From: Ignavibacteriales bacterium | Lineage (GTDB): Bacteria; Bacteroidota; Ignavibacteria; UBA10030; UBA8401 | DNA length: 64,000 nt | Reading direction: 5' to 3' | Assembly (NCBI GenBank): GCA_026390635.1 | Contig: JAPLFO010000148.1 | Location: 60,080 to 124,079, forward strand | Part shown: in pieces, positions 1 to 64,000 of the stretch | Layout of the letters: each line of letters begins with the position of its first letter | How positions within the stretch are numbered: position 1 is the stretch's first letter | Made by a program: the position numbers and the translations under genes | The notes under the pieces: model-generated | Databases searched by the model: none | What the model saw: the letters and a program-made list of their open reading frames with translations, nothing else | What the model was told of the DNA's origin: nothing

Positions 1-270
1 GGTATTATTTCCGCGGTGGATGTTGTCTATCGCACGCGCATCGATCGGGACCGTCTCGCGAAGAAAGATGTCGACCTTGGTATCTACAATATCAACGCCG
101 CCGTTCTTCAGAAAATGAAATCCAACGCTATCATCATGCACCCGCTGCCACGGTCCGTAGAAATTGACCCGGTCGTGGATACTGATCCGCGTGCCGTCTA
201 TTTCCGCCAGGCCCGCAACGGCCTTTTCGTCCGAATGGCTCTTCTGACAATCCTTTTTGATCAGGAATAA
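1..270 (+). CDS. pyrB: Aspartate/ornithine carbamoyltransferase family protein, C-terminal fragment (gene begins upstream of the window)
   Basis: Translation ends ...IIMHPLPRSVEIDPVVDTDPRAVYFRQARNGLFVRMALLTILFDQE. The HPLP motif and the AxYFxQAxNGxFxRxALL tail match the C-terminus of the ATCase catalytic chain (E. coli PyrB ...[23 protein letters not shown]). The frame is open to position 1. Confidence 0.55.
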   Translation, partial: GIISAVDVVYRTRIDRDRLAKKDVDLGIYNINAAVLQKMKSNAIIMHPLPRSVEIDPVVDTDPRAVYFRQARNGLFVRMALLTILFDQE

Positions 271-565
271 GACCATGGCCCTCCTCGCCTATTTCTTGAA
301 TATGACCTGACGTCCCCGCATTTGTCGGGGTTGTCGGCATTCCAACATATTCAACCACCTATTTGCCCGTGACAGCGAAAGATGGGCACCGTCTCAGAGG
401 TCGGCGAACAATGGCGTTCAATCAAATGATGTCGGAGAAGTGCTCGGATGCATATGGATGGCGCGCAGCGCTCTTCCTGAGCTCCGAGCCCGTCCTCTCT
501 CCGCTCCGATCAATGGAAACGGTTCTCCTTCACGTGCCACTGGTTCACCACGAGAGGAATCGCGA

Positions 566-1762
566 ATGAAAACGCAAGAGTACATTGCGCTGGAAGAACA
601 ATATGGTGCACACAATTATCATCCGCTCGATGTCGTCATTCATACCGCACAGGGAGTGTGGGTTACCGACGTCGATGGGAAAAAATATCTCGACTGTCTC
701 GCAGCATATTCGGCAGTCAACCAGGGACATTGTCATCCCGCCATCCGAAAGGCTTTATTGGAACAGGCCGACAGGGTGACGCTGACCAGCCGCGCGTTCC
801 GCAACGACCAGCTCCCGCTGTTTTATAAAATGCTTCACGATCTCACCGGATATGATATTTCCCTTCCGATGAATACCGGTGCCGAAGCAGTGGAGACTGC
901 CGTTAAAGCAGCGCGTAAATGGGGTTACACGGTGAAAGGTATTCCGGATGGCAAGGCGGAAATCATCTGTGCCGCCGACAACTTCCACGGACGCACGACC
1001 ACCGTCATCAGCTTTTCCACCGAACCGCAATATAAGAACGGTTTCGGTCCCTTCACTCCCGGCTTTCCCATTGTTCCGTATGGCGATATAGCAGCGCTCA
1101 AGGCGGCGATAACCGCGAATACAGCGGCATTCCTCGTCGAACCGATTCAGGGCGAAGCGGGAATCATTGTTCCGCCGGAAGGCTATTTGAAAGAAGCGGC
1201 CCGGCTGTGCAAAGAGAACAATGTGCTGCTCATCTGCGATGAAATTCAGTCGGGGCTCGGCCGCAGCGGAAAGATGTTTGCATTTGAATACGAAGGCATC
1301 CGCCCGGATGCAGTCATCATCGGCAAAGCACTGAGCGGCGGATTTTATCCTGTCTCTGCAGTACTCTCATCCAAGGAAGTTCTCGGTGTGTTCAAACCCG
1401 GCGATCACGGCTCGACGTTCGGCGGCAATCCGCTGGCGGCAGCCGTTGCCTGCGCGGCTCTCAAGGTGTTGGTGGATGAAAAACTGATTGAGCGTTCCTT
1501 TGAACTCGGTGCCTATTTCACCGAAAAGCTCCGGACGATCAAGAGCCCGCATGTCAAGCAAGTGCGCGGCCGTGGACTGTGGATCGGATTTGTGCTGGAT
1601 ACGAAAGCGCGTCCGTATTGTGAACGTCTGATGGACGAAGGTATTCTGTGCAAAGAAACGCATGACTGCGTCATTCGCTTTGCACCGCCGCTGACCATCA
1701 CCAAAGAAGAGATCGACTGGGCATTTGAACGCATTGACAAAGTTGTTCGTTCTATGGATTAG
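566..1762 (+). CDS. rocD: Ornithine--oxo-acid aminotransferase (class III PLP aminotransferase)
   Basis: [25 protein letters not shown]...[11 protein letters not shown] closely matches the OAT signature (human [17 protein letters not shown]...[13 protein letters not shown]). The start was moved to the ATG at 566, which sits behind a gagaggaa SD; the ORF-track start at 440 is upstream read-through. Confidence 0.85.
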
Positions 1763-1765
1763 CGT

Positions 1766-1857
1766 CACAGAGAGCCCTAAAGGAAAATTGAGAGCACAGA
1801 GTATCACCAAAACAATCTCTGCTTAAAATGAAAAAGATTCTCTGTGTTCTCTGTGGC
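1766..1857. repeat. Cluster of CACAGAG heptamers (two direct, two inverted copies) in the rocD / COG2403-GTPase intergenic region
   Basis: cacagagagccc (1766), gagagcacagag (1791-1802), ctctgtgttctctgtgg (1841-1857). The same heptamer cluster recurs at 27045-27080 and 46703-46742. Confidence 0.5.
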
Positions 1858-1910
1858 AAATATTTTACGTCTTGACACAAACACAATTTATCGAAATCGA
1901 GGAGACCGTT

Positions 1911-3242
1911 ATGGCTACGAATAAACCAATCAACACCATCATCGTCGGCGCGGCAGGAAGAGATTTTCATAATTTCAACATGGTGTATCGCGATAATCCT
2001 CTTTTCAACGTTGTCGCATTCACCGCAGCACAGATTCCCAATATTGCCGGCCGGAAATATCCTGCGGCACTTGCCGGCAAATTGTACCCGAAGGGAATTC
2101 CCATCCACGAAGAAAAAGACCTGGAAGAACTGATTGCCGAATACGCTGTCGCTGAAGTAGTATTCTCCTACAGCGATGTCACCTACCGGCATGTGATGAG
2201 CCTCGGTTCGCGTGTGACGGCCGCGGGTGCTCATTTCAAGATGCTGAGCGCCCGCAGTACAATGATCAAGAGCAAAAAGCCGATTATTTCCATTTGCGCA
2301 GTTCGTACCGGCAGCGGCAAGAGCCAGACGGGACGCAAAGTTGCCAAGATTCTGCACGAACTCGGTTACAAAGTGGCTGCCGTACGTCATCCGATGCCGT
2401 ATGGCGATCTGGAAAAGCAAAAAGTGCAGCGCTTTGGATCTGTAGCGGATCTCGCAAAACACAAATGCACCATTGAAGAAATGGAAGAGTACGAACCGCA
2501 TATCGAGAGCGGCACAATTATTTATTCGGGCGTTGACTATGCCGCAATCCTGGAACAGGCGGAAAAAGAAGCCGATATTATCATTTGGGACGGCGGCAAC
2601 AACGACATGCCGTTCTACGCTCCGGACCTCCACATCGTCGTCGCCGATCCGCTACGGGCCGGCAATGAACTCAACTACTATCCCAGCGAAGCAAATCTCC
2701 GCATGGCAGACGTGGTGGTGATTAACAAAATCGATTCCGCGATACCGGAAAATGTGACGAAATTGCGCGAAAACATCCGCTCCGTCAACAAACACGCACG
2801 CATCGTTGATGCCGCGTCCCCGCTGGCCGTAGAGAACAGCGAGCGCATTGCCGGAAAGCGTGTGCTTGTCATTGAAGATGGACCGACGCTGACGCACGGC
2901 GAAATGAAATTCGGAGCCGGCACTGTGGCTGCGCTGAAATTCGGAGCTGCGGAGCTCATAGATCCGCGTCCGTATGCGACCGGAGAGATCAAGAAGACGT
3001 TCGAAACCTATCCCGGCATCGGCGTTCTGCTGCCGGCCATGGGATACAGCGACAAGCAGATCAAAGATCTGGAATCGACCATCAACAAAGTTCCGTGTGA
3101 CGCCGTCATCATCGGCACACCGATCGATCTGAACAGAATCGTCAAGATCAAAAAGCCCACGTTCCGTGTGACGTATGAACTGCAGGAAATCGGAGAACCG
3201 GGACTTGAGACGATCCTGAAAGGCTTCCTGAAGAATCGGTAA
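1911..3242 (+). CDS. Predicted P-loop NTPase of the COG2403 / cyclic 2,3-diphosphoglycerate-synthetase-like family
   Basis: 444-aa product MATNKPINTIIVGAAGRDFHNFN... with a nucleotide-binding loop ICAVRTGSGKSQTGRK. The gaggag SD lies 8 nt before the ATG at 1911. The family name comes from memory and is uncertain. Confidence 0.45.
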   Translation: MATNKPINTIIVGAAGRDFHNFNMVYRDNPLFNVVAFTAAQIPNIAGRKYPAALAGKLYPKGIPIHEEKDLEELIAEYAVAEVVFSYSDVTYRHVMSLGSRVTAAGAHFKMLSARSTMIKSKKPIISICAVRTGSGKSQTGRKVAKILHELGYKVAAVRHPMPYGDLEKQKVQRFGSVADLAKHKCTIEEMEEYEPHIESGTIIYSGVDYAAILEQAEKEADIIIWDGGNNDMPFYAPDLHIVVADPLRAGNELNYYPSEANLRMADVVVINKIDSAIPENVTKLRENIRSVNKHARIVDAASPLAVENSERIAGKRVLVIEDGPTLTHGEMKFGAGTVAALKFGAAELIDPRPYATGEIKKTFETYPGIGVLLPAMGYSDKQIKDLESTINKVPCDAVIIGTPIDLNRIVKIKKPTFRVTYELQEIGEPGLETILKGFLKNR

Positions 3243-3262
3243 GCAGGAGAAGCAGTATCAAC

Positions 3263-3296
3263 AAAAAAGCACGGCCGTTGGCGACCGTGCTTTTTT
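3263..3296. terminator. Bidirectional rho-independent terminator between the convergent COG2403 gene and the RND pump
   Basis: aaaaaagcacggccgttggcgaccgtgctttttt: an 8/9-bp stem flanked by an A6 run and a T6 run. Confidence 0.6.
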
Positions 3297-3377
3297 ACTT
3301 CCCCGCATGAGTTCGGATTCCCGCTGAGCAATTACGCAATGTCAATTATTTGACAGGGCAATTGCTGCAATTGCATG

Positions 3378-6300
3378 CTACGCGTGGAGCGGGCCTTTTT
3401 TCTCTTCCGGTGTCTCGTCGACAGCGCGCTTTTTGTCTTTTGAAAAGAATGTGTACATCGCCGGAATAACGAAAAGCGTCAGCACCAGAGAAAAAAACAG
3501 TCCACCGATAACGACTATACCCATAGAGACGCGGCTCTTCGCACTGCCGCCGAGTGCCAGCGCTATCGGCAAAGCACCCAGCATCGTGGCCAGACTTGTC
3601 ATCAGAATAGGACGGAAACGGGCGGCCGCAGCAATGTTTGCCGCTTCGAAAAGCTTCACTCCTTTGTCTTTTTGCTGATTGGCAAATTCAACAATCAGGA
3701 TTCCATTTTTCGTGACCAGTCCGATCAACATGATGATTCCGATTTCGCTGAAGATATTGAGGGTCTTGCCAAACAGCCAGAGAGACAACAACGCACCGGC
3801 AAGGGCAAGCGGCACGGTCAACATGATTGTGAATGGATCAACAAAACTCTCGAACTGTGCCGCAAGAACGAGATAGATCAGCACAAGGGCAAGAACGAAT
3901 GCGAAGAGAATATTCGATGAACTTTCTGCATAGTCTCTCGATGGCCCGCTCAAGGCACTCGTAAAAGATTCATCAAGCACTCTTTTTGCAATGCGATCCA
4001 TTTCGGCGATCCCGTCGCCGATTGTCTTCCCCTGTGCAAGTCCGGCGGAAACAGTCGCTGATTTGAAACGATTGAAGTGGTACAGCTGAGGCGGAGCGCT
4101 TTGCTCAGTGAGTTTCACCAGATTATCAAGCTGTATCAGCTTCCCCGCGGTATTGCGGACATAGAGCGAGGTAAGGTCGAGGGGCTCGTCCCTGTCATCG
4201 CGGTTGACCTGTCCGATCACTTGGTACTGAAATCCGTTCATCTCGAAATAGGAAAAACGCTGTCCGCTGAAAGCAAGCTGCAGCGTTTGCGCAATATCAA
4301 TCACGGAGACGCCAAGACTCCGGGCACGATCCCGATCGATCGAAATATCGATTTGTGGCTTATTGAATTTCAAATTGACATCCGAACCTTGAAACATGGG
4401 GCTCTTGTTCACCTCGTCCATGAAATTTGGCAGCGAAGCCCTGATCTTTTCAAAATCCTGATTCTGCACAACATATTGCACGGGGAATCCAACGCGTGAG
4501 CCGCCTCCCCCGGCCGAAATAGTCTGCTCCTGGAAAACAAAGACGCGTGCTTCGGTCATGCGCCGCGTTTTCGCTGTGAGGTAGTCCGCCACCTCCTGCT
4601 GGCTGCGTTTCCTCTCTGTCGGATCGGTCAGCATAAGGCGAACAGATCCCATATTGTTGCCGCCGCCGCCACCAAACCCGGGAGCCGTGACGCTCAAGCA
4701 AATTCGCTTTTCCGGTATTGAATCAACGATTAATGTCGTGAGCTTGTCCATGAATGCATCGGTATAATCAAACGATGCACCTTCCGGCGCCGTCACTGAC
4801 ACACGCAGGTAACTCCGGTCGTCAAGAGGAGCCAATTCCGACTGCAGCGTCGTTCCGATCAACGCGATCATGGCGAGAGACCCTGCGATAATCGCCGCTG
4901 CAATCCAACGGTGCTTCATGAAACGGGCCAAGAGACGCTCATAGACAAGATTCATTTTTTGGAAAAACGGTTCGGTCACCTCATAAAACCTGCTGTGGGC
5001 ATGCCGCTTGCGGATCATACGCGCATTCAGCATCGGCGTCAACGAAAGGGAAACGAATGCTGAAATGAGAACCGCTCCGGCGATAATGATTCCGAACTCC
5101 CTGAACAGCCGCCCGACAAAACCCTCAAGGAAGATAATCGGCAGGAATACAGCTGCAAGTGTGATGGATGTGGAGATGACTGCAAAGAAGATCTCTTTTG
5201 AACCTGCGAAGGCAGCTTCCATTGGAGAAAGTCCCTCTTCCACTTTCTTGAAAATATTTTCCGTTACAACGATGCCGTCATCCACCACAAGCCCGGTTGC
5301 GAGCACAATTGCCAGCAACGTCAACACATTGATGGAGAATCCCATCACGTACATGATGAAGAACGCTCCGACAAGCGAGACGGGTATATCGATTAGCGGT
5401 CGGAATGCGATAATCCAGTCGCGAAAGAAGAGGTAAATAATCAGGACGACAAGCAGAACCGCAATGAGAATAGTCTCCTGCACCTCTTTGACTGATTGCT
5501 TAATGAACCGCGTGTTGTCAATTGCGACATCGAGGCGCAGATCTGAGGGAAGATCTTTCTTGATTTGCTCGAGACGCAGGTAAAATGCGTCGGCAATTTC
5601 CACGTAATTGCTTCCCGGCTGTGGAACGATTCCCACCGCGACCATCGGCGTGCCAGATTGCTTGAGGATCGTCTCTTCATTTTCCGGGCCGAGATTCGCA
5701 TAGCCGACATCAGAAAACCGCACAAGCGTTGTGCCGTCGTTCTTGAGAACCAGATTGTTGAATTCTTCGACCGTCTTCATCCGTCCTTTTGTGTTTACGA
5801 TGAGCTCGGTCTGGCTTCCGCTGATCTTTCCGGACGGGAGCTCGATATTCTCCCGATTCAATGCATTTTTCACATCGAGCGGGGTCAATCCGTACGCAGC
5901 GAGTTTTGGGGGATCCAACCAGAGACGCATGGAATATCGCTTCTGGCCCATGATGTATGTTGAACTGACTCCCGGAATAGTCTGGAGGTTCTGGGCGATG
6001 ACATTCTCTGCAAAGTCGCTTAATTCTAGCTGATTGCGCGTGGCACTTTCAAGGGTGAGTGAAATTATAGCATCGGAATTCGCATCACTTTTTGTGACAA
6101 CCGGCGGTGCGTCGATATCCTGCGGAAGAGACCGCGCGGCGCCAGACACCTTATCGCGAACATCGTTGGCTGCTGCTTCCAGATTCGCATCGAGATTGAA
6201 TTCGACCGTAATGTTGCTGGTGCCCTGGCTGCTGCTGGAAGAAATATTCCGCACGCCGGCAATGCCGTTGATTGCTTTTTCGAGAGGCTCGGTGATTTGT

Positions 6301-6482
6301 GATTCAATGACTTCCGCATTTGCACCGACATAGCTCGTGCGGACGGAAATGATCGGGGGATCGATCGCAGGATATTCACGGACACCAAGAAACTTCAAAC
6401 TGATGGCACCAAACAACACGATGCCGAGTGACATGACGATCGCGAGAACAGGGCGGCGTATGCTGACTGATGCTAAGCTCAT
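3378..6482 (-). CDS. Efflux RND transporter permease subunit (HAE1/AcrB-like)
   Basis: 1034 aa. The N-terminus MSLASVSIRRPVLAIVMSLGIVLFGAISLKFLGVREYP is typical of AcrB. Length, the 12-TM arrangement and two large periplasmic loops agree. Confidence 0.9.
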   Translation of the reverse strand: MSLASVSIRRPVLAIVMSLGIVLFGAISLKFLGVREYPAIDPPIISVRTSYVGANAEVIESQITEPLEKAINGIAGVRNISSSSSQGTSNITVEFNLDANLEAAANDVRDKVSGAARSLPQDIDAPPVVTKSDANSDAIISLTLESATRNQLELSDFAENVIAQNLQTIPGVSSTYIMGQKRYSMRLWLDPPKLAAYGLTPLDVKNALNRENIELPSGKISGSQTELIVNTKGRMKTVEEFNNLVLKNDGTTLVRFSDVGYANLGPENEETILKQSGTPMVAVGIVPQPGSNYVEIADAFYLRLEQIKKDLPSDLRLDVAIDNTRFIKQSVKEVQETILIAVLLVVLIIYLFFRDWIIAFRPLIDIPVSLVGAFFIMYVMGFSINVLTLLAIVLATGLVVDDGIVVTENIFKKVEEGLSPMEAAFAGSKEIFFAVISTSITLAAVFLPIIFLEGFVGRLFREFGIIIAGAVLISAFVSLSLTPMLNARMIRKRHAHSRFYEVTEPFFQKMNLVYERLLARFMKHRWIAAAIIAGSLAMIALIGTTLQSELAPLDDRSYLRVSVTAPEGASFDYTDAFMDKLTTLIVDSIPEKRICLSVTAPGFGGGGGNNMGSVRLMLTDPTERKRSQQEVADYLTAKTRRMTEARVFVFQEQTISAGGGGSRVGFPVQYVVQNQDFEKIRASLPNFMDEVNKSPMFQGSDVNLKFNKPQIDISIDRDRARSLGVSVIDIAQTLQLAFSGQRFSYFEMNGFQYQVIGQVNRDDRDEPLDLTSLYVRNTAGKLIQLDNLVKLTEQSAPPQLYHFNRFKSATVSAGLAQGKTIGDGIAEMDRIAKRVLDESFTSALSGPSRDYAESSSNILFAFVLALVLIYLVLAAQFESFVDPFTIMLTVPLALAGALLSLWLFGKTLNIFSEIGIIMLIGLVTKNGILIVEFANQQKDKGVKLFEAANIAAAARFRPILMTSLATMLGALPIALALGGSAKSRVSMGIVVIGGLFFSLVLTLFVIPAMYTFFSKDKKRAVDETPEEKKGPLHA

Positions 6483-6525
6483 TCTAAAGATTTTCCATAG
6501 TGTGCGGTGATGGCAGACACAAGAA

Positions 6526-7566
6526 CTATTTCACAGAGACAGAAACCGGCATTCCCGAACGCAGCTGCATCAATCCTGTCGTGATAACGGTATCTCCGAG
6601 TGAAAGTCCGCTGATGATTTGCACGGCCGACGGCATCCGGATGCCGGTCTTTACCGGTACTGACGCGGCAACTCCATTCTTCCTTACGAGTACCGTCTGA
6701 CCTTTCAATACCGGAATGATCGCCTGCGTGGGAATCATGATAGCATCAGATATTTCCTTAAGGCGAAGATCAATTTGAACATACGCTCCAGGAAAGACTC
6801 TCCCGGAACGATTGTCGCACACCGCCCTCAACTGCACCGTTCGTGTCGCTGCGTCTATCTTTGGCTCTATGGCGTAGAGTGTACCGGTGAATTTCAGGTT
6901 CGCCTCCTCAATGGTGAACTCCACTATGTCGCCGGTCTTCACAGCGCCGGCATATTTTTCCGGTATGGCAAAATCGACTTTCACGGGATTAATTTTTTGG
7001 ATTGATGCGATGCGTGTTGTCTGGGTAACGTATCCGCCTTCGCTGACATATCGCAAACCGATAATGCCGTCGAACGGCGCACGGATCTCTGTCTTCCGGA
7101 TGGAAGCAATGAGATTTTCTCTGTCTGCCTTGAGCGTGTTTACTTGATTAAGGGCAATATCATATTGTTCTTTGCTTGTTAAATTCTTTTCAAACAATTG
7201 CTTCTGCCGCTTTTCCTGCTCAACTGCAAGTTGAAGCTGAAGATCGTTTTTTTTCGATTGGGCCTGAAGGTCATCGGCGTTTATACGAACCAGCAATTGG
7301 TTCTTCGCAACAGGGCCGCCCTCCTTGAAAGCGATCGTCTCAATCCGCCCGTTTGCTTCGGCGACGAGATCAACGGATTCCGACGCCAGCACCGTGCCTG
7401 ATGAACGAACAGAATTTTCAAGCCGCTGCGGCCGGACGACTATGCCGCTCACGCTCATCCTTTGTGATTGAGAGGAAGATCGTGTCGATGCAGTATTGTT
7501 TTTTTCACCGCAGGAAGAGAAGGTGATTGGCGCAAGAAGAAGGAGGCAGAACAGAAGACTTTTCAT
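6526..7566 (-). CDS. Efflux RND transporter periplasmic adaptor subunit (membrane fusion protein) with a lipoprotein signal
   Basis: MKSLLFCLLLLAPITFSSC lipobox, coiled-coil and lipoyl/beta-barrel features. It lies immediately upstream of the RND permease on the same strand. Confidence 0.85.
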   Translation of the reverse strand: MKSLLFCLLLLAPITFSSCGEKNNTASTRSSSQSQRMSVSGIVVRPQRLENSVRSSGTVLASESVDLVAEANGRIETIAFKEGGPVAKNQLLVRINADDLQAQSKKNDLQLQLAVEQEKRQKQLFEKNLTSKEQYDIALNQVNTLKADRENLIASIRKTEIRAPFDGIIGLRYVSEGGYVTQTTRIASIQKINPVKVDFAIPEKYAGAVKTGDIVEFTIEEANLKFTGTLYAIEPKIDAATRTVQLRAVCDNRSGRVFPGAYVQIDLRLKEISDAIMIPTQAIIPVLKGQTVLVRKNGVAASVPVKTGIRMPSAVQIISGLSLGDTVITTGLMQLRSGMPVSVSVK

Positions 7567-7822
7567 ACAATCCCTAATCTATCATATGGCGATACATAAG
7601 ACGGTCACAAGAATAAAGTGTAAAATAGCGCATAAAAAGATTCTTTCCAAATCATTAAGAGTTTAATTGAAAGCCATCTATGCCTCTCCGTTCAATCTCT
7701 CTGTGAGGCTTCAGAAAAGCAGCAGCGATGACCCCGCTTCCGTCCTTATGTTGAAGTTGGTTGATGGGCTACATCCTCCACGGTCACCGAGCGAAGCCGA
7801 GATGACCGTCGAGGAGCGTTTT

Positions 7823-10507
7823 CTATCTCAGCAGCAGCATCTTCTTCATGAGAGAAGAGCCGTTCCATTCGAGCTTCGCCACGTAGATCCCGCTGGCAAA
7901 GCGCGACGCATCGAACGTCACATGATAAAATTCTCCGGCAGTTGCCGGACCGTCGAACAGCGTCGCCACTTTCTGGCCAAGCATATTGTAAACGACGACT
8001 GTTGCGCGAGTGTTTTCCGAGAGAACAAATTCCAGCGCAGTGGCGGGATTAAAGGGATTTGGATAATTTTGCGCAAGCATTGCGATCGATGGCATGACCG
8101 CCCTCTGCGAAACCACTCCCACCTGAATTTCGGGGAAATACGCTCGACGGACCAGCGTTGTATCCACAATAAACGGATTGGGCTTGCCGCTTTCATACTT
8201 CGCAATCAGAAACGTACGCGCATGTTCGAGCGAATCCACCGGATCCAGATAGTGCCAGCGGTAGATGGTGCTCAATTGGTTTCTGAAGAAGACTGGATCG
8301 GCAGCATCTGCTTGGCTCTTATACATCGTGTAGAAATAGCAGAGCGCGCGAGCGATGTTTCCTTTGTGATCGGCGCGGGGCTCAAAGATAACGCCGGACT
8401 TGACTTTGCTGTATTCTTCGATCAGCAGCGTAGGTTTGAATTGAGTTTTTGTTGTCAACCGGTACCAGTAGCTCACTTCATTGTCAGGAATATCGCCATA
8501 GGGATAGTTGCCGCGGTCACTGTTCACACCGATTTGCGTCGGGAAGAGATGATGCATATCGCTTTGCGCCTGACCACTGGCCCCCTTGGATTGCGGAAAT
8601 GTATGCTCCACGTTCAAACCGCTTCCGCCCGCTCCTTCATAACCGGTATACACGCAGCGCACATTGCTGTTGGGAAGTCTGTACACTTCGGCGAAGAGCG
8701 CCGGCGGCGGATATCCCTGCGTGGTGGAAGGTTTGTACGACGTGACAATGTTCGCCAGTAGTGTTGTTCCGCTCTGCCCTGCGAAGAGCACCTGCTGCGG
8801 CACCTGATACGCTGTCGCAGTAGTAAATACCGCGGTTGGGGAGTATTCGCTTGATCCCGCCGAGTTTGCCGCGCGGACATGCCAGTAATATTTTGTCTGC
8901 ATCTGTAACGGTGCAAGAACCATGCTGTTGCCGGTAATAGTAGAATCGTCCAGTACGGTCAATACAAAGTCTGATTGTAGCGATACTTGCACACGATACG
9001 ACGCCGCTCCCTGTACCGCAGACCAGTTTAGACGCGGAGTGACAGGTATGGAGGCCGATCCGTCCGCCGGAGAAATTGTTTGCGGCACTTCGGGAATGAT
9101 CGGCCCGTCCGACGGAATCGCCGTCGCGATCGGACTTCTCCAGAGCGCGGACCAGGACGAGCCGTTCCGCACGAAAACGCGAAATGCATACGAAGCAGCA
9201 TTCGTCAACCCCATAACCGTTACCGTGTCAGCGGTTCCCTTGTAGACAACATAGGTACCTGCACCAACCGACGTTCCCTGTCCAAAGAACGCGTTCGCTG
9301 TATAGGATGATCCGTTGCCGCTTGGAATTGCGCTGACATCTTTTCCTGATGCACCAACGATGACAACTTCATCCCAAAAGACCCCCTGCGGTCCCGCATA
9401 GTTCTGCCATTGTAGTTTGACGTGTCGGTTTCCAGTCAGCGTTACCAGATGTGCGACCCCATGCACTTCCGCAGTATCCATAATCACAGGTGTACCGGCA
9501 GAAAAACCTGTGTCTTTGTATGCGAACGATTTGAAATAATATTTCTTGTGTTCCAGCAAGCCGGTCACCGTCACGGCATTGTCGGTGCCGTTATAGACAA
9601 GCTTTGAAGCACCAAAAGCTGCTGCTTTCGGATAATCTGACGATGCTCCGAGTAATGTGTGCCCGGGCACCGTTGGTACAAAATCTACCGGCAGATCTTC
9701 GCGCACAAATACCAAGACCGAATCGTCTCCATAGGCAGGAGCCTCCCAGCCGATATTCATCGCGCTCTCGCTGACGTAATTGACGGAGAACAATCTCGGG
9801 TTCGGGACAAAAATGCCGTTTCCCGCCGACACGACGGAAATGTCGTCAAAACCGACGCTCGCGCTGGTTCCGGATTCCACTCCGCGCCAGACGGCCCAGC
9901 GCAGCTGCACGACCGGCTGGTTTCCTGCATCCGGCGGAAGAATCAGATCCGTGAAGACATCTTTCGCTCCCTGAAGGCGGTCGCTGTTCCCGTGGAAATA
10001 CAAAGATGCCGGAACCGTGGCCCAGACGCCGGTTGTGCCGACACGATACTGAAGGACTACACCGACCGATCGGGTAATATCAGAAATCGCAGTAATCGAA
10101 TAGCCGACTTTGACATTGATGATATCCGTTGTATTGATGGCGAGCGCCAATTGATCGACGCCGTTCGTTGCGTTGCCGCTTGTTTGGATATAGACTTGAG
10201 CATTCCCATTCGCCACATATCCATATGCTCCGCCGGCCTGTTGGATTATTGCCGCCGCCGTTATCGTTGCATTCCCTGTCGGTGCACTTGTTTCGGCGAG
10301 CACCTGCGTATTCACCACAGTACCGCTAATGCCGTTCCAGATCACAAAACCCGGCGGCATCGAGGTGAATCCCGAAGTTCCAAAGTCCTGAGAAACCGGA
10401 AGAGTTTGCGGCGTTGGATTTGTCTGTCCAACAAGGATCGAAGTAGAGAGCATGGCAGCGACACTTGCTGCCACAAAACAACGGAGGACGCGAACTAGTG
10501 ATCTCAT
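7823..10507 (-). CDS. Secreted endonuclease I family nuclease with FN3-like domains and a C-terminal T9SS sorting domain
   Basis: The block VEHTFPQSKG...DMHHLFPTQIGVNSDRGNYPYG matches the endonuclease I (EndA/Vvn) catalytic motifs EHxxP / DLHHLxP / NSxRGN. An FN3-like block follows (PRLNWSAVQGAASYRVQVS...YYWHVRA). The C-terminus NYPNPFNPATALEF...VYNMLGQKV...GIYVAKL...KKMLLLR is a type A T9SS domain. The start is set at MRSLVRVL..., which reads as a signal peptide. Confidence 0.75.
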   Translation of the reverse strand: MRSLVRVLRCFVAASVAAMLSTSILVGQTNPTPQTLPVSQDFGTSGFTSMPPGFVIWNGISGTVVNTQVLAETSAPTGNATITAAAIIQQAGGAYGYVANGNAQVYIQTSGNATNGVDQLALAINTTDIINVKVGYSITAISDITRSVGVVLQYRVGTTGVWATVPASLYFHGNSDRLQGAKDVFTDLILPPDAGNQPVVQLRWAVWRGVESGTSASVGFDDISVVSAGNGIFVPNPRLFSVNYVSESAMNIGWEAPAYGDDSVLVFVREDLPVDFVPTVPGHTLLGASSDYPKAAAFGASKLVYNGTDNAVTVTGLLEHKKYYFKSFAYKDTGFSAGTPVIMDTAEVHGVAHLVTLTGNRHVKLQWQNYAGPQGVFWDEVVIVGASGKDVSAIPSGNGSSYTANAFFGQGTSVGAGTYVVYKGTADTVTVMGLTNAASYAFRVFVRNGSSWSALWRSPIATAIPSDGPIIPEVPQTISPADGSASIPVTPRLNWSAVQGAASYRVQVSLQSDFVLTVLDDSTITGNSMVLAPLQMQTKYYWHVRAANSAGSSEYSPTAVFTTATAYQVPQQVLFAGQSGTTLLANIVTSYKPSTTQGYPPPALFAEVYRLPNSNVRCVYTGYEGAGGSGLNVEHTFPQSKGASGQAQSDMHHLFPTQIGVNSDRGNYPYGDIPDNEVSYWYRLTTKTQFKPTLLIEEYSKVKSGVIFEPRADHKGNIARALCYFYTMYKSQADAADPVFFRNQLSTIYRWHYLDPVDSLEHARTFLIAKYESGKPNPFIVDTTLVRRAYFPEIQVGVVSQRAVMPSIAMLAQNYPNPFNPATALEFVLSENTRATVVVYNMLGQKVATLFDGPATAGEFYHVTFDASRFASGIYVAKLEWNGSSLMKKMLLLR

Positions 10508-10728
10508 GAAGCAAAACTCCAAATTTGAATAGAGACGTTGAGTTAAATGTACTACCCAATTCCCTTCTTTCATAAACAAATCTTGGCAAAATTACGCTCC
10601 GCGGTAGAGAAACTGGACCACCTGCCCTTTCAGCAATTATGTTTTCCTGATGTTTTCGCAACTTACCGGGCTAAATCGGCGTAGTACAAAGGATTTCACG
10701 TACACTCACAATCAACAGCGCCGATTCC

Positions 10729-11826
10729 ATGACGACACAAAAAAAGATTACAATTTCTGCAGCCGGCGTCGTTATCGCCGGTATTGCTGCATTTCTCATT
10801 TTCGGAAACAGTAAATCATCGGGCAATAGCGAACTCCCCAGAGTGAAAGTGACCAAAGGAACCATTGTCGACAAAGCGCTGGCCGTGGGAACTATCGAGC
10901 CGGAAAATGAGATCTCCATCAAATCGAAAGTCTCGGGCGTGGTCAGCAAGATTTTTACCGACGTCGGCGTGTATGTGAAAATGGGGCAACCGCTTCTTGA
11001 AGTGCGGCCGGATCCGACACCGCTGGAACTGGCGGATGCAAAACGCCAGGTGCAGCTGAGTCAGGTGGATCTGGACAACCTGAAAAAGGAGCAGGTGCGC
11101 TCGCAAAGTCTCTTTAAGAACAAAATGATTTCAAACAAGGAGTATGAAGATTTTCAAAAACGGTTTGAAGAATCAAAACTCCGCGTGATGATCGCGACGG
11201 AAAAGCTTGCATTGATGGAGAGTGGAAAAGTGAAAATCGGAGAAACCGAAATTGAGTCCATCGTCAAAGCACCGATTTCCGGATTTGTCTTGAACCGAAC
11301 CGTCGAAGTCGGCGATCCGGTGACACCGCTGACCTCGTATCAGGAAGGGACCGTGCTGATGAAGATGGCCAATATGGAACGGCTCATCTTCAAGGGAACA
11401 GTGGACGAAATCGACGTCGGGAAGCTGAAAGAAGGAATGGCTGTTGAAATCAAAGTCGGCGCCCTGCCTGGCGATACGGTACGAGGAGTCCTTCGAAAAA
11501 TCTGGCTCAAGGCCGAGAAGAAAGACAATGCGGCGGTCTTCCCGATTGAAATACTGATACCGAGTTCCAGCAACAGAGTTCTCCGTGCCGGCTATTCCGC
11601 AAATGCCAACATCATTATTCAGAAGAAAAACAGCGTGCTCATCATCCCGGAACGCGTTATCACATTCAGCAACGATTCCGCATTTGTCAGCGTGGCTCTT
11701 GGCGCGAAGAAGGAAGAGAGACGCTGCATTAGAACCGGCCTCAGTGACGCCAGCAATATCGAGGTGACATCGGGTTTGAAAGAAGGAGACGATGTAGTAG
11801 AAAAACCGGTCAAGAAAATCGATTGA
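10729..11826 (+). CDS. HlyD/MacA-type periplasmic adaptor subunit
   Basis: N-terminal TM anchor, coiled-coil and beta-barrel regions. It immediately precedes two FtsX-type permease genes. Confidence 0.8.
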   Translation: MTTQKKITISAAGVVIAGIAAFLIFGNSKSSGNSELPRVKVTKGTIVDKALAVGTIEPENEISIKSKVSGVVSKIFTDVGVYVKMGQPLLEVRPDPTPLELADAKRQVQLSQVDLDNLKKEQVRSQSLFKNKMISNKEYEDFQKRFEESKLRVMIATEKLALMESGKVKIGETEIESIVKAPISGFVLNRTVEVGDPVTPLTSYQEGTVLMKMANMERLIFKGTVDEIDVGKLKEGMAVEIKVGALPGDTVRGVLRKIWLKAEKKDNAAVFPIEILIPSSSNRVLRAGYSANANIIIQKKNSVLIIPERVITFSNDSAFVSVALGAKKEERRCIRTGLSDASNIEVTSGLKEGDDVVEKPVKKID

Positions 11827-11848
11827 TCATCGGCACCACGAGAGCAGA

Positions 11849-13078
11849 ATGGAAACAGGGACAATTATTTCGGAATTCATGATTGATCTGCGGGCACAGA
11901 AGCTTCGGGCATTTCTGACAATGTTCGGCATCATCTGGGGCACGGTTGCGATCGTCGTGCTCGTGGCGTTCGGGATGGGTTTCAAGAAGCAGACTGCTGC
12001 CAACATGCACGGAATCGGTGAAGGCATTGCGATTATGTTTCCCGGAAAGACTACAACACCGTGGGCGGGATACGGAATCGGCCGACAGATGTTCCTTGTC
12101 GAAGAGGATACGAAGTTAATCGCGGCGCGCGTGCCGAATATTTCGGCAATCAGCCCGGAGTATTCCACCCGCAGCGTTGCACGCGTGGGCGAGAACGTCA
12201 TGAATCCGCTTGTTTCCGGAGTCAACATTGTGTACGGCGACATGCGAAATATTATTCCGGATGCCGGAGGCCGTTTCTTTGATTCCTACGATCTGCGCGA
12301 ACGCCGGAGAGTTGCGGTGATCGGCAACAAAGTAAAGGAACTTCTTTTCGGTGAACAGTCCGCCATCGGTAAGACGGTGCTCGTCGGGCCTACCCCCTTC
12401 ACAGTAATCGGCGTGATGCAGAAGAAGACACAGCCTTCCTCCTATAACAGCCGCGACCAGGACAGAATCTTCATTCCCCTGACGACATTTGCTTCCGTGT
12501 ACGGCTCGTATCGATTGAACAACATCATCTATCAGATCTCGGATCCACGGGTGGGCGAAGAGACCGAACGGCAGGTGCGGGAGGTCCTCAGCAAGCGGTA
12601 CAAATTCGATCCGAAGGACGAGGATGCCGTGTGGATCTGGGACACAACGGAATTTGACCGGCTTTCCTTCTATATGTTTCTCGGAATCAATATCTTTCTC
12701 GGTTTGATCGGAAGCTTCACATTGGGAGTAGCAGGGCTTGGCGTTGCCAATATTATGTTTATCGTTGTCCAGGAACGCATCAAAGAAATCGGCATCAAGC
12801 GTGCTGTCGGCGCGACCAAGTCCAACATCCTTCTACAGTTTTTCTCGGAGACGTTTTTCATCGTATTCTCTGGCTCGATTCTGGGATTCCTCATATCGTA
12901 CGGTATCATCGCCGTTTTAGGAATGCTTCCGATAACTGAATACGTCGGCACACCGGAAATGTCTCTGGAGGTTGTTGCCATCACGGTGTGCGTTCTTATT
13001 ACCGTGGGACTTCTTGCCGGGCTGATGCCGGCACGCCGCGCAGCAAATCTGGACGTTGTCGAATGTCTCCGGATGTGA
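11849..13078 (+). CDS. ABC transporter permease, MacB/FtsX family (no ATPase domain)
   Basis: 409 aa: one N-terminal TM, a large periplasmic domain, then three C-terminal TMs (FtsX fold), beginning ...LRAFLTMFGIIWGTVAIVVLVAFG. Confidence 0.8.
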   Translation: METGTIISEFMIDLRAQKLRAFLTMFGIIWGTVAIVVLVAFGMGFKKQTAANMHGIGEGIAIMFPGKTTTPWAGYGIGRQMFLVEEDTKLIAARVPNISAISPEYSTRSVARVGENVMNPLVSGVNIVYGDMRNIIPDAGGRFFDSYDLRERRRVAVIGNKVKELLFGEQSAIGKTVLVGPTPFTVIGVMQKKTQPSSYNSRDQDRIFIPLTTFASVYGSYRLNNIIYQISDPRVGEETERQVREVLSKRYKFDPKDEDAVWIWDTTEFDRLSFYMFLGINIFLGLIGSFTLGVAGLGVANIMFIVVQERIKEIGIKRAVGATKSNILLQFFSETFFIVFSGSILGFLISYGIIAVLGMLPITEYVGTPEMSLEVVAITVCVLITVGLLAGLMPARRAANLDVVECLRM

Positions 13079-13152
13079 GTGACAGCTCAGCGGGTGGACT
13101 TCTTATTGATTGAATAGTTGCAGCCACGTAATAACAAAGCCTTTGGTCTTCC

Positions 13153-14394
13153 ATGCTTCTCGAGCTCTTTAGAGATTTTTTCCACGACATGCGCGCTCAT
13201 CGGACGCGGGCGGCACTCACGCTCATCGCCATCACGTGGGGAACCATTGCCGTGGTTCTCCTTCTCTCCTTCGGCCAGGGCCTGGGAAACCAGATGATGA
13301 AGGGAATGATGAATGCCGGAAACCGCATCATCGTCGTCTATGGCGGAGAAACCGGGATCGTCTATCAAGGCATGCCAAAGGGAAGAAGAATCCGATTTGT
13401 TGAGGATGATGCCACCCTGATCCGGGAGTCTGTTCCGGGGATAGGGCTGATTTCTCCCCAATACCGGACTAATGTGACTCTGACGTATGGAAAATTTTCA
13501 ACAACAGCCGAGTGCGAAGGCGTCAATCCGGATTTTGAAGATATGCGGCGGATGTTCCCCATGGCTGGCGGACGTTTTTTAGATGCGATCGATATTGTCG
13601 AACAGCGGCGAGTACTTGTTCTTGGATCAAGTATCGCAAAAGACATATTCAAGGATGAGAATCCGATCGGAAAGATTCTGCTCGCGGATGGAGTTCCGTA
13701 TACGATGGTCGGTGTTATCCAGAAAAAGATTCAGACGGCGATGAACAACGGCCCCGACACGCGCCGGGCTATTATTCCTTATTCCACGTTCCGCACATCG
13801 TATGGAAACAAATACGTCAATTCGATTGCCATCCAGCCGTCCGATCCGCAGCGACAAGAACGTATCAAAACCTCCATCTATGAAGTACTGGGAAGAAAAT
13901 ATCATTTTGACCCGGCTGACGAACGCGCAGTGCAATTCTGGGATTTCATCGAGGCCGAAAAGATCAGTACCAAAATCAGCACCGGAGTGACAATCTTTCT
14001 TTTCTTTATTGGATTCCTCACGCTTTTGATCGCCGGTGTCGGAGTCGCAAACGTCATGTACGTGGTAGTGAAGGAGCGAACGAAAGAAATCGGGATTAAG
14101 ATGGCTATCGGGGCGCGCCGCAGTTACATTCTGGCGCAATTTGTCTTCGAGTCGCTTCTTCTTGCTCTCTCGGGCGGTGGTATTGGGATTCTCTTTTCGT
14201 ACGGCGTTATTTCGGTTTTCCGGATGATCCCGGCGGAAGAGGGGGCAATGCAGTTTGTCGGCCATCCGGTCTTTTCTATCCCCCTGGTCCTTCTCACGGT
14301 CGGAATATTGACTGTCATTGGATTTGTGGCAGGCGTTTTTCCCGCATACAAAGCCGCAAAGATGGATCCCGTGGAATCCCTGCGGTACGAATGA
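13153..14394 (+). CDS. ABC transporter permease, MacB/FtsX family (second paralog)
   Basis: 413 aa with the same architecture (...TRAALTLIAITWGTIAVVLLLSFG), in tandem with the preceding permease. Confidence 0.8.
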   Translation: MLLELFRDFFHDMRAHRTRAALTLIAITWGTIAVVLLLSFGQGLGNQMMKGMMNAGNRIIVVYGGETGIVYQGMPKGRRIRFVEDDATLIRESVPGIGLISPQYRTNVTLTYGKFSTTAECEGVNPDFEDMRRMFPMAGGRFLDAIDIVEQRRVLVLGSSIAKDIFKDENPIGKILLADGVPYTMVGVIQKKIQTAMNNGPDTRRAIIPYSTFRTSYGNKYVNSIAIQPSDPQRQERIKTSIYEVLGRKYHFDPADERAVQFWDFIEAEKISTKISTGVTIFLFFIGFLTLLIAGVGVANVMYVVVKERTKEIGIKMAIGARRSYILAQFVFESLLLALSGGGIGILFSYGVISVFRMIPAEEGAMQFVGHPVFSIPLVLLTVGILTVIGFVAGVFPAYKAAKMDPVESLRYE

Positions 14395-14502
14395 TTGCAG
14401 TTGCTTGACAGCCCGCACCTGCTTATTTTTAATTGTTCCTCGCCTCCACTGGAGAGGCCGCGCATGGTGTGAGTTGTCGATTTTCCATCAGAGAAAATAG
14501 CA

Positions 14503-15363
14503 ATGAAAAAGAGAAACGCATTCGCAGTCATTCTCGCAACGGCGGTCGGTGTCGGATCTCTCGCATATCTCTTCTTGTGGGGAACGCTCTTCCCCTATTC
14601 GCCGGTCGTTCTTGGCTTTGCCAGACACGAGCTTTCTTATGTCGTCATCTATGTTCAAGACGGAGCCGGTTACAGCGACTTCACCCGAATCGACACACTC
14701 GTTCCGGTAGTTGAAGAATTTCACGATCTCCGATTTTTGAAAAAACCGGACCTTTTTATTTTCCGGGATAGCAGCAATTATCTTCAACGCTCACCCTCCA
14801 ATGCGAGAATCTGCGCATTTTACAATGGCGCCATTGTGATTTCTCCATGGCTTGTACAGGAAGACCGGGATGGTGTTCTTTCGTTGAGTGTCTATGTACA
14901 GCACGAATTGTCACACTCGCTCTTGTTCCAGCATATGGGATTCTACCGGGCATACCGTTCACCGCAATGGCTGATCGAAGGTATTGCGGTCTTCAGTACA
15001 AACCAGATGGGCACTTCATTTTATCCCGGAAGGGAAGAGACGTACGCTCTCCTTCGCCAGGGAAATTACATGCCTCCCCAATATTTCAAAACATCAAAAG
15101 AAGATGATGTCACCCTCAATGTTCGCTACCGATTAGCCTTCATGTATTCTGAATTTGCGTGTATCGTCGACTATCTGGTAGCCGTTGGGGGAAGAAACAA
15201 ATTTCTCGCATATATGAAAAGCCTGCTGCACAACTCAAACCATGATGCGGTGTTCAAAGATGTGTATGGAATCGACTTTGATCAGAGTCTGTCGAATTTC
15301 AGAGAACACGTGAAGATACAGGATACGACACAAGTGGTTCGACCGCCGGCATCAGAAAGATAA
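14503..15363 (+). CDS. Hypothetical membrane-anchored protein with an HExxH motif (possible zinc metallopeptidase)
   Basis: N-terminal TM/signal MKKRNAFAVILATAVGVGSLAYLFLWG; VQHELSHSL contains HELSH. I recognise no family. Confidence 0.45.
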   Translation: MKKRNAFAVILATAVGVGSLAYLFLWGTLFPYSPVVLGFARHELSYVVIYVQDGAGYSDFTRIDTLVPVVEEFHDLRFLKKPDLFIFRDSSNYLQRSPSNARICAFYNGAIVISPWLVQEDRDGVLSLSVYVQHELSHSLLFQHMGFYRAYRSPQWLIEGIAVFSTNQMGTSFYPGREETYALLRQGNYMPPQYFKTSKEDDVTLNVRYRLAFMYSEFACIVDYLVAVGGRNKFLAYMKSLLHNSNHDAVFKDVYGIDFDQSLSNFREHVKIQDTTQVVRPPASER

Positions 15364-15436
15364 TAAGGGACTGGATCTGCCGCGGATCCCGAGCAGAGAC
15401 GACTCGATCAACAAGAATGGAACTGTGCACAGAATA

Positions 15437-16702
15437 TTATTTTGCCACCAGCATTTTGCGTGCAGCCGAAAAAGATCCTGCAGTAAGCCGATAGAAATAG
15501 ACACCGCTTCGTAAGGTGCTCGCGTTGAATCGCTCTTCGTAATGTCCCGAAGCCCTCTTCCTGTCCACGAGCACCGCAACCTGACGACCAAGGCAATCAT
15601 ACACATGAAGCGACACATGTGTCGTTGTCGGTATGTCGAATGCAATCGTCGTTGAAGGATTGAAAGGATTCGGGTAGCACTGGTGCAATTCATATTCTGA
15701 GACGGTCACATTCCTCTTTTGTGTGATGGAAGTAGGCTGGCCGGCATATTTCAGAACATAACCGTCCGCCGCAGCAACCCATCCATAGTGGACACCGTTC
15801 ACCAGAACAAAACTCAGATGCCACAAACCTCTGGCAGCCTGCCGGTATTGCTCGATCCATGTCGCTCCCGCATCAGTGCTTCTATACACGGCTGAATCTC
15901 CTGTCGCCCAGCAATCACCGTTTTCGACGCCACAGACATTAAAGGTGCCGCTCATGAGTCTATTGTTCCAGGTCCATTGTGTTCCACCGTCGGATGTGCG
16001 ATAGAATCCGCTTGAAAACGCAACAACTCCTCGTAACGAATCAATGAACCAAATGCCATAACTGTCATCAAATGGGGCAGCTTTTGCAGTCCACGTCGTA
16101 CCTCGATCTGTTGACTGATAAACCCGGTGCCCGCCGCATCCGATAGTTCCAAACCATACAAATCTGCCATGGGCAACCGCTATTGAATTAATATGCCCTA
16201 CTTCACACTTGGGCATCTTAGGCGCCCCCTGAAGGAGGTTCCAGGTTAATCCGCCGTCGCTTGTCCGGATTATATGCCAGACTGAATCCAGCGGGTCGCC
16301 GACAGCAATGCCGTTGAGACGGTCGAACATCCTTATGCCATCGATAAACGTGCTGTCAGTGTACACGATCGTCCATGACCGGCCTTGGTCGGAGGAACGA
16401 TGGATAAACCTCATTTTGTTCTTTTCCGACGCTGCCAAAACTACGCCGTCAGTAGTCACTTCTATTGTCGGAAATGATCCGGAGATGCTTTTGTACCAGG
16501 ATGAGCCGCCATCGGATGTATTGAAAACGCCCGCGTTGCCGCATACCCAGGCAATAAGCGGGCTCACCGTCTTGACGGACCACGTGTATTGATTTTCTCC
16601 GATGTATTGTCTGTTCCAAACAGTGGACTGCGAGAGAAGTGTGTGGACCCCGGGCGCAGCAATGAAGAGAAAAAATGCAATCATTCTTCTGGGAGAGGAC
16701 AT
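15437..16702 (-). CDS. BNR/Asp-box repeat beta-propeller protein with a C-terminal T9SS sorting domain
   Basis: Six SxDxGxTW-type repeats (TSDGGSSWY, SSDQGRSWT, TSDGGLTWN, STDRGTTWT, TSDGGTQWT, STDAGATWI). The C-terminus CYPNPFNPSTTIAFDIP...VYDCLGRQV...GVYFYRLTAG...KMLVAK is a T9SS domain. Confidence 0.7.
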   Translation of the reverse strand: MSSPRRMIAFFLFIAAPGVHTLLSQSTVWNRQYIGENQYTWSVKTVSPLIAWVCGNAGVFNTSDGGSSWYKSISGSFPTIEVTTDGVVLAASEKNKMRFIHRSSDQGRSWTIVYTDSTFIDGIRMFDRLNGIAVGDPLDSVWHIIRTSDGGLTWNLLQGAPKMPKCEVGHINSIAVAHGRFVWFGTIGCGGHRVYQSTDRGTTWTAKAAPFDDSYGIWFIDSLRGVVAFSSGFYRTSDGGTQWTWNNRLMSGTFNVCGVENGDCWATGDSAVYRSTDAGATWIEQYRQAARGLWHLSFVLVNGVHYGWVAAADGYVLKYAGQPTSITQKRNVTVSEYELHQCYPNPFNPSTTIAFDIPTTTHVSLHVYDCLGRQVAVLVDRKRASGHYEERFNASTLRSGVYFYRLTAGSFSAARKMLVAK

Positions 16703-16823
16703 GGCCTTATCCTTTCTTTCTACGGTCTTGAGAGAAACAAGAGCCGACTTTGTGTTTTCATTTATTGCTTCAGATGGAGCTTCTTCTTCTTTTCCACATG
16801 CCGGGCAATAAAGAAGTTCTTGC

Positions 16824-19115
16824 CTATTTCACAACAAGCATTTTCTTCGCTGCTGAATACGCTCCGGCAGTCATACGGTAGAAATAGACGCCGCTTCCCA
16901 AGCGTCCGGCATCGAATCGTTCTTCATAATGTCCCGGAGACTTTTTTCCATCTGCAACGGTTGCAACGTGCCTGCCAAGACAATCATAGACGACAAGAGA
17001 AACATACGCTACTGTTGGAACGTCGTAAGTAATTGTCGTTGCCGGATTAAAGGGATTGGGATAGTTCTGATTCAGGCGAAACTCTTCTGGATAGCCGGGT
17101 GATGACACTCTCACTGCGGTAAATGCTGCAATTGCATTTTGCATGACGCTCCCAGCATCATAGATGTGCGCATAGTTCGGATCCTTGTCTGGTGACGCGT
17201 ATGTCACGTTCGACGTATCGCTTCTGAAATTGCAGGAAAGATAGTCAAACGCGAGAAATATCGTATGCCAGGAATTGTCCGGAGCGTCTTTGCGAACACC
17301 CACTGTGCGCGTGCCGTCTGTGAAAAGTATTTTTGCGTCAGCCGTGGGCTTCAATTCATCCATCCAGTTCAATGCCGGAGGAATTTCATAATTGGGATGG
17401 TACCAGAACGACCCTCCATTTTTGTTTGCATATTGCCGAATGAAACCAAATAACTGGTCCGTCGAATCCTGCGGGGTGATCTTCCACGGCCACGTTACGT
17501 TGATACCCGTGAAGGCATAGTCTTGCGGTCCAATTAATTGTAGTCCGAAATATTTATTATGCGGATCATCGGCTCCAAAACCCTCGCCGTAGCCGCCAAT
17601 GAATCCGTGATCCTGGTCGGCGAGAAGATAGGTTTTTTGTCTCTGGGCAGTCCCGGACGAAAGCCATGCTGCGGCCTTTCCGGTCAGGTCTGCATATCCG
17701 CCGTCCCCTGTCGCTTCAAACACGATATCATAATTGTTGAGAAGATCGGAAACTTCCGCCGCTCCTTCTTTTTTTACGTCCCAAACGTCATAATATTGTT
17801 TCGCATCGATGCCGGCTCTTTTCATATACTTGGCGGCCAGAGAACTGACGGATGCGCCCGTCGGAAGAGAGCGACCGTTCCACAGACAAAGATACTTCGA
17901 ACCCGGCCGGAATATTTGATAGGAATACGTCGGAGCCGTTTGTGTGAGATTATGCATATCGGTCGCTACAACGAAATAGTATACCGTATCACCCGGATTT
18001 GCTGCCGGCAATGTGCCGGCATAGTTCGGCGGTGTCCCCGACATTGCAGACTTGACATACGCGCCGCCATTTATCTTTGCATACAGCTCAACAGATTTGA
18101 GCCCGCCGGGACCATCTGATCGGATAGTCGCGGTGACTGTCCGCGGCGACGTCTTCAATGTCGTTGAGAGCCGCTGCAGCGAAATCTTTGGAGGCGGCGT
18201 CTCCCAGTATTCAACGATAGCGTACCACTTCCATTCATGGGCGCGGATTTGCCAGCCGTAGTTGCTGGTTGGCGTTCCTTCATAGAATTTGATGGAATGG
18301 TACGGATAGCCGAGCGAGGAAAACGCAGCAAGTGTCAATGGTGTGTCGAGGGGAGCGGCCGGGCTGCTTGAGACTTCCGACATATTTTGTACTGTAAATC
18401 CAAATGGAATTTGTTTTCGGAAAGGCATCGAATCGGGAACAGCTTTGTGCCATTGCCCTGCAACAAGATCGACATCAATCCCGTGGTTGCCGGAAATCAG
18501 GAATTCTTTTCCCAGAGGATCGAATGTCACTTCTGAAGCGGCCTTCCCTTTTACAAATGCCGTGTCGGTTGCTTCGTCCCAAAATGGAGTCTTGAGGCCG
18601 TCACCGTCGGTCGAGCATTTGTAGAAGCCCATGTTGCCGTTCGTATCTGTCCCGGAAGTTGAAAACGCCGTTGCGGGAAGGGAGACAATGCGCGGGTCCA
18701 TGTTCCATGCCCGAACCCGCGCGCGATGATTCAGTCCGACCGTATAGCCGGCCGCCGTTTGAAACCAGATCTCCCGCACAATGCCATCAGATTCGGGCAG
18801 ATACCACTGCAGCGCGACATCCTTGTGCGTGAATGAGAATGCCGTATTTGTGGCCGCACCCGATTTATCATACACGAAGAGAGTATCAATTGGCCAGGAA
18901 TGCGGTGACAGATTGAAGAGCCCGCTTTCCCGCCCGATGATCACATCGGCCGGTGATTCCATCCCACGGAGAGGAAAGACTTCCTGATTGCCGTGCGAAT
19001 CAATGCGCACAACGGAGCGACCGGAATTCTGCGCTAGCGCAAAAGATGCCAACGACAGGAAAAAGACACATGCCGCAGTCATAATGGAATGTTTTGATCG
19101 AAAGATCGGTTTCAT
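16824..19115 (-). CDS. Large secreted protein of unknown function with a C-terminal T9SS sorting domain
   Basis: The C-terminus NYPNPFNPATTITYDVP...VYDCLGRHV...GVYFYRMTAG...KMLVVK is near-identical in type to the neighbouring T9SS domains. The start is trimmed to MKPIFRSKHSIMTAACVFFLSLASFALA, a signal peptide whose ATG is at 19115. Confidence 0.6.
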   Translation of the reverse strand: MKPIFRSKHSIMTAACVFFLSLASFALAQNSGRSVVRIDSHGNQEVFPLRGMESPADVIIGRESGLFNLSPHSWPIDTLFVYDKSGAATNTAFSFTHKDVALQWYLPESDGIVREIWFQTAAGYTVGLNHRARVRAWNMDPRIVSLPATAFSTSGTDTNGNMGFYKCSTDGDGLKTPFWDEATDTAFVKGKAASEVTFDPLGKEFLISGNHGIDVDLVAGQWHKAVPDSMPFRKQIPFGFTVQNMSEVSSSPAAPLDTPLTLAAFSSLGYPYHSIKFYEGTPTSNYGWQIRAHEWKWYAIVEYWETPPPKISLQRLSTTLKTSPRTVTATIRSDGPGGLKSVELYAKINGGAYVKSAMSGTPPNYAGTLPAANPGDTVYYFVVATDMHNLTQTAPTYSYQIFRPGSKYLCLWNGRSLPTGASVSSLAAKYMKRAGIDAKQYYDVWDVKKEGAAEVSDLLNNYDIVFEATGDGGYADLTGKAAAWLSSGTAQRQKTYLLADQDHGFIGGYGEGFGADDPHNKYFGLQLIGPQDYAFTGINVTWPWKITPQDSTDQLFGFIRQYANKNGGSFWYHPNYEIPPALNWMDELKPTADAKILFTDGTRTVGVRKDAPDNSWHTIFLAFDYLSCNFRSDTSNVTYASPDKDPNYAHIYDAGSVMQNAIAAFTAVRVSSPGYPEEFRLNQNYPNPFNPATTITYDVPTVAYVSLVVYDCLGRHVATVADGKKSPGHYEERFDAGRLGSGVYFYRMTAGAYSAAKKMLVVK

Positions 19116-19350
19116 CGTACACATTGTACTCATCGTTGAGACCAGACAGACATTTCCGGGTATTGCCCGGCTGGAAGCGGCAGTCGGGTCAGCCCTGTGC
19201 CGTCCTTCCAATGCATATGACTACGGTAGCGTATTCATTGGTAAGAATCAACCGGTAACTGCTGTCAATCACAAAAGGGAGAGGTGACGACACCTCGGCC
19301 GACATGGCGAGCAACGCCGAGCCACGCTCGGTGACCGTCGAGCAAATACA

Positions 19351-20064
19351 TCACTTCTCCAATTGCGCCAATCCTGCAGACGCCACGTAGACATGTGCCG
19401 CTCCGGCTTGTTTGAGGACGGCCGCGGCTTCCTGCAACGTGGAACCGGTGGTGATGATATCATCTACCAGCAGGAATGTGCGGTCTCGAATTGCAGACGC
19501 ATCCCCCGATATCGTAAACGCTGCTTCAATATTATGTTTTCGCTGATCTGCCGTCAGATGTGTTTGCGTCACGGTGTTCTTCACTCTTCGGAGAAGAGAT
19601 GGCATGATCGCGGTGTGGAGCAATTCGTGAATCCCGCGACATATATGTTCACTTTGATTATAGCCCCGTTCGCGCAGCCGCACAGTGTGCAGGGGCACGG
19701 GAACGATTCCATCAATAGTGAGATCATGCGGAAGAACAGCAGCGAGCCTTCGTCCGAATTCCACACCGCACCAGGTAACACCTTCGTATTTAAGCGCATG
19801 GGCAAGCTTCTGAAAAACACCGCCGTGCTCAAAATAGCAGTAGGACCAGAAGCCGTCAATGGCGCCGCCAAGGGCAAAGCGCCCGGAGAGTATTTTGTGC
19901 GTATCATCATTTTCAGAAACGAGGGAAAGCGAACCCCAGCAGAGAGGACAAACGCGCACCTCACCGTCGCGGAGACGCTCATTGCAGGAAAAACAAAGAG
20001 GCGGAAATAGAAAATCCCGCAGCGGCTGCAGCCGCCGCCCCACCCAGGAAACGACATCCCCCAT
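19351..20064 (-). CDS. comFC: ComF family protein (ComFC-type phosphoribosyltransferase with an N-terminal zinc ribbon)
   Basis: LCFSCNERL...CPLCWGSL is the double CxxC; the PRTase motif is FLLVDDIITTGSTLQEAAAVL. The start is set at MGDVV so that it overlaps the stop of the upstream ATPase by 3 nt. Confidence 0.7.
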   Translation of the reverse strand: MGDVVSWVGRRLQPLRDFLFPPLCFSCNERLRDGEVRVCPLCWGSLSLVSENDDTHKILSGRFALGGAIDGFWSYCYFEHGGVFQKLAHALKYEGVTWCGVEFGRRLAAVLPHDLTIDGIVPVPLHTVRLRERGYNQSEHICRGIHELLHTAIMPSLLRRVKNTVTQTHLTADQRKHNIEAAFTISGDASAIRDRTFLLVDDIITTGSTLQEAAAVLKQAGAAHVYVASAGLAQLEK

Positions 20065-20065
20065 A

Positions 20066-21757
20066 TCACCCCAAGACGCGGAAGTATTCCTCAACAGAAA
20101 TGATGCCGCTGACGAGTTTTTTCGCGGCATCGAAACGAATCGATTCGAATCCTTTGGAGCGCGCAACTTCCTTCAATTTCATCAGAGACGCCTGCTGGAA
20201 AATCAAATCGCGCATTTCATCGTCGACGATCAGGACCTCATGCAGCGCTGTACGTCCCAGATAGCCGTCGCCGCCGCACTTGGTACATCCTTTGCCGCGA
20301 TACAGAATCATAGAACCGACAAGTTGTTCCAATCCCGCCGTTGCCAGAATTCGATGGGATGGCGTGTATTCTTCTTTGCAGTAGCGGCACACTTTGCGTG
20401 CGAGTTGCTGATAGACGATGCCGCTCAATGTCGGTGCCAGCCAGCCAGGCGAAATTCCCAGGCTTGTCAATCGGGGAATAGACGACAGCGCATCGCTCGA
20501 GAGCATCGTGCTAATGACCAGATTGCCGGTCAATGCCGCCTCGGCAGCAGCGACACCGGTTTCCGCATCGCGTATTTCGCCGAGCATAATAACATCCGGA
20601 TTTTGCCGCATAATGGCGCGAATTGCGTTGGCAAAATCGAGTTTCGAATCCACGTCCACCTGTACCTGACCGGCAAATTCGAGCCGGTATTCCACCGGAT
20701 TTTCCACGGTCATCACAACTTTTTGTGATGCGCGGAGTTCGTTGATGCCGGCATAGAGGGTGGATGTTTTCCCGCTGCCGGAGGGTCCCGCGACGAGCAA
20801 CAATCCGCGCGGCCGACGGAGAAGGTACTGCACCTTCGACAGATTTTCCGCCGATAGTCCAAGATCGTGAATGTTCAACAGGCGCGAGCTTTTGTTCAGA
20901 ATTCTGATCGCAGCACGCTCACCGTCGAGCGTCGGCACCAGGCTGACCCGAAAATCAAATGTGCGTTTCGCAAACGTTGCAGAGAATCGACCATCCTGCG
21001 GTTTCTTCTTTTCAAATGAATTGATACCCGCGCGCGCCTTGATGATGTTCAGCAGATTCTCATACAATTCTTTCGGCAACGCCACCAGATGCTCGATGAC
21101 ACCGTCGTTGTTCAGGCGCACACGCAGCGAGACGTCGGTGGGTTCGATGTGAATATCCGTCGCGTTGTTCTTGATACCGCGCAGCAGGATTTCTTCAAAA
21201 AGCGCTTCTGCACCGGGAACCTTGCCTGCCCGCTGCAGTTCCGCAAAACGACCCGGTCCCGCTTTCTGACTATCGAGCGCTTCGAAATTGATTTTCGACG
21301 GAAGAAGCTTAATCTCGTCGAAACCGGACGGCTCGCTGTGGGCGATCGAATTATAGGCGGACAATGTGATCGCGACCGGCACAATGAACATTTTCACGTC
21401 CTGACGCAACATGTCAACGAGTTGCTTTGCGGGCGGATTGATGAAGCCGACCGTGAGTTCGACGCCCGAGGAAAGGATCGGAACGATCCGGTATTTCTGC
21501 AGCACAACATCCGGAAACAGCTTCGGCGGGGCCGTGATAAGTTCCGGGGACAGCACTACAAACGGAATTTGAAATTCGCGGGAGAGAACGTCGGCAACGA
21601 CGTCGTCGCTGACGTCCAGCTGTTCGACCAGGATTTCGGCTGCGCCCTCCGTCTGCGATTCTTTCAGCAGCCGGTTGAACTTTTCGTAGCGCACTTTGTC
21701 CAGGTATCCCTGGGTCAGGAGCGCTTTGCCGAGCCGTATGTCTTCTTCCTGCAGCAT
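20066..21757 (-). CDS. GspE/PilB-family secretion ATPase, paralog 1 (T2SSE_N domain, AAA+ core, tetracysteine)
   Basis: 563 aa. Walker A VAGPSGSGKTSTLYA; C-terminal CRYCKEEY...CTKCGGDGYLGR zinc motif; N-terminal GSPII_E_N-like domain. Confidence 0.85.
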   Translation of the reverse strand: MLQEEDIRLGKALLTQGYLDKVRYEKFNRLLKESQTEGAAEILVEQLDVSDDVVADVLSREFQIPFVVLSPELITAPPKLFPDVVLQKYRIVPILSSGVELTVGFINPPAKQLVDMLRQDVKMFIVPVAITLSAYNSIAHSEPSGFDEIKLLPSKINFEALDSQKAGPGRFAELQRAGKVPGAEALFEEILLRGIKNNATDIHIEPTDVSLRVRLNNDGVIEHLVALPKELYENLLNIIKARAGINSFEKKKPQDGRFSATFAKRTFDFRVSLVPTLDGERAAIRILNKSSRLLNIHDLGLSAENLSKVQYLLRRPRGLLLVAGPSGSGKTSTLYAGINELRASQKVVMTVENPVEYRLEFAGQVQVDVDSKLDFANAIRAIMRQNPDVIMLGEIRDAETGVAAAEAALTGNLVISTMLSSDALSSIPRLTSLGISPGWLAPTLSGIVYQQLARKVCRYCKEEYTPSHRILATAGLEQLVGSMILYRGKGCTKCGGDGYLGRTALHEVLIVDDEMRDLIFQQASLMKLKEVARSKGFESIRFDAAKKLVSGIISVEEYFRVLG

Positions 21758-21802
21758 AGTTTCGTTCTGTGATTGATCCGGACTGCGTTCGTTCGCCGGG
21801 AG

Positions 21803-22120
21803 CTATTGAAACAACTTGTCAACATCCAATTGCGAAATACTCACCCGCTTGCTTGCTTTAATCGTGTGGTGCTGCAGATCCAGAAGCTGCAGCAACTCCT
21901 GTTCAGAAAAGTGTGCGGCGCTTTCGACAAACTCCTCCACAGGACGGCGCTTCACCAGGGAACCGATACGCAGCAACGACTGTCCGCAACCGCCGCAATA
22001 CATGTCTGTTGTCGCGTTGATAAACGTACACGAATGCCTCACCGCGTGCAGTTTCGTGCTGCACGATGTGCATACCATCTCGCTTCGCCCATTATCCCTT
22101 TTGCAGTGGTGACAAATCAT
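21803..22120 (-). CDS. Small double-zinc-ribbon protein (105 aa), paralog 1
   Basis: MICHHCKRD...CTSC...CGGCGQ gives four CxxC pairs, with a helical C-terminal tail ...SISQLDVDKLFQ. The start overlaps the stop of the receiver gene (ATGA). The order is conserved with the paralog at 24255-24572. Confidence 0.55.
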   Translation of the reverse strand: MICHHCKRDNGRSEMVCTSCSTKLHAVRHSCTFINATTDMYCGGCGQSLLRIGSLVKRRPVEEFVESAAHFSEQELLQLLDLQHHTIKASKRVSISQLDVDKLFQ

Positions 22121-22512
22121 ACCTTATTCTCTTGAAGGTCGAGCACGCGGCGAACCACTTCCATCAATTTTTGTGACGAATACGGTTTGATCAGATAGTA
22201 ACTGGCACCGCGCAATTTTGCCTCCTGCACAACTTCCGGCGTCGAAATCGCCGAAATCATGATGACTTTTGCCGCCGGATCAAAGCTCCGGATCTGGGCC
22301 AGCACTTCCATACCGGGGAGTTTCGGGAGCATATTGTCCAGAAAAACCACCGTCGGCCTATGCTCTTTGAACATTGCCACGCCGGCTTCTCCGTCGGTGG
22401 CCTGTTGTACTCTGGTCACTCCCTCTTTTTTTAGGAGCATTGACAGCAATGCCCGGACGTGCTCGGAATCGTCAACAATCAGGGCGGAAATTTTTTCGCA
22501 GTTTGGCAGCAT
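22117..22512 (-). CDS. Single-domain response regulator (CheY-like receiver), paralog 1
   Basis: ALIVDDSEHVR...VFLDNMLPKLPGMEV...KVIMISA... The start is set at MLPNCEK (ATG 22512) because a strong gaggagagagg SD precedes it; the ORF-track start at 22539 has no SD. Confidence 0.75.
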   Translation of the reverse strand: MLPNCEKISALIVDDSEHVRALLSMLLKKEGVTRVQQATDGEAGVAMFKEHRPTVVFLDNMLPKLPGMEVLAQIRSFDPAAKVIMISAISTPEVVQEAKLRGASYYLIKPYSSQKLMEVVRRVLDLQENKV

Positions 22513-22549
22513 ACCTCTCTCCTCAAACGTCAATTTCATTCGTACGAGA

Positions 22550-24253
22550 CTATATTCCCGTGCGTGTCACGCGCTGTACTTCTTCCAGTGTTGTCAATCC
22601 GGCCAACACTTTTTTCAGGCCATCGAAGCGCAGGTCGCGGAATCCGTCCTTCTCCGCCTGTTGCAGAATCTTAATCGTCGTGGCATTCTGATAGATAAGG
22701 TCCTGAATCGCTTCGTTGACACTCAGCACTTCATGAATAGCGATTCTCCCCTTGAATCCGCGGAAGCCGCATTTAGTACAGCCGACACCCCGGAAGAAAG
22801 TCACACGTTTATGAAGGCCGATGAGTCCGTTCACATACAACATTTCTTCATTGGGCTCATATTCTTCCTTGCACTCGTCGCAAATACGACGCACAAGACG
22901 CTGACCGACGGCTCCGATCAGCCCTGGAGCGAGCCAATACGGCGGAATGCCCATGTTGATTAGTCTGGGAATGGCGCCCACCGCATCGTTGGTGTGCAGT
23001 GTGCTCAAAACGAGATGCCCCGTCAGAGCCGCTTCCGTTGCGATGGTGCCGGTTTCGCCGTCGCGAATCTCGCCGACCAGTATGATGTTCGGATCCTGCC
23101 GGAGGATGGCACGCAGCGCGCTTGCGAACGTGAGATCCTTCTCCGGATCGACCTGTACCTGGTTGACCGTATCCACCTGATACTCAACCGGATTTTCAAT
23201 CGTCACAATATTCCGTTCGACTGATTTTACTCTATTGAGCGCTGCGTAGAGTGTTGTGCTCTTGCCGCTTCCGGTCGGCCCGGTTACAACCAGCAAGCCG
23301 TTTGGCTGTTTCAAAAGATGCAGGAGTACGGCAAGATTTTGTGACGAGAATCCCATCTCTTCCAGCTTCACTGCTATCGAGCTCTTGCTGAGAATACGGA
23401 GTACCGTTTTTTCGCCGTTGACCGTCGGAATCACACTGACACGCATATCGAACGAACGCGTCTCGTATGTCAGCGTGATGCGCCCATCCTGCGGCTTCCT
23501 TTTTTCGAACATATCCATCGACGCTTTGGTCTTGATGACCGCGATCATTCCTTCCCCGAATTTCTTCGGGAAAGAGGCAATGCGCTGCAGCACGCCGTCC
23601 GTACGGAAGCGCAGCTTCACTTCGTGTTCGAATTGCTCCAGATGGATATCGCTCGCGCCGCACTTGACTGCGCGCAAGAATATCTCGTCCACCAAGCGAA
23701 CCAACGGCGGAAATTGTCCGAACTCCTCCATTCGTGCAAGTTCCACTTCTCCGGTCTTGATAACGTCGAATTTTTCCAGATCGATCGTACTGGCAATTCT
23801 TTGGATATCATCGAAACCGCCGCGCTGGATCGAAAGCGTTTCCTGAAAATCGGTGAGTGTCGAGACGACCGGTACAATCCGCGCCTTCGTCATCTTGGTC
23901 AGCTCTTCGATCATCGTCCGGTATGGCGGATCGACAATCGCCACCGTCAGTTCGTTGCCAAGGAGAAACATGGGGATGACACGGTGCTGTTTCAGAAACG
24001 CATCGGAGATAATTTCTTTCGGCGCGGAGGCAGTTTCCGAATAGAGCCGCATGAAGGGAAGATTGAATGCATCGCTGAACGCATCGGCAAGGTCAAATTC
24101 GGAGAAGAATTTGAAATCCACCAAGGCTTGTGCGAACCCGTTCGCCATGCCGTGATTGTTGACCAAGTCCTCAAATTGCCGCCATTGCGCATCGGTCAGC
24201 AGTTTTTGGGCAATGCAATATTCCCGGAAGTGAAGATCTTCTTTGGAAAACAT
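22550..24253 (-). CDS. GspE/PilB-family secretion ATPase, paralog 2
   Basis: 567 aa. Walker A VTGPTGSGKSTTLYAALN; C-terminal CDECKEEY...CTKCGFRGFKGR; N-terminal T2SSE_N-like domain. Confidence 0.85.
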   Translation of the reverse strand: MFSKEDLHFREYCIAQKLLTDAQWRQFEDLVNNHGMANGFAQALVDFKFFSEFDLADAFSDAFNLPFMRLYSETASAPKEIISDAFLKQHRVIPMFLLGNELTVAIVDPPYRTMIEELTKMTKARIVPVVSTLTDFQETLSIQRGGFDDIQRIASTIDLEKFDVIKTGEVELARMEEFGQFPPLVRLVDEIFLRAVKCGASDIHLEQFEHEVKLRFRTDGVLQRIASFPKKFGEGMIAVIKTKASMDMFEKRKPQDGRITLTYETRSFDMRVSVIPTVNGEKTVLRILSKSSIAVKLEEMGFSSQNLAVLLHLLKQPNGLLVVTGPTGSGKSTTLYAALNRVKSVERNIVTIENPVEYQVDTVNQVQVDPEKDLTFASALRAILRQDPNIILVGEIRDGETGTIATEAALTGHLVLSTLHTNDAVGAIPRLINMGIPPYWLAPGLIGAVGQRLVRRICDECKEEYEPNEEMLYVNGLIGLHKRVTFFRGVGCTKCGFRGFKGRIAIHEVLSVNEAIQDLIYQNATTIKILQQAEKDGFRDLRFDGLKKVLAGLTTLEEVQRVTRTGI

Positions 24254-24254
24254 A

Positions 24255-24572
24255 TCAACCGAATAGTTCGTCGATAGAGATCTGTGACAGATTCTTGACT
24301 TTCTTTCGTGATGTAAGACGCAGGCGTTCTTCCATCAGCTCACTCAGAATCGCTTCACTAAACTGGGTGATGTGCAGAATACGCATCTGCTCCCCACGGG
24401 CGATGATGGCAGACAACCCCGTGGGAATCGGCGTGCCGCATTTTCCGCAATAGCGATAGTGGAGCGGATTGCCGTGTTGACACACCGTACAACGCCATCC
24501 GAGTTCCGATTCACATTCCACACATCGGAATGGCGGATCAATATAAGTGTGATTGCATTGTTGGCAGGTCAT
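24255..24572 (-). CDS. Small double-zinc-ribbon protein (105 aa), paralog 2
   Basis: MTCQQCNH...CVECE...CTVCQ...CGKCG gives four CxxC pairs, with a C-terminal tail ...LSQISIDELFG. Same length and position as the 21803-22120 gene. Confidence 0.55.
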   Translation of the reverse strand: MTCQQCNHTYIDPPFRCVECESELGWRCTVCQHGNPLHYRYCGKCGTPIPTGLSAIIARGEQMRILHITQFSEAILSELMEERLRLTSRKKVKNLSQISIDELFG

Positions 24573-24574
24573 TG

Positions 24575-24934
24575 TCAGATCAGTTCATAACGATGAAGAA
24601 TTTCGCGGATCTTTTCGGCGACATAGGGTTTGAGAATATATGCGTTAGCTCCCGCAGCTTTCGCCTCAGCCACCTGATCCGAAGCGGAAATCGAGGTTAC
24701 CATCACCAAAATTGTTTTCATATCACTTTTGCGGATTTCCCGAACAGCTTCCACACCGCTCATTTTCGGCATAATATAGTCGAGAAAGACTATATCAGGA
24801 TGAAACGTTTTGAATTTTTCCACCCCGGATTCGCCATCGTCGGCCAGTTCCACCGTCATTTCCATCCGGCGTAACATTGCAGACAGAACCGAACGATTAT
24901 AAGGGGAATCATCTATTACCAGGGCTTTTTTCAA
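24575..24934 (-). CDS. Single-domain response regulator (CheY-like receiver), paralog 2
   Basis: MKKALVIDDSPYNRSVL...IVFLDYIMPKMSGVE...LVMVTS...; first gene of the operon. Confidence 0.8.
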   Translation of the reverse strand: MKKALVIDDSPYNRSVLSAMLRRMEMTVELADDGESGVEKFKTFHPDIVFLDYIMPKMSGVEAVREIRKSDMKTILVMVTSISASDQVAEAKAAGANAYILKPYVAEKIREILHRYELI

Positions 24935-25010
24935 TTTGACATCGCAATTGTTGTTATTCTTCGCCGTAGTATACTCAGAATATTCTTTGAAATCAATAAA
25001 AGCGGAACAT

Positions 25011-27017
25011 TCAGCGCTCGGTCAGGCGCTTGATCTCGTCGCGAAGTTGCGCAGCACGTTCAAATTCAAGATCTTTGGAGGCTTTTAGCATTTCGGACTT
25101 AAGTTCTTCAAGGAGATCAGCCTTCTGCTCTGCGGTCAGATACCGGGTGATTGAATCCGCAAGCGCAGGAAGCTGTTCCCGCTCTTTCCGCGCATCCCGC
25201 GACGATTTCACGTCGGCAACCGCGGTCGAGGCCATCACTTCTTCATACGATTTATAGATGGTTTTGGGAGTTATATTATGCTCTCTATTATAAGCAATCT
25301 GCTTCTCGCGCCGTCGGGCCGTCTCCTCCATCATCCGGCGCATCGAATCCGTGACCTTATCCGCATACATGATGACCGTGCCATTGACGTTGCGCGCAGT
25401 GCGTCCCGCCGTTTGAATCAGCGACCGCTCCGATCTCAGAAATCCCTCCTTGTCTGCATCCAGAATCGCGACCAGAGACACTTCGGGAAGGTCGAGCCCC
25501 TCACGGAGCAGATTGACGCCGATTAAGACATCACAATGACCGAGACGCAGTTCACGGAGGATTTCGACCCGCTCCAGTGCATCAATGTCTGAGTGTATGT
25601 AGCGCACGTTGATGTTGATATCCAGCAGGTAGTTGGTCAGATCTTCGGCCATTCGCTTGGTCAATGTTGTCACCAGTGTCCGTTCCTTCAATGCGGTGCA
25701 TTTCCGGATTTCGGCAATGAGATCGTCGATTTGGTTTTTCACCGGACGCACTATGACCTGTGGATCGACGAGTCCCGTCGGACGAATGACCTGTTCGACA
25801 AAAATGCCCTTGCACTTTTCCAGTTCATATGACCCCGGCGTCGCGCTGACAAAAATAACCTGCGGTACCATCGACTCCCATTCGTCAAAACGAAGTGGCC
25901 TGTTGTCCAGCGCTGACGGAAGGCGAAATCCAAAATTGACGAGGTTCTCCTTCCGCGAGCGGTCACCAAAATACATGCCGCCGATCTGCGGAACGGTGAC
26001 GTGCGATTCGTCGATAACGAGAAGAAAATCCTTGGGGAAATAGTCGAAGAGACATGACGGACGCGATCCGGGCGGACGGCCCGCGAGATGACGCGAATAG
26101 TTTTCGATGCCGTTGCAGTATCCGACTTCGCGCAGCATTTCAATGTCGAAACGTGTCCGCTGTTCCAGGCGCTGCGCTTCGACCAGCTTATCAAGATGAC
26201 GGAGTTCGCGGAGCCGATCCTTCATCTCCGCTTCGATAGAGATAATTCCCCGCTCGACCGACTGCTTCGTCGTGACAAATTGTTTCGCTGGATAGATCAC
26301 ATCGTAATCAACTTCTGCAATGATACTGCCATCCATTCGATTGATGGATGAGATACGTTCAATTTCATCGCCGAAAAATTCGATGCGCACCGCCTGATCC
26401 ATCTCGTACGCCGGAATCACTTCCACGACATCGCCGCGAACGCGGAATGTTCCGCGCGTGAATTCATAATCATTCCGTGTATAGAGGATATCCAGCAATC
26501 GTTTCAGCAGTTTGTTGCGCTCGATGTGGTCGCCTTTCTTAACGACGACCATCTGTTGAATCCAGTCGTCCGGCGCGCCGATACCGTAGATACTGCTGAC
26601 AGAAGCGATGACGATGACGTTTCTCTCTCCACTCAACAGCGCGCTCGTCGCCCGCAGCCGCAGGCGATCGATCTCATCATTCACCGACGAGTCTTTTTGG
26701 ATGTACGTGTCGGTGGAGGGAACATATGCTTCCGGCTGGTAGTAATCGTAATAGCTTATGAAGAACTCAACATGGTCCTTCGGGAAGAATCCTTTGAATT
26801 CAGCATAGAGTTGTGCCGCAAGCGTTTTGTTATGCGACATGATCAACACCGGCCGGTCGAATTGCGCGATGACGTTCGACACTGTGAACGTCTTGCCGCT
26901 CCCCGTCACACCCAGCAGCGTCTGAAATCTATCCCCACGCAGTACGCCTTCGGTCAATTGCTTGATGGCTTCGGGCTGATCGCCTTGAGGAGTATAGTCG
27001 GATGAGAGAGTATACAT
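25011..27017 (-). CDS. uvrB: Excinuclease ABC subunit B
   Basis: 668 aa: ...LLGVTGSGKTFTVSNVIAQ...YDYYQPEAY..., helicase motifs and a C-terminal UvrB/UvrC interaction helix. Confidence 0.9.
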   Translation of the reverse strand: MYTLSSDYTPQGDQPEAIKQLTEGVLRGDRFQTLLGVTGSGKTFTVSNVIAQFDRPVLIMSHNKTLAAQLYAEFKGFFPKDHVEFFISYYDYYQPEAYVPSTDTYIQKDSSVNDEIDRLRLRATSALLSGERNVIVIASVSSIYGIGAPDDWIQQMVVVKKGDHIERNKLLKRLLDILYTRNDYEFTRGTFRVRGDVVEVIPAYEMDQAVRIEFFGDEIERISSINRMDGSIIAEVDYDVIYPAKQFVTTKQSVERGIISIEAEMKDRLRELRHLDKLVEAQRLEQRTRFDIEMLREVGYCNGIENYSRHLAGRPPGSRPSCLFDYFPKDFLLVIDESHVTVPQIGGMYFGDRSRKENLVNFGFRLPSALDNRPLRFDEWESMVPQVIFVSATPGSYELEKCKGIFVEQVIRPTGLVDPQVIVRPVKNQIDDLIAEIRKCTALKERTLVTTLTKRMAEDLTNYLLDININVRYIHSDIDALERVEILRELRLGHCDVLIGVNLLREGLDLPEVSLVAILDADKEGFLRSERSLIQTAGRTARNVNGTVIMYADKVTDSMRRMMEETARRREKQIAYNREHNITPKTIYKSYEEVMASTAVADVKSSRDARKEREQLPALADSITRYLTAEQKADLLEELKSEMLKASKDLEFERAAQLRDEIKRLTER

Positions 27018-27129
27018 TTAATGATTCTTATTAGAAAGATAATCCACAGAGGACACAGAGCAAAAGATGAGAACACAGAGAATGTTTCTCTCGTTCCCAA
27101 GCTCCGCTTGGGAACGATGCCGTACATAA

Positions 27130-27609
27130 CTATTTCCAGAATCCCTCATGAACTTTGAACGCTTCATCCTCGATCATCGGACCGATTATTTGAATGCCGC
27201 CGGCAGACAAAATCGTCTGTCCGGGCGGCAGCTTCTTATCGGCCGCATTGTCTGTTCGCGCATATAGACTTGCAGCGCTCAAGGCAAAGACGACGCGCCC
27301 GATCTTGCTCCAGTAAATTGCACCACAGCACATCGGGCACGGTTCCGTGCTCGTGTACAGGGTGCACCGGGCAAGCTGTTCCTCGCTGAACTTTTGAGAT
27401 GCCAGACGAACAAGATTGGTTTCCGCATGTCCGGTGCAATCTTTCGCTGTGATGACATTGTTCTCAGCTTCGAGCAGACACTGGTCGTTTTCATCAACCA
27501 GAATCGCTCCAAATGGATGATTGCCGTGTTCCCGCGCGCGCCGGGCAATTCCGATGGCGATGCGAAGGTGGAGCAAATTATGTGCGTTCAATTCTGTCAT
27601 CATAATCAC
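27130..27609 (-). CDS. Nucleoside/tRNA adenosine deaminase family protein (CDA-fold zinc deaminase)
   Basis: HAETNLV...TEPCPMCCGAIYWS: the H(A/C)E and PCxxC zinc ligands. Confidence 0.7.
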   Translation of the reverse strand: MIMMTELNAHNLLHLRIAIGIARRAREHGNHPFGAILVDENDQCLLEAENNVITAKDCTGHAETNLVRLASQKFSEEQLARCTLYTSTEPCPMCCGAIYWSKIGRVVFALSAASLYARTDNAADKKLPPGQTILSAGGIQIIGPMIEDEAFKVHEGFWK

Positions 27610-27713
27610 TCTTCATACGTTCCAACAGAGCTTGGGAACGAGATCGCAAAGCATCCACGAGGCACGGTCATGAGACCGTGCCCACCGTTCGCCGTGGCAG
27701 ATCTTTTCATTCT

Positions 27714-29066
27714 TTACTTTGCCGTGCTCGCATGGGCGTTTGACCCACCTTCGCTCCGCCGCAGCATGAACGCAAAGAACAGCGCAAAAAGACCCAGGCT
27801 CGAAAAGATCCACATGCCGAGCGTGTAGCCTCCCGGATTGACAGCGCTGGCCCCGGAGTAATCGTTCGCCCAACCGATAAGGAGATTAAATCCAAAGAGG
27901 CCGACGTTTTGTATCATTGTCATCAATCCGTAGGCCGTTCCAAGTTTTGCCGATGGAACAACCAGGGACACCATCGGCCACATGACCGCCGGAATGAGCG
28001 AAAAGGCAATTCCCATCATGGACATCGGAACGATCAGCGAGTATGGAATGACCGCCTTGTCGATCCCAAAAAACGCGGATTCAACTCCGATACCGCCCTG
28101 CAATCCGATCATCGCGGCGAGATCGATATGATACGCCATGATGAGATAGACCGGAACAATCAGCAAAGCGCCGACCATCATCAGTTGGGAACGCTTTCCA
28201 ATCTTGTCCGCCAGCAAGCCGAAGAGCGGAGTAAAGACCATCGCCGCCAGAGTCAGCATGCTGGAGAGATTTCCACCGACTTCGCGCGTTGTTTGGTGTG
28301 CTTCCTGAAAAAATTTTATTGCAAAAGTTTGGAACGGGAACATCGCAGAGTAGAACGTCACACAGAGAGCCGTAATGAACCAAAACGACGTATTGAATTT
28401 CAGAATCTCGCTCCATTCAATCTTGTCCTGCGAACCCTCCTCGGCCATCGCATATTTGCTCGAGGCAGCAGCATCAACGATGTAATAGACAATGATGCAG
28501 ACCACGGCAAAGACACCGGCCGCCACGGTCACCCAGAGCGGCGACTGCCAGTACTCATAGAGTTTTTTTCCCCATGTCGGCGAATTCAGGGCGAGGAATG
28601 ATCCGAGCCTTGCCACCGTCAGGTTCAGGCCGAAGGCAAAGGAGAGTTTATTTCCCTTAAACCAGCGGGCGATAATGGTAGTAATCGCGACGATCATCGA
28701 TTCGGCACCCAATCCAAAGATCAGCCGCCCTGCCGCCATCAGAACGAGTTGTCCCTGCAGCGCGGTGACAAGGGCACCAAGCATAATAAGCACGGTGAAG
28801 ATGAAAACGGACCTCCGCGTGCCGATCTTGTCGATAATGATGCCGCCGACCAGCACCATCAGGATATTCGGAAAACTATAGATGGCATTCAATAGTCCGA
28901 TATTGGAATCGGAAAAGTGGAGCTGCGCCTTCAACAGATCCGCCAGCGGGCTGATGCTGTCGTAAATATAATAATTGCCGAACATTGCAAAGCTGATCAG
29001 AACGAGAACAACCCAACGGAATACAGCGGGGGGCGCGGGTCGTGTTTCTGTGGTTCTGTGTTCCAT
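27714..29066 (-). CDS. MFS transporter
   Basis: 450 aa, 12 predicted TMs, MFS-type loop motifs. Confidence 0.75.
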   Translation of the reverse strand: MEHRTTETRPAPPAVFRWVVLVLISFAMFGNYYIYDSISPLADLLKAQLHFSDSNIGLLNAIYSFPNILMVLVGGIIIDKIGTRRSVFIFTVLIMLGALVTALQGQLVLMAAGRLIFGLGAESMIVAITTIIARWFKGNKLSFAFGLNLTVARLGSFLALNSPTWGKKLYEYWQSPLWVTVAAGVFAVVCIIVYYIVDAAASSKYAMAEEGSQDKIEWSEILKFNTSFWFITALCVTFYSAMFPFQTFAIKFFQEAHQTTREVGGNLSSMLTLAAMVFTPLFGLLADKIGKRSQLMMVGALLIVPVYLIMAYHIDLAAMIGLQGGIGVESAFFGIDKAVIPYSLIVPMSMMGIAFSLIPAVMWPMVSLVVPSAKLGTAYGLMTMIQNVGLFGFNLLIGWANDYSGASAVNPGGYTLGMWIFSSLGLFALFFAFMLRRSEGGSNAHASTAK

Positions 29067-29078
29067 GAATACTCCCGA

Positions 29079-30527
29079 TTACTGTTCTTTGAAATTCCAT
29101 TCTTTCATTTTTTTCAATCGATCATCCAGCTTGAATTTCTTCATCAACTCGGCGGTCTCTTTTGCATTCCGGCGATGGGAGTCAATAGAACGATCGTTTG
29201 CCAACTCGCCAACCAGAACACCGACAATCGCTGCAGCGTCGGAAAGATAGCGTTTGCTCACTTTGTCGAAGGTGTCACCCATTTCGTGATAGTACTTCCC
29301 CATATCGTCGTCAAGGTGCGCTTGCATGGACATGGTCGGAATACCGCGCAGCATAAACTCCTGATGATCGCTGCTGAGTCCGGGTTGATTCACCACCCCA
29401 TCTTTCAGATCGAAGCCGCTGAGTTGTGTCGCAATGCCTTTGAGGAACGGAATGAATTCGTCAAAACCCATGGCATTAAAACCGGTCGGGGTACCTGTCA
29501 TATCCATGTTAATCATGGCGAGAATGTCGTCTTTGTCGTGCGCGACGACATAGTCTTTCGATCCCCACAAACCCAGCTCTTCACCATTGAACCAAACAAG
29601 TTCAATGGTATAGTAGTTCTTTGGTGCATGGCTTTTGAGAAGACGAACCAAATCAAAAAGAATCGCGCTGCCGATCCCGTTATCAATGGCGCCTTGTCCC
29701 ATATCCCAGGAATCAAAATGTGCTCCCACGACAATCTTTCTTTTTGATACTCCCGGAAACGTTGCAACAATATTTGCGGTGGAAAGTACGGCACAGCGGG
29801 ATTCGGTCTTCATTGTGACACGAACTTCTTGTGCGTCCTTCAACAGACGCTCCATCCATTTTCCTTCTTCAAACGTGATGCTGTAGGCTGGGAGGAGAGA
29901 CGGTTTCCCTTCAAAATTGCTGACTCCTTCCAGCGTCATTGTTCCATTTCTGTCATTGATGAACAGAATGCCTTTGGCTCCGTGGCGGGCGGCAATCTCG
30001 ATGCATTCCAGCCGGAGAAGAGGCGATTTTTCCGGGGGACGTTGTTGCGTCACCAAGACAATTTTTCCCGCGACATCAATGGACGCGTAGGATTCATCAA
30101 ATCCAAACTCCGCAAAGACAACAGGAGCTTCGAACGTTTCATGATGATCCACATACGCAAGCTCGATCGAGCGGAGTTGGCGCCGGATTGGCACCGTCAT
30201 GCTCACTTCCTGTGCTCCACGAATCCAACCTGGTGCGGTGAAGGGTTCTTTCCGGGCTTCGACTCCGAGAGATTTGAGTTCCTCTACAAGAATCGACATT
30301 CCTTTTTCGTTCGATGGCGATCCCATTACACGGCCGCCGGCCTCGTCGCAGATCTGCTGGAGCAGAGCATACGAGCGATTGTCTGTGTAGGCGGATCCAA
30401 TCATTTCATTCCAACGCGATTTGTCTCCGCCGACGGCATACATTGCCGGCAGTAAAGATAAAAAGAGAGCGACAATGGTTGTTTTTCGAGTGTGCATTTT
30501 CAATCCATTCATTCGGATAAAGGACAT
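29079..30527 (-). CDS. Secreted M28 family peptidase with a PA domain
   Basis: Signal peptide; the zinc-aminopeptidase segment ...GAHFDSWDMGQGAIDNGIGSAILFDLVRLL... (M28); and a PA-domain-like insert. Confidence 0.7.
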   Translation of the reverse strand: MSFIRMNGLKMHTRKTTIVALFLSLLPAMYAVGGDKSRWNEMIGSAYTDNRSYALLQQICDEAGGRVMGSPSNEKGMSILVEELKSLGVEARKEPFTAPGWIRGAQEVSMTVPIRRQLRSIELAYVDHHETFEAPVVFAEFGFDESYASIDVAGKIVLVTQQRPPEKSPLLRLECIEIAARHGAKGILFINDRNGTMTLEGVSNFEGKPSLLPAYSITFEEGKWMERLLKDAQEVRVTMKTESRCAVLSTANIVATFPGVSKRKIVVGAHFDSWDMGQGAIDNGIGSAILFDLVRLLKSHAPKNYYTIELVWFNGEELGLWGSKDYVVAHDKDDILAMINMDMTGTPTGFNAMGFDEFIPFLKGIATQLSGFDLKDGVVNQPGLSSDHQEFMLRGIPTMSMQAHLDDDMGKYYHEMGDTFDKVSKRYLSDAAAIVGVLVGELANDRSIDSHRRNAKETAELMKKFKLDDRLKKMKEWNFKEQ

Positions 30528-30754
30528 CAGCTCACCTCCCTATTCATAGAGGGGGAGTGTAGTTACTCAGCATGTCAAGCAGGGGATGCAGTTTTTTACG
30601 CTGAGTAATTACGATGTATTTTAATAAGATACAATTTTAACTGTAGTGGATGCAAGGTATATATGGTGAAAATGCTGGAAATTCAGGCCATGATGAATTT
30701 CCGGTCACCGAGCGTCCATCCTTCGTCCCCAAGGGATCCCTAGTAACTCTCATT

Positions 30755-31516
30755 ATGCGCCGCACTTTTTTTTCACGCACTATTTTGCTACCTTTTTTAT
30801 TACCTATGGCAACGCACACAGCATCAAGAGCTCACGCCATCACACTGGCGCCTCCGCTTGAAGAACTTGGACTCTCGCGCGATACCATCTCACATGGACT
30901 GGGATATGGATCCACGCCTCCCCCGCCGGACGTCCTCGCTGAATTGGACGACATCCTTTCGGCATTGCCGGAACGATGCGAAGTTCGCTGCGGATATCGC
31001 ATTATCTCGGCGGAGGAGTTGTCTGTTTTTCCGGATCGTATTCACTGTGGTGCCACTGAGTTTCTCACCGGCCCCATTATCGCCAAGCGGGTGCGACAGG
31101 CGGAAACACTCGCCGTCTATGCGACCACAGCGGGTACGCCGCTGGATGTATGGTCGCATGAATTATTTCAGTCCGGCAACCACCTCAAAGGATATCTTGT
31201 CGATTCTACCGGATCGGAAATTGCGGAACTGACGGCGGACTGGCTGGAGAAGCGGCTGGCCGCCGATGTTGCTGTAAGGGATTGGAGAATCTCCAATCGC
31301 TATAGTCCGGGATACTGCGATTGGAATGTGAGTGAACAGCATAAGTTATTCAGCCTCTTGCCGGATAATTTCTGCGGCATCACTCTGACAGCGAGCGCAT
31401 TGATGCTCCCGAAAAAATCCACCAGCGGCATCATCGGATTGGGTAGAAAGGTGAAGCGGGAAGAATATCAATGCTCAATTTGCGATATGAAGGATTGTTT
31501 TCGGCGGAAAGAATGA
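30755..31516 (+). CDS. Standalone vitamin-B12-dependent methionine synthase activation-domain (Met_synt_B12) protein
   Basis: RYSPGYCDWNVSEQHKLFSLLPDNFCGITLTASALMLPKKSTSGIIGL matches the AdoMet-binding core of the MetH reactivation domain (GYpacPDhxeKxxLFxLLxxxxIGIxLTESxAMxPxASVSG). The start is uncertain: candidate ATGs at 30650, 30755 and 30806, none with a clear SD. Confidence 0.55.
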   Translation: MRRTFFSRTILLPFLLPMATHTASRAHAITLAPPLEELGLSRDTISHGLGYGSTPPPPDVLAELDDILSALPERCEVRCGYRIISAEELSVFPDRIHCGATEFLTGPIIAKRVRQAETLAVYATTAGTPLDVWSHELFQSGNHLKGYLVDSTGSEIAELTADWLEKRLAADVAVRDWRISNRYSPGYCDWNVSEQHKLFSLLPDNFCGITLTASALMLPKKSTSGIIGLGRKVKREEYQCSICDMKDCFRRKE

Positions 31517-31519
31517 AAT

Positions 31520-31683
31520 GAGACTTCTGAAAAACTCCTGGATGCCGGTCATTCTGAGCGCTTCGGCTCCGCTCAGCACAAGCTCCGCGAAGAATCCATT
31601 AGTTGTTTTCAGATCACAATGATGGATTCTTCGTCGCTGCGCGACTCAGAATGACAATCCGCGATGGTTTTTCAGACGTCTCG
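31520..31683 (+). repeat. MITE-like palindromic element, family A, copy 1 (about 165 bp, 17-bp terminal inverted repeats CGAGACKTCTGAAAAAC)
   Basis: About 98% identical to the reverse complement of 41424-41588. Internal hairpins include ctgagcgcttcggctccgctcag. It starts 3 nt after the stop codon of the preceding gene. Confidence 0.8.
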
Positions 31684-31832
31684 AAATGTGTTTGCCACAG
31701 AGGGCACAAGACAGAATGCAGCATTGACTATTTTCGTTTCTTTCGTCTCAAGAGTTTTATCGCACAGAATCAGAAAGAACCACGTTATACCGCTGGCGCC
31801 GGCAGACATCAACAACACTTAAGGAGCGTGGT

Positions 31833-33059
31833 ATGAAGAAAGAAGTTATTGCCATTGGAATGGCAGTTGTTCTCTGCGTCTGGTCGGTCCAAGCACAGTC
31901 AGACCGGAAAGACAAAGCGATCTACGTCGAACCAAAGAACGAATTCTTTGATCAGATCAAGAAGGATGCCGATGCGTTCTCCAAAAAGGAAGACGTAAAA
32001 AAGAAAGAGCTGCGCATCGACCTTTCCGGTATCGACTATCCGAAAGCCCCAAAAGACTTCATACAGGTCTGGCACAATGCTCCGATATCACAGGGCAGCT
32101 CCGGCATGTGCTGGTGCTTCTCAGCAACATCCTATTTTGAATCGGAGATCTACCGCCAGACAAAACGAAAAATCAAACTCTCCGAACTCTACACGGTGTA
32201 TTGGGAATATGTCGAGAAGGCAAAACGCTACGTTCAGGAGCGCGGGAATTCGGAATTCGGAGAAGGATCAGAATCCAACGCAGTACCGCGGATTTGGAAG
32301 CAGTACGGCATCGTACCGGCCGAAGCGTACACCGGCATGATTCCCGGACAAAAAGTCTATTACCACGACAAAATGTTCGAAGAACTCCGTTCCTATCTTG
32401 TTTCCGTAAAGAGCTCCAACGCGTGGGATGAACACGTCGTCGTTTCCACCGTGAAGTCGATTCTGGATCATTATCTCGGTGCGCCCCCTGCGACCATCAC
32501 CGTCAACGGCGTATCGACGACTCCGCAGGAGTACTTGAAAAACGTCGTACACTTGAATCTGGATGAGTATGTCGAAATCATGTCGACGATGAGTAGGCCC
32601 TGGTACACAAGAGCCGAATACGAAGTTCCCGACAACTGGTGGCATAATAAAGACTACTGCAACGTTCCCCTGTCAGATTTCATTTCAATCATCAAGAAAG
32701 CCATTCGTGCGGGACACACCATTTGTATCGGCGGCGATACGTCGGAGCCGGGCATGGATGGACATGCCGGTATCGCTATCGTGCCGACATTCGATATTCC
32801 TACATCGGCAATTGATGACAATGCCCGCGAGTTCAGATTCAACAATCGCACGTCGGGCGACGATCACGGCATTCATCTGGTCGGCTACCAGGAAAAAGGC
32901 GGCAAGGATTGGTACCTCATCAAGGATTCCGGGAGCGGGGCGCGCAACAACGATCATCCGGGCTACTATTTCTACAGCGAAGATTATGTGAAGCTGAAAA
33001 TGCTCGGATTCACAGTTCATCGTTCACTTATAGAAGATCTGCTGAAAAAATTTGAGTGA
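31833..33059 (+). CDS. Secreted C1 (papain) family peptidase, aminopeptidase C/bleomycin-hydrolase-like
   Basis: Signal peptide MKKEVIAIGMAVVLCVWSVQA; catalytic Cys motif QGSSGMCWCFS. Confidence 0.7.
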   Translation: MKKEVIAIGMAVVLCVWSVQAQSDRKDKAIYVEPKNEFFDQIKKDADAFSKKEDVKKKELRIDLSGIDYPKAPKDFIQVWHNAPISQGSSGMCWCFSATSYFESEIYRQTKRKIKLSELYTVYWEYVEKAKRYVQERGNSEFGEGSESNAVPRIWKQYGIVPAEAYTGMIPGQKVYYHDKMFEELRSYLVSVKSSNAWDEHVVVSTVKSILDHYLGAPPATITVNGVSTTPQEYLKNVVHLNLDEYVEIMSTMSRPWYTRAEYEVPDNWWHNKDYCNVPLSDFISIIKKAIRAGHTICIGGDTSEPGMDGHAGIAIVPTFDIPTSAIDDNAREFRFNNRTSGDDHGIHLVGYQEKGGKDWYLIKDSGSGARNNDHPGYYFYSEDYVKLKMLGFTVHRSLIEDLLKKFE

Positions 33060-33060
33060 G

Positions 33061-33087
33061 TCCCGGCTGAAAGAAGCCGGGTTTTCC
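33061..33087 (+). terminator. Rho-independent terminator downstream of the C1 peptidase gene
   Basis: gtcccggctgaaagaagccgggtttt: a 6-7-bp GC stem plus a T-run, 2 nt after the stop codon. Confidence 0.65.
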
Positions 33088-33196
33088 AGCGGCAGATCGA
33101 GCGAAGCCGGGGTATCCAAAACGCGAGACATTCGGCGCCCTGGGGAGACTTCGCTCGGGAGCCGGTTGTTGAGAAATCAAGCGAATTGACACACTA

Positions 33197-33874
33197 TTGA
33201 ACATGCACAGGACCTATAAACATCTTGATACAATCACAGGCCTTTTTGTCGCGGTGCTGCTGATCTCCAATGTTGCATCGTCAAAAATAGTACAATTGTC
33301 TCTTTTCACTTTTGACGGAGGAACAATTCTCTTTCCCCTCAGCTACATATTCGGCGACGTGCTTACCGAGGTCTATGGCTATCGGCGGTCCCGGAAGGTA
33401 ATCTGGATCGGATTCGGAAGCGCCCTCCTCATGTCGATCATCTTTATGGTTGTCGGCGCAATGCCTCCTGCCCAAGGATGGATCAACCAGGACGCTTATG
33501 ACAAAATCCTCGGGCTCACTCCACGCATTGTCGCGGCAAGCCTGATCGCTTTCTTTTCAGGGGAATTCTCCAATTCCTACACACTCGCGAAACTGAAAAT
33601 CTGGACAAAAGGGCGTCATCTGTGGATGCGAACTATCGGCTCCACAGTTGTCGGCGAGTTTGTCGATACAGCGCTCTTTGTCATGATCGCCTTCTGGGGC
33701 ATGCTTCCCACTGCGACCCTGACGGCCGTTATCATCTCCAACTATGTGTTCAAGACCGGAGTAGAGGCCATTCTGACACCTGTCACCTATCGCGTTGTCG
33801 CGTGGCTGAAGAAAGAGGAGGCGGAGGACTACTATGACCACGGGACCGACTTCAATCCCTTCTCCCGCTCCTGA
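33197..33874 (+). CDS. yhhQ: Queuosine precursor transporter (YhhQ/VUT family)
   Basis: GLFVAVLLISNVASSKI...LFPLSYIFGDVLTEVYGY is the YhhQ/DUF165 signature. Confidence 0.8.
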   Translation: MNMHRTYKHLDTITGLFVAVLLISNVASSKIVQLSLFTFDGGTILFPLSYIFGDVLTEVYGYRRSRKVIWIGFGSALLMSIIFMVVGAMPPAQGWINQDAYDKILGLTPRIVAASLIAFFSGEFSNSYTLAKLKIWTKGRHLWMRTIGSTVVGEFVDTALFVMIAFWGMLPTATLTAVIISNYVFKTGVEAILTPVTYRVVAWLKKEEAEDYYDHGTDFNPFSRS

Positions 33875-34054
33875 CACTAAACCGGCTTACAGTAAAAAAA
33901 GGCAAAATAGTCCTTTGCAATTTCCCGGAAAAATATTATTATCTCACAACTATTGAGAGCGCGACATTCCTGCAATACACTTTGCCGTCGCTCCGCCGCA
34001 ACAATCATTCATCCAGGGGCATCCCCTTGGGACTAAAGGAAACATAAGCAGGAA

Positions 34055-35497
34055 TTGGGAAAAGAGACTCCTCACCTGACACGCGTGCTGGGATTATTTG
34101 ATCTCAGCTTTTTCCTTATCGCTGCCCTCGTCAACCTGAACAGCGTCCCCGTCGTCGCCGCCGTTGGTTCCGGCGCAATTCTTTTCTGGATCATCGGATT
34201 TCTGTTTTTCTTCATCCCTCAGGGAATTGCCGTCCTGGAACTCTCGGCACGCTATCCACAGGAAGGCGGCATCTATAATTGGAACAAAACCGCCTTTGGA
34301 GATTTTCACGGTTTTGCCTCCGGATGGTGTTACTGGACGAACAATATTTTCTACATTCCGACACTCCTTTTCTATATCGTCGGATTCATGGCATTCATCG
34401 GCGGCGAGGCCACCGCCGAAGTCGGACGGAATCCGCTCCTGATGGGACTCATCTCGCTTGCATTGCTCTGGATCATTACCGGAGTGAATATTCTCGGCTT
34501 CGGTGTGGGAAAGTGGGTGCAGACCATCGGGGCCTTTGGAACGTTTCTGACAGCGTCACTGATCCTCTTTATCGGCGTCATCGCGCTGAGAACACATGGC
34601 GCTGCAAATGCAATTTCATTTTCAACAATGATGCCGGAGTGGAGCGATTGGCGGTCCATGTCGCTATTGAGCGTCGTCTGTTTGAATTTCGTCGGGCTTG
34701 AACTGGGATCGGTGATCGGTGACGAAATCAAAAATCCGCTGCGCAATATTCCACGGGCGGCAATCGCCGCAGGCATTGTCACCGTGGCGCTCTATGTGAT
34801 GTCGACCTTTGCGATCTTATCGACAATTCCGGCAAACGAAATCGGAGTCATCGACGGGATATTGCAGGGAGTGAAACGGGCGGCAGAAAGGGTCAACCTT
34901 CTCTGGCTCGTCGCGCCGATTGCAGTACTGATGAGTTTCAACGCCGCGGGCAATACATCGGCCTGGCTGGCGGGTTCCGCGCGTATTCCGTTTGTGATAG
35001 GGCTGGATCGGTTTCTTCCTTCTGCGCTGGGAAAGATTCATCCACGGTATCACACACCCTATGTGGCGCTCGTAGTGCAGGGAATCGCTTCGAGTTTCTT
35101 CATTGTCGTCAATGCGATTGGATCCACCGTTCACGATATGTATTTAATTCTTCTGCAGAGCACGATTATTCTGCAGTTGATTCCGTATCTTTACATGTTC
35201 GCGGCACTCATCCGTATCCGCTTTTACCCCGAACAGTTTCCATCGGGACCCGGCTACTTCCAAAAATCCTGGCTCTGCTATGCAACAGGCATTGTTGGAT
35301 TTCTCAGCACATTCGGCGGTGTGGTTTTCGCACTACTTCCCTCAAACGGGGTTGCAGACACGGTCAATTTCGAGATCAAACTCCTCGTCGGCATCGGCAG
35401 TTTTGTCATCCCCGCGCTCGTTTTGTACCGGTGGAATCACCGAAAACGCGGCGTCGAGGGGATACTCCCCCAAACAGCAGAAGCGGCGACAGATTGA
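34055..35497 (+). CDS. APC family amino acid permease
   Basis: 480 aa, 12 TMs, the motif FIPQGIAVLELSARYPQEGGIYNW. Confidence 0.8.
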   Translation: MGKETPHLTRVLGLFDLSFFLIAALVNLNSVPVVAAVGSGAILFWIIGFLFFFIPQGIAVLELSARYPQEGGIYNWNKTAFGDFHGFASGWCYWTNNIFYIPTLLFYIVGFMAFIGGEATAEVGRNPLLMGLISLALLWIITGVNILGFGVGKWVQTIGAFGTFLTASLILFIGVIALRTHGAANAISFSTMMPEWSDWRSMSLLSVVCLNFVGLELGSVIGDEIKNPLRNIPRAAIAAGIVTVALYVMSTFAILSTIPANEIGVIDGILQGVKRAAERVNLLWLVAPIAVLMSFNAAGNTSAWLAGSARIPFVIGLDRFLPSALGKIHPRYHTPYVALVVQGIASSFFIVVNAIGSTVHDMYLILLQSTIILQLIPYLYMFAALIRIRFYPEQFPSGPGYFQKSWLCYATGIVGFLSTFGGVVFALLPSNGVADTVNFEIKLLVGIGSFVIPALVLYRWNHRKRGVEGILPQTAEAATD

Positions 35498-35690
35498 CTT
35501 TCCCGCTGCTCCGCTTTATTCTCGGCCAGCAGTCCCTTCTTACCCAGACAATCTCTATATCGCATGACGCCACGGTTGGCGAGCAGAGCCGAGCCACGGA
35601 CGGCAAGGCGCGCCCGGCTAACCAATGAGAATGACCTTTGCCACAGGAGACAGAGGTCTGTTCTCTTTTTGCTCTCAGGGATGTTGCCTT

Positions 35691-36125
35691 CTACTTCACC
35701 GGTTGACCAACACTCATCGAAATCCCCTTCAACACCTGATTGCTCGCGGATGTATCCGCCCCCGCGATCCAGCAATCCCTGTCGTTGAATTGATGCTCAA
35801 CTTTGAATTCCACTTTTTTCTTGTCTGCTGTGAATTTTACAATGGCGCGGTCGCGATTGTTTTCCAACACTCTGCCGTTCTTGTCTTTTGAAAAAGACCA
35901 CGCCGTTCTCAAGTATCCTTCGTCCTTCAGCACCATCTCTATGTCGAAGCGCCGTGCGATGATATAGACGATCTTTTGCCATGCATCATCATAGCTCATG
36001 CCCGCGCGCAGGATGACTCCATCCCAGCGTGCATCTGCCAGGGCGGCGAATGTATCCGGTTTTCCGCTGCTGCATCCTATCAGTATCCAGGCACTAAAGC
36101 CGCAAAACAATAGCATTCTCTTCAT
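35691..36125 (-). CDS. Hypothetical lipoprotein
   Basis: MKRMLLFCGFSAWILIGCSS lipobox; no recognised domain. Confidence 0.5.
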   Translation of the reverse strand: MKRMLLFCGFSAWILIGCSSGKPDTFAALADARWDGVILRAGMSYDDAWQKIVYIIARRFDIEMVLKDEGYLRTAWSFSKDKNGRVLENNRDRAIVKFTADKKKVEFKVEHQFNDRDCWIAGADTSASNQVLKGISMSVGQPVK

Positions 36126-36214
36126 CGTTCGTCCTTTCGATAATGATTTCTTGCCGCAATCAATCCTTTGGGGTAGTTACGTATTCATCCTGCCGCCGAA
36201 GACCCTGCGTGGCT

Positions 36215-38119
36215 CTATTCCATACCACCTGAATATTCTTTCAACGAATGAAATGTGTAACCGCGCCGCTCAAGCTCCGTCATCAGCTCATCCAATCTAT
36301 TGTACAATTTGTCTATTCTGAGCGGATGGGTGCCGAAATGAATCAGGAGAAGAAAGCCGTTCAATCCATCTCCATGATTCTTTTCAAAGGCGAGTATGCG
36401 GCGATAGAGTGTGTCGCTGGAGAGATATCGGCTGCCCATATCGGGCGTGGTATAGTCGGCATTGGAATATGTGCCTCCGGTAAAATTCACAAGTGTGAGC
36501 CCAAGTTCTTCACACCAATCAACAACTTCCCTGTTGTACCATTCATACGGCGGAAGAAAGAACGGCGAGCTTTTCATTGTAACACCAAACGGCTTCATGG
36601 CTGCGTAGTTGTCTTTGAGATCCTGCACACACTCTTCCTTTGTGACAAGCAGCGAATCCCGTTTCGCCCAATCGGCATAGAGAAGATGTTTGTCTGAGTG
36701 GCCGCCGAGATAGTGTCCGTCCTTGTGCAATCGTTCGATGAGCCATCCAAATTTCCTCTGACGGTAGAAATCACCGGTAAAGAAAAAAGACCCTTGAACG
36801 CCGTGTTTTTTCAATGTCTTTAGGATGACATCACCGCCGTCGGCGAATTCATGTCCCGTAAAGACAAGATAGATGCGTTTTTGTGTCCTGTCCAGCCGAA
36901 CGATTCCGCCATCCTCCAACGTTGCAGTGGAGAGCTGCGGCTGATTACGGTGCTTTCCAAAGAAGAACGTCAGAGATCTCCACACGCGCTGCGACCAAGC
37001 CCGTTCATTGTGCTCTGCAGCGGGATAGAATTCACTCTGGAGATCGACGCCCGGCTGATATCCCTTCGACTCAAGTAGAGAGGTCATTTCTTCGAATCCC
37101 GGTTTCAGTTGTGCATCCAGGCCAACACCGCCGTCGTCGAGATAGACGCGCATTTTCTTTTTCGGTCCGGCATAGAGACGGATTTCCTTCAGGGTCTTAT
37201 TGCTGTCAATCAGGAATGCGCTCGAGAGACATCCGGCCATGGAAAATTTTTCCGGATGCCACCACGCAAAGAGGAACGAAATCAATCCGCCCATGGAAGA
37301 TCCCATAACCGCGGTATGATCTGCATCCGGCATCGTCCGGTAGGTACTGTCGATCATCGGTTTCAAACGCCGGATGACGAAATTAACGTACGCGTGTCCT
37401 TCTTTTGTATCGGAGTACTCGGGACGGCGGCGCGGCCCGTTGTTATAGATGCCGACAATGATCGGCTCGTCGATAGCGCCCGCTTTTATCAGGCTGTCTG
37501 CAATTTCATCAACGCGCCAATCGATTTGCGTGAAAGATGTTGCCGGATCAAAAATGTTCTGGCCGTCATGCATGTAGAGCACCGGATACCGCTTCTGCAA
37601 TTTCCTGCTGTATGACGGCGGCAGCCACACGATGACGTCGCGCGGGGCAGTCAGTCCTTCGCCTTCCATAGCACGATGGTAGCGCACCGTTCCTGTAATG
37701 CCTCCGGTGGAAAGAAGTGTTCCGTCCAACCATGAGATCGGACGCAAGGTCAAGCCCGTGTCGCCCAGAACATGGATTCCGGTATTGGGCGGAATCTGTC
37801 CCTTCTGATAAATTGCCTCTGTCTTCCAACTGCCCCGGGTGATTTTGAATTCCAGATCAAAGCCGGTGGGAACTGCGAATGTCAATGACCAGAGGGAATC
37901 GTTCACACGATTCATTGTTATGCAGCTTGCGTCCCACGATGCCAATGCGTCACAATTGCCGGCAATGGTGATGATGTCGTTTTTCTTCAACGGAGCTGGC
38001 GCTATGACCGAAATGGTAACGCGCGATGTTTGTGATCGGCCAGTGGAGAGAAACGCCGGCAATACGATTGCCAAAGCGACAAGGAAACGAGGAAATGGAA
38101 GTGTCATGGCGGTAATCAT
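36215..38119 (-). CDS. Secreted multidomain carbohydrate esterase: CBM20-like starch-binding module, then an esterase (putative-esterase/enterochelin-esterase-like alpha/beta hydrolase), then a polysaccharide deacetylase (CE4-like)
   Basis: Signal peptide. The CBM-like N-terminus reads ...ITIAGNCDALASWDAS...LWSLTFAVPTGFDLEFKI. The middle domain has YPVLYMHDGQNIF...GSSMGG. The C-terminus RIYLVFTGHEFADG... is NodB-like. Confidence 0.65.
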   Translation of the reverse strand: MITAMTLPFPRFLVALAIVLPAFLSTGRSQTSRVTISVIAPAPLKKNDIITIAGNCDALASWDASCITMNRVNDSLWSLTFAVPTGFDLEFKITRGSWKTEAIYQKGQIPPNTGIHVLGDTGLTLRPISWLDGTLLSTGGITGTVRYHRAMEGEGLTAPRDVIVWLPPSYSRKLQKRYPVLYMHDGQNIFDPATSFTQIDWRVDEIADSLIKAGAIDEPIIVGIYNNGPRRRPEYSDTKEGHAYVNFVIRRLKPMIDSTYRTMPDADHTAVMGSSMGGLISFLFAWWHPEKFSMAGCLSSAFLIDSNKTLKEIRLYAGPKKKMRVYLDDGGVGLDAQLKPGFEEMTSLLESKGYQPGVDLQSEFYPAAEHNERAWSQRVWRSLTFFFGKHRNQPQLSTATLEDGGIVRLDRTQKRIYLVFTGHEFADGGDVILKTLKKHGVQGSFFFTGDFYRQRKFGWLIERLHKDGHYLGGHSDKHLLYADWAKRDSLLVTKEECVQDLKDNYAAMKPFGVTMKSSPFFLPPYEWYNREVVDWCEELGLTLVNFTGGTYSNADYTTPDMGSRYLSSDTLYRRILAFEKNHGDGLNGFLLLIHFGTHPLRIDKLYNRLDELMTELERRGYTFHSLKEYSGGME

Positions 38120-38615
38120 TTCTCAGATGTCAGAAGACTGTTTTGCCGCAGTCCAGAAGATCTCGAATGATGCCGCGGGCATCATTCGGAAGGGCACAGT
38201 CCAAAGGATCTCGAAGGATATCGTAGACATCCTTCGGAAGAAAACGTTTCCTTCTAGTGAACGTCAAGTACTTCGGCTGCACTCAGTCGAAACCCGCCGA
38301 GGCTCATGAGACAAAGCAACACCACGCACGGTCATCCGGCTTTAGTTGGCGAGCGCAGTCGAACCACGCTCGATAACCATTTGCTTTTTCCACAGCGTTC
38401 TCTGTGGCCAGACTCCAGTAGCGACTGTGGTCAATATATCTTTCTTGCCCATGATTGTCAAAGATTCGTATATTTCCCCGTCACCCCTTGTGAATGGATT
38501 TCCAAAGGAACAGACGATCAACATGCTCACCGTGATCATCCCGGCGACGTTGGTTCCCCGCATGGTCACAGCATGAAAGTGAGACGTAACTCTTCTTGCG
38601 GAAACAAGGAAAATC

Positions 38616-39903
38616 ATGATGCGAAATGGACACATTCTTCTCCTCTATTTGTTTGTCGTCGCCAGCACTGCCTCATCTCAGGAAGTGCTCATTCCATTCG
38701 ACACGCTGAAGCGCATCGACCGAATTGACGAGGGGACTTTTTCGGCTTCCCGATTCGACATATGCATGTGAAGTCTGGTACCGTGCAAACGGCCAGATTT
38801 TGAAATCAAGAACGCTTTTGTCGGCGGCGGAAGCGCAGCGCTTTCAGCAGCGCGTGGCCGAATCGCTGCGCCGGCTCGCTCCGATGGCTGGAATCGATCA
38901 AAGCGGACGGCCAACATTTCTCGGTGGTGCTTACACGCTCTCCCTCGGCCTCTACGGCTGGGGAATTCCCTATCTGCTCGGAATGGAGGGCAGTGCCGCA
39001 ATTGGAACTTACCTTCTCATCAGTGCCGGCGGCATTTTGATCGCACATTCAGCAACGGAGAGAATGGAGATTTCCGAATCAACTGCCAATCTTTCTTTCT
39101 ATGGATCGATGATGGGACTCGCACATGGCGTCATGGTCGCCATCATTGTGGGGAACAATGAAAAGATGGGCAAGGGATATGTTTCCTCTGCGATGATTTT
39201 TTCCACTCTGGAAGGAATTCTTGGATATCAGACCGGTAAGAGACTCAAGCTCTCCGGGGGCGGTGTTGAAATGCTGGGCACAATGAGCGGCGCGGGCCTT
39301 TTGTACGGATATGGCATATCGTCGCTTATGGATCAGACCAGCGCCCGGTCCATCTCGACATCGATGCTCATTGGTTCCGTTGTCGGCACAGCTGCCGGCA
39401 TGTTGATGGTGAAGGATGACTCGTACACGAACGGAGATGTCGGCGTGTTCCGCGGAGCGGCTATGCTTGGTGCATATGTGCCCATTTCCATTCTCCTTGC
39501 GGCGCATGTAGACAATTCAAAGACCTTCGTCAGCACGGCGATGATTGGAGGTCTCATTGGCGGAACTATCGGCAACTATCTTGTGAAAGGAAAGGATTTC
39601 TCAACCGCTGAAGGGACCTACATTATGTTCGGAGCTTTCGGCGGCATGTTGATCGGAGGAGGAATTCCGTTCATCGCGGGAGCGAACGGTGAAGTGGCGG
39701 CCGTGTTTAGTGCGGTCGGTTCGCTTGTCGGCTTTGTGGCAATGTATCAACGGTATGCGCCGGAAGCGGGTCAGAGAGCAACAGGCAGTTCGTTGTCATT
39801 TCAGGTGCATCCGGAGGGACTGGCTGCCATGTCGATGAGGCCGACCCTCTCTCTTCAAAATCAATGGACGACGTCGATTGTGAGTTTATCGTACCGATTC
39901 TAA
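38616..39903 (+). CDS. Hypothetical glycine-zipper-rich secreted/membrane protein; the reading frame is interrupted by one extra T in a T5 run at about 38745
   Basis: Frame 3 from ATG 38616 encodes the signal peptide MMRNGHILLLYLFVVASTASSQEVLIPFDTLKRIDRIDEGTF and stops at 38768. The long ORF (frame 1, TTG at 38725) continues RLPDSTYACEVWYRANGQ... Deleting one T from ggggactttttcgg joins the two seamlessly. Confidence 0.45.
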
Positions 39904-39930
39904 TGTATCGCGTTTCGAGCGGACAGAGGG

Positions 39931-40078
39931 TGTGAAAACTCGCGACGAAGTCATCGCGAGGAGCGAAGCGACGTGGCGATCTTTTTTTTGAATAGAAGCC
40001 AGAGTGTGCCGTTGTACGGCATCCTCTGGACTTCGGCAGAAAACGCCTCGCAATGACTAACTCCATAGTTTTCACACA
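39931..40078. repeat. MITE-like palindromic element, family B, copy 1
   Basis: Terminal inverted repeats gtgtgaaaact...agttttcacacac. The internal core tgtgccgttgtacggcatcc..tggacttcg.ca.a.aacg.ctcgcaatgac, plus gtcatcgcgagg, is shared with 61319-61455. Confidence 0.7.
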
Positions 40079-40131
40079 CTCTGAAAGCTTGGGAACGAGA
40101 AAGAATCTGCATCATCTGCGCAATCTGCCAT

Positions 40132-41379
40132 CTACACCCACCCCCGCAACTTGCATGCTTCCGCAACGCGCGCAACACCAACCACCATTGCGGCCAGTCG
40201 CGGATGGACGCGTTTCTGAACCATCGCCTGCTGTACGGAGTGGTACGCCTTCGTCAGTTTCTGATCGAGACGTTTGTGCACCAGATCTTCGTCCCAGAAG
40301 TACGAGTAACTGTCCTGCACCATTTCAAAATACGACACCGTGACGCCTCCCGCGCTTGCAAGAATATCGGGGATGACGTGCACTCCTTTGCGGAAAAGGA
40401 TCAGATCAGCCTCGGGCGTCGTGGGGCCATTGGCGAGCTCACAGACGATTTTCGCCTTGATTTTCTCGGCATTCAACTCCGAAATCGCATTTTCAAGCGC
40501 CGCCGGGTATAACACGTCCACGTCGAGCTCCAGAATTTCTTCGTGCGAAATCTGCTGCGCGCCCGGAAAACTGCGCACCGTTCCGGTTGTCAGTTTGTGT
40601 GTCACGAGATCTTTCGGATTGAATCCGTCCGGATTGTAAATGGCACCGCGCGAATCGCTGACGGCCACCAGTTTTCCCCCACCGAGAATTTCTTCATGCA
40701 GCAGCGCGGCGCGCTGTCCGGCGTTGCCGAATCCCTGAATGGCATACCGCCCGTGCGGATTCACATCGAGAATCTTACACGCCTCGCGCACGGTCGTCAC
40801 ACCGCCGCGGGCGGTCGCATCGCGCCGTCCTTCCGTACCGCCGATCTGCAACGGCTTGTCCGTAAACACACCGGGTTGATGCCGATGGACGATGGTTTCA
40901 TATTCGTCCATCATCCATGCCATTGTCTGTGGATTGGTATAGACGTCCGGCGCAGGAATGTCTTTTTCCGGGCCGATGTATTCTGCTACGGCGCGGATGT
41001 AGGCACGCGAGAGATTTTCCAGCTCGCGTTCAGAAAGTTTTTTGGGATCGCAGACAACGCCCCCCTTGCCGCCGCCAAGAGGAAGATCCACCACCGCAGT
41101 CTTCCACGTCATCCAGCTCGCAAGAGCGCGGATGATGTCCACGGTCTCGTCCGGATGAAAGCGGATACCGCCTTTGGCCGGGCCGCGCGCGAAATTGTAC
41201 TGGATCCGGTAGGCGTGAAAAATCTTCACCGATCCGTCGTCCATTTTTACCGGAAGCGTGCAGGAAAATTCCCGCTGCGGATAGCTCAGTAACTCGACCG
41301 TTGCGCGATCAAGGTTCAGCAGCTTTGCCGCTTCCGCAACCTGCTTTTGAGCGACATGAAAAGAATTATACGATTCCAT
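40132..41379 (-). CDS. Glu/Leu/Phe/Val dehydrogenase family, 415-aa glutamate dehydrogenase type
   Basis: ...[43 protein letters not shown]...; the NAD(P)-binding GFGNAG motif. Confidence 0.85.
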
Positions 41380-41423
41380 AGTCTTTGCCTTTTTGATCGC
41401 TGATTACTCAGATTTATGGATTG

Positions 41424-41588
41424 AGACGTCTGAAAAACCATCGCGGATTGTCATTCTGAGTCGCGCAGCGACGGAGAATCCATCGTTGTGATCTGAAAAC
41501 AACAAATGGATTCTTCGCGGAGCTTGTGCTGAGCGGAGCCGAAGCGCTCAGAATGACCGGCATCCAGGAGTTTTTCAGAAGTCTCGGA
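41424..41588 (-). repeat. MITE-like palindromic element, family A, copy 2 (inverted relative to copy 1)
   Basis: Its reverse complement matches 31520-31683 with 3-4 mismatches over about 165 bp. Confidence 0.8.
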
Positions 41589-41687
41589 TTACACAGCGTA
41601 TTGGTATTTATGTCTTCATCTTCGTAATCTGCGATCCATTTATTTGGCTGCAGTGCTGTTCCATTAAGTTGAATTATGAATTCTCTG

Positions 41688-41783
41688 CCCGCTTCGCCGA
41701 GCTCAGCGAGGCGAGTGCTCTCTTCTTTTTCTCTGTGCGTCACCCCGAGCGAGTGAAGCGAGTCGAGGGGCTCTGTGGCATAT
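41688..41783 (-). repeat. Intergenic repeat, family C, copy 1 (about 95 bp)
   Basis: Its reverse complement is about 95% identical to 46596-46688 (gccacagagcccctcgactcgcttc.ctcg.tcggggtgacgcacagagaaa...agagagcactcgcctcgctgagctcggcgaagcgg). Confidence 0.75.
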
Positions 41784-41805
41784 CTCTTACTTTCCATTTT
41801 ACGAT

Positions 41806-42018
41806 TCACTTGTTTTCTTGCGGTGGTAGTTGGTCGTCATGCGTGGACCGTCCCGGCGTTTCATCGCGTACATCCAGAATGATACGGTACCAGCAGTTCT
41901 TGCACATCAGCGCTTTGTCGACACTCAGCAGCACCTGTTCCCAGCGGCTCAGCTTATGCCCGCAGTGCGGACATGCTTCGTGCGATTTCTGCTTGTGAGG
42001 GGATTCACCGTTGCTCAC
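41806..42018 (-). CDS. Small zinc-ribbon protein (70 aa), speculative
   Basis: CPHCGHKLSRWEQVLLSVDKALMCKNC gives CxxC...CxxC. It overlaps the 3' end of the disrupted PPDK_N gene by 14 nt. Length and overlap make it weak. Confidence 0.3.
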   Translation of the reverse strand: MSNGESPHKQKSHEACPHCGHKLSRWEQVLLSVDKALMCKNCWYRIILDVRDETPGRSTHDDQLPPQENK

Positions 42019-45003
42019 GGGGCACCTCCGGTTTTAAAATAATGCCTTTGTTCTGGTGACCATTGATTTTAATGGTTACGGGCGATGTGAATCGAAGGTG
42101 TTTTGTAAATTCTTTCTTCTCCAGTGGAGTCTGCTGGAGCAGCCAGTCCCAATCCACCGATCCTTGATGGCTGTGCGTGTTGACACTGAAATAGCCGATC
42201 ATGAACGACGTGATGTTTTGGAAAAAATGCGACCCCTGCGAGGGTGTCACAGACATTTCCTTGAACGCTGTCTCGACAATTGCCCGCGCTCCCGAAATCT
42301 GATCCCATGCGACAGGAATACCAAGCCAGGGGTCCAATGTCCCCCAGCGCCCGACACCGATGAGCAGGTAGGGACGACTCTCTGCGATCATCTGCGAATT
42401 GAACGATGCAACCTCTGCGGCGACATCCAGGCTGCGCGACCGGTCGAAGAGATGATAATCGACGAAAACGATATCATAAATATCCTGTACCACTCCATTG
42501 CCAAGCACCTGAGCGCTTTGGCACAAGAGCTTCTCCGGGTCGTACGTTTCGACATTGAGTTCTTCCAGTTCGCGGTTGATGACAAGCGGACGCATCTGCA
42601 GAAGCCCAAACTCTCTCGGCTTTCCCGGCGGCACGGTCATGTTCACTGCAAATTCGATTTCGACCGGCGTTCCCATGCCCCACGTTCCCATGTCCAGCAG
42701 CAGTTCCAGGATCTGCGGCAGCGGGTAGAAGTTGTAGGACTTCGCCACGCCGGAGAAATCGGGATAAAAATGGCGTCGTTTTCCGGATCGTACGTGGAGC
42801 CGACATAGCGGAGCGGGCCGTCCCGCTCGGCGACGTCCAGTCCGTGTTTCATGACGAGCAGATCGTGTGTCTCCGTTCCAAAATCCGAGCTCGCATCCAG
42901 CTGGAGCGCATAAAAATCACGCTGTGTATTGTTGAGCGTCTCTTCGACAGAATGAAATTGAATAACATCCGTCGGATAGCGTGGACAGAACCGGACTGTC
43001 GCACCCCCATCCACCACCATCTTTCCGAGTCCGAGCGCTGCGGAGACGACACCGTCCGACGATGTCTGCGGCGGAAGCGGGTAGAAGTTGTAGGACTTCG
43101 CCACGCCGGAGAAATCGGGATAAAAGCGCTGCTCGTGTTTGTTGCCTACCATCTTCTGAATAATCACCGCCATTTTTTCTTCTTCCAGACGGTAGGACGT
43201 CACCTTGATGTAGTCCTTCGCCGCCTGGTAGAACGTCGACGCATAGACGCGCTTGATGCTGTTGAGCAGATCGTTGAGCCGGACAAGCGGATTGGCATGA
43301 TTGTTTGGAAGCATATACGTTTCATAGACACCCGCGAACGGATGATATTGCGAATCCTCCAGCAGACTGGATGAACGAACGGCCAGCGGTGTGTGAATAA
43401 TATCCAGGAATGCGGCAAGTTCGCCGAGAATATCTTCGGGAAATTTCACCGCCTCCAAAAAGCGCTTCGTAATTTCCTTGTTGTCGCGGCAGTTGAGTGC
43501 AAAGTTGCGAAGATTATTGTCATCCACGAATTGATCGAACACGTCTGTTCCGATGACCACGGCCGGAGGCACAGAAATCTGCACATCATCGAAACGGTCG
43601 CGGACATTATAGTCGTTGATAAGCGTGCTGACAAATCCGAGGCCGCGCGCCTTACCGCCCAGCGACCCGCCGCCGATGCGCGCGAAGCTTGTCTCCGGAT
43701 CGAACGATTCCTTGGAGAAATCGGCGATAATCCCGCGTTGGCGTATATTGCGGTAGTTGTGGAGCGAATTCACCAGATCGTTCCGCAGCGCCTCGACGGA
43801 CGGATAGTCCTCCACCCGGCGCGGACGCAATTGATGGGCCAGCCAGAATTCCGTACGGGCTTTCAGCCAGTTCGAGAAGTGATTCCGTTTTGCGTGATAT
43901 TTGACGCTCTCTTCCGGCACGATCTTCAGCTGTTCTTCGAGGGTTCGCAGGTCGGTCGCCCGGCCGACTTCCATACCGTTGTCCGTACGGAAGACAAAAT
44001 CGCCGAAACTAAAATAATGGCCCATGAACTGGCGCAGTTCGTTCAGCAGCAGCGGGGAATCTTTCAGCACGAACGCTGCACCGGTATCGTGAGCGAGCTG
44101 TTCGTTCGACGCCATATTCGAGAGCAGAAGAATCGGTACATCGGGCTGATCCTCTTTGATGGCGCGAGCGAGCGCGATGCCGGCCTGCGGATCGGCCGTT
44201 CCCATCCGCGGAAAATCGATATCGGAAATAACACCGAGCATAAATTCGCTGTACTGTTCGTAGCACGACCATGCCTCTTCATACGTCGAAGTCAGCAGAA
44301 TCTTCGGCCGGGCGCGCATCCGCAGAAACTTGTGCGTCAGGTTGATGCCTTCGGAAATCAGCCGCTGCGACTGTTTGAGCATTTCGGTATAGATAATCGG
44401 AAGAATGGAGGAATAGTATTTGACGCTGTCCTCCACGACGATAACCGTCTGCACGCCGACCATACGGGCGTCGTGCTCTACGTTCATGCGATCTTCCAGA
44501 TATTTGATGATGGCAATGATGATGCGGAAATCGCCCTGCCAGACGAACACTTTGTCGAATACCGACGCGGTGTTGCTCACCAGCAGGTATTGCAACTCCC
44601 GATTGTCGTGGGCCAGCAGCACAACCGGAATATTGATGCCCGACTCTTTTACCATGCGCGCAAACGTCACGGCATGCATGTCGTCGATGTGCAGCGTCGT
44701 GATGATGAGATCAAAGCGCCGCTCTTCCTTGGCCAGAGCGATGGCTTCGTGTCCGCTGGACACGCGGGTGAGTTCTGGAGAATGGCTTAGATTGAATCCC
44801 TGATACTCATTCCGGATTAATTCATACAGTCGGCCGTCTTCTTCAAAGAGGTAGAGATCATACAGACTGGAAACAAGAAGCACATCGCGGATGCGCAATC
44901 GCATCAGGTTCTGAAATCCTTGGAACCGATTGCCGTATCCGTGCTCGACCAGAAGGGTATCGAGCGCATTGACAACGTCGTCATTTTTCTTGCGCATGGG
45001 CAT
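42005..45003 (-). pseudogene. Disrupted paralog of the REC-REC-PPDK_N (PEP-utilising ATP-grasp) protein: ORFs 42643-45003 and 42005-42748 together span the full-length homolog
   Basis: The 786-aa ORF aligns to residues about 1-760 of the intact 1004-aa paralog. It then leaves frame at a second copy of a 49-bp exact repeat (gcgggtagaagttgtaggacttcgccacgccggagaaatcgggataaaa; copy A 43078-43126, copy B 42722-42770). The 247-aa ORF resumes the homology (AKSYNFYPLPQILELLLDMGTWGMGTPVEIEF...) in another frame. About 20 aa are missing relative to the paralog. Confidence 0.6.
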
Positions 45004-45140
45004 AGTACAAAAGACCTGACAGGTGTTTATAGCAAGCGTCCGACACCTCCTTGATTCGCAATGGCTGCTGATGCTATCAATATTTCAAAATAGAAGCCAG
45101 CGTTCTACGGAAGAGATGTCGGACACTTTGCGACACGCTA

Positions 45141-46547
<1,407 letters not shown>

Positions 46548-46595
46548 TCAGAGCAAATCTGACCGCTCTGATTAAATCATGAAAGAAAGACTTTG

Positions 46596-46688
46596 CCACA
46601 GAGCCCCTCGACTCGCTTCGCTCGTTCGGGGTGACGCACAGAGAAAGAGAAGAGAGCACTCGCCTCGCTGAGCTCGGCGAAGCGGACG
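46596..46688 (+). repeat. Intergenic repeat, family C, copy 2
   Basis: See 41688-41783. CACAGAG/CTCTGTG heptamers follow immediately at 46703-46742. Confidence 0.75.
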
Positions 46689-46795
46689 GAGAATGCAGAT
46701 CAGCCTCTGTGTTCTCGTCTTTTGTCCTCTGTGTTCTCCGTGACTATCTTTTTATGCTAAGCAATTACAATGCTGCACACTATATATCACTCTGC

Positions 46796-49700
46796 TTATT
46801 GTGGCTTGAGAATGACGCCTTTGTTCTTATGCCCGTTGATTTTCGCCGTCAGGGGCCTATCAAACCGGAGATGGCGAGTATATTCCAGCTCCTCGACGGC
46901 CGGCTGCTCCTGCAGCCATTCCCAGTCGATGAAGCCGAGGTTCAAAAAAGAATTCACCGTAAAATAGCCGACGCGGAACGACGTGATATTCTGGAAGAAG
47001 TGCGATCCCTGCGACGGCGTCACATTGAAATCCTTGAATCCTGATTCCACAATCACGCTGGCGCCTGAAATCTGATCCCACGACACCGGGATACCGAGCC
47101 AATGATCGAGACTTCCCCACCGGCCGACACCGATCAGAATGTACGGACGCTTCTCCGTCAGCAGTTTTGCATTCATTGCACTGACCTCGAGCGCCACCTC
47201 TTTCGAACGCAGCCGCTCGAACTTCTGAATATCGACACATACAATGTCGTAGAGATCCTTGATGACCCCGTTCCCGAGCACCTGGTCGCTCTGGCAAATG
47301 CTGCTGCCTTTCGATGCCTCGTCCACATCGAGCTCTTCCAGTTCATGACTCAACACCAGAGGACGCATCTGCAGCATGGCAAATTCGTTCGGTTTCTCCG
47401 GTGGCATGCCCATCGATGCGGCGAATTCGATCTCCACCGGAGTGCCCATTCCCCACGTTCCCATATCCAGCATCATTTGCAGAATTTCCGGCAGAGGAAA
47501 AATCTTGTGTTTGAGAATCGGCGAAAACGTCACGACGCGTTTCCCGGCACGGGAGATGCCGTCGTACACCGAGTCGTTCTCCGCCGAGTACGTGGAACCA
47601 ACATAGTACAGTGTTTGATCCTCTTCCGCCTTGCTCAGATCGTACTTGCGTACAAATTTATCGGGCGTATGGTGCCCCTCCTTCAAGATGCCTTCTGAAA
47701 GATCCAACGCATAGAAATCCTGTTGTGCATTTTTGATCGTATCGTTCGTGGAGAAAAACTGCATCAGATGGCGGGGATACTTTGGACAGAATCTGACAGT
47801 ATTCCCTCCATCGACCACCGTTTTTCCCAATCCAAGAGCCACAAGTACAATACCATCCTCGGATGATTGCGGAGGAACCGGATAGAAGTTATAGGACTTT
47901 GCCACTCCGGCAAAATCGGGATAGAATCGTCCGTGATGCTCGGCTCCGACCATCCGCTGGATAATCACCGCCATTTTTTCTTCTTCCAGGCGGTACGCCG
48001 TGGCCTTCATGTAGTCTTTTGCAGCTTTGAGAAACGTCGAGGCATACACCAGTCGGACGCTTTCCAGGAGTTCCTGCAGGCGCACCGCATGATCCGGATT
48101 GTTGTTCGGGATCATGAAGGTTTCGTAAACACCCGCAAAGGGCTGGAATTGCGAATCCTCCAGCAGGCTGGACGACCGGACCGCCAGAGGTTCGTGAATG
48201 ATCGCCAGAAATTCCGACAAGCGGCTTTTTATTTCCGCCGGGAATCTGTCCGCTTCCAAAAAGCGTTTCCGGATTTCATCGTCGCCGGCGGTGCTCAGCG
48301 AAAGATTCTCCAGCCGGTTTTCTTCAATGAAGCGATCGAAGATGTCCGTCGCAATGACAACCGCGGACGGGACAGACACTTCCACATCCGGAAAGCGGTT
48401 ACGGACACTGTAGGTGTTGATCAGCGTATTGATGAAGCCAAGTCCGCGGGCTTTTCCGCCCAGCGATCCGCCGCCGATGCGTGCAAAGCTGTTGCGCGGA
48501 TCGAATGTTTCTTTTGAAAACTCGGTGATGGTTCCGCGCTGGCGCACTTCACGGTATTTCTGCAGGGACGTAATCAGCTCGTTGCGCAGATCGGCAGTCG
48601 ACGCAAAATCGGTCACCTTGTGCGGCCGCAAACGGTGGGCCAGCCAGAATTCCGTACGGGCTTTGAGCCAGTTTGAGAAATGATTTCTCTCCGCATGATA
48701 CACGATGGACTCATCCGGCACGCGGCGGAGTTGATCTTCCAGGGCACCGAGATTACTCGCGCGGCCGACTTCCTGGCCATCCGCTGTTCTGAATGTGAAA
48801 TCGCCGAAGCCGAAGTGGCTTTTCATGAACTCGCGCAACTCATGGAGCAGGCGCGGCGAACCTTTCTGCAGGAATGAAGCGCCTATCTCCTTCGCAACAC
48901 CGGCAAACTCGGCGTTGCTGGATTGCAGCAGGATGGGAATATCTTCATGCTGTTTTTTCACATTGCGCGCGAAGGTGATTCCCGCTTCCGGATCTTTCAC
49001 GCCGTTCCGCTTGAAATTGACGTCCGAAATAATCCCGAGAATAAATTCCTGATACTTCTCATAGTACGACCATGCTTCCTCGTACGTCGTGCAGAGTAGG
49101 ATTTTCGGACGGGCTTTCATCCGCAGCATCTTGTGCGTGATGTTGATACCTTCCTGAATCAGGCGCTGCGATTGATTGAGAATTTCAGTATAGATGAGGG
49201 GAAGATAGGAGGAATAGAACTTCACATCGTCTTCAACCAGGATGATCGACTGGACGCCGACGGTCATGGTATCGTTTTCGACGTTCAGCCGGTCTTCCAC
49301 GCATTTGATGATGCCGATCAGGAGGCGGAAGTCTCCCTGCCAGATAAAGATCCTGTCAAAAATGGTTGTGTCATAGTTCGTGACAATGTCTTTCCGCTCG
49401 CGGTTGTCGTATGCAAGCAGCACGATCGGAATCTGCAATCCCACCTGCCGCACCATCTGTGCGAACTTGATGACGTGCATATCTTCGATATGCAACGTGG
49501 TAATGATGAGATCAAAAGTATTCTCGACGGTGGCCAGCTCGATCGCTTCAGCGCCGCTGGTGGCATGGGTGATTTCCGGAGGGTGGCTCAGATTCAGCAC
49601 CTGCGATTCCTGGCGGATCAGTTCATAGAGCCGTCCGTCTTCCTCAAACAGGTAGTCGTCGTAGAGACTGGAGACAAGAAGCACGTCGCGGATTTTGTGC

Positions 49701-49810
49701 CGCATCAATTTCTGGAATGTCTTGATGCGGCTTCCGTAAAGGTCTTCTATCGTAAGATGATCTATTTTACTCATGATCGGCCGGACGATACCGTTCAGAC
49801 TGCTCGGCAA
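46796..49810 (-). CDS. Large protein with two N-terminal receiver-like (REC/pseudo-receiver) domains and a C-terminal PEP-utilising-enzyme nucleotide-binding ATP-grasp domain (PPDK_N)
   Basis: 1004 aa. N-terminus ...IRDVLLVSSLYDDYLFEEDG... and ...SIILVEDDVKFYSSYLPLIYTEI... (CheY-like folds). C-terminal half ...IGGGSLGGKARGLGF...AVRSSSLLEDSQFQPFAGVYETFMIPN...GTPVEIEFA...MLQMRPLV matches the pyruvate phosphate dikinase / PEP synthase PEP-pyruvate-binding domain. No phosphohistidine or PEP-utilizer C-domain is evident. Confidence 0.7.
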   Translation of the reverse strand: MPSSLNGIVRPIMSKIDHLTIEDLYGSRIKTFQKLMRHKIRDVLLVSSLYDDYLFEEDGRLYELIRQESQVLNLSHPPEITHATSGAEAIELATVENTFDLIITTLHIEDMHVIKFAQMVRQVGLQIPIVLLAYDNRERKDIVTNYDTTIFDRIFIWQGDFRLLIGIIKCVEDRLNVENDTMTVGVQSIILVEDDVKFYSSYLPLIYTEILNQSQRLIQEGINITHKMLRMKARPKILLCTTYEEAWSYYEKYQEFILGIISDVNFKRNGVKDPEAGITFARNVKKQHEDIPILLQSSNAEFAGVAKEIGASFLQKGSPRLLHELREFMKSHFGFGDFTFRTADGQEVGRASNLGALEDQLRRVPDESIVYHAERNHFSNWLKARTEFWLAHRLRPHKVTDFASTADLRNELITSLQKYREVRQRGTITEFSKETFDPRNSFARIGGGSLGGKARGLGFINTLINTYSVRNRFPDVEVSVPSAVVIATDIFDRFIEENRLENLSLSTAGDDEIRKRFLEADRFPAEIKSRLSEFLAIIHEPLAVRSSSLLEDSQFQPFAGVYETFMIPNNNPDHAVRLQELLESVRLVYASTFLKAAKDYMKATAYRLEEEKMAVIIQRMVGAEHHGRFYPDFAGVAKSYNFYPVPPQSSEDGIVLVALGLGKTVVDGGNTVRFCPKYPRHLMQFFSTNDTIKNAQQDFYALDLSEGILKEGHHTPDKFVRKYDLSKAEEDQTLYYVGSTYSAENDSVYDGISRAGKRVVTFSPILKHKIFPLPEILQMMLDMGTWGMGTPVEIEFAASMGMPPEKPNEFAMLQMRPLVLSHELEELDVDEASKGSSICQSDQVLGNGVIKDLYDIVCVDIQKFERLRSKEVALEVSAMNAKLLTEKRPYILIGVGRWGSLDHWLGIPVSWDQISGASVIVESGFKDFNVTPSQGSHFFQNITSFRVGYFTVNSFLNLGFIDWEWLQEQPAVEELEYTRHLRFDRPLTAKINGHKNKGVILKPQ

Positions 49811-49884
49811 TGCCGTCTGGAATCATAGAATGTGCGGGGATGAGTTATCCCGCTTGTCCCGCACATTCTATAACATTCCTTGCG

Positions 49885-51225
49885 CTACACCAACCCCTGA
49901 TCCATCATCGCATCTGCAACCTTCAGGAATCCGCCGATATTCGCACCGTTCACATAGTTGCCCGGAGTTCCGTACTTTTCCGCGTTTTCAAGACAGGTCT
50001 TATGAATATTTATCATGATCTGATGCAGCCGCTGATCGACTTCTTCTTTCGGCCAGGGAAGCCGCATGCTGTTCTGGCTCATTTCCAATCCGGAGGTGGC
50101 AACACCGCCGGCGTTCGATGCCTTTCCCGGCGAGTAGAGCACTCCGGCTTCATGGAGTACTTTCACGCCGGAAAGTGTCGTCGGCATGTTTGCGCCTTCA
50201 CACACACAGTAGCAGCCGTTTTTCAATAGTTCTTTCGCATCGCTATCGTCCAACTCATTCTGCGTCGCACACGGCAGCGCGACGTCCACTTTCACTCCCC
50301 ACGGTCGTTTGCCGGGATGGAACTCAACCTTGAAGTGATCTGCATAATCCTTCACGCTATCCCGTGCGCTGGCACGCATTTGCAGCATGTAGTCGATCTT
50401 TTCCCCTTTGATGCCTTCTTTGTCAAACACAAAACCGTCGGGACCTGACAGCGTCACCACTTTTGCACCGAGTTGTGTCGCCTTCTGCACGGCGCCCCAT
50501 GCAACATTGCCGAATCCGGATACGGCAACAGCCTTGTCGTCGAACGTTTGGCCGCGGGTCTTCAACATCTCCTGTGCAAAATAGACGACACCGAATCCTG
50601 TCGCTTCCGGACGAATCAGCGAGCCGCCCCAATTCAATCCTTTTCCGGTGAGGACGCCGGAGAACTCTTTGGTCAATCGCTTATATTGTCCAAACAGATA
50701 ACCGATTTCGCGGCCGCCGACCCCGATGTCGCCGGCGGGGACGTCGATGTCGGGTCCGACATGACGGTACAATTCCGTCATAAAGCTCTGGCAGAACCGC
50801 ATTACTTCATGATCGCTCTTTCCTTTGGGATCGAAATCGGAGCCGCCCTTACCGCCGCCCATCGGCAGCGACGTGAGGCTGTTTTTAAAGACTTGTTCGA
50901 ACGCAAGAAATTTTAGTATACCCAGCGTGACTGAAGGATGGAAGCGAAGTCCGCCCTTGTACGGTCCGATGGCACTGTTCATTTGAATACGGAAGCCGCG
51001 ATTGATCTGGAACTCTCCCTGATCATCCATCCACGGTACACGAAACATGATGACGCGTTCCGGCTCGACCATGCGTTCGAGTATTTTTGCCGAGCGATAT
51101 TCAGGATGGCGTGCAATTACCAATTCCAGGGATCCGACAACCTCTTCGACTGCTTGATGAAATTCGGGTTCGTTTGAATTTTTTGCTTTGACTTGTGCTA
51201 CTACATTTTGAATATATTCAGACAT
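49885..51225 (-). CDS. gdhA: NADP-specific glutamate dehydrogenase (GdhA type), second copy
   Basis: 446 aa, about 70% identical to the 45141-46502 product, with the same GGGKGG and nucleotide-binding motifs. Confidence 0.9.
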   Translation of the reverse strand: MSEYIQNVVAQVKAKNSNEPEFHQAVEEVVGSLELVIARHPEYRSAKILERMVEPERVIMFRVPWMDDQGEFQINRGFRIQMNSAIGPYKGGLRFHPSVTLGILKFLAFEQVFKNSLTSLPMGGGKGGSDFDPKGKSDHEVMRFCQSFMTELYRHVGPDIDVPAGDIGVGGREIGYLFGQYKRLTKEFSGVLTGKGLNWGGSLIRPEATGFGVVYFAQEMLKTRGQTFDDKAVAVSGFGNVAWGAVQKATQLGAKVVTLSGPDGFVFDKEGIKGEKIDYMLQMRASARDSVKDYADHFKVEFHPGKRPWGVKVDVALPCATQNELDDSDAKELLKNGCYCVCEGANMPTTLSGVKVLHEAGVLYSPGKASNAGGVATSGLEMSQNSMRLPWPKEEVDQRLHQIMINIHKTCLENAEKYGTPGNYVNGANIGGFLKVADAMMDQGLV

Positions 51226-51640
51226 AACAACCTCACCATAAACTACACTTTGTGATTTAGTGTGATAATATAGAACGTTTTTACTGCCGATGCAACTTCA
51301 GCTATTTTCCCGATATTGCGCATTTTTAGCCACAAGGTTGACTTTCCCTTACTGTTTGTAGAATTCGGAGTGCCCCACCTTTGGAAATCGAAAGATTTCT
51401 GCGACTTTCTAATTAGAATTTACGGCATATTATTTGCTTCAAACTAGTGGGGTCAACAATAGAATCGAGGGTAGTGGTATGATGTGGTTGGCAGGCTTTG
51501 CAGTGTATGCGTGTGTGGTATTTCTCTTCCTCCGGTTTTTCCGATTTGTTTCGCAGGTGGATGAGGATGTTGAACGGATGCGGGAAAGTACTTTGCAGTA
51601 AAAACGCCGGAAATGCCATATTGGTGATGTTGGCGCAGTT

Positions 51641-52978
51641 TTATTCCTGAGCCCACCCGGAGGTGGTATTTCCTATTTCGCCCTTTTCTTCCGTTTCGAA
51701 CGAGATCAGGACTTTGTCCACTCGATGGCCGTCCATGTCCACGACCTCGTAGCGCCTCCCGTCGAGAACAAAATGGTCTGCGACCGTCGGTATCCGCCCG
51801 AGGTACATGATCACAAACCCGCCTACAGTCTGATAGTGGCCTTCCGCATCCCCCGGAAGATCCCCAATTTCGAACAACTCTTTGAATTCCTGGATGGGCA
51901 TCATGCCGCTGATGAGCCATGTGCCGTCCTCCCGCTGAATGGATTTTGGGTCGTGCTCTTCGTCCACCGATGGAAGCTCGCCGATGATTGCCTCCAGAAT
52001 ATTCGTCAGCGTCACCAGCCCTTGAATGCTGCCGTATTCATCAACCACCATTGCAACATGAGGATGCGTTTTTCTGAACAGATCCAGCAGTTTCATCGCC
52101 GGCGTGTTTTCAGGAACGAACAGCGGTGGATGGAGGATGTTCTTCAGATCGATAATCTGATGCCTGAGTGAGAGGCTGAGAAGCTCTTTTGCCTGCACAA
52201 CACCAAGCACATTTTCGAGCGTTCCCTGGCAGACCGGAAAACTGGAATAGCCGCTGTCGCCCACTTTCTCCTGAATCGTTTCTAGAGAATCCGCAACATC
52301 GAACCAGATGAGTTTCACACGCGGTGTCATGACAGAAGAGACGTTCAGATCTCCAAGACGAAATACACCCTCCACAATTTCCTGTTCTGATTTTTCAAAC
52401 ACACCCGCCTGTGTTCCCTGATCGATCATAACACGGATCTCTTCTTCCGTTACCGGAGATTCCTCTGTCTTCCGTATGCGCAGAATCTTCAGGACGGTAT
52501 TTGTCGAAAGACTCAGAAAGCGCACGACCGGCCTGGCCACGCGGGAAATCGTCAGCAGCATTGGCGCCAACGCGACGGCGTATCGTTCCGGGTTCGTCAA
52601 TGCAATGCGCTTCGGTCCGAGTTCACCGATGATGAGTGTCAAATACGAGATGCCGACGACAACGGCGCCGTTTGCCAGCACGACCGCATACGATGAAAAT
52701 ACCGGCACCCTGGACAGCACAACGCTCAACCGTTCAGCAAATGTCGCGCCGCCGAACACGCCGGCAAGAATACCGACGGACGTCATGCCGATCTGCACCG
52801 TGGACAGAAACGCGGACGGGTCTTTGAGAAGTTCGAGGGCGACTGCCGCTTTGCGGTTCCCTTCGTCCGCCCACTGCTGCAGACGGGCTTTGCGGGACGC
52901 AATGATGGAGATCTCTGCAAGAGCAAAAAAGCCGCTCGCACAGAAGAGGATGAACATCAAAATAATTTCGAGGATCAT
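51641..52978 (-). CDS. Hemolysin-family / CNNM-type transporter (DUF21, CBS pair, CorC_HlyC)
   Basis: N-terminal 4-TM DUF21, then tandem CBS domains, then the C-terminal transporter-associated domain. Confidence 0.8.
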   Translation of the reverse strand: MILEIILMFILFCASGFFALAEISIIASRKARLQQWADEGNRKAAVALELLKDPSAFLSTVQIGMTSVGILAGVFGGATFAERLSVVLSRVPVFSSYAVVLANGAVVVGISYLTLIIGELGPKRIALTNPERYAVALAPMLLTISRVARPVVRFLSLSTNTVLKILRIRKTEESPVTEEEIRVMIDQGTQAGVFEKSEQEIVEGVFRLGDLNVSSVMTPRVKLIWFDVADSLETIQEKVGDSGYSSFPVCQGTLENVLGVVQAKELLSLSLRHQIIDLKNILHPPLFVPENTPAMKLLDLFRKTHPHVAMVVDEYGSIQGLVTLTNILEAIIGELPSVDEEHDPKSIQREDGTWLISGMMPIQEFKELFEIGDLPGDAEGHYQTVGGFVIMYLGRIPTVADHFVLDGRRYEVVDMDGHRVDKVLISFETEEKGEIGNTTSGWAQE

Positions 52979-52997
52979 GGTAGTCCGCCCGACAGCG

Positions 52998-54323
52998 TTA
53001 CCGCAGATAATACTTTAACGGATTCGGCGTCAGTGAGCATTCTTCCGCAATCCGCATACTTTCGATGAGTCGTTCATCGCGCAGCCGGTAGAGACGGGGC
53101 ACAACCTTGTCCCGCAGATCGGTAGGAGTTATCGGATTGATGTAGATGCTGGTTCCGCCTTCGAATCCGGCCGGCACATTGATGCGCCATTTGAGGAGAA
53201 CGTGCCACGGCATTTTATACACTGCATCGATGGGCGTATAGTACCATTCTTCATTACAGGAAATCTGACTCCCCATGGCCGCATGGCATGCCTGCACCAT
53301 GTTGCTCATGCCGCGCAATTCTTCTTCCGGGTGTTCGTGCGGACGTGCCGAATATGATTTTGAATAGATCTCGATTGTCGGATACCGGTGGCCGATACCG
53401 ACAACGGCAATTGCGTGCTCGTTCTCCGCAAAAACGAGATTGTATTGTCCCGCGAAATTTGCCCCCAGTTCATTGAAGATGTTCGGATCGTTGCGCACCA
53501 TCGACACCTGGCTTTGCAGTGTCGCACCCCATTCATCCAGTCCGACCAACTGTTTGTGCAAGTGGTCAAAGGAGGCGCCGGCCGGCTTCAGCCAGTTCTG
53601 GAAAATGCTGACATACCGGATGTACCTATTGTGTTTCAGCATATCGCGCATGGCATCGATCGTGAACTTGAAATATTGATAGTGCTCTTCCGGCGTCAGC
53701 GTACCGGACGACGCGAGATCGACGTCATACCGTGCGTCGGGCGTGTAGTGGCGACGGCTGATGATAAGTTCATGGCAGCCGCCGAACAACGCATCCACCA
53801 TCTTGAGCTTGTCGAACTCGGATTTCCGGCGGATTTCCTGGTCTGTCTTTCCGGAGCGCTTCAGTTTGAAGTGAATGACGTCGTTGATATGTTCCGCACC
53901 GACGGGATTTGCAACAAAGGCATCCCGCCATGCGATCAGATCCTTGGAAAGCGCGTAGTTGTAGTTCTTCTTCCAGTAATCGGTCGTGACGATTTCAAAC
54001 AGATTGGCGACCCGGCGAAACTCCGCCGGCCTGGAACCGCAGAGATCGGGTGTCAGGCGCTCTGTGCAGACATACTGACCGTCGCGTAATTCCAGACGCG
54101 ACTTCTCGGGGGAAATCTCTTTGTACCGGCTCTCACAGAAGCTGCAGTAGTTTTCCGGAGAGAGGCGCTCGATCTGCTGAGCCGTCTCCGGCACATCGTT
54201 CGTGATCGGTTTGTTGCTCCTGCCGGGAACCGCCCACACTTCCGTGCCGGTGAACGGATTGATCTGCTTGACCGTCCCGTCCGGCATGATATTGTAGTAG
54301 TAATTATAATTGGTAGCGTTCAT
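52998..54323 (-). CDS. GalT-like HIT-superfamily nucleotidyltransferase (galactose-1-phosphate uridylyltransferase-like, DUF4921/DUF4931-type)
   Basis: FDHLHKQLVG carries the HxHxQ GalT-branch active-site motif, and ENYCSFCESR carries a CxxC zinc site. The start is set at MNATNYNYYY (ATG 54323), overlapping the phosphoglucomutase stop as ATGA. Confidence 0.55.
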   Translation of the reverse strand: MNATNYNYYYNIMPDGTVKQINPFTGTEVWAVPGRSNKPITNDVPETAQQIERLSPENYCSFCESRYKEISPEKSRLELRDGQYVCTERLTPDLCGSRPAEFRRVANLFEIVTTDYWKKNYNYALSKDLIAWRDAFVANPVGAEHINDVIHFKLKRSGKTDQEIRRKSEFDKLKMVDALFGGCHELIISRRHYTPDARYDVDLASSGTLTPEEHYQYFKFTIDAMRDMLKHNRYIRYVSIFQNWLKPAGASFDHLHKQLVGLDEWGATLQSQVSMVRNDPNIFNELGANFAGQYNLVFAENEHAIAVVGIGHRYPTIEIYSKSYSARPHEHPEEELRGMSNMVQACHAAMGSQISCNEEWYYTPIDAVYKMPWHVLLKWRINVPAGFEGGTSIYINPITPTDLRDKVVPRLYRLRDERLIESMRIAEECSLTPNPLKYYLR

Positions 54324-55726
54324 GCGTGTTTCATTGCCGCCGCGAGAAGAGCATCGACTTTTTCTTTGGTTGGGGCCTCGGCATAAAACCGGATGAGCGG
54401 TTCCGTCCCCGACGCACGCACAAGGATCCACCCTCCGTCCACAAATATTTTGAAGCCGTCAGTGGTGTCGATGGTGTTGATTGTGAACGGTCCCACTTTC
54501 TTCGGCTTCTTTGAATAAAATCCGACAATCTTTTTCTTTTCCGCCTCGGTGACGTGTGCATCAATACGCCCGAAATGGAACTCGCCGTACTCGTCAAACA
54601 ATTCCTGCACCAATTCGCTGAGCTTTTTTCGCCGCACGGCCATGATTTCAGCCAACAGAAAGCCGACATAGATCCCGTCGCGTTCCGGCAGATGTCCCAT
54701 CACACCCAGTCCGCCGCTCTCCTCGCCGGCGATAATAATCTTGCGCTCGGTCATCAGACGACAGAGATGCTTAAATCCCACCGCCGTTTCATGCATCGGA
54801 ATGCCATATCGCTGGCACATCTTCGGAATAATCTGACAGACGGAAAGAGACTTCGCGACTTCGCCCTTGAAGTGTTTCCGCTCGACCAGGTATTTCAGGA
54901 GGATGGCGAAGATCTTGTGTGAATCGACAAAATTTCCTTTTTCGTCGACCGCGCCGATGCGATCCGCGTCGCCGTCTGTGGCAATGCCGATATCGTAGTG
55001 TCCGTCGCGCACTTCCATGCTCAGTTCTTCGAGATTCTGAGCCAGCGGTTCCGGATGGCCGCCGAGAAACGAAGGATTATACGAGTTGCGGATCGTGCCG
55101 ATTTTCGGAAGCAGCAGCTCCGGAACACCCTGCCCCGCGCCAAACATCGCATCGTACATGACCTTGATGCCGACGGCTCTGATTAGATCGAACTCGATCT
55201 TTGTCTTGATGTCTTCGACGTAAATCTTTGTAAGATCAACAAACTCAATCATCTTTTTCTTCTGCAGATCCTCGAACGATTTCACTTTCAACGGAAGCTC
55301 TTTTGCCTTCAGAATCGGCGCAAGCATTCTTTCCATCGCCGCTACCATTTCCGGATGGGCCGGACCTCCGAAATCGCCTTTCAGCTTGAAGCCGTTGTAT
55401 TTTGCAGGATTGTGACTCGCGGTGATCACCACGCCGCCTGCCGCTTTCATCTTCACGATCGCAAGCGACACCATCGGTGTTGAAGAAATTTTGTCCGCCA
55501 GCTTCACTTTCACGCCGGCGCTGGCAATTACCTGCGCAGTCGTGTGGGCAAACTCCATCGATAAGAATCGCGAATCGTAGCCGATCACAAGACCGTTCTT
55601 AATCTTCTTGTGTTTTTTGAAGTACTGCGCAGTGGCCAGTGCCACTTTTTGTACGTTGGCGAACGTAAAATCATCGGCGATTATTCCGCGCCAGCCGTCC
55701 GTGCCGAATTTTATCGATGGTGCCAT
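54320..55726 (-). CDS. Phosphoglucomutase/phosphomannomutase (alpha-D-phosphohexomutase family)
   Basis: GGVVITASHNPAKYNGFK is the catalytic phosphoserine loop; four-domain architecture. The start is set at MAPSIKFGTDGWRG (ATG 55726). Confidence 0.85.
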   Translation of the reverse strand: MAPSIKFGTDGWRGIIADDFTFANVQKVALATAQYFKKHKKIKNGLVIGYDSRFLSMEFAHTTAQVIASAGVKVKLADKISSTPMVSLAIVKMKAAGGVVITASHNPAKYNGFKLKGDFGGPAHPEMVAAMERMLAPILKAKELPLKVKSFEDLQKKKMIEFVDLTKIYVEDIKTKIEFDLIRAVGIKVMYDAMFGAGQGVPELLLPKIGTIRNSYNPSFLGGHPEPLAQNLEELSMEVRDGHYDIGIATDGDADRIGAVDEKGNFVDSHKIFAILLKYLVERKHFKGEVAKSLSVCQIIPKMCQRYGIPMHETAVGFKHLCRLMTERKIIIAGEESGGLGVMGHLPERDGIYVGFLLAEIMAVRRKKLSELVQELFDEYGEFHFGRIDAHVTEAEKKKIVGFYSKKPKKVGPFTINTIDTTDGFKIFVDGGWILVRASGTEPLIRFYAEAPTKEKVDALLAAAMKHA

Positions 55727-55835
55727 GGGTACTCCGGAAAATTTATTATTGAACAGTTCTGCTTCTTTATCGAAATGAATTCCAACCGCGTCATGTTTCT
55801 TCCTGGAAACAGAAGCGCCGCCGCGACAGCAACAT

Positions 55836-57167
<1,332 letters not shown>

Positions 57168-57229
57168 TTATCATACAGCGGATGTTCATAATTGCTGTGA
57201 AATTACGTCATAATTTGCCTGAAATGCAA

Positions 57230-57475
57230 TGCACCAAAACAGTGAAATATGCCCACTATGGGGAGAAAACACAAAAAATCCCCTTACGGTGGGCTGGAGC
57301 CAAATCTGCAGCGCGACTCTGTGGAGTCGCGACCAAGGATCTGACGGATCGAGACCACAGTCTCGAGCTACAGTACCGTCATTGGACATACCGGGAGATT
57401 TGTTCGGAAATCCGAAACGCGCTTCACTCGAAATGGGCAGATCTGGTTCCCTTGCCACTCAGTGGTTTTTTCTTT
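57230..57475 (+). ncRNA. Candidate structured leader or small RNA upstream of the tocopherol-cyclase-like gene, ending in a weak intrinsic terminator
   Basis: Several perfect local hairpins: gcgactctgtggagtcgc, cgagaccacagtctcg, cggaaatccg. It ends with gccactcagtggtttttt, a 5-6-bp stem plus T6, at 57452-57471. It matches no RNA family I know. Confidence 0.25.
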
Positions 57476-57504
57476 ACTCTATAACTTCACCAACCTCACG
57501 GACT

Positions 57505-58503
57505 ATGTCCTACTATAGAAACCTCTTCCATCCCGAACACTATCACGGTGCATCAAAAAAACCACCGTTCTTCGAAGGCTGGTACTTCAAAATAGTCGAT
57601 GCCGCCGGCAGACAGAAATTTGCAGTGATCCCCGGCATTTTTCTCCATGACAACCATGGCGATCGTCACTCGTTTATCCAGATTCTCAACGGCGTGACCG
57701 GGAAGTCGACGTATCACCAATTTCCGTTTGAGAGTTTCTCCTATGATTCCGGCTGTTTCGAGATTCGCATCGGCACGAATCGCTTCACACGCACATCGAT
57801 CTCGCTCGGTATCGACGGCAACCAACAGTCAATGAAAGGCACTCTGGAATTCGCCGGCATCAAGCCATGGCCGATCACATTGAGGTCCCCTGGCGTCATG
57901 GGGTGGTATGCATGGATTCCGGTGATGGAATGCAATCACGGTGTGCTCAGTATGGATCATGAGATATCCGGTACGCTTTGCATCGATGACACTGCGATTG
58001 ATTTCACTGGGGGACGGGGTTACATCGAAAAAGACTGGGGAAAATCTTTTCCCCTTGCACACATCTGGATGCAGACGAATCATTTTGGTACACCGGGGAC
58101 GAGTCTTTCAGCTTCGGTTGCGATTATTCCGTGGACCGGCTATTCTTTTCCTGGTTTCATCGTTGGCTTCCTTCACCAGGGAACACTTCACCGCTTTGCG
58201 ACCTACACCGGCACCAAGATAACTTCTCTGGACGTCACCGACACCGATATCTACTGGAGCATGGAATCAAAAAAAGAACGGCTCACTATTCACGCGGCGA
58301 GAACGAACGGCGGACTTCTCCATGCACCGACGACGGCAGAAATGTCGCAGCGGTTGATGGAGTCTCTCACGTCCTCCGTCGATGCAACATTGACCGATCG
58401 CGATGGGCAGTCACTCTTCTCCGGCCGAGGAATGCATGCCGGCCTTGAGGTGGGCGGCAATGTTGACAATCTCATTTCGCTGTGGAAGAGTTCAAAGAGA
58501 TGA
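57505..58503 (+). CDS. Tocopherol-cyclase-like protein
   Basis: MSYYRNLFHPEHYHGASKKPPFFEGWYFKIVDAAG... resembles the VTE1/SXD1 N-terminus HSGYHFDG..RKFFEGWYF. The start is set at ATG 57505; the ORF-track start at 57229 runs through the leader. Confidence 0.45.
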   Translation: MSYYRNLFHPEHYHGASKKPPFFEGWYFKIVDAAGRQKFAVIPGIFLHDNHGDRHSFIQILNGVTGKSTYHQFPFESFSYDSGCFEIRIGTNRFTRTSISLGIDGNQQSMKGTLEFAGIKPWPITLRSPGVMGWYAWIPVMECNHGVLSMDHEISGTLCIDDTAIDFTGGRGYIEKDWGKSFPLAHIWMQTNHFGTPGTSLSASVAIIPWTGYSFPGFIVGFLHQGTLHRFATYTGTKITSLDVTDTDIYWSMESKKERLTIHAARTNGGLLHAPTTAEMSQRLMESLTSSVDATLTDRDGQSLFSGRGMHAGLEVGGNVDNLISLWKSSKR

Positions 58504-58574
58504 AGTTGAGGAATGCTGCACTGATCAATTCGATGGAGAATTACACGAAAAGCATGAGCCGCTGAATTGCGAGG

Positions 58575-59429
58575 TTACTCTTCTCCGTATGCTTTCACGT
58601 TGTATCTAATGTCCTTCAGCGTGAACCGCCCGTACGTAAAATCACCTTCCGGATAGTTCCAGATCGTTTCTCCGTATGTCGGAATTCTTCTTCCGTCGAT
58701 TTCCTTATAGTCCCGGAGCGGTGTCGACCATCGTGCTTTTCTCAGAGACCCGTCATCCTGCAATGCGGATCTGTCTTCTGACACAAAATTGACAAGTTCT
58801 CCCTTGGTGTTGAAATAGAGTATTGCCGACACGTTGTACGGACCATTTTCCATGCTCACCTGGACAGAAAGAGAATCGATCTCTTTCCAGGAAAGTCGTT
58901 TGTCAATGAGATTTCCAGGAACAAACAGGCACATATCATTTAGTAAGGTAACGGTCTCGGCTGTCGTCAGATCTTTTCCTGCAATATCAACAGCATTGAA
59001 GAGTGATGCAATCCTAACCACGAATGTCGCTTTCTGATCAGCGTAGATATGCAATACCCGAAATGGAACCAGAAACTTGCTTGCTTTCATGAAGAAAAGA
59101 CGGGCAGGACTGCCACAAAAATTGTACTGCTCGGATTGTGCCTCCAGCGGAGCCGCGCCCGGCCGCTGTATCATTTGGGCATCAAACACTACGCGCACAT
59201 TCTGCGGTTTGCTTTTTCCAACTGCACCGGCATAGACAAGGTATTTTTGCACCGGAGCGGGCAGGTGCACTATGTCAGATTCAGTAAGAATCTCTTCGGG
59301 TGCCGGCGGCTGTTTGGCAAATTCTTTCTTCACTTTGGATATGTATTCGCTCTGAACGGAACCACACCCAGAAAATGCTGCAAGAGATGCAACGGCGATA
59401 CCGGTTGCAACAAGAATGAGCCTATCCAT
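58575..59429 (-). CDS. Hypothetical lipoprotein
   Basis: MDRLILVATGIAVASLAAFSGC lipobox (start 59429); no recognised domain. Confidence 0.5.
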   Translation of the reverse strand: MDRLILVATGIAVASLAAFSGCGSVQSEYISKVKKEFAKQPPAPEEILTESDIVHLPAPVQKYLVYAGAVGKSKPQNVRVVFDAQMIQRPGAAPLEAQSEQYNFCGSPARLFFMKASKFLVPFRVLHIYADQKATFVVRIASLFNAVDIAGKDLTTAETVTLLNDMCLFVPGNLIDKRLSWKEIDSLSVQVSMENGPYNVSAILYFNTKGELVNFVSEDRSALQDDGSLRKARWSTPLRDYKEIDGRRIPTYGETIWNYPEGDFTYGRFTLKDIRYNVKAYGEE

Positions 59430-60315
59430 TGTATTTATCCTTTTGCACAAGGCGATTTTCTTCATAATGTCGTACGACGTAGACAAATCCAACAAAGACG
59501 ATTAGTGCAAGCATGAGAAACACGATCATATCCCGCATCAAGAACGTCGGATCATTCTTCAGGAGCATCACAAGTCCCATTGCATTGACCGCAACGATCA
59601 TCGTGAGAAAGAAACCATAGAACATGAATTGAATCGGATACGTGGTATTTGGCCTTGTCCAGAGTAGATAGACACTGATGAAACCCAACGGAATTGAAAA
59701 TCCCAGATCAAAAATTCGTACCAACCAAAAGGCAGCCGGTGCAAGATCATACGCACGCGCAGTACCGGTTGACATTACTTCTTGAATTTCCTGGATCCAC
59801 ATGGAGGCAAATATCAGAAGAAAGAATGAAAACAGAAAAGAGTATAGAACAAGTCCCTTCCTCTTGAAATTGCTCTGTACGTTTTTGGGAAATATTGAAA
59901 GCGAATACAGCAGCAACACAAGAGAAGAAATCAGTATGAAAAGAAAGTGGTAAGTATACAATTCGCTATTGCCGGTGTATTTCGACGCGCTCCATTCCCA
60001 ACCAATTGTGTAGCTCAAAACATAGTAGATTAAATACAGAGGCGTCATAATGAGAAGGTAGCGAGATATTTGTTTTTTGAAGAATAGTCCAACGCCGCCA
60101 ATAATCAGCATGGGACTCAAGAGGAATATGTTGACGATGTCCTGTCCGATCAGCTGATTGTTGATGATCTCTGCTGTTTTATATCGTATGTGATGATGGA
60201 ACAGCGGACCTTCGATCGCCAGGTAGATCAGCGTGATGCCGGTCGTGATTGCGAGCAGCGACGCAATGATCCTTTCAAATGTGTTTCCGAACGTGCTATC
60301 ACGATTAGTATGCAT
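59422..60315 (-). CDS. Hypothetical polytopic membrane protein
   Basis: 297 aa with about 8 hydrophobic segments. Its stop region overlaps the start of the downstream lipoprotein gene by 8 nt, so the two are probably co-transcribed. Confidence 0.5.
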   Translation of the reverse strand: MHTNRDSTFGNTFERIIASLLAITTGITLIYLAIEGPLFHHHIRYKTAEIINNQLIGQDIVNIFLLSPMLIIGGVGLFFKKQISRYLLIMTPLYLIYYVLSYTIGWEWSASKYTGNSELYTYHFLFILISSLVLLLYSLSIFPKNVQSNFKRKGLVLYSFLFSFFLLIFASMWIQEIQEVMSTGTARAYDLAPAAFWLVRIFDLGFSIPLGFISVYLLWTRPNTTYPIQFMFYGFFLTMIVAVNAMGLVMLLKNDPTFLMRDMIVFLMLALIVFVGFVYVVRHYEENRLVQKDKYNG

Positions 60316-60404
60316 TGGGTTTCCTTCGCCAGCAAAGAAGAAGCAATTCTCCGGTCATAGCGGCGCGCCCAAGGGGACAGAGTGAGTGAAGACTCTTCCG
60401 AATC

Positions 60405-60474
60405 GTCATCCCAGCGAAAGCTGGGATCCAGTGCCGATTCCGAAGAAATGGATCCCGGCTTTCGCCGGGATGAC
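60405..60474. repeat. 70-bp palindromic element built from two near-complementary hairpins
   Basis: gtcatcccagcgaaagctgggatcc ... ggatcccggctttcgccgggatgac. Each arm is itself a hairpin. The arms differ by compensatory changes (cccagc/gctggg versus cccggc/gccggg). The antisense translation IPAFAGMT is the known mark of such repeat families. Confidence 0.65.
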
Positions 60475-60554
60475 CACCGTGATGACTTTCACACATTCTG
60501 GAAGCTTGGGAGCGTTATCTACACCGACTTGATGCATTCGTTTGTATGTCGCGG

Positions 60555-60980
60555 CTATTCTGTGAATTCAATGACATCGGCACGGACCATGACCTTGGGC
60601 CGTGTGTAGACGAACAGGTTTAAGACGTCGGAATCATAGCGCACATTGGTGAGCGCCAGTTTTCTTCCTTCCACTGCGCCGTGGGCTGCTTCAAAATTTT
60701 TCCAGAGATTGTCCAGCGCTTCTTTATACAGCATCCCCGTTCCTTCGATGCGGACAAGTGCAAAGGTTTGTGTCACCATTCCCATCGACATCGATGCACC
60801 GAATAAATATCCCACCTCTGCTTCGCCGGACACACCCCGCGCAACGATCTTGAAATTACTCTTTTGCAACTGCACGTCCGTGATATTTCCCGCTGTAAAC
60901 ATGCCGCCGGTGGAACATCCGGAAGCGGTGAGCAAAAGTGCAAAAGCCGCACAGACGACAACTGCTTTGTTTGTTTTCAT
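60555..60980 (-). CDS. Hypothetical lipoprotein
   Basis: MKTNKAVVVCAAFALLLTASGCS lipobox; 141 aa. Confidence 0.5.
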   Translation of the reverse strand: MKTNKAVVVCAAFALLLTASGCSTGGMFTAGNITDVQLQKSNFKIVARGVSGEAEVGYLFGASMSMGMVTQTFALVRIEGTGMLYKEALDNLWKNFEAAHGAVEGRKLALTNVRYDSDVLNLFVYTRPKVMVRADVIEFTE

Positions 60981-61318
60981 GACGTGATTCTCCTTTGGGT
61001 TAGTGCTGCGTTGGTTTATTGTGAATTGTATCTGCTAGAACTTCCATCTCACAAAGAGAAGAGGAGCGCGGAATTCATTCCACATGTCGAATCCACGGTA
61101 CTATTTCTTCTTCTGCGAGGCCTAAAAGGAATTATAACCAGGCCACAATTGATATTCAAGATGAAAATTGTTCCACATGTACCGCTTGTATCCGAAAAAG
61201 AGTGTCCACGCATGAAGAAGGTGGGCAATGTCTCTTTCTGGTCCATATCCATTTTGGGTTGTCAATTTATACGTATCTTTTCCGAATTAGTGACTAGAAG
61301 TCATCTCAAAAATAGACG

Positions 61319-61455
61319 GTCATTGCGAGGGAGCCCCGCCATAGGCGGGGTAAACTCCGCGACGAAGCAATCTTGTCCCCAAAAGCAGGAAAGAAGGATT
61401 GTGCCGTTGTACGGCATCCATTGGACTTCGCCAAAGAACGGCTCGCAATGACGCT
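61319..61455. repeat. MITE-like palindromic element, family B, copy 2
   Basis: Terminal inverted repeats gtcattgcgagg...gctcgcaatgac. The core tgtgccgttgtacggcatccattggacttcgccaaagaacgg is shared with 39931-40078. Confidence 0.7.
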
Positions 61456-61583
61456 TGCCCAGGATTTTTGAGATGGCTTCCAGTCACTTCGTCTCTCCGC
61501 TTCATATTCACAGAAACATTCCAATCCATCCCTGAGCAAAAAACCGTATATTGTGAAAATTGAAATTTTCAAAGGAGCTTTCT

Positions 61584-62606
61584 ATGTCTACCAGAGCAGT
61601 CCTTATTACCGGCGCCAACGGCGAAATCGGCCATGGCCTGGTATCCCGCCTGACAGAAAAACATCCCGACATCCACATCGTCGCGATTGATGTCCATCCC
61701 TTGAGCAAAGCGCTTCAGGACCAATGTCATGAAGTTATTGTCGGCGATGTGCTGGATTCGACAATGATCGACCGGCTTGCTGCGTTTTACGATTTCAGTT
61801 CGATCTATCATCTTGCGGCCATTCTCTCCACGAAAGCAGAGCGCGAACCGGTACTTGGTCACCGTGTGAATGTTGACGGAACGCTCGGCCTGCTGGAGCT
61901 TGCCGCTCGTCAGGCCCGCGCCACCGGCGAGAATGTGAAATTTCTTTTTCCCAGTTCGATCGCGGCCTATGGATTGCCGGACGTTGCGACAAAAATGCGC
62001 GCGGGCAAAGTGAAGGAAAACGAATGGCTCGATGCGCGCACCATGTACGGCATCAATAAGAAATATTGTGAAGATCTGGGTCGCTATTACAATTGGTACT
62101 ATCGCCAAATCGACCCACAGCCGACAGCGGCCCATGTCGATTTTCGCGCGATTCGTTTTCCCGGACTGATCAGCGCCATTACCATGCCCACCGGCGGCAC
62201 GAGCGACTATGGTCCTGAGATGATGCACAACGCCGCCGCGGGAAAACCGTACGATTGCTTTGTTCCGGAATCAGCAACACTCCCCTTCATGACGATGCCG
62301 GATGCGATCAACGCACTGCTGCAGCTTGAAGAAACACCCGCCAAAAATCTGACGCAAGTGGTCTACAATATCGGTGCGTTCAGTGTTTCTGCCAGGGATT
62401 TTTATGATGTCATCAAAGAGGCTTTTCCCGAAGCCGTCGTCAATTTTAAACCGGACGTGCTGCGGCAGAAGATTGTCGACAGCTGGCCGGCCAATGTGGA
62501 CGACTCGTGGGCGCGCAAGGAATGGGGCTGGCAGCCGGAATATGATTTTGTGCGGGCGTTTAGGGAGTATCTGATTCCGGCGGTGAAGGAGCGATATCGT
62601 ACGTAG
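61584..62606 (+). CDS. NAD-dependent epimerase/dehydratase family protein (L-threonine 3-dehydrogenase-like extended SDR)
   Basis: AVLITGANGEIGHGLV is the Rossmann GxxGxxG; YxxxK is present. The start is set at ATG 61584, 7 nt after an aaaggag SD. Confidence 0.7.
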   Translation: MSTRAVLITGANGEIGHGLVSRLTEKHPDIHIVAIDVHPLSKALQDQCHEVIVGDVLDSTMIDRLAAFYDFSSIYHLAAILSTKAEREPVLGHRVNVDGTLGLLELAARQARATGENVKFLFPSSIAAYGLPDVATKMRAGKVKENEWLDARTMYGINKKYCEDLGRYYNWYYRQIDPQPTAAHVDFRAIRFPGLISAITMPTGGTSDYGPEMMHNAAAGKPYDCFVPESATLPFMTMPDAINALLQLEETPAKNLTQVVYNIGAFSVSARDFYDVIKEAFPEAVVNFKPDVLRQKIVDSWPANVDDSWARKEWGWQPEYDFVRAFREYLIPAVKERYRT

Positions 62607-62818
62607 GAACGAACATCGTTCGCCGCAACAAAAGAAGCCGGAGAGATATGTCGTTCTCCGGTTTTTCTTTTTTCCAGCGCGGCCATTCAGACGCGGAGAA
62701 GAAAGTTCGCTCCAAAGGAGAGCCATATTCACTCCTGTTACCAGCGTTTCGGCTTTGCCGCCTTTTCGGTATCTTACAGTGGCTGCAAAAGTCAGACTTA
62801 GTTGATTTCCATCACAGC

Positions 62819-64000
62819 ATGACTTCTCCTATGCGCTCTTTTCTTATTCTCGCTGGATTTGTGTTCACGGTGACAACGTCTGCCGCCGCAAAACCGCCGG
62901 ACATTCTTGAATCCCTCGGCATCACCGTTTCCGATTCCACGAGACAGTTTTGTTTTACCAATAAACAGGCGGGGACATACTATGGTGAAGTGAATGCCCG
63001 CATCACCGGAGGATGGCATGGGTGGTTCGTCAATGCTCAAAAGATCCTTCACGATTATGATGCGGGGTGGAACCGCCGCCACGCAACGACGACCGTCTAT
63101 CCGCATCAAATTGTCCGGCAGTATTATGACGGAGATCTTGAGACGTTCACAATGCTCGACAGTCTCGACGCACTCGTTGTCGACCTGACACCGGCACGTG
63201 ATGCGAACATCGTTTTCACGCTTCAGCCGACACAGGATTTCACACTGCCGTCTGTCACGACCAGTACAGCACTCTTCGTCGGACGGCAGAAGACCGCCGC
63301 CACCGCAGCAACACCGGCCTGGCTGGGATGTGCCGCCGAATCATCGATCGTACGGAATGGAGCACTTGTCATCCGGGGGCGTCGCGGACACACTTCCAGA
63401 ATTGTCATTGCAGCAGGTCAATCGACCGTCGAGACGCAACATCTCATCGACATCGTGCTCGCCTCTGGAGATGCATTGATAGCGTCGAGAGCGGCCCGCA
63501 TGGAAAGGCTTCTTGCCGCATCCTCGTTGAAGATCAGCAATCCGGATGTGAACAAGGCCGTTCAATGGGCAAAGCTTTCTCTCGATGCACTGATCATGAA
63601 CCAAACTGTCGATGGTGTTCGGACGAAGGGAATTTTCGCAGGACTTCCCTGGTTCAACAACTACTGGGGACGCGATTCCTTTATTTCGCTGCCGGGAGCG
63701 ACGTACATTCTCGGCAATTTTGATGATGCAAGAAAGATTCTTCTCTCCTATGCGCAATTCCAGGATACCATTCCGTCCAGCACGACCTATGGACGTATTC
63801 CCAATCTGGCAACCCCGACGTCTGTCTCCTACAATACTGCCGATGGTACGCCACGATTTGTTATGGCACTGCACGAGTATGTACGGTATTCGGGAGATAC
63901 CACCCTTCTGAGCGCGCTGTATCCCGTCGTAAAGCGATCGATCGAAGGAACGCTCCGGTACCATACCGACGCTCTGCGGTTTCTGACACACGGAGATGCC
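62819..64000 (+). CDS. Secreted glycogen-debranching-enzyme-like (amylo-alpha-1,6-glucosidase / GDE_C family) protein; 3' end lies beyond the window
   Basis: The ORF track does not list it. ATG 62819 is followed by an uninterrupted frame to position 64000. Signal peptide MTSPMRSFLILAGFVFTVTTSAAA. GLPWFNNYWGRDSFISLPG is the GDE_C signature. Confidence 0.6.
   Translation, partial: MTSPMRSFLILAGFVFTVTTSAAAKPPDILESLGITVSDSTRQFCFTNKQAGTYYGEVNARITGGWHGWFVNAQKILHDYDAGWNRRHATTTVYPHQIVRQYYDGDLETFTMLDSLDALVVDLTPARDANIVFTLQPTQDFTLPSVTTSTALFVGRQKTAATAATPAWLGCAAESSIVRNGALVIRGRRGHTSRIVIAAGQSTVETQHLIDIVLASGDALIASRAARMERLLAASSLKISNPDVNKAVQWAKLSLDALIMNQTVDGVRTKGIFAGLPWFNNYWGRDSFISLPGATYILGNFDDARKILLSYAQFQDTIPSSTTYGRIPNLATPTSVSYNTADGTPRFVMALHEYVRYSGDTTLLSALYPVVKRSIEGTLRYHTDALRFLTHGDA

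Follow-up and report, generated by a model that had tools for sequence, protein, structure and literature searches.

The minus strand of this Ignavibacteriales DNA carries two tandem copies of a three-gene unit, which encodes a CheY-like receiver (REC), a 105-residue double-zinc-ribbon protein (DZR), and a PilB/GspE-family ATPase of about 565 residues; a gene for a ComF-like phosphoribosyltransferase follows. The evidence tips somewhat toward a reading of each triad as a control module that responds to phosphorylation and acts on a motor ATPase of the PilB type, i.e. one of the type IV filament extension type. What is inferred for this module is each contact between its parts, the sense in which regulation runs, and the identity of the machine.

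Organization of the gene cluster

An ORF check finds all seven co-directional genes between positions 19351 and 24934 of the window, the 64-kb stretch of DNA that was analysed (Table 1), and Pfam assignments uphold the domain order given in a preliminary description of this DNA. That description also gave gaps of 1-8 nt or ATGA overlaps between the genes. This holds for both REC/DZR pairs, where the REC stop lies on the DZR start within an ATGA, and for DZR1/ATPase1 and ATPase2/ComF, which are 1 nt apart; it does not hold for ATPase1/REC2 (10 or 37 nt) or DZR2/ATPase2 (45 nt). For REC2, the ATG at 22512, giving 131 residues, is the more likely start, since it is preceded by a ribosome-binding site (GGAGAGAGG) and its product matches 131-residue orthologs. 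The real start of the ComF-like gene is the ATG at 20064, 1 nt past the ATPase2 stop. A σ70-like site (24996-24968) and a terminator-like hairpin (19296-19281) lie one at each end of the seven genes. As stated earlier, pilus structural genes are missing nearby: no pilin, PilC/GspF, PilMNOQ, or che gene was found in the scanned ORFs of the window (37 large ORFs).

Alignments of the two copies, with similarity far beyond chance, indicate that they are old, diverged paralogs. The ATPases are 41% identical (E 7e-162), the receivers 42% (E 4e-32), and the DZR proteins 25% over their full length (E 2e-6), in keeping with the ancient tandem duplication proposed before. The triad is thus duplicated in this Ignavibacteriales lineage.

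Table 1. Features of the cluster and its borders (positions in the window)
Feature	Position	Strand	Description
Promoter-like (σ70-like) site	24968-24996	-	Upstream of REC1; TTGATT-17-TATACT, 9/12; consensus match only
REC1	24575-24934	-	119 aa, TTG start; stand-alone CheY-type receiver, module 1
DZR1	24255-24572	-	105 aa; two zinc ribbons, a helix, and a putative docking tail at the C-terminus; proposed CheY adaptor of module 1
DZR1 tail	24258-24293	-	NLSQISIDELFG; residues 94-105; putative CheY~P-docking peptide
ATPase1	22550-24253	-	567 aa; PilB/GspE-family hexameric motor ATPase, canonical motifs
REC2	22117-22512 (ORF to 22539)	-	CheY-type receiver, module 2
DZR2	21803-22120	-	105 aa; putative zinc-ribbon adaptor, module 2; second ribbon HxC...CxxC
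DZR2 tail	21806-21841	-	SISQLDVDKLFQ; counterpart in module 2
ATPase2	20066-21757	-	563 aa; PilB-like paralog of ATPase1
ComF-like gene	19351-20064 (ORF 19351-20166)	-	237 aa; N-terminal zinc ribbon; last gene of the cluster
Terminator-like hairpin	19281-19296	-	55 nt past the ComF-like gene; GAGGTGTCGTCACCTC and T-rich tail; consensus match only

The ATPases

Both ATPases match Pfam T2SSE (E 3e-126 for ATPase1 and 6e-98 for ATPase2) as well as MshEN. The top NCBIfam match is TIGR02538 PilB, aligned end to end, to which ATPase1 scores 537.6 bits, under the cutoff of 675.65; its score against the GspE model, 513.4 bits, is also under the cutoff (630.25). Assignment to TfpB was rejected for both proteins, with 419.5 bits (ATPase1) and 315.7 bits (ATPase2) versus a cutoff of 850. 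M. xanthus PilB matches the triad ATPase over its full length. Like PilB and MshE, the triad ATPase has some 80 extra N-terminal residues, and in the PDB the N-domain of ATPase1 finds PilB/PilF N-domains alone, with no match to a GspE N1 domain; its best match is the X. citri PilB N-domain of the PilB-PilZ-FimX entries 7LKM, 7LKN, and 7LKO. ATPase1 contains a Walker A motif (GPTGSGKST), ENPVEY, GEIRD, a His box (TGHLVLSTLHTND), and a CxxC...CxxC zinc site, and is, by these motifs, catalytically canonical.

ATPase2 has lost both histidines of the His box (TGNLVISTMLSSD), as have 7/7 of its orthologs, although these retain Walker A, Walker B, and the Asp box. The preliminary description had missed this loss. 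The N-terminal RLG motif is kept, with RLGKALL aligning to RLGELLV of Geobacter PilB. ATPase2 probably serves as a regulatory partner with weak or no activity, or as a hetero-oligomer subunit, with its own CheY input.

The receivers

REC1 and REC2 match Pfam Response_reg (E 8e-27 and 2e-26). The best solved-structure matches of REC1 are all CheY proteins (6er7, 1tmy, and 4iga), the archaeal CheY 6er7 being the best. Conserved residues of REC1 are D8, D9, D52, T80, Y99, and K102, and in both receivers the acidic pocket, the phospho-Asp, the Thr/Ser, the Lys, and the Tyr106-equivalent are all intact. Judged by these residues, both are intact, CheY-like, stand-alone receivers, unlike the degenerate one of FimX. 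The α5 lysine of CheY that touches FliM is K119 in E. coli numbering. Alignment by eye places a hydrophobic residue at this position of REC1, and one turn before it there is another conserved lysine, K108, suggesting that the docking geometry may differ.

The zinc-ribbon protein and its C-terminal tail

DZR1, which has four CxxC motifs, matches Pfam DZR with E 3e-6 and 27.8 bits, just over the gathering score of 27.3, and DZR2 falls just under it (E 1.6e-5, 25.4 bits). In an AF2 model of DZR1, of moderate confidence (mean pLDDT 67.6), residues 1-50 form the ribbons and 64-71 are disordered; two helices follow, one over 73-93 and a short one over 97-104, such that the tail is modelled as a short helix behind a flexible linker. 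Pfam and NCBIfam profile searches of the DZR protein found no CheZ, CheX, or CheC catalytic domain and no PilZ domain.

The 105-residue protein belongs to a family of about 200 clusters (50% identity, matching at E<=1e-10), whose conservation is highest in Φ-S/T-Q-D/E-D/E-I/L-D-x-L-F-G, a motif at the C-terminus. In 118 sequences, which were chosen for having this motif, the Q is present in 118/118, the D in 113/118, and the F in 116/118, with a mean column identity of 30%. In alignments of 27 and 23 sequences chosen independently of the motif, the tail shows no variation at Q, D, and F and almost none at L, with a mean column identity of 41-43%; most of the zinc-ligand cysteines are invariant as well. 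This tail is the most informative feature of the cluster and is absent from the preliminary description.

A genome scan for Q-D-D-x-D-x-L-F-G returns mostly proteins of 170-450 residues with SQDDID(A/K)LFG as their C-terminus and with FQD(I/L)TGQR, the active-site signature of CheZ. All five of these that were tested exceed the Pfam CheZ gathering score, and the Pfam-confirmed CheZ proteins with a DZR-like tail include some from Melioribacteraceae and Kapaibacterium, which are related to the lineage of the window. When one tail-bearing CheZ is aligned to E. coli CheZ (PDB 1KMI, the CheY-CheZ complex), VSQDDIDDLF falls on ASQDQVDDLL, residues 200-209. The tail also resembles the N-terminal EIDAL(L) motif of FliM, which binds CheY~P in the α4/α5 groove (PMC9126983; PMC6946799). 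The DZR tail thus looks like a CheZ-type peptide, a putative docking site for CheY~P.

Recurrence of the triad

In 19/19 fetched DZR-tail loci, a non-random sample of the roughly 200 family clusters, the genes for a receiver, the DZR-tail protein, and a T2SSE ATPase are adjacent. These loci come from at least three phyla, represented by Ignavibacteriales, Myxococcota, and Thermodesulfobacteriota. The preliminary description, which took the small protein for a conserved ATPase partner, would have given way had its homologs not co-occurred with PilB-like ATPases; they do so at every one of these loci. Double modules with unrelated flanks are present in Ignavibacteriales/Bacteroidota MAGs (L001, L003, L005/L006, L007/L008, L009, L012, L135), and further Ignavibacteriales-like contigs have single triads (L133, L134, L136/L137). 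The triad is also present in Kofleriaceae/Myxococcales and a 'Deltaproteobacteria' MAG (L010/L011, L030, L034, L051, L072), and in Thermodesulfobacteriota (L125). A divergent subfamily (L138/L139) has the permuted order DZR-ATPase-REC, with DZR and ATPase overlapping. The overlap of REC stop and DZR start, pointing to translational coupling, is shared by the window and most of its relatives. Around the triads of Myxococcota lie genes for an Hpt+HATPase_c kinase, further receivers, and CheX; in L133 and L136 a divergent HATPase_c kinase is encoded next to the triad. None of the fetched loci has a pilin, PilC, or PilMNOQ gene adjoining the triad. Literature searches found no description of the triad, and no such zinc-ribbon partner is among the PilB cofactors listed in a 2024 review, so the arrangement still appears to be undescribed, as first thought.

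Comparison with known systems

The preliminary description likened the cluster to the FimX-PilZ-PilB system of Xanthomonas and Pseudomonas (reviewed in PMC11656802), and the likeness survives as far as an adaptor on PilB: in both, a small adaptor, here proposed, sits on the PilB N-domain and links it to a REC-domain signalling protein. However, the adaptor here is a double zinc ribbon rather than a PilZ domain, and its partner is a stand-alone, phosphorylatable CheY, whereas FimX is a REC(degenerate)-PAS-GGDEF-EAL sensor of c-di-GMP. Such a partner suggests that the input is phosphotransfer and not c-di-GMP. In the cyanobacterial Tax/Pix systems, a CheY-like receiver with Che-type phosphorylation controls the T4P extension ATPase by direct contact (PMC11181946; bioRxiv 10.1101/2021.06.11.447907); PixG and PixE, which are PATAN-REC proteins, bind PilB1/PilC. 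Their PATAN output is fused to the receiver, whereas the putative output module here is a separate zinc-ribbon protein, to which a docking peptide would bring CheY; Pfam finds no PATAN domain in the seven proteins.

In the archaeal CheY-CheF-ArlCDE/ArlI archaellum switch, as proposed here, a dedicated adaptor joins CheY~P to a motor of the type IV filament family (PMC9126983). CheF, however, is a PH-domain dimer, unrelated to DZR, that binds CheY near α1 and the active-site loops, whereas the DZR tail predicts FliM/CheZ-type docking on α4-β5-α5 of the receiver. With the C-terminal peptide of CheZ and the N-terminal EIDAL of FliM/FliN, the tail shares the pattern S-Q-D/E-x-I/V-D-x-L-L/F, a CheY-adjacent gene (PMC9126983, PMC6946799), and, in the DZR1 model, a short helix on a flexible tether; theirs are found on a phosphatase or a flagellar switch protein, while this one is on a zinc-ribbon protein near a secretion-superfamily ATPase. 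Finally, Acinetobacter baylyi uses two motors in DNA uptake, PilB and TfpB, with an inhibitor, CpiA, selective for one (PMC11656802). Two diverged extension-type ATPases plus a small protein are present here as well, but each ATPase has its own CheY and DZR pair, and ATPase2 lacks the His box.

Alternative explanations

The receiver might act directly on the ATPase, with DZR not a bridge but a buffer, competitor, or tether for CheY~P that tunes the lifetime of the signal. Phosphorylated PixG of Synechocystis binds PilB1 with no separate adaptor (PMC11181946), the role of CheZ, whose tail is of the same type, is to capture CheY~P, and the AF2 model of DZR yields no identified ATPase-binding surface. 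We nevertheless consider this unlikely: DZR lacks the catalytic domains of CheZ, CheX, and CheC, dedicated CheX genes accompany the Myxococcota triads, and the DZR gene stays next to that of the ATPase at every locus, including those with the receiver on the other side (L138/L139). In addition, the zinc-ribbon body and central helix are conserved across phyla, implying a second binding function. That the tail resembles the CheZ and FliM peptides by coincidence, and binds the ATPase, a polar landmark, or some other non-receiver, is very improbable. At about 9 residues the motif is short, other systems make use of acidic-hydrophobic tails at the C-terminus, and the pattern scan also matched unrelated proteins internally; yet 6-7 specified positions are shared with CheZ tails, both families carry the motif at the very C-terminus, and a CheY-type receiver is encoded beside the motif-bearing gene in 19/19 loci.

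Two further alternatives concern the machine. The triad ATPases could power no pilus, being instead part of a type II secretion-like machine or signalling/scaffold ATPases with CheY input. GspE/EpsE gives the highest-scoring full-length match in the PDB (391 bits), and M. xanthus PilB is, as described in PMC5544727, a signalling protein in the control of exopolysaccharide. Scores under both the PilB and GspE equivalog cutoffs, and the lack of filament-machine genes near the triads, fit this reading as well and are points against the control module; the one exception, a separate T2SSE+T2SSK pair 6 kb from the triad in L138, makes the triad ATPase there an extra paralog. The PilB/MshE-like N-terminal extension, the N-domain matches, and the end-to-end PilB alignment all argue the other way, leaving a non-pilus role with a low probability.

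The seven genes could also be a dedicated competence operon, with two competence-pilus ATPases and ComF acting in DNA uptake. Synechocystis comF mutants lose both transformation and piliation. The ComF-like protein has Pfam domains Pribosyltran and DZR_2, its gene starts directly past ATPase2 and shares the putative terminator, in three lineages whose flanks differ (L001, L005/L006, L007/L008) it comes after the module, and a gene for a T9SS-sorted endonuclease I is 9 kb from the module. On the other side, the protein scores under the cutoffs of both TIGR00201 comF (84.5 bits) and GntX (93.6 bits), no ComF-like gene is beside the double modules of L003, L012, and L135 or any single triad, and comEC, comEA, dprA, and pilin genes were not found among the window ORFs. 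Nor does the endonuclease I linkage recur in four double-module lineages at a greater distance, with fetched flanks that reach past the module (L003, L007/L008, L012, and L135; the L009 contig stops just past ATPase2); the flanks of the close relatives L001 and L005/L006 end before its position. The competence role suggested earlier from these two genes is therefore weak, and such an operon is decidedly unlikely.

A model for the triad

As a control module, the triad would work as follows. A histidine kinase encoded outside the window (in other lineages, perhaps the neighbouring HATPase_c kinase or a CheA-like kinase of the Hpt type) would phosphorylate the stand-alone receiver, which would then bind the short C-terminal helix of the 105-residue protein (LSQxxIDxLF), a docking peptide of the kind at the CheZ C-terminus and the FliM N-terminus. 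The zinc-ribbon/helix body of DZR would sit on the ATPase, probably on the variable domain at the N-terminus of the latter, so that CheY~P would be recruited to the motor and would switch its activity, assembly, or localisation. Module 1 would do so with a canonical ATPase, and the ATPase of module 2 would be under its own CheY input. Precedents are phosphorylated PixG, which binds PilB1 in Synechocystis (PMC11181946), and archaeal CheY~P, which reaches the archaellum via CheF (PMC9126983). If this model is correct, the triad may be a means for signalling of the chemotaxis type to control pilus-type motors.

The seven-gene unit

An ORF check of the window confirms seven genes, all on the minus strand (table). 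As the preliminary description had proposed, they form two paralogous modules, each composed of a CheY-like receiver (REC), a 105-residue double-zinc-ribbon protein (DZR) and a PilB-like ATPase, with a ComF-like gene last; ORF, Pfam and pairwise alignment results uphold this layout and the domain calls. Pfam detects Response_reg in both receivers (E 8e-27 for REC1, 2e-26 for REC2) and T2SSE plus MshEN in both ATPases (T2SSE E 3e-126 for ATPase1, 6e-98 for ATPase2); the Pfam DZR cutoff of 27.3 bits falls between the scores of DZR1 (27.8) and DZR2 (25.4). Sequence comparison shows that the modules diverged long ago as paralogs: identity is 41% between the ATPases (E 7e-162), 42% between the receivers (E 4e-32) and 25% between the DZR proteins (E 2e-6).

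The tight packing claimed for the whole unit (gaps of 1-8 nt or ATGA overlaps) holds for part of it: the REC and DZR genes overlap by ATGA in both modules, and 1 nt separates DZR1 from ATPase1 and ATPase2 from the ComF-like gene, but 45 nt lie between DZR2 and ATPase2 and 10-37 nt between ATPase1 and REC2. Because GGAGAGAGG sits 5' of the ATG at 22512 and REC2 orthologs are 131 residues long, this ATG is most likely the REC2 start. A promoter-like site and a terminator-like hairpin flank the unit on either side, and UvrB lies upstream of it.

Features of the seven-gene unit, in order of transcription
Feature	Position	Strand	Remark
promoter-like site	24996-24968	-	weak evidence
REC1	24575-24934	-	119 aa
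DZR1	24255-24572	-	105 aa
ATPase1	22550-24253	-	567 aa
REC2	22117-22512 (ORF to 22539)	-	131 aa
DZR2	21803-22120	-	105 aa
ATPase2	20066-21757	-	563 aa
ComF-like	19351-20064	-	237 aa; ATG one base past the ATPase2 stop
terminator-like hairpin	19296-19281	-	weak evidence

The ComF-like protein has a DZR_2 + Pribosyltran architecture (Pfam) and scores 84.5 bits against the TIGR00201 comF cutoff of 233.55 and 93.6 against the GntX cutoff of 304. Among the fetched loci its gene comes after the module in L001, L005/L006 and L007/L008 alone, all double-module loci, and it is not part of the conserved core.

The remaining genes of the window encode T9SS-sorted proteins, efflux pumps, peptidases and metabolic functions. 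T9SS C-terminal sorting domains are present in three minus-strand proteins: an FN3 + endonuclease I protein (7823-10579), a BNR/sortilin-like protein (15437-16702) and a 795-aa protein in which Pfam finds no further domain (16824-19211). An unusual repeated layout occupies 40132-51225 (-): two large proteins (42643-45003, 46796-49810), each joining a receiver to PPDK_N (PEP-utilising, AMP/ATP-binding), are interleaved with three Glu/Leu/Phe/Val dehydrogenase paralogs (40132-41379, 45141-46502, 49885-51225). At E<=1e-5, Pfam recognises nothing in two plus-strand ORFs, 1872-3242 (456 aa) and 38725-39903 (392 aa); the former overlaps an ORF on the minus strand and is possibly not a real gene.

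Recurrence of the triad

Relatives of DZR1 number 5 by word-index search and 26 by profile search. The double module is found in Ignavibacteriales/"Bacteroidota" MAG lineages (loci L001, L003, L005/L006, L007/L008, L009 and L012), which carry unrelated flanks; L005/L006 belong to the window's own species. The relatives retrieved with ATPase1 fall into two tiers, at 66-91% and about 50% identity, and loci from both tiers have a receiver gene and a DZR gene directly upstream of the ATPase. One such related locus, L135, is again a double module, in which DZR2 is uncalled yet present. Two others hold single triads: L133, between glycoside-hydrolase genes and beside a divergent HATPase_c kinase gene, and L134, where the DZR gene is in two pieces. 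These pieces (L134:9677-9999) are ORFs of 55 aa, without cysteines, and 52 aa, which retains the tail FSQNDLDSIFN; the split reflects gene decay or a frameshift that arose in long-read assembly. In a neighbour-joining tree the single-triad ATPases lie outside the clade of ATPase1 and ATPase2, which places the duplication, as far as the tree tells, inside one Ignavibacteriales lineage.

The triad also occurs outside the phylum. A Kofleriaceae genome has REC-DZR-ATPase within a cluster that also encodes an Hpt+HATPase_c kinase, two further receiver proteins and CheX. A DNA-pattern scan of 185,579 species genomes for the C-terminal DZR tail (Q-D-D-x-D-x-L-F-G) returned at least 120 loci; the matches listed include five DZR-tail genes, the others being mostly CheZ genes or chance matches. 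These five come from Kofleriaceae (L030, L034), Myxococcales (L051), a "Deltaproteobacteria" MAG (L072) and Thermodesulfobacteriota (L125). The ATPase gene adjoins the DZR gene in all five, as does the receiver gene wherever the sequence reached far enough, and CheX follows the ATPase in three. At the locus of P0031, a DZR family representative, the order is kinase, REC, DZR, ATPase; in a divergent subfamily represented by P0070 and P0307 the genes are permuted to DZR-ATPase-REC, and a distinct T2SSE+T2SSK pair lies 6 kb from the triad. The preliminary description had suggested examining the gene neighbourhoods of the 105-residue protein, and each of the 19 fetched loci with a DZR-tail gene has both the receiver and the ATPase partner, whatever the flanks or the order. 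No PilC, PilMNOPQ or pilin gene was found in the flanks of any related locus or among the scanned window ORFs.

The zinc-ribbon protein and its tail

Searched exhaustively with an HMM, 1.84 billion representatives yield 202 DZR clusters at E<=1e-10, most of them full-length matches of 100-125 aa. Members have in common two CxxC...CxxC ribbons within the first ~50 residues, followed by a variable linker that is often rich in Pro and Ala, then a short "ELxxLL" helix and the tail, the C-terminal ~10-12 residues. Among 150 listed family representatives there are no natural REC-DZR or DZR-ATPase fusions, and the long matches are generic multi-ribbon proteins without the tail. In an AF2 model of DZR1 (23-sequence alignment, mean pLDDT 67.6), the ribbons are followed by a disordered segment (64-71) and a helix (73-93); a short terminal helix (97-104) comes after a low-confidence linker.

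The tail and the zinc-ligand cysteines are among the most conserved features of the family. In 118 small members, chosen for carrying the tail, the consensus is Φ-(S/T)-Q-(D/E)-(D/E)-(I/L)-D-(K/R)-L-F-G, with Q in 118/118, D in 113/118, F in 116/118 and L in 97/118; in a 27-sequence alignment assembled without regard to the motif, Q, D and F likewise do not vary. The tails of the window proteins, NLSQISIDELFG and SISQLDVDKLFQ, conform to the pattern of CheZ and FliM.

The likeness to CheZ emerged from the pattern scan itself. Among the matches listed, most are proteins of 170-450 aa whose last residues are exactly SQDDID(A/K)LFG and which contain FEACxFQD(I/L)TGQR, the CheZ active-site signature. 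All five tested pass the Pfam CheZ gathering score, among them proteins of Melioribacteraceae and Kapaibacterium, which are related to the window's lineage. The C-terminal helix of CheZ tethers it to CheY, and alignment of a CheZ homolog with E. coli CheZ from the CheY-CheZ complex (PDB 1KMI) places VSQDDIDDLF on ASQDQVDDLL, residues 200-209. FliM, for its part, engages CheY~P with an N-terminal EIDAL(L) helix that occupies the alpha4/alpha5 groove (PMC9126983; PMC6946799). In both its sequence and the AF2 model, the DZR tail is an S-Q-(D/E)-x-(I/V/L)-D-x-L-(L/F) terminal helix on a flexible linker, and fits the pattern of a putative CheY-docking peptide of the CheZ-C/FliM-N type.

Some of the CheZ homologs (at scan loci L038, L096, L106, L079, L088 and L093) have 2-5 tandem SQDDIDALF copies in the C-terminal region, with four in a Hyphomicrobiales MAG and five in Terasakiella; this repetition suggests multivalent capture of CheY.

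The receivers and candidate kinases

Both receivers are stand-alone domains with the acidic pocket, phospho-Asp, Thr/Ser, Lys and aromatic switch of CheY. D8, D9, D52, T80 (Ser in REC2), Y99 and K102-P103 are conserved in the 13 triad receivers aligned. The top PDB matches are all CheY (6er7, 1tmy, 4iga), and NCBIfam CheY models are the best or second-best match, with scores under their cutoffs. By eye, REC1 is hydrophobic at the position equivalent to CheY K119, and another conserved Lys lies one turn earlier; the geometry of tail docking may thus differ from that of FliM and CheZ.

No kinase for the receivers was found in the scanned window ORFs; in Myxococcota, an Hpt+HATPase_c kinase and CheX flank the triad. 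At two single-triad loci, a divergently transcribed gene beside the triad (L133:7689-8945, L136:573-1832) encodes a non-CheA HATPase_c kinase of ~419 aa with a Cys-rich N-terminal region (CGTSEFCRACG), which is a candidate for the cognate kinase.

The two ATPases

ATPase1 has canonical Walker A, Asp box, Walker B and His box motifs together with a zinc site, and every single-triad ATPase is likewise catalytically canonical. In ATPase2 the two Walker motifs (A and B) and the Asp box are retained, yet other residues stand in place of the two His-box histidines (TGNLVISTMLSSD), so that the protein has the T2SSE fold and not the full catalytic signature. The same histidines are replaced in 7/7 ATPase2 orthologs (TG[NT]..[ST]TMLS[ST]D). 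These orthologs are 54-85% identical to the window copy, indicating that ATPase2 is maintained; its hydrolysis is presumably altered or lost. A C-terminal tetracysteine, CxxC...GCxxC, is conserved in both paralogs and in all orthologs, and in extension-type ATPases this zinc site has been described as essential (PMC11656802).

In the ATPase1 ortholog of the double-module locus L012 (L012:7475-9169), Walker A (GPPGSGKSS), the Asp box (AEHPVAF), Walker B (SEISD) and the His box (TGTLILGTLNAND) are degenerate, while the motifs of its close relative in L135 are canonical; catalysis may have decayed here a second time, independently.

The PilB equivalog model TIGR02538 is the best match of ATPase1, under its cutoff of 675.65 bits (537.6 for ATPase1, 397.5 for ATPase2); against TIGR02533 (GspE, cutoff 630.25) the scores are 513.4 and 396.0. 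The alignment of ATPase1 with M. xanthus PilB spans the full length, and GspE/EpsE align about equally well over the core. Pfam assigns MshEN to both paralogs, and in the PDB their N-terminal 150 residues match only PilB/PilF N-domains, the best match of ATPase1 being the X. citri PilB N-domain in entries of the PilB-PilZ-FimX complex. Since they fall below the PilB and GspE cutoffs, yet have a PilB-type N-domain and matching alignments, both proteins are best described from their sequences as PilB-like ATPases of a separate clade, outside the T4aP PilB equivalog.

MshEN domains bind c-di-GMP through a tandem motif, RLGxx(L/V/I)(L/V/I)xxG(L/V/I)(L/V/I)xxxxLxxxLxxQ. The RLG motif of ATPase2, RLGKALLTQGYL, aligns with the RLGELLV c-di-GMP motif of Geobacter PilB, and its orthologs vary at this position (RLA, RIS). 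ATPase1 has HFREYCIAQKLL here, and thus the RLG motif is not kept.

Relation to known systems

The preliminary description had likened the triad to FimX-PilZ-PilB, in which a PilZ adaptor acts with a REC(degenerate)-GGDEF-EAL partner. The window triad has neither: Pfam and NCBIfam find no PilZ, GGDEF or EAL domain in the seven proteins, and the receivers, unlike that of FimX, are intact and single-domain, so the triad does not belong to that system. A standard T4P operon was also considered and rejected because no structural gene is nearby. This agrees with the earlier statement that no pilus structural genes adjoin the unit, as the 37 large ORFs scanned across the 64 kb include no pilin, platform, alignment-complex, secretin or che gene. 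Comparison of the seven proteins with PADLOC models led to rejection of a defence system as well. The matches are partial, covering P-loop or receiver-like regions of the ATPases and receivers and the PRTase domain of the ComF-like protein, and the DZR proteins have none. The PRTase domain is the only part of the ComF-like protein (19351-20064, -) that matches ShosT (E 6e-12) and PsyrT, and no ShosA/DprA-like partner adjoins its gene.

The preliminary description had not recognised the arrangement as a described system. In agreement with this, full-text literature searches, extended to Ignavibacteria, Myxococcota and CheX, found no description of a zinc-ribbon/CheY/PilB-GspE triad. A 2024 review of PilB cofactors covers c-di-GMP/MshEN, cAMP/Pil-Chp, PilZ-FimX, CpiA, phage peptides and second motors; a CheY plus zinc-ribbon partner is absent from it. 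The general principle, a receiver that controls a PilB-type motor through protein contact, is already known.

A proposed mechanism

In the mechanism we propose, a kinase would phosphorylate the CheY-like receiver, and CheY~P would then dock on the DZR tail. The DZR body would hold the ATPase, most plausibly at the variable N-domain, where PilZ binds in Xanthomonas, and the activity, assembly or localisation of the motor would change. We infer the steps after phosphorylation from the conserved adjacency and translational coupling of the genes, from the Che genes around the triad in Myxococcota, from the CheZ-like tail and from precedent: phospho-PixG binds PilB1 (PMC11181946), and there are the PATAN output domain (bioRxiv 10.1101/2021.06.11.447907) and the archaeal CheY-CheF-archaellum pathway (PMC9126983). 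By analogy, the triad looks like a "split" PatA-type regulator, whose output domain and CheY are separate and joined by a docking peptide.

The duplicated module combines two CheY inputs with a canonical and a His-box-less ATPase, an arrangement that recalls the PilB/TfpB two-motor systems (PMC11656802). Such a pair could constitute a two-input switch (e.g. extension vs stalling) or form hetero-hexamers. Our overall reading is tentative, and we consider it possible though somewhat short of probable: the triad would be an unrecognised, widespread output branch of CheY, in which a zinc-ribbon adaptor reuses the CheZ/FliM peptide to connect CheY~P to a motor of the type IV filament family, and the Ignavibacteriales duplicate would pair an active motor with a His-box-less pseudo-motor, each with its private CheY.

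Significance

Chemosensory routes to type IV pilus-type motors include PilG/PilH and FimX-PilZ in Pseudomonas and Xanthomonas, PATAN-REC in cyanobacteria and CheF in archaea. To our knowledge, such routes are known only for a few model organisms, and each is different. The interest of the triad is high, given its wide distribution and the sharp, testable hypothesis it offers: if the reading is true, the 10-residue peptide should bind BeF3-activated CheY. Use of the CheZ/FliM docking motif would then reach past flagellar systems, and about 200 clusters of "hypothetical zinc-ribbon proteins" would gain a function. ATPase2 would exemplify a PilB paralog with altered catalysis that nature has kept over long evolutionary time, and the triad would be a compact three-gene solution used in Ignavibacteriota, Myxococcota, Thermodesulfobacteriota and unassigned metagenomic lineages.

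Follow-up and report, generated by a model that had tools for sequence, protein, structure and literature searches.

What role could be played by two proteins of exactly 105 residues, each encoded between a gene for a CheY-like receiver and a gene for a PilB/GspE-like ATPase? The question is raised by a minus-strand gene cluster in the window, i.e. the whole 64-kb stretch of Ignavibacteriales DNA analysed here, in which the genes are arranged, in order of transcription, as uvrB, receiver B, protein B, ATPase B, receiver A, protein A, ATPase A, and a ComF-like gene (Table 1). With moderate confidence, we favor the reading that each of the two proteins would serve as a small adaptor linking a CheY-like receiver to a PilB/GspE-like (type IV pilus/type II secretion-type) extension ATPase.

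Table 1. Genes of the cluster and predicted parts of the two 105-residue proteins; coordinates are positions in the window.
Feature	Position	Strand	Evidence or remark
uvrB	25011-27017	-	First gene of the tabulated cluster
Receiver B, single-domain CheY-like response regulator, 119 aa	24575-24934	-	Pfam Response_reg E = 8e-27; best NCBIfam match CheY_Halo E = 1e-23
DZR-tail adaptor paralog B (putative), 105 aa	24255-24572	-	ATG start; alignment, pN/pS, AF2 model
Paralog B predicted double zinc ribbon, residues 1-49, four CxxC pairs	24426-24572	-	Pfam DZR PF12773
Paralog B putative internal EIDAL-like motif FSEAILSELM, residues 71-80, central-helix start	24333-24362	-	Position matches family motif; weak by itself
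Paralog B putative C-terminal CheY-docking-type peptide LSQISIDELF, residues 95-104	24261-24290	-	Tail logo/matrix and CheZ comparison
ATPase B, PilB/GspE-like, 567 aa (MshEN + T2SSE)	22550-24253	-	Pfam T2SSE E = 3e-126, MshEN E = 5e-12
Receiver A, single-domain CheY-like response regulator, 140 aa	22117-22539	-	Pfam Response_reg E = 2e-26
DZR-tail adaptor paralog A (putative), 105 aa	21803-22120	-	ATG start; alignment, pN/pS, AF2 model
Paralog A predicted double zinc ribbon, residues 1-49, three CxxC pairs + H29-x-C31	21974-22120	-	Pfam DZR just under cutoff; ligands conserved in ortholog alignment
Paralog A putative internal EIDAL-like motif FSEQELLQLL, residues 71-80	21881-21910	-	Position matches family motif
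Paralog A putative C-terminal CheY-docking-type peptide ISQLDVDKLF, residues 95-104	21809-21838	-	Tail logo/matrix and CheZ comparison
ATPase A, PilB/GspE-like, 563 aa	20066-21757	-	Pfam T2SSE E = 6e-98; MshEN under cutoff at 21.8 bits
ComF-like phosphoribosyltransferase with its own zinc ribbon, last cluster gene	about 19351-20166	-	Pfam Pribosyltran + DZR_2; NCBIfam ComF/GntX below cutoff

A preliminary description of this DNA had placed both ORFs between a receiver gene and a PilB/GspE gene, with start-stop overlap to the receiver. Their length, coordinates and ATG starts are borne out, as is their position, the neighbors matching Pfam Response_reg and T2SSE; the overlap is present at the receiver A/paralog A junction (ATGA) and absent at the other, where 2 nt separate the stop of receiver B from the start of paralog B (TGAcaATG). 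Downstream, ATPase B follows paralog B after 1 nt, and ATPase A follows paralog A after 45 nt. The listed TTG start of the ComF-like gene overlaps ATPase A, and the true start therefore probably lies later; the gene occupies the same position in loci L002, L003 and L014. The whole receiver-adaptor-ATPase module is duplicated in this genome, and its three parts have diverged together: the ATPases are 41% identical, the receivers 42%, and the adaptors 25%, the last in a gapless alignment over 104 residues (E = 4e-9). No pilus structural genes are found in the 64-kb window.

Both 105-residue ORFs are real genes under strong purifying selection, conserved and translationally coupled within receiver-adaptor-ATPase modules. 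Compared with the orthologous locus L014, paralog A has a pN of 0.12 and a pS of 0.77, with 54 of 83 differences at third codon positions, and paralog B a pN of 0.07 and a pS of 0.69, with 49 of 65; the GC3 values of the two ORFs (0.63 and 0.54) lie between the extremes found in their neighbors (0.47-0.64). Word-index searches recovered two ortholog groups, all of whose members are 104-107 aa long and occupy the same position in other genomes. NCBI annotates paralog A from another start, giving 91 aa.

A profile search (HMMER) over 1.84 billion representatives, clustered at 50% identity, gave 62 matches at E ≤ 1e-10, and full-length proteins with both ribbon and tail make up 92 of the best 150 representatives (100-147 aa, median 111), so that this family, which we call DZR-tail after its two ends, comprises at least 92 clusters at 50% identity. 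The carriers seen here are MAGs of Ignavibacteriales, Bacteroidota and Thermodesulfovibrio, and many unassigned metagenome contigs. The longer profile matches either belong to other DZR architectures that are not related (adenylate cyclases and multi-ribbon proteins) or have low-complexity extensions at the C-terminus; neither receiver-adaptor nor adaptor-ATPase fusions occur among the HMMER and word-index matches. Source databases give the family no name beyond “hypothetical” or “zinc ribbon domain-containing”, NCBIfam holds no model for it, and our full-text literature searches found no published description. Some members are named “predicted amidophosphoribosyltransferase” by JGI, because the ComF N-terminus carries a similar ribbon. 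The preliminary view of dedicated partner proteins, as opposed to spurious ORFs, is thus upheld by a large, unnamed family that is syntenic with receiver and ATPase genes across distant lineages.

The claim that this small adaptor family is new holds for the family as such, which is unnamed, and not for its N-terminal half, whose first 46 residues match an existing Pfam domain, DZR (PF12773), end to end. Paralog B matches at 27.8 bits (residues 3-46, profile positions 1-45; gathering cutoff 27.3), and paralog A at 25.4 bits, just below the cutoff, with equally full coverage of the profile. Unlike DZR, a generic module of many architectures, the putative adaptor family is defined by the helix and tail that follow it. 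Four CxxC pairs had been ascribed to each protein; paralog B has them (C3/C6, C17/C20, C28/C31, C42/C45), whereas paralog A has seven cysteines, arranged as three CxxC pairs and H29-x-C31, an “HSC” knuckle kept throughout its ortholog group. In family alignments of 65 and 80 sequences, the seven ligand positions C3, C6, C17, C20, C31, C42 and C45 never vary, nor do Q97 and F104; the eighth putative zinc ligand is C28 in paralog B and most members, and H29 in the paralog A group. Both proteins would thus have the four zinc knuckles and eight ligands expected of a DZR.

AF2 models predict, in both paralogs, a zinc ribbon at residues 1-49 (pLDDT about 87-92; about 90 for A and about 87 for B), a low-confidence linker at about residues 57-65 (disordered in A), a helix at residues 73-89, and a terminal helix at residues 97-103 in A and 97-104 in B. 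The models thus place a two-zinc ribbon at the N-terminus, joined by a flexible linker to a helix of 17 residues, with a short helix at the C-terminus. A Foldseek comparison of the AF2 model with the PDB returned generic RING, NZF and RanBP2-type zinc fingers, with a best E of 0.08. Of the two likenesses proposed for checking in the C-terminal helix, to ATPase-binding and to anti-sigma-like modules, the latter found no support in Pfam or NCBIfam.

The tails end as previously described (...SISQLDVDKLFQ in paralog A and ...LSQISIDELFG in paralog B; the C-terminal 15-mers of the two adaptors are ...KRVSISQLDVDKLFQ and ...KVKNLSQISIDELFG), but the idea that LSQxSxDxLF is a new motif has to be abandoned. 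The logo of 109 distinct tails reads [VLI][ST]Q[DE][DE][ILV]DxLF, mostly ending 1-5 residues before the C-terminus, and it aligns position by position with residues 6-15 of E. coli FliM (LSQAEIDALL) and with the C-terminus of E. coli CheZ (ASQDQVDDLL, within ...ASQDQVDDLLDSLGF). The final residue of the motif is Phe in 107 of the 109 tails and Leu in E. coli FliM and CheZ.

When PDB sequences were searched with a 21-column tail profile, neither FliM nor CheZ was retrieved, and the matches, such as lactate dehydrogenase and Hu antigens, were all at chance level (E ≥ 0.13). As so short a profile is underpowered, we instead built a position matrix from the family tails and compared its scores with two explicit nulls, 3 million random positions and 32,295 positions of window ORFs. 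LSQAEIDALL of FliM scores 17.7 bits, within the family range of 17.2-31.1 bits, a score that no position of either null reaches; it is also the top match among 62,373 positions of all long ORFs gathered. ASQDQVDDLL is the best match within the CheZ fragment at 9.8 bits, a score reached by 74 of the 3 million random positions.

The genomic home of the motif was sought by scanning GTDB genomes with a degenerate DNA pattern back-translated from the tail consensus. Among the 108 ORFs listed from the matches, at least 73 carry the motif at the extreme C-terminus together with QD[ILV]T[GAS]Q, the catalytic signature of CheZ; in another 13 it stands at the C-terminus of other proteins; 17 carry it internally, with about 17 chance matches estimated for the scan of the full collection; 4 are cut by the end of the locus; and 1 is a member of the DZR-tail family. 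Pfam CheZ matched above its cutoff in 5 of 8 pattern-retrieved proteins tested (Thalassospira, Bradyrhizobium, Ignavibacteriaceae, Melioribacter and Kryptoniota). The CheZ-like proteins of Ignavibacteria end in ...TSQDEIDKLFS, nearly as the adaptor tails do, and SQDEIDKLFS is the end found in Ignavibacteriaceae, Melioribacter and Kryptoniota; alphaproteobacterial proteins have LLNGPQ...SQDDIDKLF vs. LLNGPQ...SQDQVDDLL in E. coli CheZ. The retrieval of CheZ-like C-termini by the tail pattern, including those of Ignavibacteria, leads us to read the tail as a predicted CheY-docking peptide of the CheZ C-terminal type, akin also to the N-terminal peptide of FliM, and this identity points to the receiver as the tail's partner. 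A 10-residue motif with an S-x-x-E helix cap at its start could nevertheless arise by convergence.

A degenerate repeat of the tail motif appears to mark the start of the central helix, which in the family reads [YLF][ST]xx[ED][IL]xEL[LM]. Scored with the tail matrix, the strongest internal match lies above the 95th percentile of shuffled sequences in 68 of 122 members, where about 6 would be expected by chance, and it is located 23-31 residues upstream of the tail in 66 of these 68. Against a matrix of the internal motif, E. coli FliM scores 16.6 bits, which equals the family median and is reached by 3 of 3 million random positions. The window's own internal copies, FSEQELLQLL and FSEAILSELM, are weak matches, assigned as putative copies by their position.

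Is the 105-residue protein then a small CheZ? CheZ carries its phosphatase residues D143 and Q147 (motif QDxTGQ) on a catalytic helix within a four-helix bundle. Neither paralog has a QD[ILV]T[GAS]Q motif or a Pfam CheZ match at E ≤ 1, and the body of the protein is a predicted double zinc ribbon without any four-helix-bundle phosphatase body; the gene is linked to a PilB-like ATPase and not to che genes. The likeness is confined to the peptide: a consensus ...[ST]Q[DE][DE]IDKLF at the extreme C-terminus after a flexible linker, and tandem copies of the peptide in some members of both groups (many retrieved CheZ-like proteins have them, e.g. those of L078, L079, L088 and L106). The DZR-tail protein is thus not a CheZ, and the putative docking peptide is all that the two would have in common.

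A similar relation holds for FliM, in which an N-terminal EIDAL motif is followed by a CheC-like domain in the middle and a SpoA domain at the C-terminus. Both the tail and the internal motif match LSQAEIDALL position by position, but Pfam finds no FliM, CheC or SpoA domain in the 105-residue proteins; the adaptor motif is C-terminal and ends in Phe, whereas that of FliM is N-terminal and ends in Leu; and the presumed target of the adaptor is a secretion-superfamily ATPase, as opposed to the flagellar C ring. In FliM/FliY, the EIDAL(L) motif binds CheY-P and docks it onto the motility motor (PMC6946799, PMC9126983), and a statement in PMC3774744, citing Guhaniyogi et al. 2008, has CheZ and FliM binding one common face of CheY.

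The neighboring receivers were aligned to E. coli CheY. In receivers A and B, the equivalents of D12, D13, D57, S/T87, Y106 and K109 of E. coli CheY are all present, and the same phospho-acceptor and switch residues are kept in the receivers of L001, L002, L005, L007 and L010; the best NCBIfam matches of both window receivers include CheY. The face of phospho-CheY bound by the CheZ and FliM peptides is alpha4-beta5-alpha5, which we take to include I95, A103, Y106, V108, K119 and K122. At positions 95, 103, 106 and 108 the receivers have V, A, Y and I/L, a conservative set that stays hydrophobic at 95, 103 and 108; K119, which presumably pairs with D12 of FliM, is V or I in both window receivers, and K122 is R. 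As for the ATPases, Walker A and tetracysteine motifs are intact in both. ATPase B scores 537.6 bits against PilB TIGR02538 (cutoff 675.65) and 513.4 bits against GspE TIGR02533 (cutoff 630.25), and ATPase A 397.5 and 396.0 bits against the same two models; all these scores are below the equivalog cutoffs, and both ATPases are, by their profile matches, clear members of the T2SSE superfamily that are not assignable to a named subfamily.

Gene order was compared across 13 non-redundant loci of the DZR-tail family. Wherever the next gene downstream is identifiable (12 of 12 loci), it encodes a T2SSE (PilB/GspE-like) ATPase, and in 10 of the 13 loci a single-domain receiver is encoded directly upstream. 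In L010 a receiver lies downstream of the ATPase; L018 and L009 lack a single-domain receiver adjacent to the adaptor, the former having a CheX/CheC-type CheY-P phosphatase right after the ATPase and the latter a GGDEF cyclase as the upstream gene. Histidine kinases adjoin the module in L007 and L015, and doubled modules are also found in L001, L002, L005, L014 and L140.

In the mechanism that we propose, a kinase, encoded nearby in some lineages, would phosphorylate the single-domain receiver; the phosphorylated neighboring receiver, or the chemotaxis CheY of the cell, would bind the adaptor tail, and perhaps the weaker copy inside the protein too; the adaptor would be held by its zinc ribbon on the ATPase encoded directly downstream; and receiver phosphorylation would thereby switch or localize pilus-motor activity. 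Two diverged modules, with tails ...DVDKLFQ and ...IDELFG, would give two separately addressed ATPases. What the motif is, together with the coupling of the genes, strongly suggests that the receiver binds the tail; the putative contact between the predicted zinc ribbon and the ATPase is drawn from gene order. Several observations weigh against the proposed reading: the final Phe of the motif where E. coli FliM and CheZ have Leu, the V or I in place of K119 in the window receivers, the tail-profile search of the PDB that retrieved neither FliM nor CheZ, the absence of fusion proteins from the HMMER and word-index matches, the absence of pilus structural genes from the window, and L018 and L009 with no adjacent single-domain receiver. 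More tentatively, the DZR-tail family may represent a widespread, undescribed CheY-type output branch, in which an adaptor of about 110 residues with a CheZ/FliM docking peptide would connect phosphorylated single-domain receivers to PilB/GspE-like ATPases, and in which duplicated modules would be two separately addressed motors in one operon.

The proposed arrangement can be compared with two known ways of regulating PilB. Like PilZ in the PilZ-FimX-PilB system, the adaptor is small, is encoded together with an extension ATPase to which it presumably binds, and would link that ATPase to a receiver-domain signaling protein; unlike that system, it has no PilZ fold (no Pfam PilZ match at E ≤ 1 in either protein) and no c-di-GMP logic, the proposed input being a phosphorylated CheY-like protein recognized through the docking peptide. 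In Synechocystis, the PATAN-CheY proteins PixG and PixE likewise bring CheY-type phospho-signaling to the PilB1 extension motor, but there the PATAN domain of the regulator itself contacts PilB1 directly (bioRxiv 10.1101/2021.06.11.447907; PMC11181946), whereas the window receivers are bare single domains and the docking motif would lie on a separate adaptor. This adaptor-free cyanobacterial link is the closest functional analogue. A 2024 review of PilB cofactors (PMC11656802) lists c-di-GMP/MshEN, PilZ-FimX, CpiA and phage peptides, and no zinc-ribbon adaptor.

An alternative that we consider unlikely is that the tail binds the phosphorylated receiver without any action on the ATPase. The protein would in that case be a CheZ-like tether, buffer or sink devoid of a phosphatase, which might keep CheY-like proteins at a place set by its zinc ribbon or hand them over to another protein with phosphatase activity, e.g. 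CheX, and its co-transcription with the ATPase would reflect shared regulation only. This alternative would agree with the occurrence of the tail in CheZ, whose peptide serves only as a tether, with the CheX that follows the module in L018, with the tandem peptides found in many CheZ-like proteins as in the DZR-tail family, and with a ribbon-ATPase link drawn from gene order. However, the ATPase is the most constant neighbor, more so than the receiver; it starts 1 nt after paralog B in one of the window's two modules; and duplication of the module took all three genes (receiver, adaptor and ATPase) along, which then diverged in company.

It is quite improbable, in our view, that the tail and central helix bind the ATPase (e.g. 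its N-terminal domain) in place of the receiver, with a convergent likeness to CheY-docking peptides and a receiver that acts on the ATPase directly, in the manner of the PATAN-CheY regulators of PilB1 in Synechocystis. The EIDAL motif has also been reported to bind a partner other than CheY, namely FlhG. CheY-like regulators can, moreover, bind PilB1 without an adaptor (bioRxiv 10.1101/2021.06.11.447907, PMC11181946), and the ATPase is the neighbor that never varies. Against this, every position of the tail consensus has its counterpart in CheZ C-termini, both across phyla and within the same lineage; motif and extreme C-terminal position are common to both protein groups; and the receivers keep the hydrophobic pocket residues.

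A third possibility, which we regard as highly improbable, would make the protein a ComF-related zinc-ribbon factor for nucleic-acid binding or DNA uptake, or else would make the Qxx[ILV]xxLF at its C-terminus a motif of the sliding-clamp (PIP-box-like) kind. The JGI names given to some members, the comF gene that follows the cluster in the Ignavibacteria group, the uvrB gene upstream in the window and L014, and the resemblance of the motif to Qxx(h)xx(a)(a) would favor it. Both uvrB and comF are, however, neighbors in the Ignavibacteria group only and are missing near the module in eight loci (L001, L005, L007, L010, L015, L017, L018 and L140); Pfam finds no PRTase domain in the 105-residue proteins; the Foldseek comparison gave no nucleic-acid-binding relative; the bacterial clamp motif, QL[SD]LF, does not fit; and the genomic home of the motif is CheZ. 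The clamp reading was rejected on the grounds that uvrB and comF are not conserved neighbors and that the motif belongs with CheZ. That the ORFs are spurious or non-coding, as their shortness and the differing NCBI start of paralog A might have suggested, is already refuted by the pN/pS values, the homologs of conserved length at the same position in many genomes, and the invariant cysteine ligands.

What would be new here is the use of a known docking principle in a new carrier with a new presumed target. The few model systems in which it is understood how CheY-like regulators act on type IV pilus motors are, to our knowledge, Pil-Chp of Pseudomonas, the PATAN-CheY proteins of cyanobacteria and Frz of Myxococcus, and each of them, as far as we know, relies on large dedicated domains. 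If the minimal adaptor proposed here is true, a peptide and a zinc ribbon would amount to a simple, portable wiring rule, which would explain many “orphan” receiver-PilB gene pairs in uncultured phyla and which yields testable predictions on peptide-receiver affinity, BeF3- dependence and module specificity. The occurrence of a CheZ-type peptide outside CheZ also bears on the annotation of CheY interaction partners. Should the chemotaxis CheY bind the adaptor tails as well, flagellar chemotaxis would be coupled directly to pilus or DNA-uptake motors.

The start codon of paralog A, one of the two 105-aa double-zinc-ribbon proteins, differs between our reading and the database: NCBI record NTV54_10630 gives a 91-aa protein initiated at Met15, a start that removes the first of the CxxC knuckles, one that every homolog retains; initiation at position 22120 gives 105 aa and an ATGA overlap with the receiver gene, and is the better call. 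Two ORFs of 120 aa and 98 aa on the opposite strand are shadow ORFs: the substitution pattern tracks the minus-strand frame.

Features of the window and of two other-genome loci (L018, L009)
Feature	Location	Strand	Note
Antisense ORF, 120 aa	21773-22135	+	Opposite paralog A
Antisense ORF, 98 aa	21816-22112	+	Opposite paralog A
Paralog A segment missing from NTV54_10630	22079-22120	-	Start comparison
ATPase A N-terminus	21650-21757	-	Pfam MshEN
ATPase B N-terminus	24140-24253	-	Pfam MshEN
Glutamate/leucine-dehydrogenase paralogs	40132-41379; 45141-46502; 49885-51225	-	
Large receiver + PPDK_N kinase-like proteins	42643-45003; 46796-49810	-	
Proteins with type IX secretion sorting tails	7823-10579; 15437-16702; 16824-19211	-	
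Variant modules	L018 7338-7745; L009 3-377 and 728-970		Other genomes

The PilB/GspE-like ATPases encoded beside the two paralogs differ at their N-termini in Pfam score: an MshEN domain is clear in ATPase B (46.1 bits) and falls under the cutoff in ATPase A (21.8 vs. 23.1 bits), the start of which (...IRLGKALLTQGYL) resembles the motif by which MshEN domains bind c-di-GMP, over its first half. Variant adaptor modules occur in other genomes: at L018 a CheX/CheC phosphatase gene lies directly 3' of the ATPase gene and the adjoining receiver is absent, and at L009 a GGDEF cyclase lies 5' of the adaptor and a fragment 3' of it has a weak DUF4388 (PATAN) match.

Elsewhere in the window, three glutamate/leucine-dehydrogenase paralogs alternate with two large receiver-PPDK_N proteins (40132-51225, minus strand), a repeated pairing that is unusual. 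One of the three proteins with type IX sorting tails combines Endonuclease_1 and fn3 domains; a secreted nuclease alongside comF and PilB-like ATPases hints at a putative DNA-uptake theme.

An HlyD-family membrane-fusion protein in the window contains LSQVDLDNLK (11056-11085, plus strand), which scores 16.3 bits against the position matrix of family tails; it is internal, in a coiled-coil region, and we take it as a chance match, one that illustrates the limits of motif-only inference. Among GTDB loci retrieved with the back-translated tail consensus, CheZ-like proteins from several phyla (L079, L078, L088, L106 and L094) carry two or three tandem C-terminal docking peptides, as in Cloacimonadales L079 (...NDDIDALFAG...LQDDIDKLFSQD...SQEEIDKLFG). 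Two further proteins of ~180-190 aa, from Kordiimonas lacus (L058; no match in a Pfam search) and a Rhodospirillaceae MAG (L065), have in common an N-terminal '...LATDYLNHFNE(I/V)VML(L/I)EM(V/L)PDMP...' region and end in a CheZ-type peptide (TQEDIDKLFD and TQDDIDKLFD, respectively); they may represent another uncharacterised family of putative CheY-docking proteins.

Follow-up and report, generated by a model that had tools for sequence, protein, structure and literature searches.

Several non-autonomous DNA transposons (MITEs) have been assigned to insertion-sequence parents: MITEPsy1 (Pseudomonas syringae) to ISPsy2, BrickBuilt and MITEPgRS (Porphyromonas gingivalis) to ISPg1/ISPg4, and ATR (Neisseria) to ISNme1; these IS5-derived MITEs are mobilised in trans, with experimental proof for MITEPsy1. 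IS5 subgroups duplicate 2-4, 8 or 9 bp of the target, as catalogued in ISfinder, and ISPg1/IS1126 probably makes 5-bp duplications. TIMEs, which are Tn3-derived, have terminal inverted repeats (TIRs) of about 38 bp starting GGGG. REPINs carry a GTAG tag and have a cognate RAYT gene, with neither IS-type TIRs nor a target duplication, and Bertels and Rainey are said to have described in 2011 how they are mobilised by RAYTs; HUH transposition leaves no target duplication.

MITEPsy1 has the end GGAAGGTCTGAAAAAGCC and makes a 4-nt duplication at CTAG/YTAA; it is thought to derive from ISPsy2, and its transposition was shown experimentally (PMC3189936). ISPg1, ISPg4, and ISPg9 together with their MITEs, and also ISNme1, have the ends GAGACC(A/T)TTGCA(AAA) (PMC4596501), and the 1143-bp IS5 element ISEcret7 has the end GGAMCCTCTGAAAAA and a 4-bp duplication (PMC6007542). 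CGTC-tagged REPs, reported in Chlorobi and Bacteroidetes among other phyla, have no dedicated transposase, and all CGTC-1 dimers of H. neapolitanus lie within the palindrome GGGaaGCTT-GAAAaACC...GGTaTTTCgAAGC-gCCC, which was read as their target (Di Nocera 2013, PMC3733652).

Here, a 64-kb window (the whole stretch of DNA analysed) from the metagenome-assembled genome (MAG) of an uncultured Ignavibacteriales bacterium was found to contain a 163-bp TIR-bounded unit inserted whole at two unrelated intergenic sites, with a 5-bp target duplication at each. We interpret this unit, with high confidence, as a transposon of the TIR/target-site duplication (TSD) type mobilised in trans, and very probably as a MITE, an ordinary kind of element. 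Exact matches to NCBI proteins MCX6137945-MCX6137954 place the window on a 223-kb contig of this MAG.

Extent, ends, and coding capacity of the element

The repeat search of the window recovered two inverted copies of the 163-nt element that were 98% complementary (Table 1). When copy 1 and the reverse-complemented copy 2 were aligned together with their flanks, 160/163 positions were identical, and the three mismatches were all central (31601, 31620, and 31631); similarity between the copies ended abruptly at both ends, and the flanks were unrelated. The copies had the ends GAGAC(T/G)TCTGAAAAAC ... GTTTTTCAGA(C/A)GTCTC, forming a 16-nt TIR with one mismatch (15/16 complementary), and the TIR pattern occurred four times in the window, solely at the element ends, against 0.22 expected. 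There was no ORF of more than 36 aa essentially inside the element, and the longer listed ORFs extended into the flanks. At 163 nt, the element falls within the size range of MITEs, about 50-800 bp.

The first-pass annotation had described a 165-bp repeat with 17-bp TIRs, about 98% identity in opposite orientation, nested hairpins in the interior, copy 1 starting 3 nt past a stop codon, and copy 2 in the upstream region of the glutamate dehydrogenase gene gdh. The repeat, its orientation and identity, the hairpins (folding, repeated arm blocks), and both positions relative to genes (the stop codon being TGA at 31514-31516) were recovered as described; the dimensions were revised, since the repeat measured 163 nt, copy 2 lay at 41423-41585 rather than 41424-41588, and the TIRs, present as claimed, were 16 nt long with one mismatch. 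The C taken as the 17th TIR base belongs to the flank, because it is the complement of the G with which both target duplications open, and the left ends lack it.

Table 1. Positions in the window of the two element copies, their parts, and the adjoining genes
Feature	Position	Strand	Remarks
Met_synt_B12-like ORF	30650-31516	+	Weak Met_synt_B12 match
Copy 1 left TSD, GAAAT	31515-31519		Overlaps last two bases of TGA stop
Copy 1, 163 nt	31520-31682	+	Between stop of Met_synt_B12-like ORF and C1 peptidase gene
Copy 1 left TIR, GAGACTTCTGAAAAAC	31520-31535	+	TIR pattern search
Left tagged hairpin module, (G)GTCATTCTGAG...CGAAGAATCCA	31547-31602	+	Extra nested hairpin CTGAGCGCTTCGGCTCCGCTCAG; folding, motif searches
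Right tagged hairpin module, minus strand TGTCATTCTGAGTCGCGCAGCGACGAAGAATCCA	31619-31656	-	Head-to-head with left module; folding, motif searches
Copy 1 right TIR, GAGACGTCTGAAAAAC on minus strand	31667-31682	-	TIR pattern search
Copy 1 right TSD, GAAAT	31683-31687		Sequence inspection, pairwise alignment
C1 peptidase gene	31833-33059	+	
Glutamate dehydrogenase gene (gdh)	40132-41379	-	ATG at 41379; Pfam ELFV_dehydrog
Copy 2 TSD, gdh side, GGATT	41418-41422		AATCC on gdh strand; sequence, empty site
Copy 2, 163 nt	41423-41585	-	Inverted relative to copy 1; 43 nt upstream of gdh start codon
Copy 2 TSD, distal side, GGATT	41586-41590		Sequence, empty site

Target-site duplications and empty site

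Direct repeats of 5 bp flanked both copies and differed between the sites, being GAAAT at copy 1 and GGATT at copy 2; these repeats had gone unrecorded in the first-pass annotation. The sequence comparison was extended to a related, syntenic Ignavibacteriales lineage, in which the 90% cluster representative of gdh was located on long contigs from five samples (L208-L212; about 75-80% nucleotide identity). In 5/5 of these contigs, the gdh leader AATCCATAAATCTGAGTAATCAGCGATCA was kept up to the insertion point and continued as ...GATTACGCAGATGAGATATAAATAACCGCCTTCTGCGT-AATCC-ATAAATCTG..., with a single AATCC and no element. Across the junction, the contigs read ...CTGCGT AATCC ATAAATCTGAGTAATCAGCG... 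and the window read ...CTGTGT AATCC (163 nt) AATCC ATAAATCTGAGTAATCAGCG..., and the window minus 163 nt and one AATCC was collinear with these relatives in the alignment. The gdh upstream region of this lineage is a clean empty site for copy 2, lacking the TIRs as well as the core; copy 2 and its empty site show that the composite of ends plus head-to-head dimer inserts as one unit with duplication.

At locus 1, two near-identical strain contigs (L203 and L205) joined 31516 to 31804 and had no element (31517-31803 absent). This allele is a polymorphism rather than a precise empty site, because a further 121 nt is also missing. The missing 121 nt includes the motif GCCACAGAG, also seen in family B (see below), and merely 31 nt separates the Met_synt_B12-like ORF from the peptidase gene in both contigs (1369-1370 in L203). 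In the related lineage, the intergenic region of locus 1 was too diverged for alignment.

Logan short-read contigs with the exact flanking proteins (at least seven runs) broke off within the element at each of the four junctions, 27-31 nt from its edge. Samples with the filled alleles belonged to the ERR153022xx, SRR20698xxx, and SRR250465xx series. A k-mer assembler behaves in this way at a repeat, and the contig breaks indicate that the element is repeated in the source metagenomes; two copies were counted directly, within the 64-kb window. The 98% identity of the copies suggests recent copying; the first-pass annotation had proposed recent mobility or copying.

Tagged hairpin modules in the interior

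The whole element was predicted to fold as one long, imperfect hairpin (about -74 kcal/mol on either strand; z = -5.8), and GTCATTCTGAG and CGAAGAATCCAT were found on both arms of its interior. RNAalifold with 20 diverse family members gave three helices, namely TIR-TIR, GTCATTCTGAG-CTCAGAATGAC, and GAAGAATCT-AGATTCTTC, in which nearly all pairs were invariant (covariation term -0.66); with invariant pairs and no compensatory change, the arms are conserved as sequence.

Canonical modules from the relatives and from metagenome loci followed the pattern NGTCA-X4-GAGCGnAGCGA-Y4-TC, in which X and Y were perfectly complementary in 94/97 non-redundant instances, with five X4 stem variants (TTCT, TCCT, CCCT, CTCT, and TTCC) and the tag TGTC in 90/97 and CGTC in 5/97. 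The module stem was composed of 5 covarying base pairs around the conserved 11-nt GAGCGAAGCGA, itself with a 2-bp inner stem. The window copies had GGTC/TGTC, then ATTCT...AGAAT, then CCA, and on folding their stems were longer and interrupted.

A metagenome scan with the right-arm 33-mer (Bacteroidota/Ignavibacteria subtype) returned at least 120 stretches. The module was far more widespread outside TIR pairs than within them: among the metagenome module matches listed, 1/129 lay inside a GAGAC TIR pair, and the others were head-to-head units or arrays with no TIRs, on unidentified contigs whose composition ranged from A+T-rich to clearly G+C-rich. The module was near base-for-base constant across Ignavibacteria, Bacteroidota, Planctomycetota, CPR bacteria, and metagenome contigs of high and low GC. 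Since TIR-free modules are found in many phyla as well, the MITE looks like a module framed by transposon ends. It is conceivable, though on balance doubtful, that the TIR-framed elements are the mobile form of a pan-bacterial TGTC/CGTC-tagged module (GTCA-N4-GAGCGAAGCGA-N4'-TC, partner GATTCTTCG...CTCAGAATGAC). If this were true, CGTC-type REPs would hitch-hike between IS5-like ends on a DDE transposase making 5-bp duplications, and simple descent would not account for the constancy of the module across phyla, which would instead reflect a partner that recognises its sequence (a host protein, or a transposase at subterminal sites).

Two further variants without such TIRs were seen elsewhere in the window: (i) family B, a 104-nt inverted repeat of 94% identity (CGTCACCCCGAG...; 41677-41780 and 46594-46697), which lay upstream of gdh1 and beside a second gdh paralogue and contained CGTCACCCCGAGCGAGTGAAGCGAGTCGAGGGGC of the same tagged-hairpin type, with no GAGAC-type TIRs evident; and (ii) a GTCATTGCGAG unit directly 3' of gdh and at 61.4 kb, where a 56-nt direct repeat of 88% identity (39940-40130 and 61335-61525) read AGTCATTGCGAGGCG... 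on the minus strand, copy a continuing to ...GTCGCTTCGCTCCTCGCGATGAC. The unit directly 3' of gdh is a head-to-head dimer of this module type with no TIRs. No tRNA was found in the window.

Related elements in other genomes

The family scan used the query TCTGAAAAAC-N9-14-GTCATTCTGAG against one genome per species, so that the left-end blocks were imposed by the query. At least 108 stretches of other genomes matched the TIR plus core pattern, incomplete elements included. The matches listed came from one Ignavibacteriae MAG, Bacteroidota (including three Chitinophagaceae MAGs), many Planctomycetota/Brocadiales MAGs, Omnitrophica, one Paceibacterota (CPR) MAG whose dozens of copies lie at contig ends, Deltaproteobacteria, Acidobacteriota, Chloroflexota, Nitrospinae, Clostridia, and Spirochaetota; some of these phylum labels may stem from binning. 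Many copies per genome were present in relatives, e.g., the Planctomycetota MAG JACQVQ01; the Chitinophagaceae MAG CAYHZL01 was likewise rich in copies.

Complete GAGAC-type elements were 98-330 nt long (mode 131). Their consensus was GAGaccTCTGAAAAAC - 10-13 nt - GTCATTCTGAG - (gGagcgaagcgacc) - GAAGAATCtc - loop in the left part and GATTCTTCGcttC-gCTCAGAATGACA - 11-20 nt - TTTT(T/G)CAGAggTCTC after the loop; the near-invariant right-arm blocks and the right TIR are a result in their own right, because the search query did not impose them. The flanks were a perfect 5-bp direct repeat in 24/53 full elements, against 0.05 expected by chance, and perfect flanking repeats of other lengths were found in 1-5 elements at each of k=2-4 and k=6 and in none at k=7-8 (n=53). 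The duplicated pentamers were A/T-rich with no fixed core. All but one of the elements (52/53) were intergenic, often 3-40 nt from an ORF end.

The sequence comparison was also applied to orthologous regions of Planctomycetota MAGs (L047 and L105, L049 and L063; 66-96% protein identity), which held an element at the same site, and these same-site elements differed by internal deletions or insertions. Such sharing points to some of the insertions being old and passed on vertically. Other small palindromes, including GTAG-tagged GTAGGGGCACGGCATGCCGTGCCCCTAC, GTCCGCCTGAGGCGGA, and GTCACCCTGAGCGAAGCGAAGGGTC, were nested in several family members (L039, L062, L061, L085, L105, and L006), and REP-like units appear to land preferentially in the interior of the MITE. 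Paceibacterota MAG10 (JASGCE01; L004-L102) carried dozens of variant copies of about 216-257 nt with GGAAGGTCTGAAAAAC ends and 4-bp flanking repeats; as these copies are often located at contig ends, the element fragments that assembly.

The exact terminal 26-mer of the window element had no match in the JGI metagenomes, the read-through peptide had no relatives in the protein collection searched, and neither the core and TIR strings nor typical spurious peptides had a relevant occurrence in the literature searched. The family is widespread and, as far as that literature goes, apparently without a name. It is common in environmental MAGs, it fragments assemblies, and gene calling there may list its read-through translations among small hypothetical proteins; a named model would improve annotation.

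Candidate transposases

The first-pass annotation had proposed looking for a transposase with matching TIRs, and none was found in the window, in 0.7 Mb of related loci, or in viral contigs. Within the window, neither the TIR pattern nor Pfam matches of 40 of the 44 largest ORFs gave an autonomous element or any transposase family. Within the related loci (L003-L110; 0.7 Mb), no TIR pair 0.7-3 kb apart enclosed a transposase, phmmer with Escherichia coli IS5 InsH against all ORFs gave no IS5-like ORF, and an all-against-all search for multicopy proteins found orthologues alone. When viral contigs were scanned for the TIR alone, 87 single matches and no transposase-bearing TIR pair were obtained. 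The one candidate from the related loci, a 1967-bp pair of L024, was rejected as two separate MITEs flanking ordinary genes, and the one pair 1338 bp apart on viral contig L146 enclosed HD-domain genes. Among known systems, ISPsy2 was not found on the large plasmid of P. syringae 1448A, where MITEPsy1 alone was present, and tblastn of InsH against plasmids gave matches dominated by IS5/ISKpn26.

The TIRs and the duplication of fixed length point to a DDE enzyme. Acting in trans, this transposase would recognise the GAGACNTCTGAAAAAC ends and cut A/T-rich targets with a 5-bp stagger; it would most likely be of the IS5 family, from elements ending GAGACC.../GGA.CCTCTGAAAAA, and would be encoded elsewhere in the genome or have been lost. 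The window TIR was identical to that of ISEcret7 (GGAMCCTCTGAAAAA) at 13/15 positions, and the right TIR of the Planctomycetota copies (GAGACCTCTGCAAAAG) was identical to that of ISNme1 (GAGACCTTTGCAAAA) at 14/15. The present family has a 5-bp duplication, outside the usual IS5 subgroup lengths, and no YTAR target. Since this duplication is atypical for IS5, it is the resemblance of the TIRs that points to the IS5 family, and we regard the assignment as evenly balanced.

Genes around the copies

The 40 ORFs scanned with Pfam were mostly housekeeping or T9SS-secreted proteins, and five had no match. Judged from the junction sequences, copy 2 would move the native upstream DNA 168 bp away from the conserved gdh leader, and a 168-bp insertion could change gdh regulation relative to relatives without the element. 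Copy 1 would place a predicted hairpin of -74 kcal/mol between two co-oriented genes whose spacing in the element-less allele is 31 nt. The first-pass suggestion that such copies can donate promoters, terminators, or RNA structure is speculative. The element explains two of the repeats in the window, the short-read assembly breaks at both sites, and the separation of gdh from its native upstream DNA.

The gdh region had features of its own. A pair composed of glutamate dehydrogenase and PPDK_N/response-regulator genes occurred three times in tandem (window 40100-51300; 66-73% nucleotide identity), an arrangement kept in the related lineage (L208 400-11250). One PPDK_N/response-regulator gene (42005-45003, minus strand) was broken into two ORFs that overlap (786 aa and 247 aa) and held a 55-nt direct repeat of 98% identity (42715-42769 and 43071-43125), and its L208 orthologue was a single 1007-aa ORF; the split may reflect misassembly, a frameshift, or duplication within the gene. 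A 70-aa ORF with two CxxC pairs (41806-42018, minus strand), located between gdh and the PPDK-like gene, was kept as a called 69-aa gene in L208-L212 and had no Pfam match on record.

Alternative explanations

The core of the element is a head-to-head pair of tagged stem-loops, as would be expected of a REP doublet copied, like a REPIN, by a RAYT-type single-strand (HUH) transposase, in which case the outer inverted repeats would be a palindromic target or part of the hairpin rather than transposase-binding ends. Such an origin would fit the scarcity of TIRs around the module in the metagenome matches listed (1/129), the short stem covarying around a constant loop (94/97), and the H. neapolitanus CGTC REP dimers inside a similar palindrome read as target (PMC3733652). 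However, the TIR-bounded unit has the 5-bp duplication in the window and in 24/53 relatives, neither TIRs nor core are present at the empty site, the tag is TGTC/GGTC and not the GTAG cleaved by RAYTs, and no transposase family matched among the window ORFs scanned with Pfam. The empty site indicates that the 5-bp repeats are true duplications; in that case a REPIN-like origin is refuted for the unit with its TIRs, and we hold such an origin to be improbable.

The stable fold on both strands, the position near gene ends (often within 3-40 nt), and internal arms that are invariant across phyla could also mark a hairpin kept by selection as a functional RNA or regulatory element, whether as terminator, attenuator, or mRNA stabiliser, whose copies came from a duplicated regulatory module. 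This is a still less probable explanation: Rfam gave no match at gathering thresholds in the window and, around copy 1, chance-level matches alone at E up to 10; a scan that covers sigma-70-like, not Bacteroidota-type, promoters and intrinsic terminators predicted none in or beside either copy; orientation relative to co-directional neighbours was unbiased in the family (14 same and 12 opposite), the helices are kept as sequence and not by compensatory change, the target duplications and the empty site reveal a mobile unit that inserted, and the gdh leader is shared with the related lineage, where the element is absent. A regulatory role is compatible with a MITE, because MITEs can be co-opted. 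That the two inverted palindromes arose by segmental duplication, gene conversion, or misassembly might be entertained for a MAG with two copies alone in the window, and is the least probable account, at a level close to negligible. Segmental duplication or artefact is refuted by the copy alignment, the independent junctions, and the empty site: identity stops exactly at the TIRs and the flanks share nothing, all four junctions recur in independent assemblies of at least seven sequencing runs, the copies have different 5-bp duplications, and the family occurs in many other genomes. Because the flanks are unrelated, no flanking sequence was duplicated with the element. The MITE reading is supported by the target duplications, the unrelated flanks, the empty site, the contig breaks, and the family in other genomes, as the first-pass annotation had anticipated in calling the element MITE-like.

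Comparison with known elements

Like MITEPsy1, BrickBuilt, MITEPgRS, and ATR, the element is small (100-700 bp in this set), non-coding, and intergenic, and the TIRs are alike: GGAAGGTCTGAAAAAGCC in MITEPsy1, GAGACC(T/A)TTGCA(AAA) in the ISPg1/ISNme1 group, and GAGAC(C/T/G)TCTG(A/C)AAAAC in the present family. Unlike MITEPsy1, which duplicates 4 bp at CTAG/YTAA, the present family duplicates 5 bp with no YTAR/CTAG target, and the interiors are unrelated, MITEPsy1 from NC_007274 having no GTCATTCTGAG core; the Paceibacterota variant with GGAAGG ends has 4-bp flanking repeats. The element shares with TIMEs a small non-coding structure and the 5-bp target duplication, but its TIRs are 16 bp long and start GAGAC. 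It also resembles REPINs in being an intergenic, multicopy doublet of inverted short palindromes (the REPIN hairpin being about 100 nt), but it differs from them in its TGTC tag, its TIRs, and its 5-bp duplication, with no transposase among the scanned window ORFs.

Like CGTC-tagged REPs, the modules have a (C/T)GTC tag, a stem starting AT, and a short tail (AGAAT-CCA in the window), and they form head-to-head dimers; moreover, the H. neapolitanus palindrome GGGaaGCTTGAAAaACC and the present TIR GAGACCTCTGAAAAACC were identical at 12/17 positions. CGTC REPs have an 8-9 bp stem and a 4-5 nt loop, whereas the present module has a 5-bp stem, an interrupted inner stem, and the longer loop GAGCGAAGCGA, and the window unit, unlike the CGTC REPs reported by Di Nocera 2013, is TIR-bounded with a target duplication. 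The element links two classes usually kept apart, the IS5-type TIR/TSD MITEs and the tagged REP-like palindromes, and it is of some specialist interest for combining IS5-like ends that have a 5-bp duplication with a very widespread REP-like module as cargo.

Follow-up and report, generated by a model that had tools for sequence, protein, structure and literature searches.

The locus described here raises the question of why three genes for glutamate dehydrogenase (GDH) should be interleaved with two genes for giant proteins that join receiver-type domains to an ATP-grasp domain of the pyruvate phosphate dikinase (PPDK) kind, and what these proteins might do to their neighbors. It lies within a 64,000-nt stretch of DNA from an Ignavibacteriales bacterium, referred to below as the window, and had been picked out in a sequence-only reading whose placement of the ORFs, all on the minus strand, is confirmed by the ORF positions.

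The GDH/BIG locus and its duplication

The gene order along the minus strand is GDH1, BIG1, GDH2, a disrupted BIG2, a zinc-ribbon ORF of the CxxC…CxxC type, and GDH3, BIG being the name given here to a signaling enzyme of ~1000 aa. The locus contains a conserved two-gene module, a GDH gene followed by BIG, in duplicate, along with GDH3 and the small zinc-ribbon gene. GDH1 (49885..51225, minus strand, 446 aa) and GDH2 (45141..46502, minus strand, 453 aa) are NADP-type GdhA proteins by Pfam and NCBIfam and lie directly upstream of BIG1 and BIG2, with gaps of 110 and 137 nt, respectively. Both pass the cut-off of 536 for the NCBIfam NADP-specific GDH family NF006929, at 753.3 and 758.1 bits; they are 68.7% identical, and GDH2 carries an insertion of 7 aa that is absent from GDH1 and E. 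coli GdhA. GDH3 (40132..41379, minus strand, 415 aa), of the short hexameric type, is 29% identical to either. The ELFV_dehydrog_N and ELFV_dehydrog domains of Pfam are present in all three, and it is by these domains that GDH3 is a GDH-family enzyme, outside the equivalog subtypes tested: its best NCBIfam match, GdhA_Arch, reaches 576.8 bits, under the cut-off of 750, and it falls below every equivalog cut-off.

The ORF of BIG1 spans 46796-49810, reaching a TTG at 49810; the start is likely the ATG at 49774, since the resulting protein of 992 aa (46796..49774, minus strand; Pfam, alignment, structure model) fits the homologue length of ~993 aa. Its paralogue BIG2 (42005..45003, minus strand), recognized from its ORFs, Pfam matches, and identity to BIG1, is split into two ORFs, 42643-45003 (786 aa) and 42005-42748 (247 aa). 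It had been called a frameshifted paralogue; the frame is indeed disrupted, but by more than a simple frameshift. An exact copy of 43076-43125, 50 nt long, belonging to repeat family D7 and encoding FYPDFSGVAKSYNFYP, stands at 42720..42769 (minus strand), where it substitutes ~72 nt of BIG2 coding sequence and shifts the frame. BIG2 is intact, at 1003-1007 aa, in the related Ignavibacteria L001-L003, and the copy in the window may be a pseudogene or may reflect an artefact of local assembly; should the damage be genuine, the second module may be inactive here. The GDH/BIG duplication itself is not an assembly duplicate, because the duplicated unit is only ~70% identical at the DNA level. With BIG1 and BIG2 62% identical and the same order in relatives, the proposal of an old duplicated unit is borne out.

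The zinc-ribbon protein (41806..42018, minus strand, 70 aa), with the pattern CPHCG…x19…CKNCWYRI (CxxC-x19-CxxC), shares 14 nt of its ORF with the 3' end of BIG2, and in 11 fetched loci its gene is conserved downstream of BIG. In L001-L003 it is separated from GDH3 by a gap of only 5 nt, as against an insertion of ~426 nt in the window (41380..41805, strand not assigned). This insertion is composed of dispersed repeat elements with copies at 31520-31682 (98%) and 46581-46697 (91.5%). The 131-aa ORF within it (41414-41809), for which we found no homologue and no Pfam or NCBIfam match, is probably spurious. A few kb upstream of the locus, the window also has genes for enolase and phosphoglucomutase, which are not conserved in L001-L003.

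Linkage of BIG and GDH across phyla

The six-gene order, with BIG2 intact, recurs in L001-L003 amid different flanks. More widely, we compared BIG loci from 80 species, spanning Ignavibacteria, Calditrichia, Zixibacteria, Acidobacteriota, Eisenbacteria, Gemmatimonadota, Planctomycetota, Fibrobacteres, Myxococcota, Bdellovibrionota, and others. In 48 of the 80 genomes, from at least ten phyla, BIG has a GDH gene no more than 600 nt away, and in 36 of these 48 that gene is directly upstream on the same strand; a further 12 loci have one within 10 kb, for a total of 60/80. GDH is the only conserved neighbor of BIG (54/80 loci versus 8/80 for the next family). Recurrence of the order in relatives and this sole conserved neighbor across 80 species argue that the arrangement is not due to chance, and the adjacency, which the sequence-only reading had allowed might be unique to the contig, is widespread. 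It is not universal: among the 80 loci, 14 whose flanks are complete have no GDH within 10 kb, and in a Bacteroidales-type clade the BIG gene occurs alone, without an adjoining GDH.

The paralogues also travel in fixed pairs. In relatives, a GDH1-type gene always precedes a BIG1-type gene and a GDH2-type gene precedes a BIG2-type gene, as expected for specific enzyme-regulator pairs; in other phyla, the GDH adjoining BIG is of the GDH2 type. A second architecture, combining the same ATP-grasp and G[ST]HFFQ core with a nucleotidyltransferase domain at the C-terminus and an N-terminus unlike that of BIG, adjoins GDH3-type genes in two loci (L035 and L083). Core-only proteins without either receiver exist as well, as in L035, where a 578-aa protein is 41% identical to BIG1 residues 413-988.

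Domain anatomy of BIG

From the N-terminus, BIG1 comprises a pseudo-receiver (REC1), a receiver (REC2), a DUF5752/OrfY-like domain, a PPDK_N ATP-grasp domain, and a C-terminal swivel-like His domain, all coordinates below being on the minus strand. Pfam matches PPDK_N, Response_reg, and DUF5752 in both BIG1 and BIG2, and these matches, together with alignment columns, uphold the original view that receiver-type domains and a PPDK_N ATP-grasp are joined in the large proteins. Residue conservation was counted by column in an alignment of 57 cluster representatives of the family, which are 33-56% identical.

Of the two receiver-like domains, only the second has phospho-acceptor residues. REC1 (~residues 29-170; 49265..49690) matches Response_reg at 33.5 bits and shows an alpha/beta pattern in the structure model (pLDDT 74-92). 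Despite the Pfam match, it is best seen as a pseudo-receiver, because residue 93, at the place of the phospho-acceptor, is Thr in BIG1 and M/T/S in the family as a whole, and Ser-Ser stands where the acidic pair would be. REC2 (~residues 176-320; 48815..49249) has a weak Response_reg match (E 0.018) and the canonical residues E181-D182, D251 (codon 49022-49024), S285, and K304, with D251 conserved in 50/57 representatives, S285 in 52/57, and K304 in 54/57. The other 7/57 have E, S, N, C, or G in place of D251, and all seven have a substitution at D182 as well, whereas K441, R533, E783, Q802, R885, E910, S921, and H925 are all kept. Because this Asp can be lost from proteins in which the His and the ATP-grasp residues persist, the final phosphoryl acceptor would not be the receiver itself. 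The third domain (~residues 325-430; 48485..48802; pLDDT 83-91 in the model) is homologous to a repeat of the Thermoproteus tenax OrfY protein, has an invariant W369, and matches PDB 4CSO_A (“OrfY protein, transcription factor”) with an E value of 2.2e-8. Against a gathering score of 23 for DUF5752 (PF19027), whole BIG1 scores 23.8 bits and the isolated domain 31.4 bits; of 22 family members, 20 have the Pfam match, with a best E of 1.9e-9. The domain may serve in sensing or in interaction.

The PPDK_N ATP-grasp (PF01326; ~residues 431-826; 47297..48484) is recognized with E values of 5.8e-40 in BIG1 and 7.6e-35 in BIG2. Its invariant or near-invariant residues are K441 (in GGK), R533-S534-S535, E781/E783, Q802, and R804; in the alignment, K441, R533, E783, and Q802 are invariant and R804 nearly so (55/57). 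We take these to map onto K22, R92, D321/E323, Q335, and R337 of PPDK. Among PDB sequences, the domain matches the ATP-grasp of rifampin phosphotransferase (RPH; 5HV6/5FBS).

The C-terminal domain (residues 827-992; 46799..47296) is predicted to adopt a swiveling beta/beta/alpha fold and has invariant G884-R885, E910, S921, G923, and H925. The last of these (codon 47000-47002), lying within the motif PSQG[ST]HFFQN, is the invariant His downstream of the ATP-grasp that the sequence-only reading had proposed to look for, and the S.G[STAG]HFF motif was found in 148/148 further homologues. In the structure model, His925 sits at a helix N-terminus preceded by a strand and loop, the placement of the TSH histidine in PPDK. 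Conservation and model make it a candidate phospho-histidine. The claim that no swivel domain is recognizable agrees with the sequence searches, the swivel-type fold being a prediction: the domain, of ~165 aa with two insertions, has no Pfam match at E<=10, PF00391 (motif GG-x-T-S/C-H) included, and no match in a PDB hmmsearch, and hhalign against E. coli PpsA, PtsI, and PtsP gives a probability of 0.3% with the two histidines not aligned.

Possible roles of BIG and its relation to known systems

We consider BIG to be a signal-gated ATP-to-His phosphotransfer enzyme controlling its partner GDH, a reading drawn from conserved residues, the modeled fold, and the linkage to GDH, and standing close to, if short of, an even chance. 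The ATP-grasp would use ATP to phosphorylate His925 on the swivel-type domain through a pyrophosphoryl intermediate, as in PPDK and phosphoenolpyruvate (PEP) synthase, and the N-terminal block of pseudo-receiver, Asp251 receiver, and DUF5752/OrfY-like domain may gate this reaction on a phosphorylation or ligand signal. The phospho-His domain would then hand the phosphoryl group to an acceptor outside BIG, for which gene context points to the partner GDH as the likeliest candidate; alternatively, the phospho-form of BIG might bind and modulate GDH. The outcome would be a switching of NADP-linked assimilatory and catabolic GDH activities that avoids a futile cycle. In the BIG-linked GDHs, we found no phospho-acceptor residue that is both conserved and peculiar to them. 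A precedent is Bacillus subtilis PykA, in which a PEP-utilizer-type domain regulates the enzyme to which it is fused (PMC9009071); that domain has no ATP-grasp of its own, whereas its counterpart in BIG sits in a separate protein encoded beside the enzyme.

An unlikely alternative is that BIG is a small-molecule dikinase, like RPH, PigC/HapC, HpeHI, or glucan water dikinase, passing the ATP beta-phosphate via His925 to a metabolite, perhaps a compound of glutamate/2-oxoglutarate metabolism or else a cofactor, with GDH a pathway neighbor instead of the target. The ATP-grasp is indeed closest to the PigC, RedH, PEP synthase, and RPH models and to RPH structures, and all characterized enzymes that combine ATP-grasp and swivel His without a TIM barrel act on small molecules or glucans and none on proteins (PMC4844700, PMC12167813, PMC13553574, PMC13534948). 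However, BIG has no counterpart of the central acceptor-binding domain of RPH or HpeH and in this differs from RPH and its relatives among the small-molecule dikinases (PigC/RedH/HapC, HpeHI, MarK), its ATP-grasp (to residue 826) being followed directly by the His domain, and everything outside these two is of signaling type, two receiver-type domains and DUF5752. It scores far below the NCBIfam cut-offs for RPH (NF041857, 35.6 versus 999) and PigC (NF052631, 68.3 versus 1300), its His domain shows no sequence similarity to PEP-utilizers, and its genomic partner is a primary-metabolism enzyme as opposed to a catabolic or resistance context. Two BIG paralogues each with their own GDH paralogue are also hard to square with a common metabolite.

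Two further possibilities appear quite improbable. In one, BIG would be a self-contained phosphorelay, with the ATP-grasp and His925 acting as an unconventional histidine kinase for its own Asp251 and the phospho-receiver form regulating GDH or another target by binding, without covalent modification. The presence of His925 and a canonical receiver Asp in one polypeptide, the lack of a conserved histidine kinase gene near BIG in the 80 species loci, and a database record naming the homologue P0077 “histidine kinase” fit this idea; the seven representatives that have lost Asp251 and D182 with catalytic residues and H925 retained, and the core-only protein without both receivers, speak against it. 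In the other, BIG would be a nitrogen/carbon-status signaling protein whose target is not GDH, the two being neighbors through a common regulon or joint horizontal transfer. This would accommodate the solitary BIG genes of Bacteroidales-type genomes, one BIG gene near an ammonium transporter (L084), and intergenic gaps of 110-290 nt with room for separate promoters, but not readily the immediate adjacency in 48/80 species with no other neighbor conserved, the co-segregation of paralogue types, or the independent association of a different architecture on the BIG core with a different GDH class. Finally, a housekeeping PEP synthase or PPDK serving gluconeogenesis from glutamate is barely credible, even with several homologues labeled “phosphoenolpyruvate synthase” in database records and the enolase and phosphoglucomutase genes nearby, since these neighbors are not conserved and BIG has neither a PEP-utilizers match nor PEP-utilizers_C (the pyruvate/PEP-binding TIM barrel) and scores 48.5 bits against the TIGR01418 PEP_synth cut-off of 739.75. 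What BIG shares with PEP synthase and PPDK is the set of ATP-grasp residues (GGK, R-S-S, E-x-E, Q-x-R) and a predicted swivel His domain, but its order is sensor block, ATP-grasp, and a His domain that ends the protein.

The signal-gated phosphotransfer enzyme that we favor for BIG resembles several known regulators in part. As in response regulators with enzymatic output, receiver domains lie N-terminal to an enzyme domain, but REC1 is a pseudo-receiver and the Asp of REC2 is dispensable in some lineages. Enzyme I-Ntr (PtsP) takes its phosphate from PEP through a TIM-barrel domain and delivers it to NPr; BIG instead carries an ATP-driven ATP-grasp, has receiver and DUF5752 sensor domains where Enzyme I-Ntr has GAF, and lacks a partner gene of the NPr kind. 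In logic, there are parallels in GlnE with glutamine synthetase, AceK with isocitrate dehydrogenase, and PpsR/PDRP with PEP synthase/PPDK, in which a regulator, often encoded by an adjacent gene (E. coli ppsR adjoins ppsA), switches a branch-point enzyme by covalent modification, as we propose for BIG. BIG has no homology to any of these; GlnE and GlnD belong to the nucleotidyltransferase fold class, and the likeness of the BIG-core variant with a nucleotidyltransferase domain to them is one of fold class.

We found no description of bacterial GDH modification by a GlnE/AceK/PpsR-like regulator in the searchable literature, and a full-text search for the GDH link likewise returned none, in keeping with the initial impression that the arrangement is not a described system. 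The domain fusion alone is mentioned in passing, in a census that lists “REC with pyruvate phosphate dikinase” as Bacteroides-like (PMC5847659), with function, His domain, and GDH linkage absent from its description. That GDH and BIG are paired in at least ten phyla suggests that a central nitrogen enzyme is under a form of control not yet described. The more specific notion of BIG as a receiver-gated “GDH dikinase,” which would be the first regulator dedicated to bacterial GDH that acts covalently and is driven by ATP, is a speculative one that we rate as rather doubtful. Much less likely still is an activation of the 2-oxoglutarate carbonyl by the phospho-His of BIG, which would make GDH-BIG an ATP-driven high-affinity ammonium-assimilating unit.

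To our knowledge, nitrogen regulation in the phyla that carry BIG is poorly understood. If the GDH dikinase were real, it would occur in hundreds of species from Acidobacteriota, Ignavibacteriota, Gemmatimonadota, Planctomycetota, Myxococcota, and others, and would represent a previously unseen posttranslational switch on ammonium assimilation and glutamate catabolism.

The glutamate dehydrogenase cluster and its surroundings

Two NADP-type glutamate dehydrogenase (GDH) genes alternate on the minus strand with genes for BIG1 and BIG2, paralogous proteins of about 1000 amino acids (aa) that combine receiver (REC) domains, a PPDK_N ATP-grasp and a C-terminal His-bearing domain. The order is GDH1 (49885-51225, 446 aa), BIG1 (ORF 46796-49810, 1004 codons), GDH2 (45141-46502, 453 aa), a broken BIG2 in two ORFs (42643-45003 and 42005-42748), a small zinc-ribbon ORF (41806-42018, 70 aa, with a CxxC-x19-CxxC pattern) and the shorter GDH3 (40132-41379, 415 aa); the ORF coordinates, strand and gene order of the earlier sequence-only reading thus hold. 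BIG1 likely starts at the ATG at 49774, giving a 992-aa form (used for numbering here) that matches the length of its homologues. Pfam recovers both ELFV dehydrogenase domains in each GDH, and PPDK_N, Response_reg and DUF5752 in both BIG proteins, in agreement with the ATP-grasp and receiver annotation first suggested. GDH1 (753 bits) and GDH2 (758 bits) pass the NCBIfam equivalog for NADP-specific GDH, whose cut-off is 536, whereas GDH3, a GDH-family enzyme, scores under every NCBIfam equivalog cut-off.

Identity is 68.7% between GDH1 and GDH2, 29% between GDH3 and either of them, and 62% between BIG1 and BIG2. Judged by this divergence, the two GDH/BIG units are an old duplication, as had been claimed; an assembly duplicate is ruled out by their DNA identity of only ~70% over their length. 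The genes are separated by 110 nt (GDH1-BIG1), 293 nt (BIG1-GDH2), 137 nt (GDH2-BIG2), -14 nt (BIG2-zinc ribbon) and 426 nt (zinc ribbon-GDH3). A sigma-70 promoter and terminator scan of 39900-51700 gave only as many matches as shuffled sequence and is uninformative on operon structure.

BIG2 had been described as frameshifted. It is indeed disrupted, but not by a simple frameshift: within it, 42720-42769 is an exact 50-nt direct-repeat copy of 43076-43125 (encoding FYPDFSGVAKSYNFYP) and displaces ~72 nt of coding sequence present there in relatives. The lesion has the appearance of a patch left by template switching or gene conversion, or of a chimeric assembly, rather than of a single-base frameshift, and is either a real pseudogene or a local assembly error. 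Related genomes carry an intact BIG2 of 1003-1007 aa; the contig of the closest relative (P0001, 93% identical) stops just past BIG1. The 426-nt gap between the zinc-ribbon ORF and GDH3, which measures 5 nt in relatives, is made up of dispersed repeat elements (about 41380-41810). Further copies lie at 31520-31682 (98% identical), in the BIG1-GDH2 spacer at 46581-46697 (91.5% identical) and, more weakly, at 27032-27080. These elements are short, intergenic and MITE-like, 91-98% identical and found in both orientations; two of them have enlarged the spacers of the GDH cluster relative to those of relatives, and the closest relative's contig ends at the equivalent spot. Inside the gap, a 131-aa ORF at 41414-41809 has neither a homologue nor a Pfam or NCBIfam match and is probably spurious.

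The remainder of the window is ordinary chromosome, with RND and MacB efflux systems, T9SS-sorted secreted proteins, two PilB-like ATPases, UvrB, peptidases, enolase, phosphoglucomutase and a CNNM/CorC transporter; across the entire window, searches for tRNAs and Rfam families came back empty. The closest BIG1 homologues are labelled Ignavibacteria or "Bacteroidota" MAGs, and T9SS sorting domains are in keeping with the FCB group. The two PilB-like genes are paralogous T2SSE/PilB-type secretion ATPases (20066-21757 and 22550-24253, minus strand), near which lie T9SS-sorted secreted proteins (7823-10579, 15437-16702 and 16824-19211) of a kind ordinary for that group. In two related Ignavibacteria, a CBM20-esterase gene overlaps the GDH3 stop codon by 4 nt (L002 19049-20218; L003 13329-14498); in the window, a larger CBM20-esterase-polysaccharide deacetylase gene (36215-38119) lies 2 kb downstream of GDH3. 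DUF4921 and phosphoglucomutase genes are found upstream, both here and at one other locus (L087). There are hints in this of a loose glucan-metabolism neighbourhood peculiar to this lineage. Three sizeable ORFs lack Pfam matches: 38725-39903 (plus strand, 392 aa, likewise without an NCBIfam match), which is encoded on the opposite strand in the interval from GDH3 to the CBM20-esterase gene, 1872-3242 (plus strand, 456 aa) and 59422-60315 (minus strand, 297 aa).

Linkage of BIG to GDH across phyla

The arrangement recurs in three related Ignavibacteria (L001-L003) as GDH (446 aa), BIG (993-997 aa), GDH (453 aa), BIG (1003-1007 aa), a small protein (66-67 aa) and GDH (415 aa), and the flanking genes are wholly different among these contigs. 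The family comprises 5,186 representatives of 50%-identity clusters at E<=1e-3 and 1,292 at E<=1e-30, and scanning one genome per GTDB species for the motif yielded at least 594 confirmed BIG loci. Neighbourhoods were compared for the best 80 of these at least 594 loci, with GDH located by tblastn; they span Ignavibacteria, Calditrichia, Zixibacteria, Acidobacteriota, Eisenbacteria, Krumholzibacteria, Gemmatimonadota, Planctomycetota, Fibrobacteres, Myxococcota, Bdellovibrionota, Chlorobiota and Bacteroidales. In 48 of the 80 loci, GDH and BIG are no more than 600 nt apart (with GDH directly upstream on the same strand in 36 of these), and in another 12 they are farther apart but within 10 kb. 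Fourteen of the 80 have full flanks and no GDH within 10 kb; six are truncated. All-against-all clustering of flanking ORFs placed GDH at 54/80 loci, the next commonest neighbour family reaching 8/80. By our own estimate, given one to three GDH genes per few thousand, a random gene would lie within 10 kb of a GDH about 1% of the time. Against this figure, the 60/80 observed rules out chance adjacency, and the association is far beyond chance. Thus, comparative genomics bears out the suspected co-occurrence, and the adjacency is not peculiar to this contig.

The pairing also follows the paralogues: GDH1-type genes always lie upstream of BIG1-type genes and GDH2-type genes upstream of BIG2-type genes, and the other phyla carry GDH2-like partners. 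An exception to the GDH linkage is a Bacteroidales-type clade, ~40% identical, whose BIG genes occur in unrelated contexts. At one locus (L091 3880-9709), a restriction-modification island (N6_N4_Mtase, RhuM, ResIII) separates BIG from a GDH that was probably adjacent before its insertion. Two further neighbourhoods provide added glutamate or nitrogen context. In a Phycisphaerales locus (L085 5000-17378), the BIG neighbourhood includes a GDH3-type gene, a second PPDK_N protein (763 aa) and proB/proA-like genes (AA_kinase+PUA, Aldedh); in a Bacteroidales-type locus with no adjacent GDH (L084 3918-5129), an ammonium transporter is encoded three genes upstream.

BIG-linked GDH2-type proteins (L004-L083, e.g., L025 8434-9792 and L043 8514-9872) are 72-87% identical across Acidobacteriota, Planctomycetota and Myxococcota and 58% identical to Escherichia coli GdhA, as against 45-55% identity among the BIG proteins beside them. 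This pattern suggests either that the GDH subfamily is unusually constrained or that the module has spread laterally. When 62 GDHs were aligned with E. coli GdhA, no conserved Ser, Thr, His or Tyr emerged as a BIG-specific phospho-acceptor in the partners, the only difference seen being that the GDH2 type carries a variable insertion of 7 aa.

Domain architecture of the BIG family

To assess conservation, 57 representatives of 50%-identity clusters were aligned, all colinear over their full length and 33-56% identical to BIG1. The receiver-like domain at residues 29-170 no longer has its phospho-acceptor (M/T/S at position 93, S-S in place of the acidic pair), substitutions that make it a pseudo-receiver. 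The second receiver, at residues 176-320, keeps E181-D182, D251 (50/57), S285 (52/57) and K304 (54/57). Of the two receivers expected earlier, therefore, the second is canonical, whereas the first lacks the acceptor. Residues 325-430 (48485-48802) correspond to DUF5752, a domain of unknown function: PF19027 matched 20/22 isolated domains (best E 1.9e-9). Its profile matches PDB 4CSO from Thermoproteus tenax (E 2.2e-8), deposited as "OrfY protein, transcription factor", so that the domain is homologous to the solved OrfY repeat. In the PPDK_N ATP-grasp (431-826), K441 (GGK), R533-S534-S535, E783 and Q802 are invariant and R804 is present in 55/57. We take K441, R533, E783, Q802 and R804 to correspond to the PPDK ATP/Mg/phosphate ligands K22, R92, E323, Q335 and R337, and the ATP-grasp is of the PPDK type with its catalytic residues intact.

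The most conserved stretch lies in residues 827-992, in the motifs G884-R885-W-G and PSQG[ST]H925FFQN. G884, R885, E910, S921 and H925 are invariant in the 57 representatives, and the His motif was found in 148/148 additional homologues. Pfam gives no match to this region even at E<=10. A profile search of PDB sequences (hmmsearch) did not detect homology to swivel domains, Foldseek found no significant match in the PDB, and hhalign against the His-domain alignment of E. coli PpsA, PtsI and PtsP gave a probability of 0.3% with the histidines unaligned. Canonical GGxTSH proteins were likewise not found in the window or the fetched loci. A full-length AF2 model on a shallow alignment (pLDDT 67.7, residues 883-940 below 50) was set aside for fold searching in favor of a model of residues 801-992 on a diverse 150-sequence alignment (pLDDT 86.6, pTM 0.86). 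Fold comparison with the latter ranked first Bacillus pyruvate kinase, which bears a PEP-utiliser-type C-terminal domain (2e28, 7.1), then the isolated PPDK phosphoryl-carrier domain (2fm4, 7.0; 106/128 residues aligned), maize PPDK (1vbg, 6.8), a DRTGG domain (2ioj, 6.8), the Enzyme I (EI) N-terminal domain (5woy, 6.5) and rifampin phosphotransferase (RPH; 5hv1, 6.3), with more EI, EI-Ntr and other swivelling beta/beta/alpha-fold families at lower ranks. In the model, His925 opens a helix after a strand and loop, presumably the place of the TSH histidine in PPDK. By eye, and as a lead only, the region is colinear with swivel domains (G-x-G hairpin; ILV strand; S/T-D-P-x-W; A-x-x-IV-E/T strand; G-S/T-H; helix). 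The predicted fold and residue invariance, rather than demonstrated homology, suggest that residues 827-992 are probably a swivel-type domain that has diverged strongly and grown larger, with His925 as its likely phospho-carrier. The earlier statement that no phosphohistidine swivel domain is recognisable stands for the sequence tests, all of which fail, but not for the predicted fold.

A second architecture is built on the same core. Proteins of 1060-1110 aa adjoining GDH3-type genes (L035 13822-18739 and L083 354-3533, both minus strand), with similar, incompletely resolved ORFs at two further loci (L030 and L074), carry a BIG-like ATP-grasp and a "GPGRWGS…FG-T-HFFQ" domain. They differ from BIG in an unrelated N-terminus of ~340 aa and an extra C-terminal NTP_transf_2 nucleotidyltransferase domain; a GAF domain suspected by eye in the N-terminal 340 aa was unconfirmed, Pfam giving no match. 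Beside one such gene, a 578-aa protein consists of the core alone (41% identical to BIG1 413-988). The second architecture and the core-only protein indicate that the core is a module with interchangeable sensor and effector domains, repeatedly placed beside two GDH classes.

A candidate phosphotransfer system for GDH

We propose that BIG is a phosphotransfer enzyme of the dikinase type, gated by its receiver and dedicated to GDH, representing a widespread, uncharacterised system; apart from the corrections on the His domain and the first receiver, the earlier interpretation is for the most part borne out. The ATP-grasp would use ATP to charge His925, on the model of PPDK, PEP synthase and RPH, with the receiver/DUF5752 block as the gate for this charging; the partner GDH would then be acted on by the phosphoryl group or by BIG in its phospho-form. 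Two NADP-type GDHs together with one of a different class would carry the risk of a futile cycle if their activities were not switched post-translationally. That GDH is the direct target is the reading we favor, though tentatively. The possession by each of two BIG paralogues of its own GDH paralogue argues for partner-specific recognition rather than action through a shared metabolite. The same pairing weighs against BIG being a small-molecule dikinase, a role its core shares with known enzymes and one we consider unlikely. The conserved second receiver could instead accept the phosphoryl group in an internal His-to-Asp relay with a non-covalent output. However, its Asp is replaced in 7/57 representatives that retain all ATP-grasp residues and the His, and receiver-less core proteins exist; the Asp is thus not an obligatory final acceptor, and such a relay seems rather improbable. 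That the GDH-BIG link reflects co-regulation only is comparably doubtful. An ordinary PEP synthase is highly improbable, and a canonical PEP synthase or PPDK is ruled out by the absence of a PEP-utilizers_C domain.

Among characterised enzymes, BIG comes closest to the ATP-grasp/swivel-His dikinases that lack a TIM barrel: rifampin phosphotransferase (PMC4844700), PigC/HapC (PMC13534948), HpeHI (PMC12167813) and glucan water dikinase (PMC13553574). They have the core in common with BIG, which, in contrast, is devoid of any acceptor-binding domain and scores far under the NCBIfam cut-offs of those families. As a nitrogen-linked sensor with a predicted phospho-His domain, it presumably resembles EI-Ntr. 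Bacteria examined to date control GDH chiefly through transcription or allostery. No dedicated GDH-modifying enzyme was found described in the literature searched, nor was a BIG-GDH link in full-text literature that leaves most subscription journals uncovered, which agrees with the initial impression that this is not a described system.

GDH stands at the junction of carbon and nitrogen metabolism, and beside it, in numerous phyla, some of which abound in soil and sediment, lies a large and strongly conserved family that databases name only "PEP/pyruvate-binding domain protein", "CheY-like" or, wrongly, "PEP synthase". Its predicted phospho-His swivel domain would be one that escapes sequence profiles. 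If BIG controls GDH, this would constitute a new regulatory layer for ammonium assimilation and correct thousands of annotations, and the ATP-grasp/swivel-His dikinase superfamily would gain a branch that is receiver-gated and acts on proteins.
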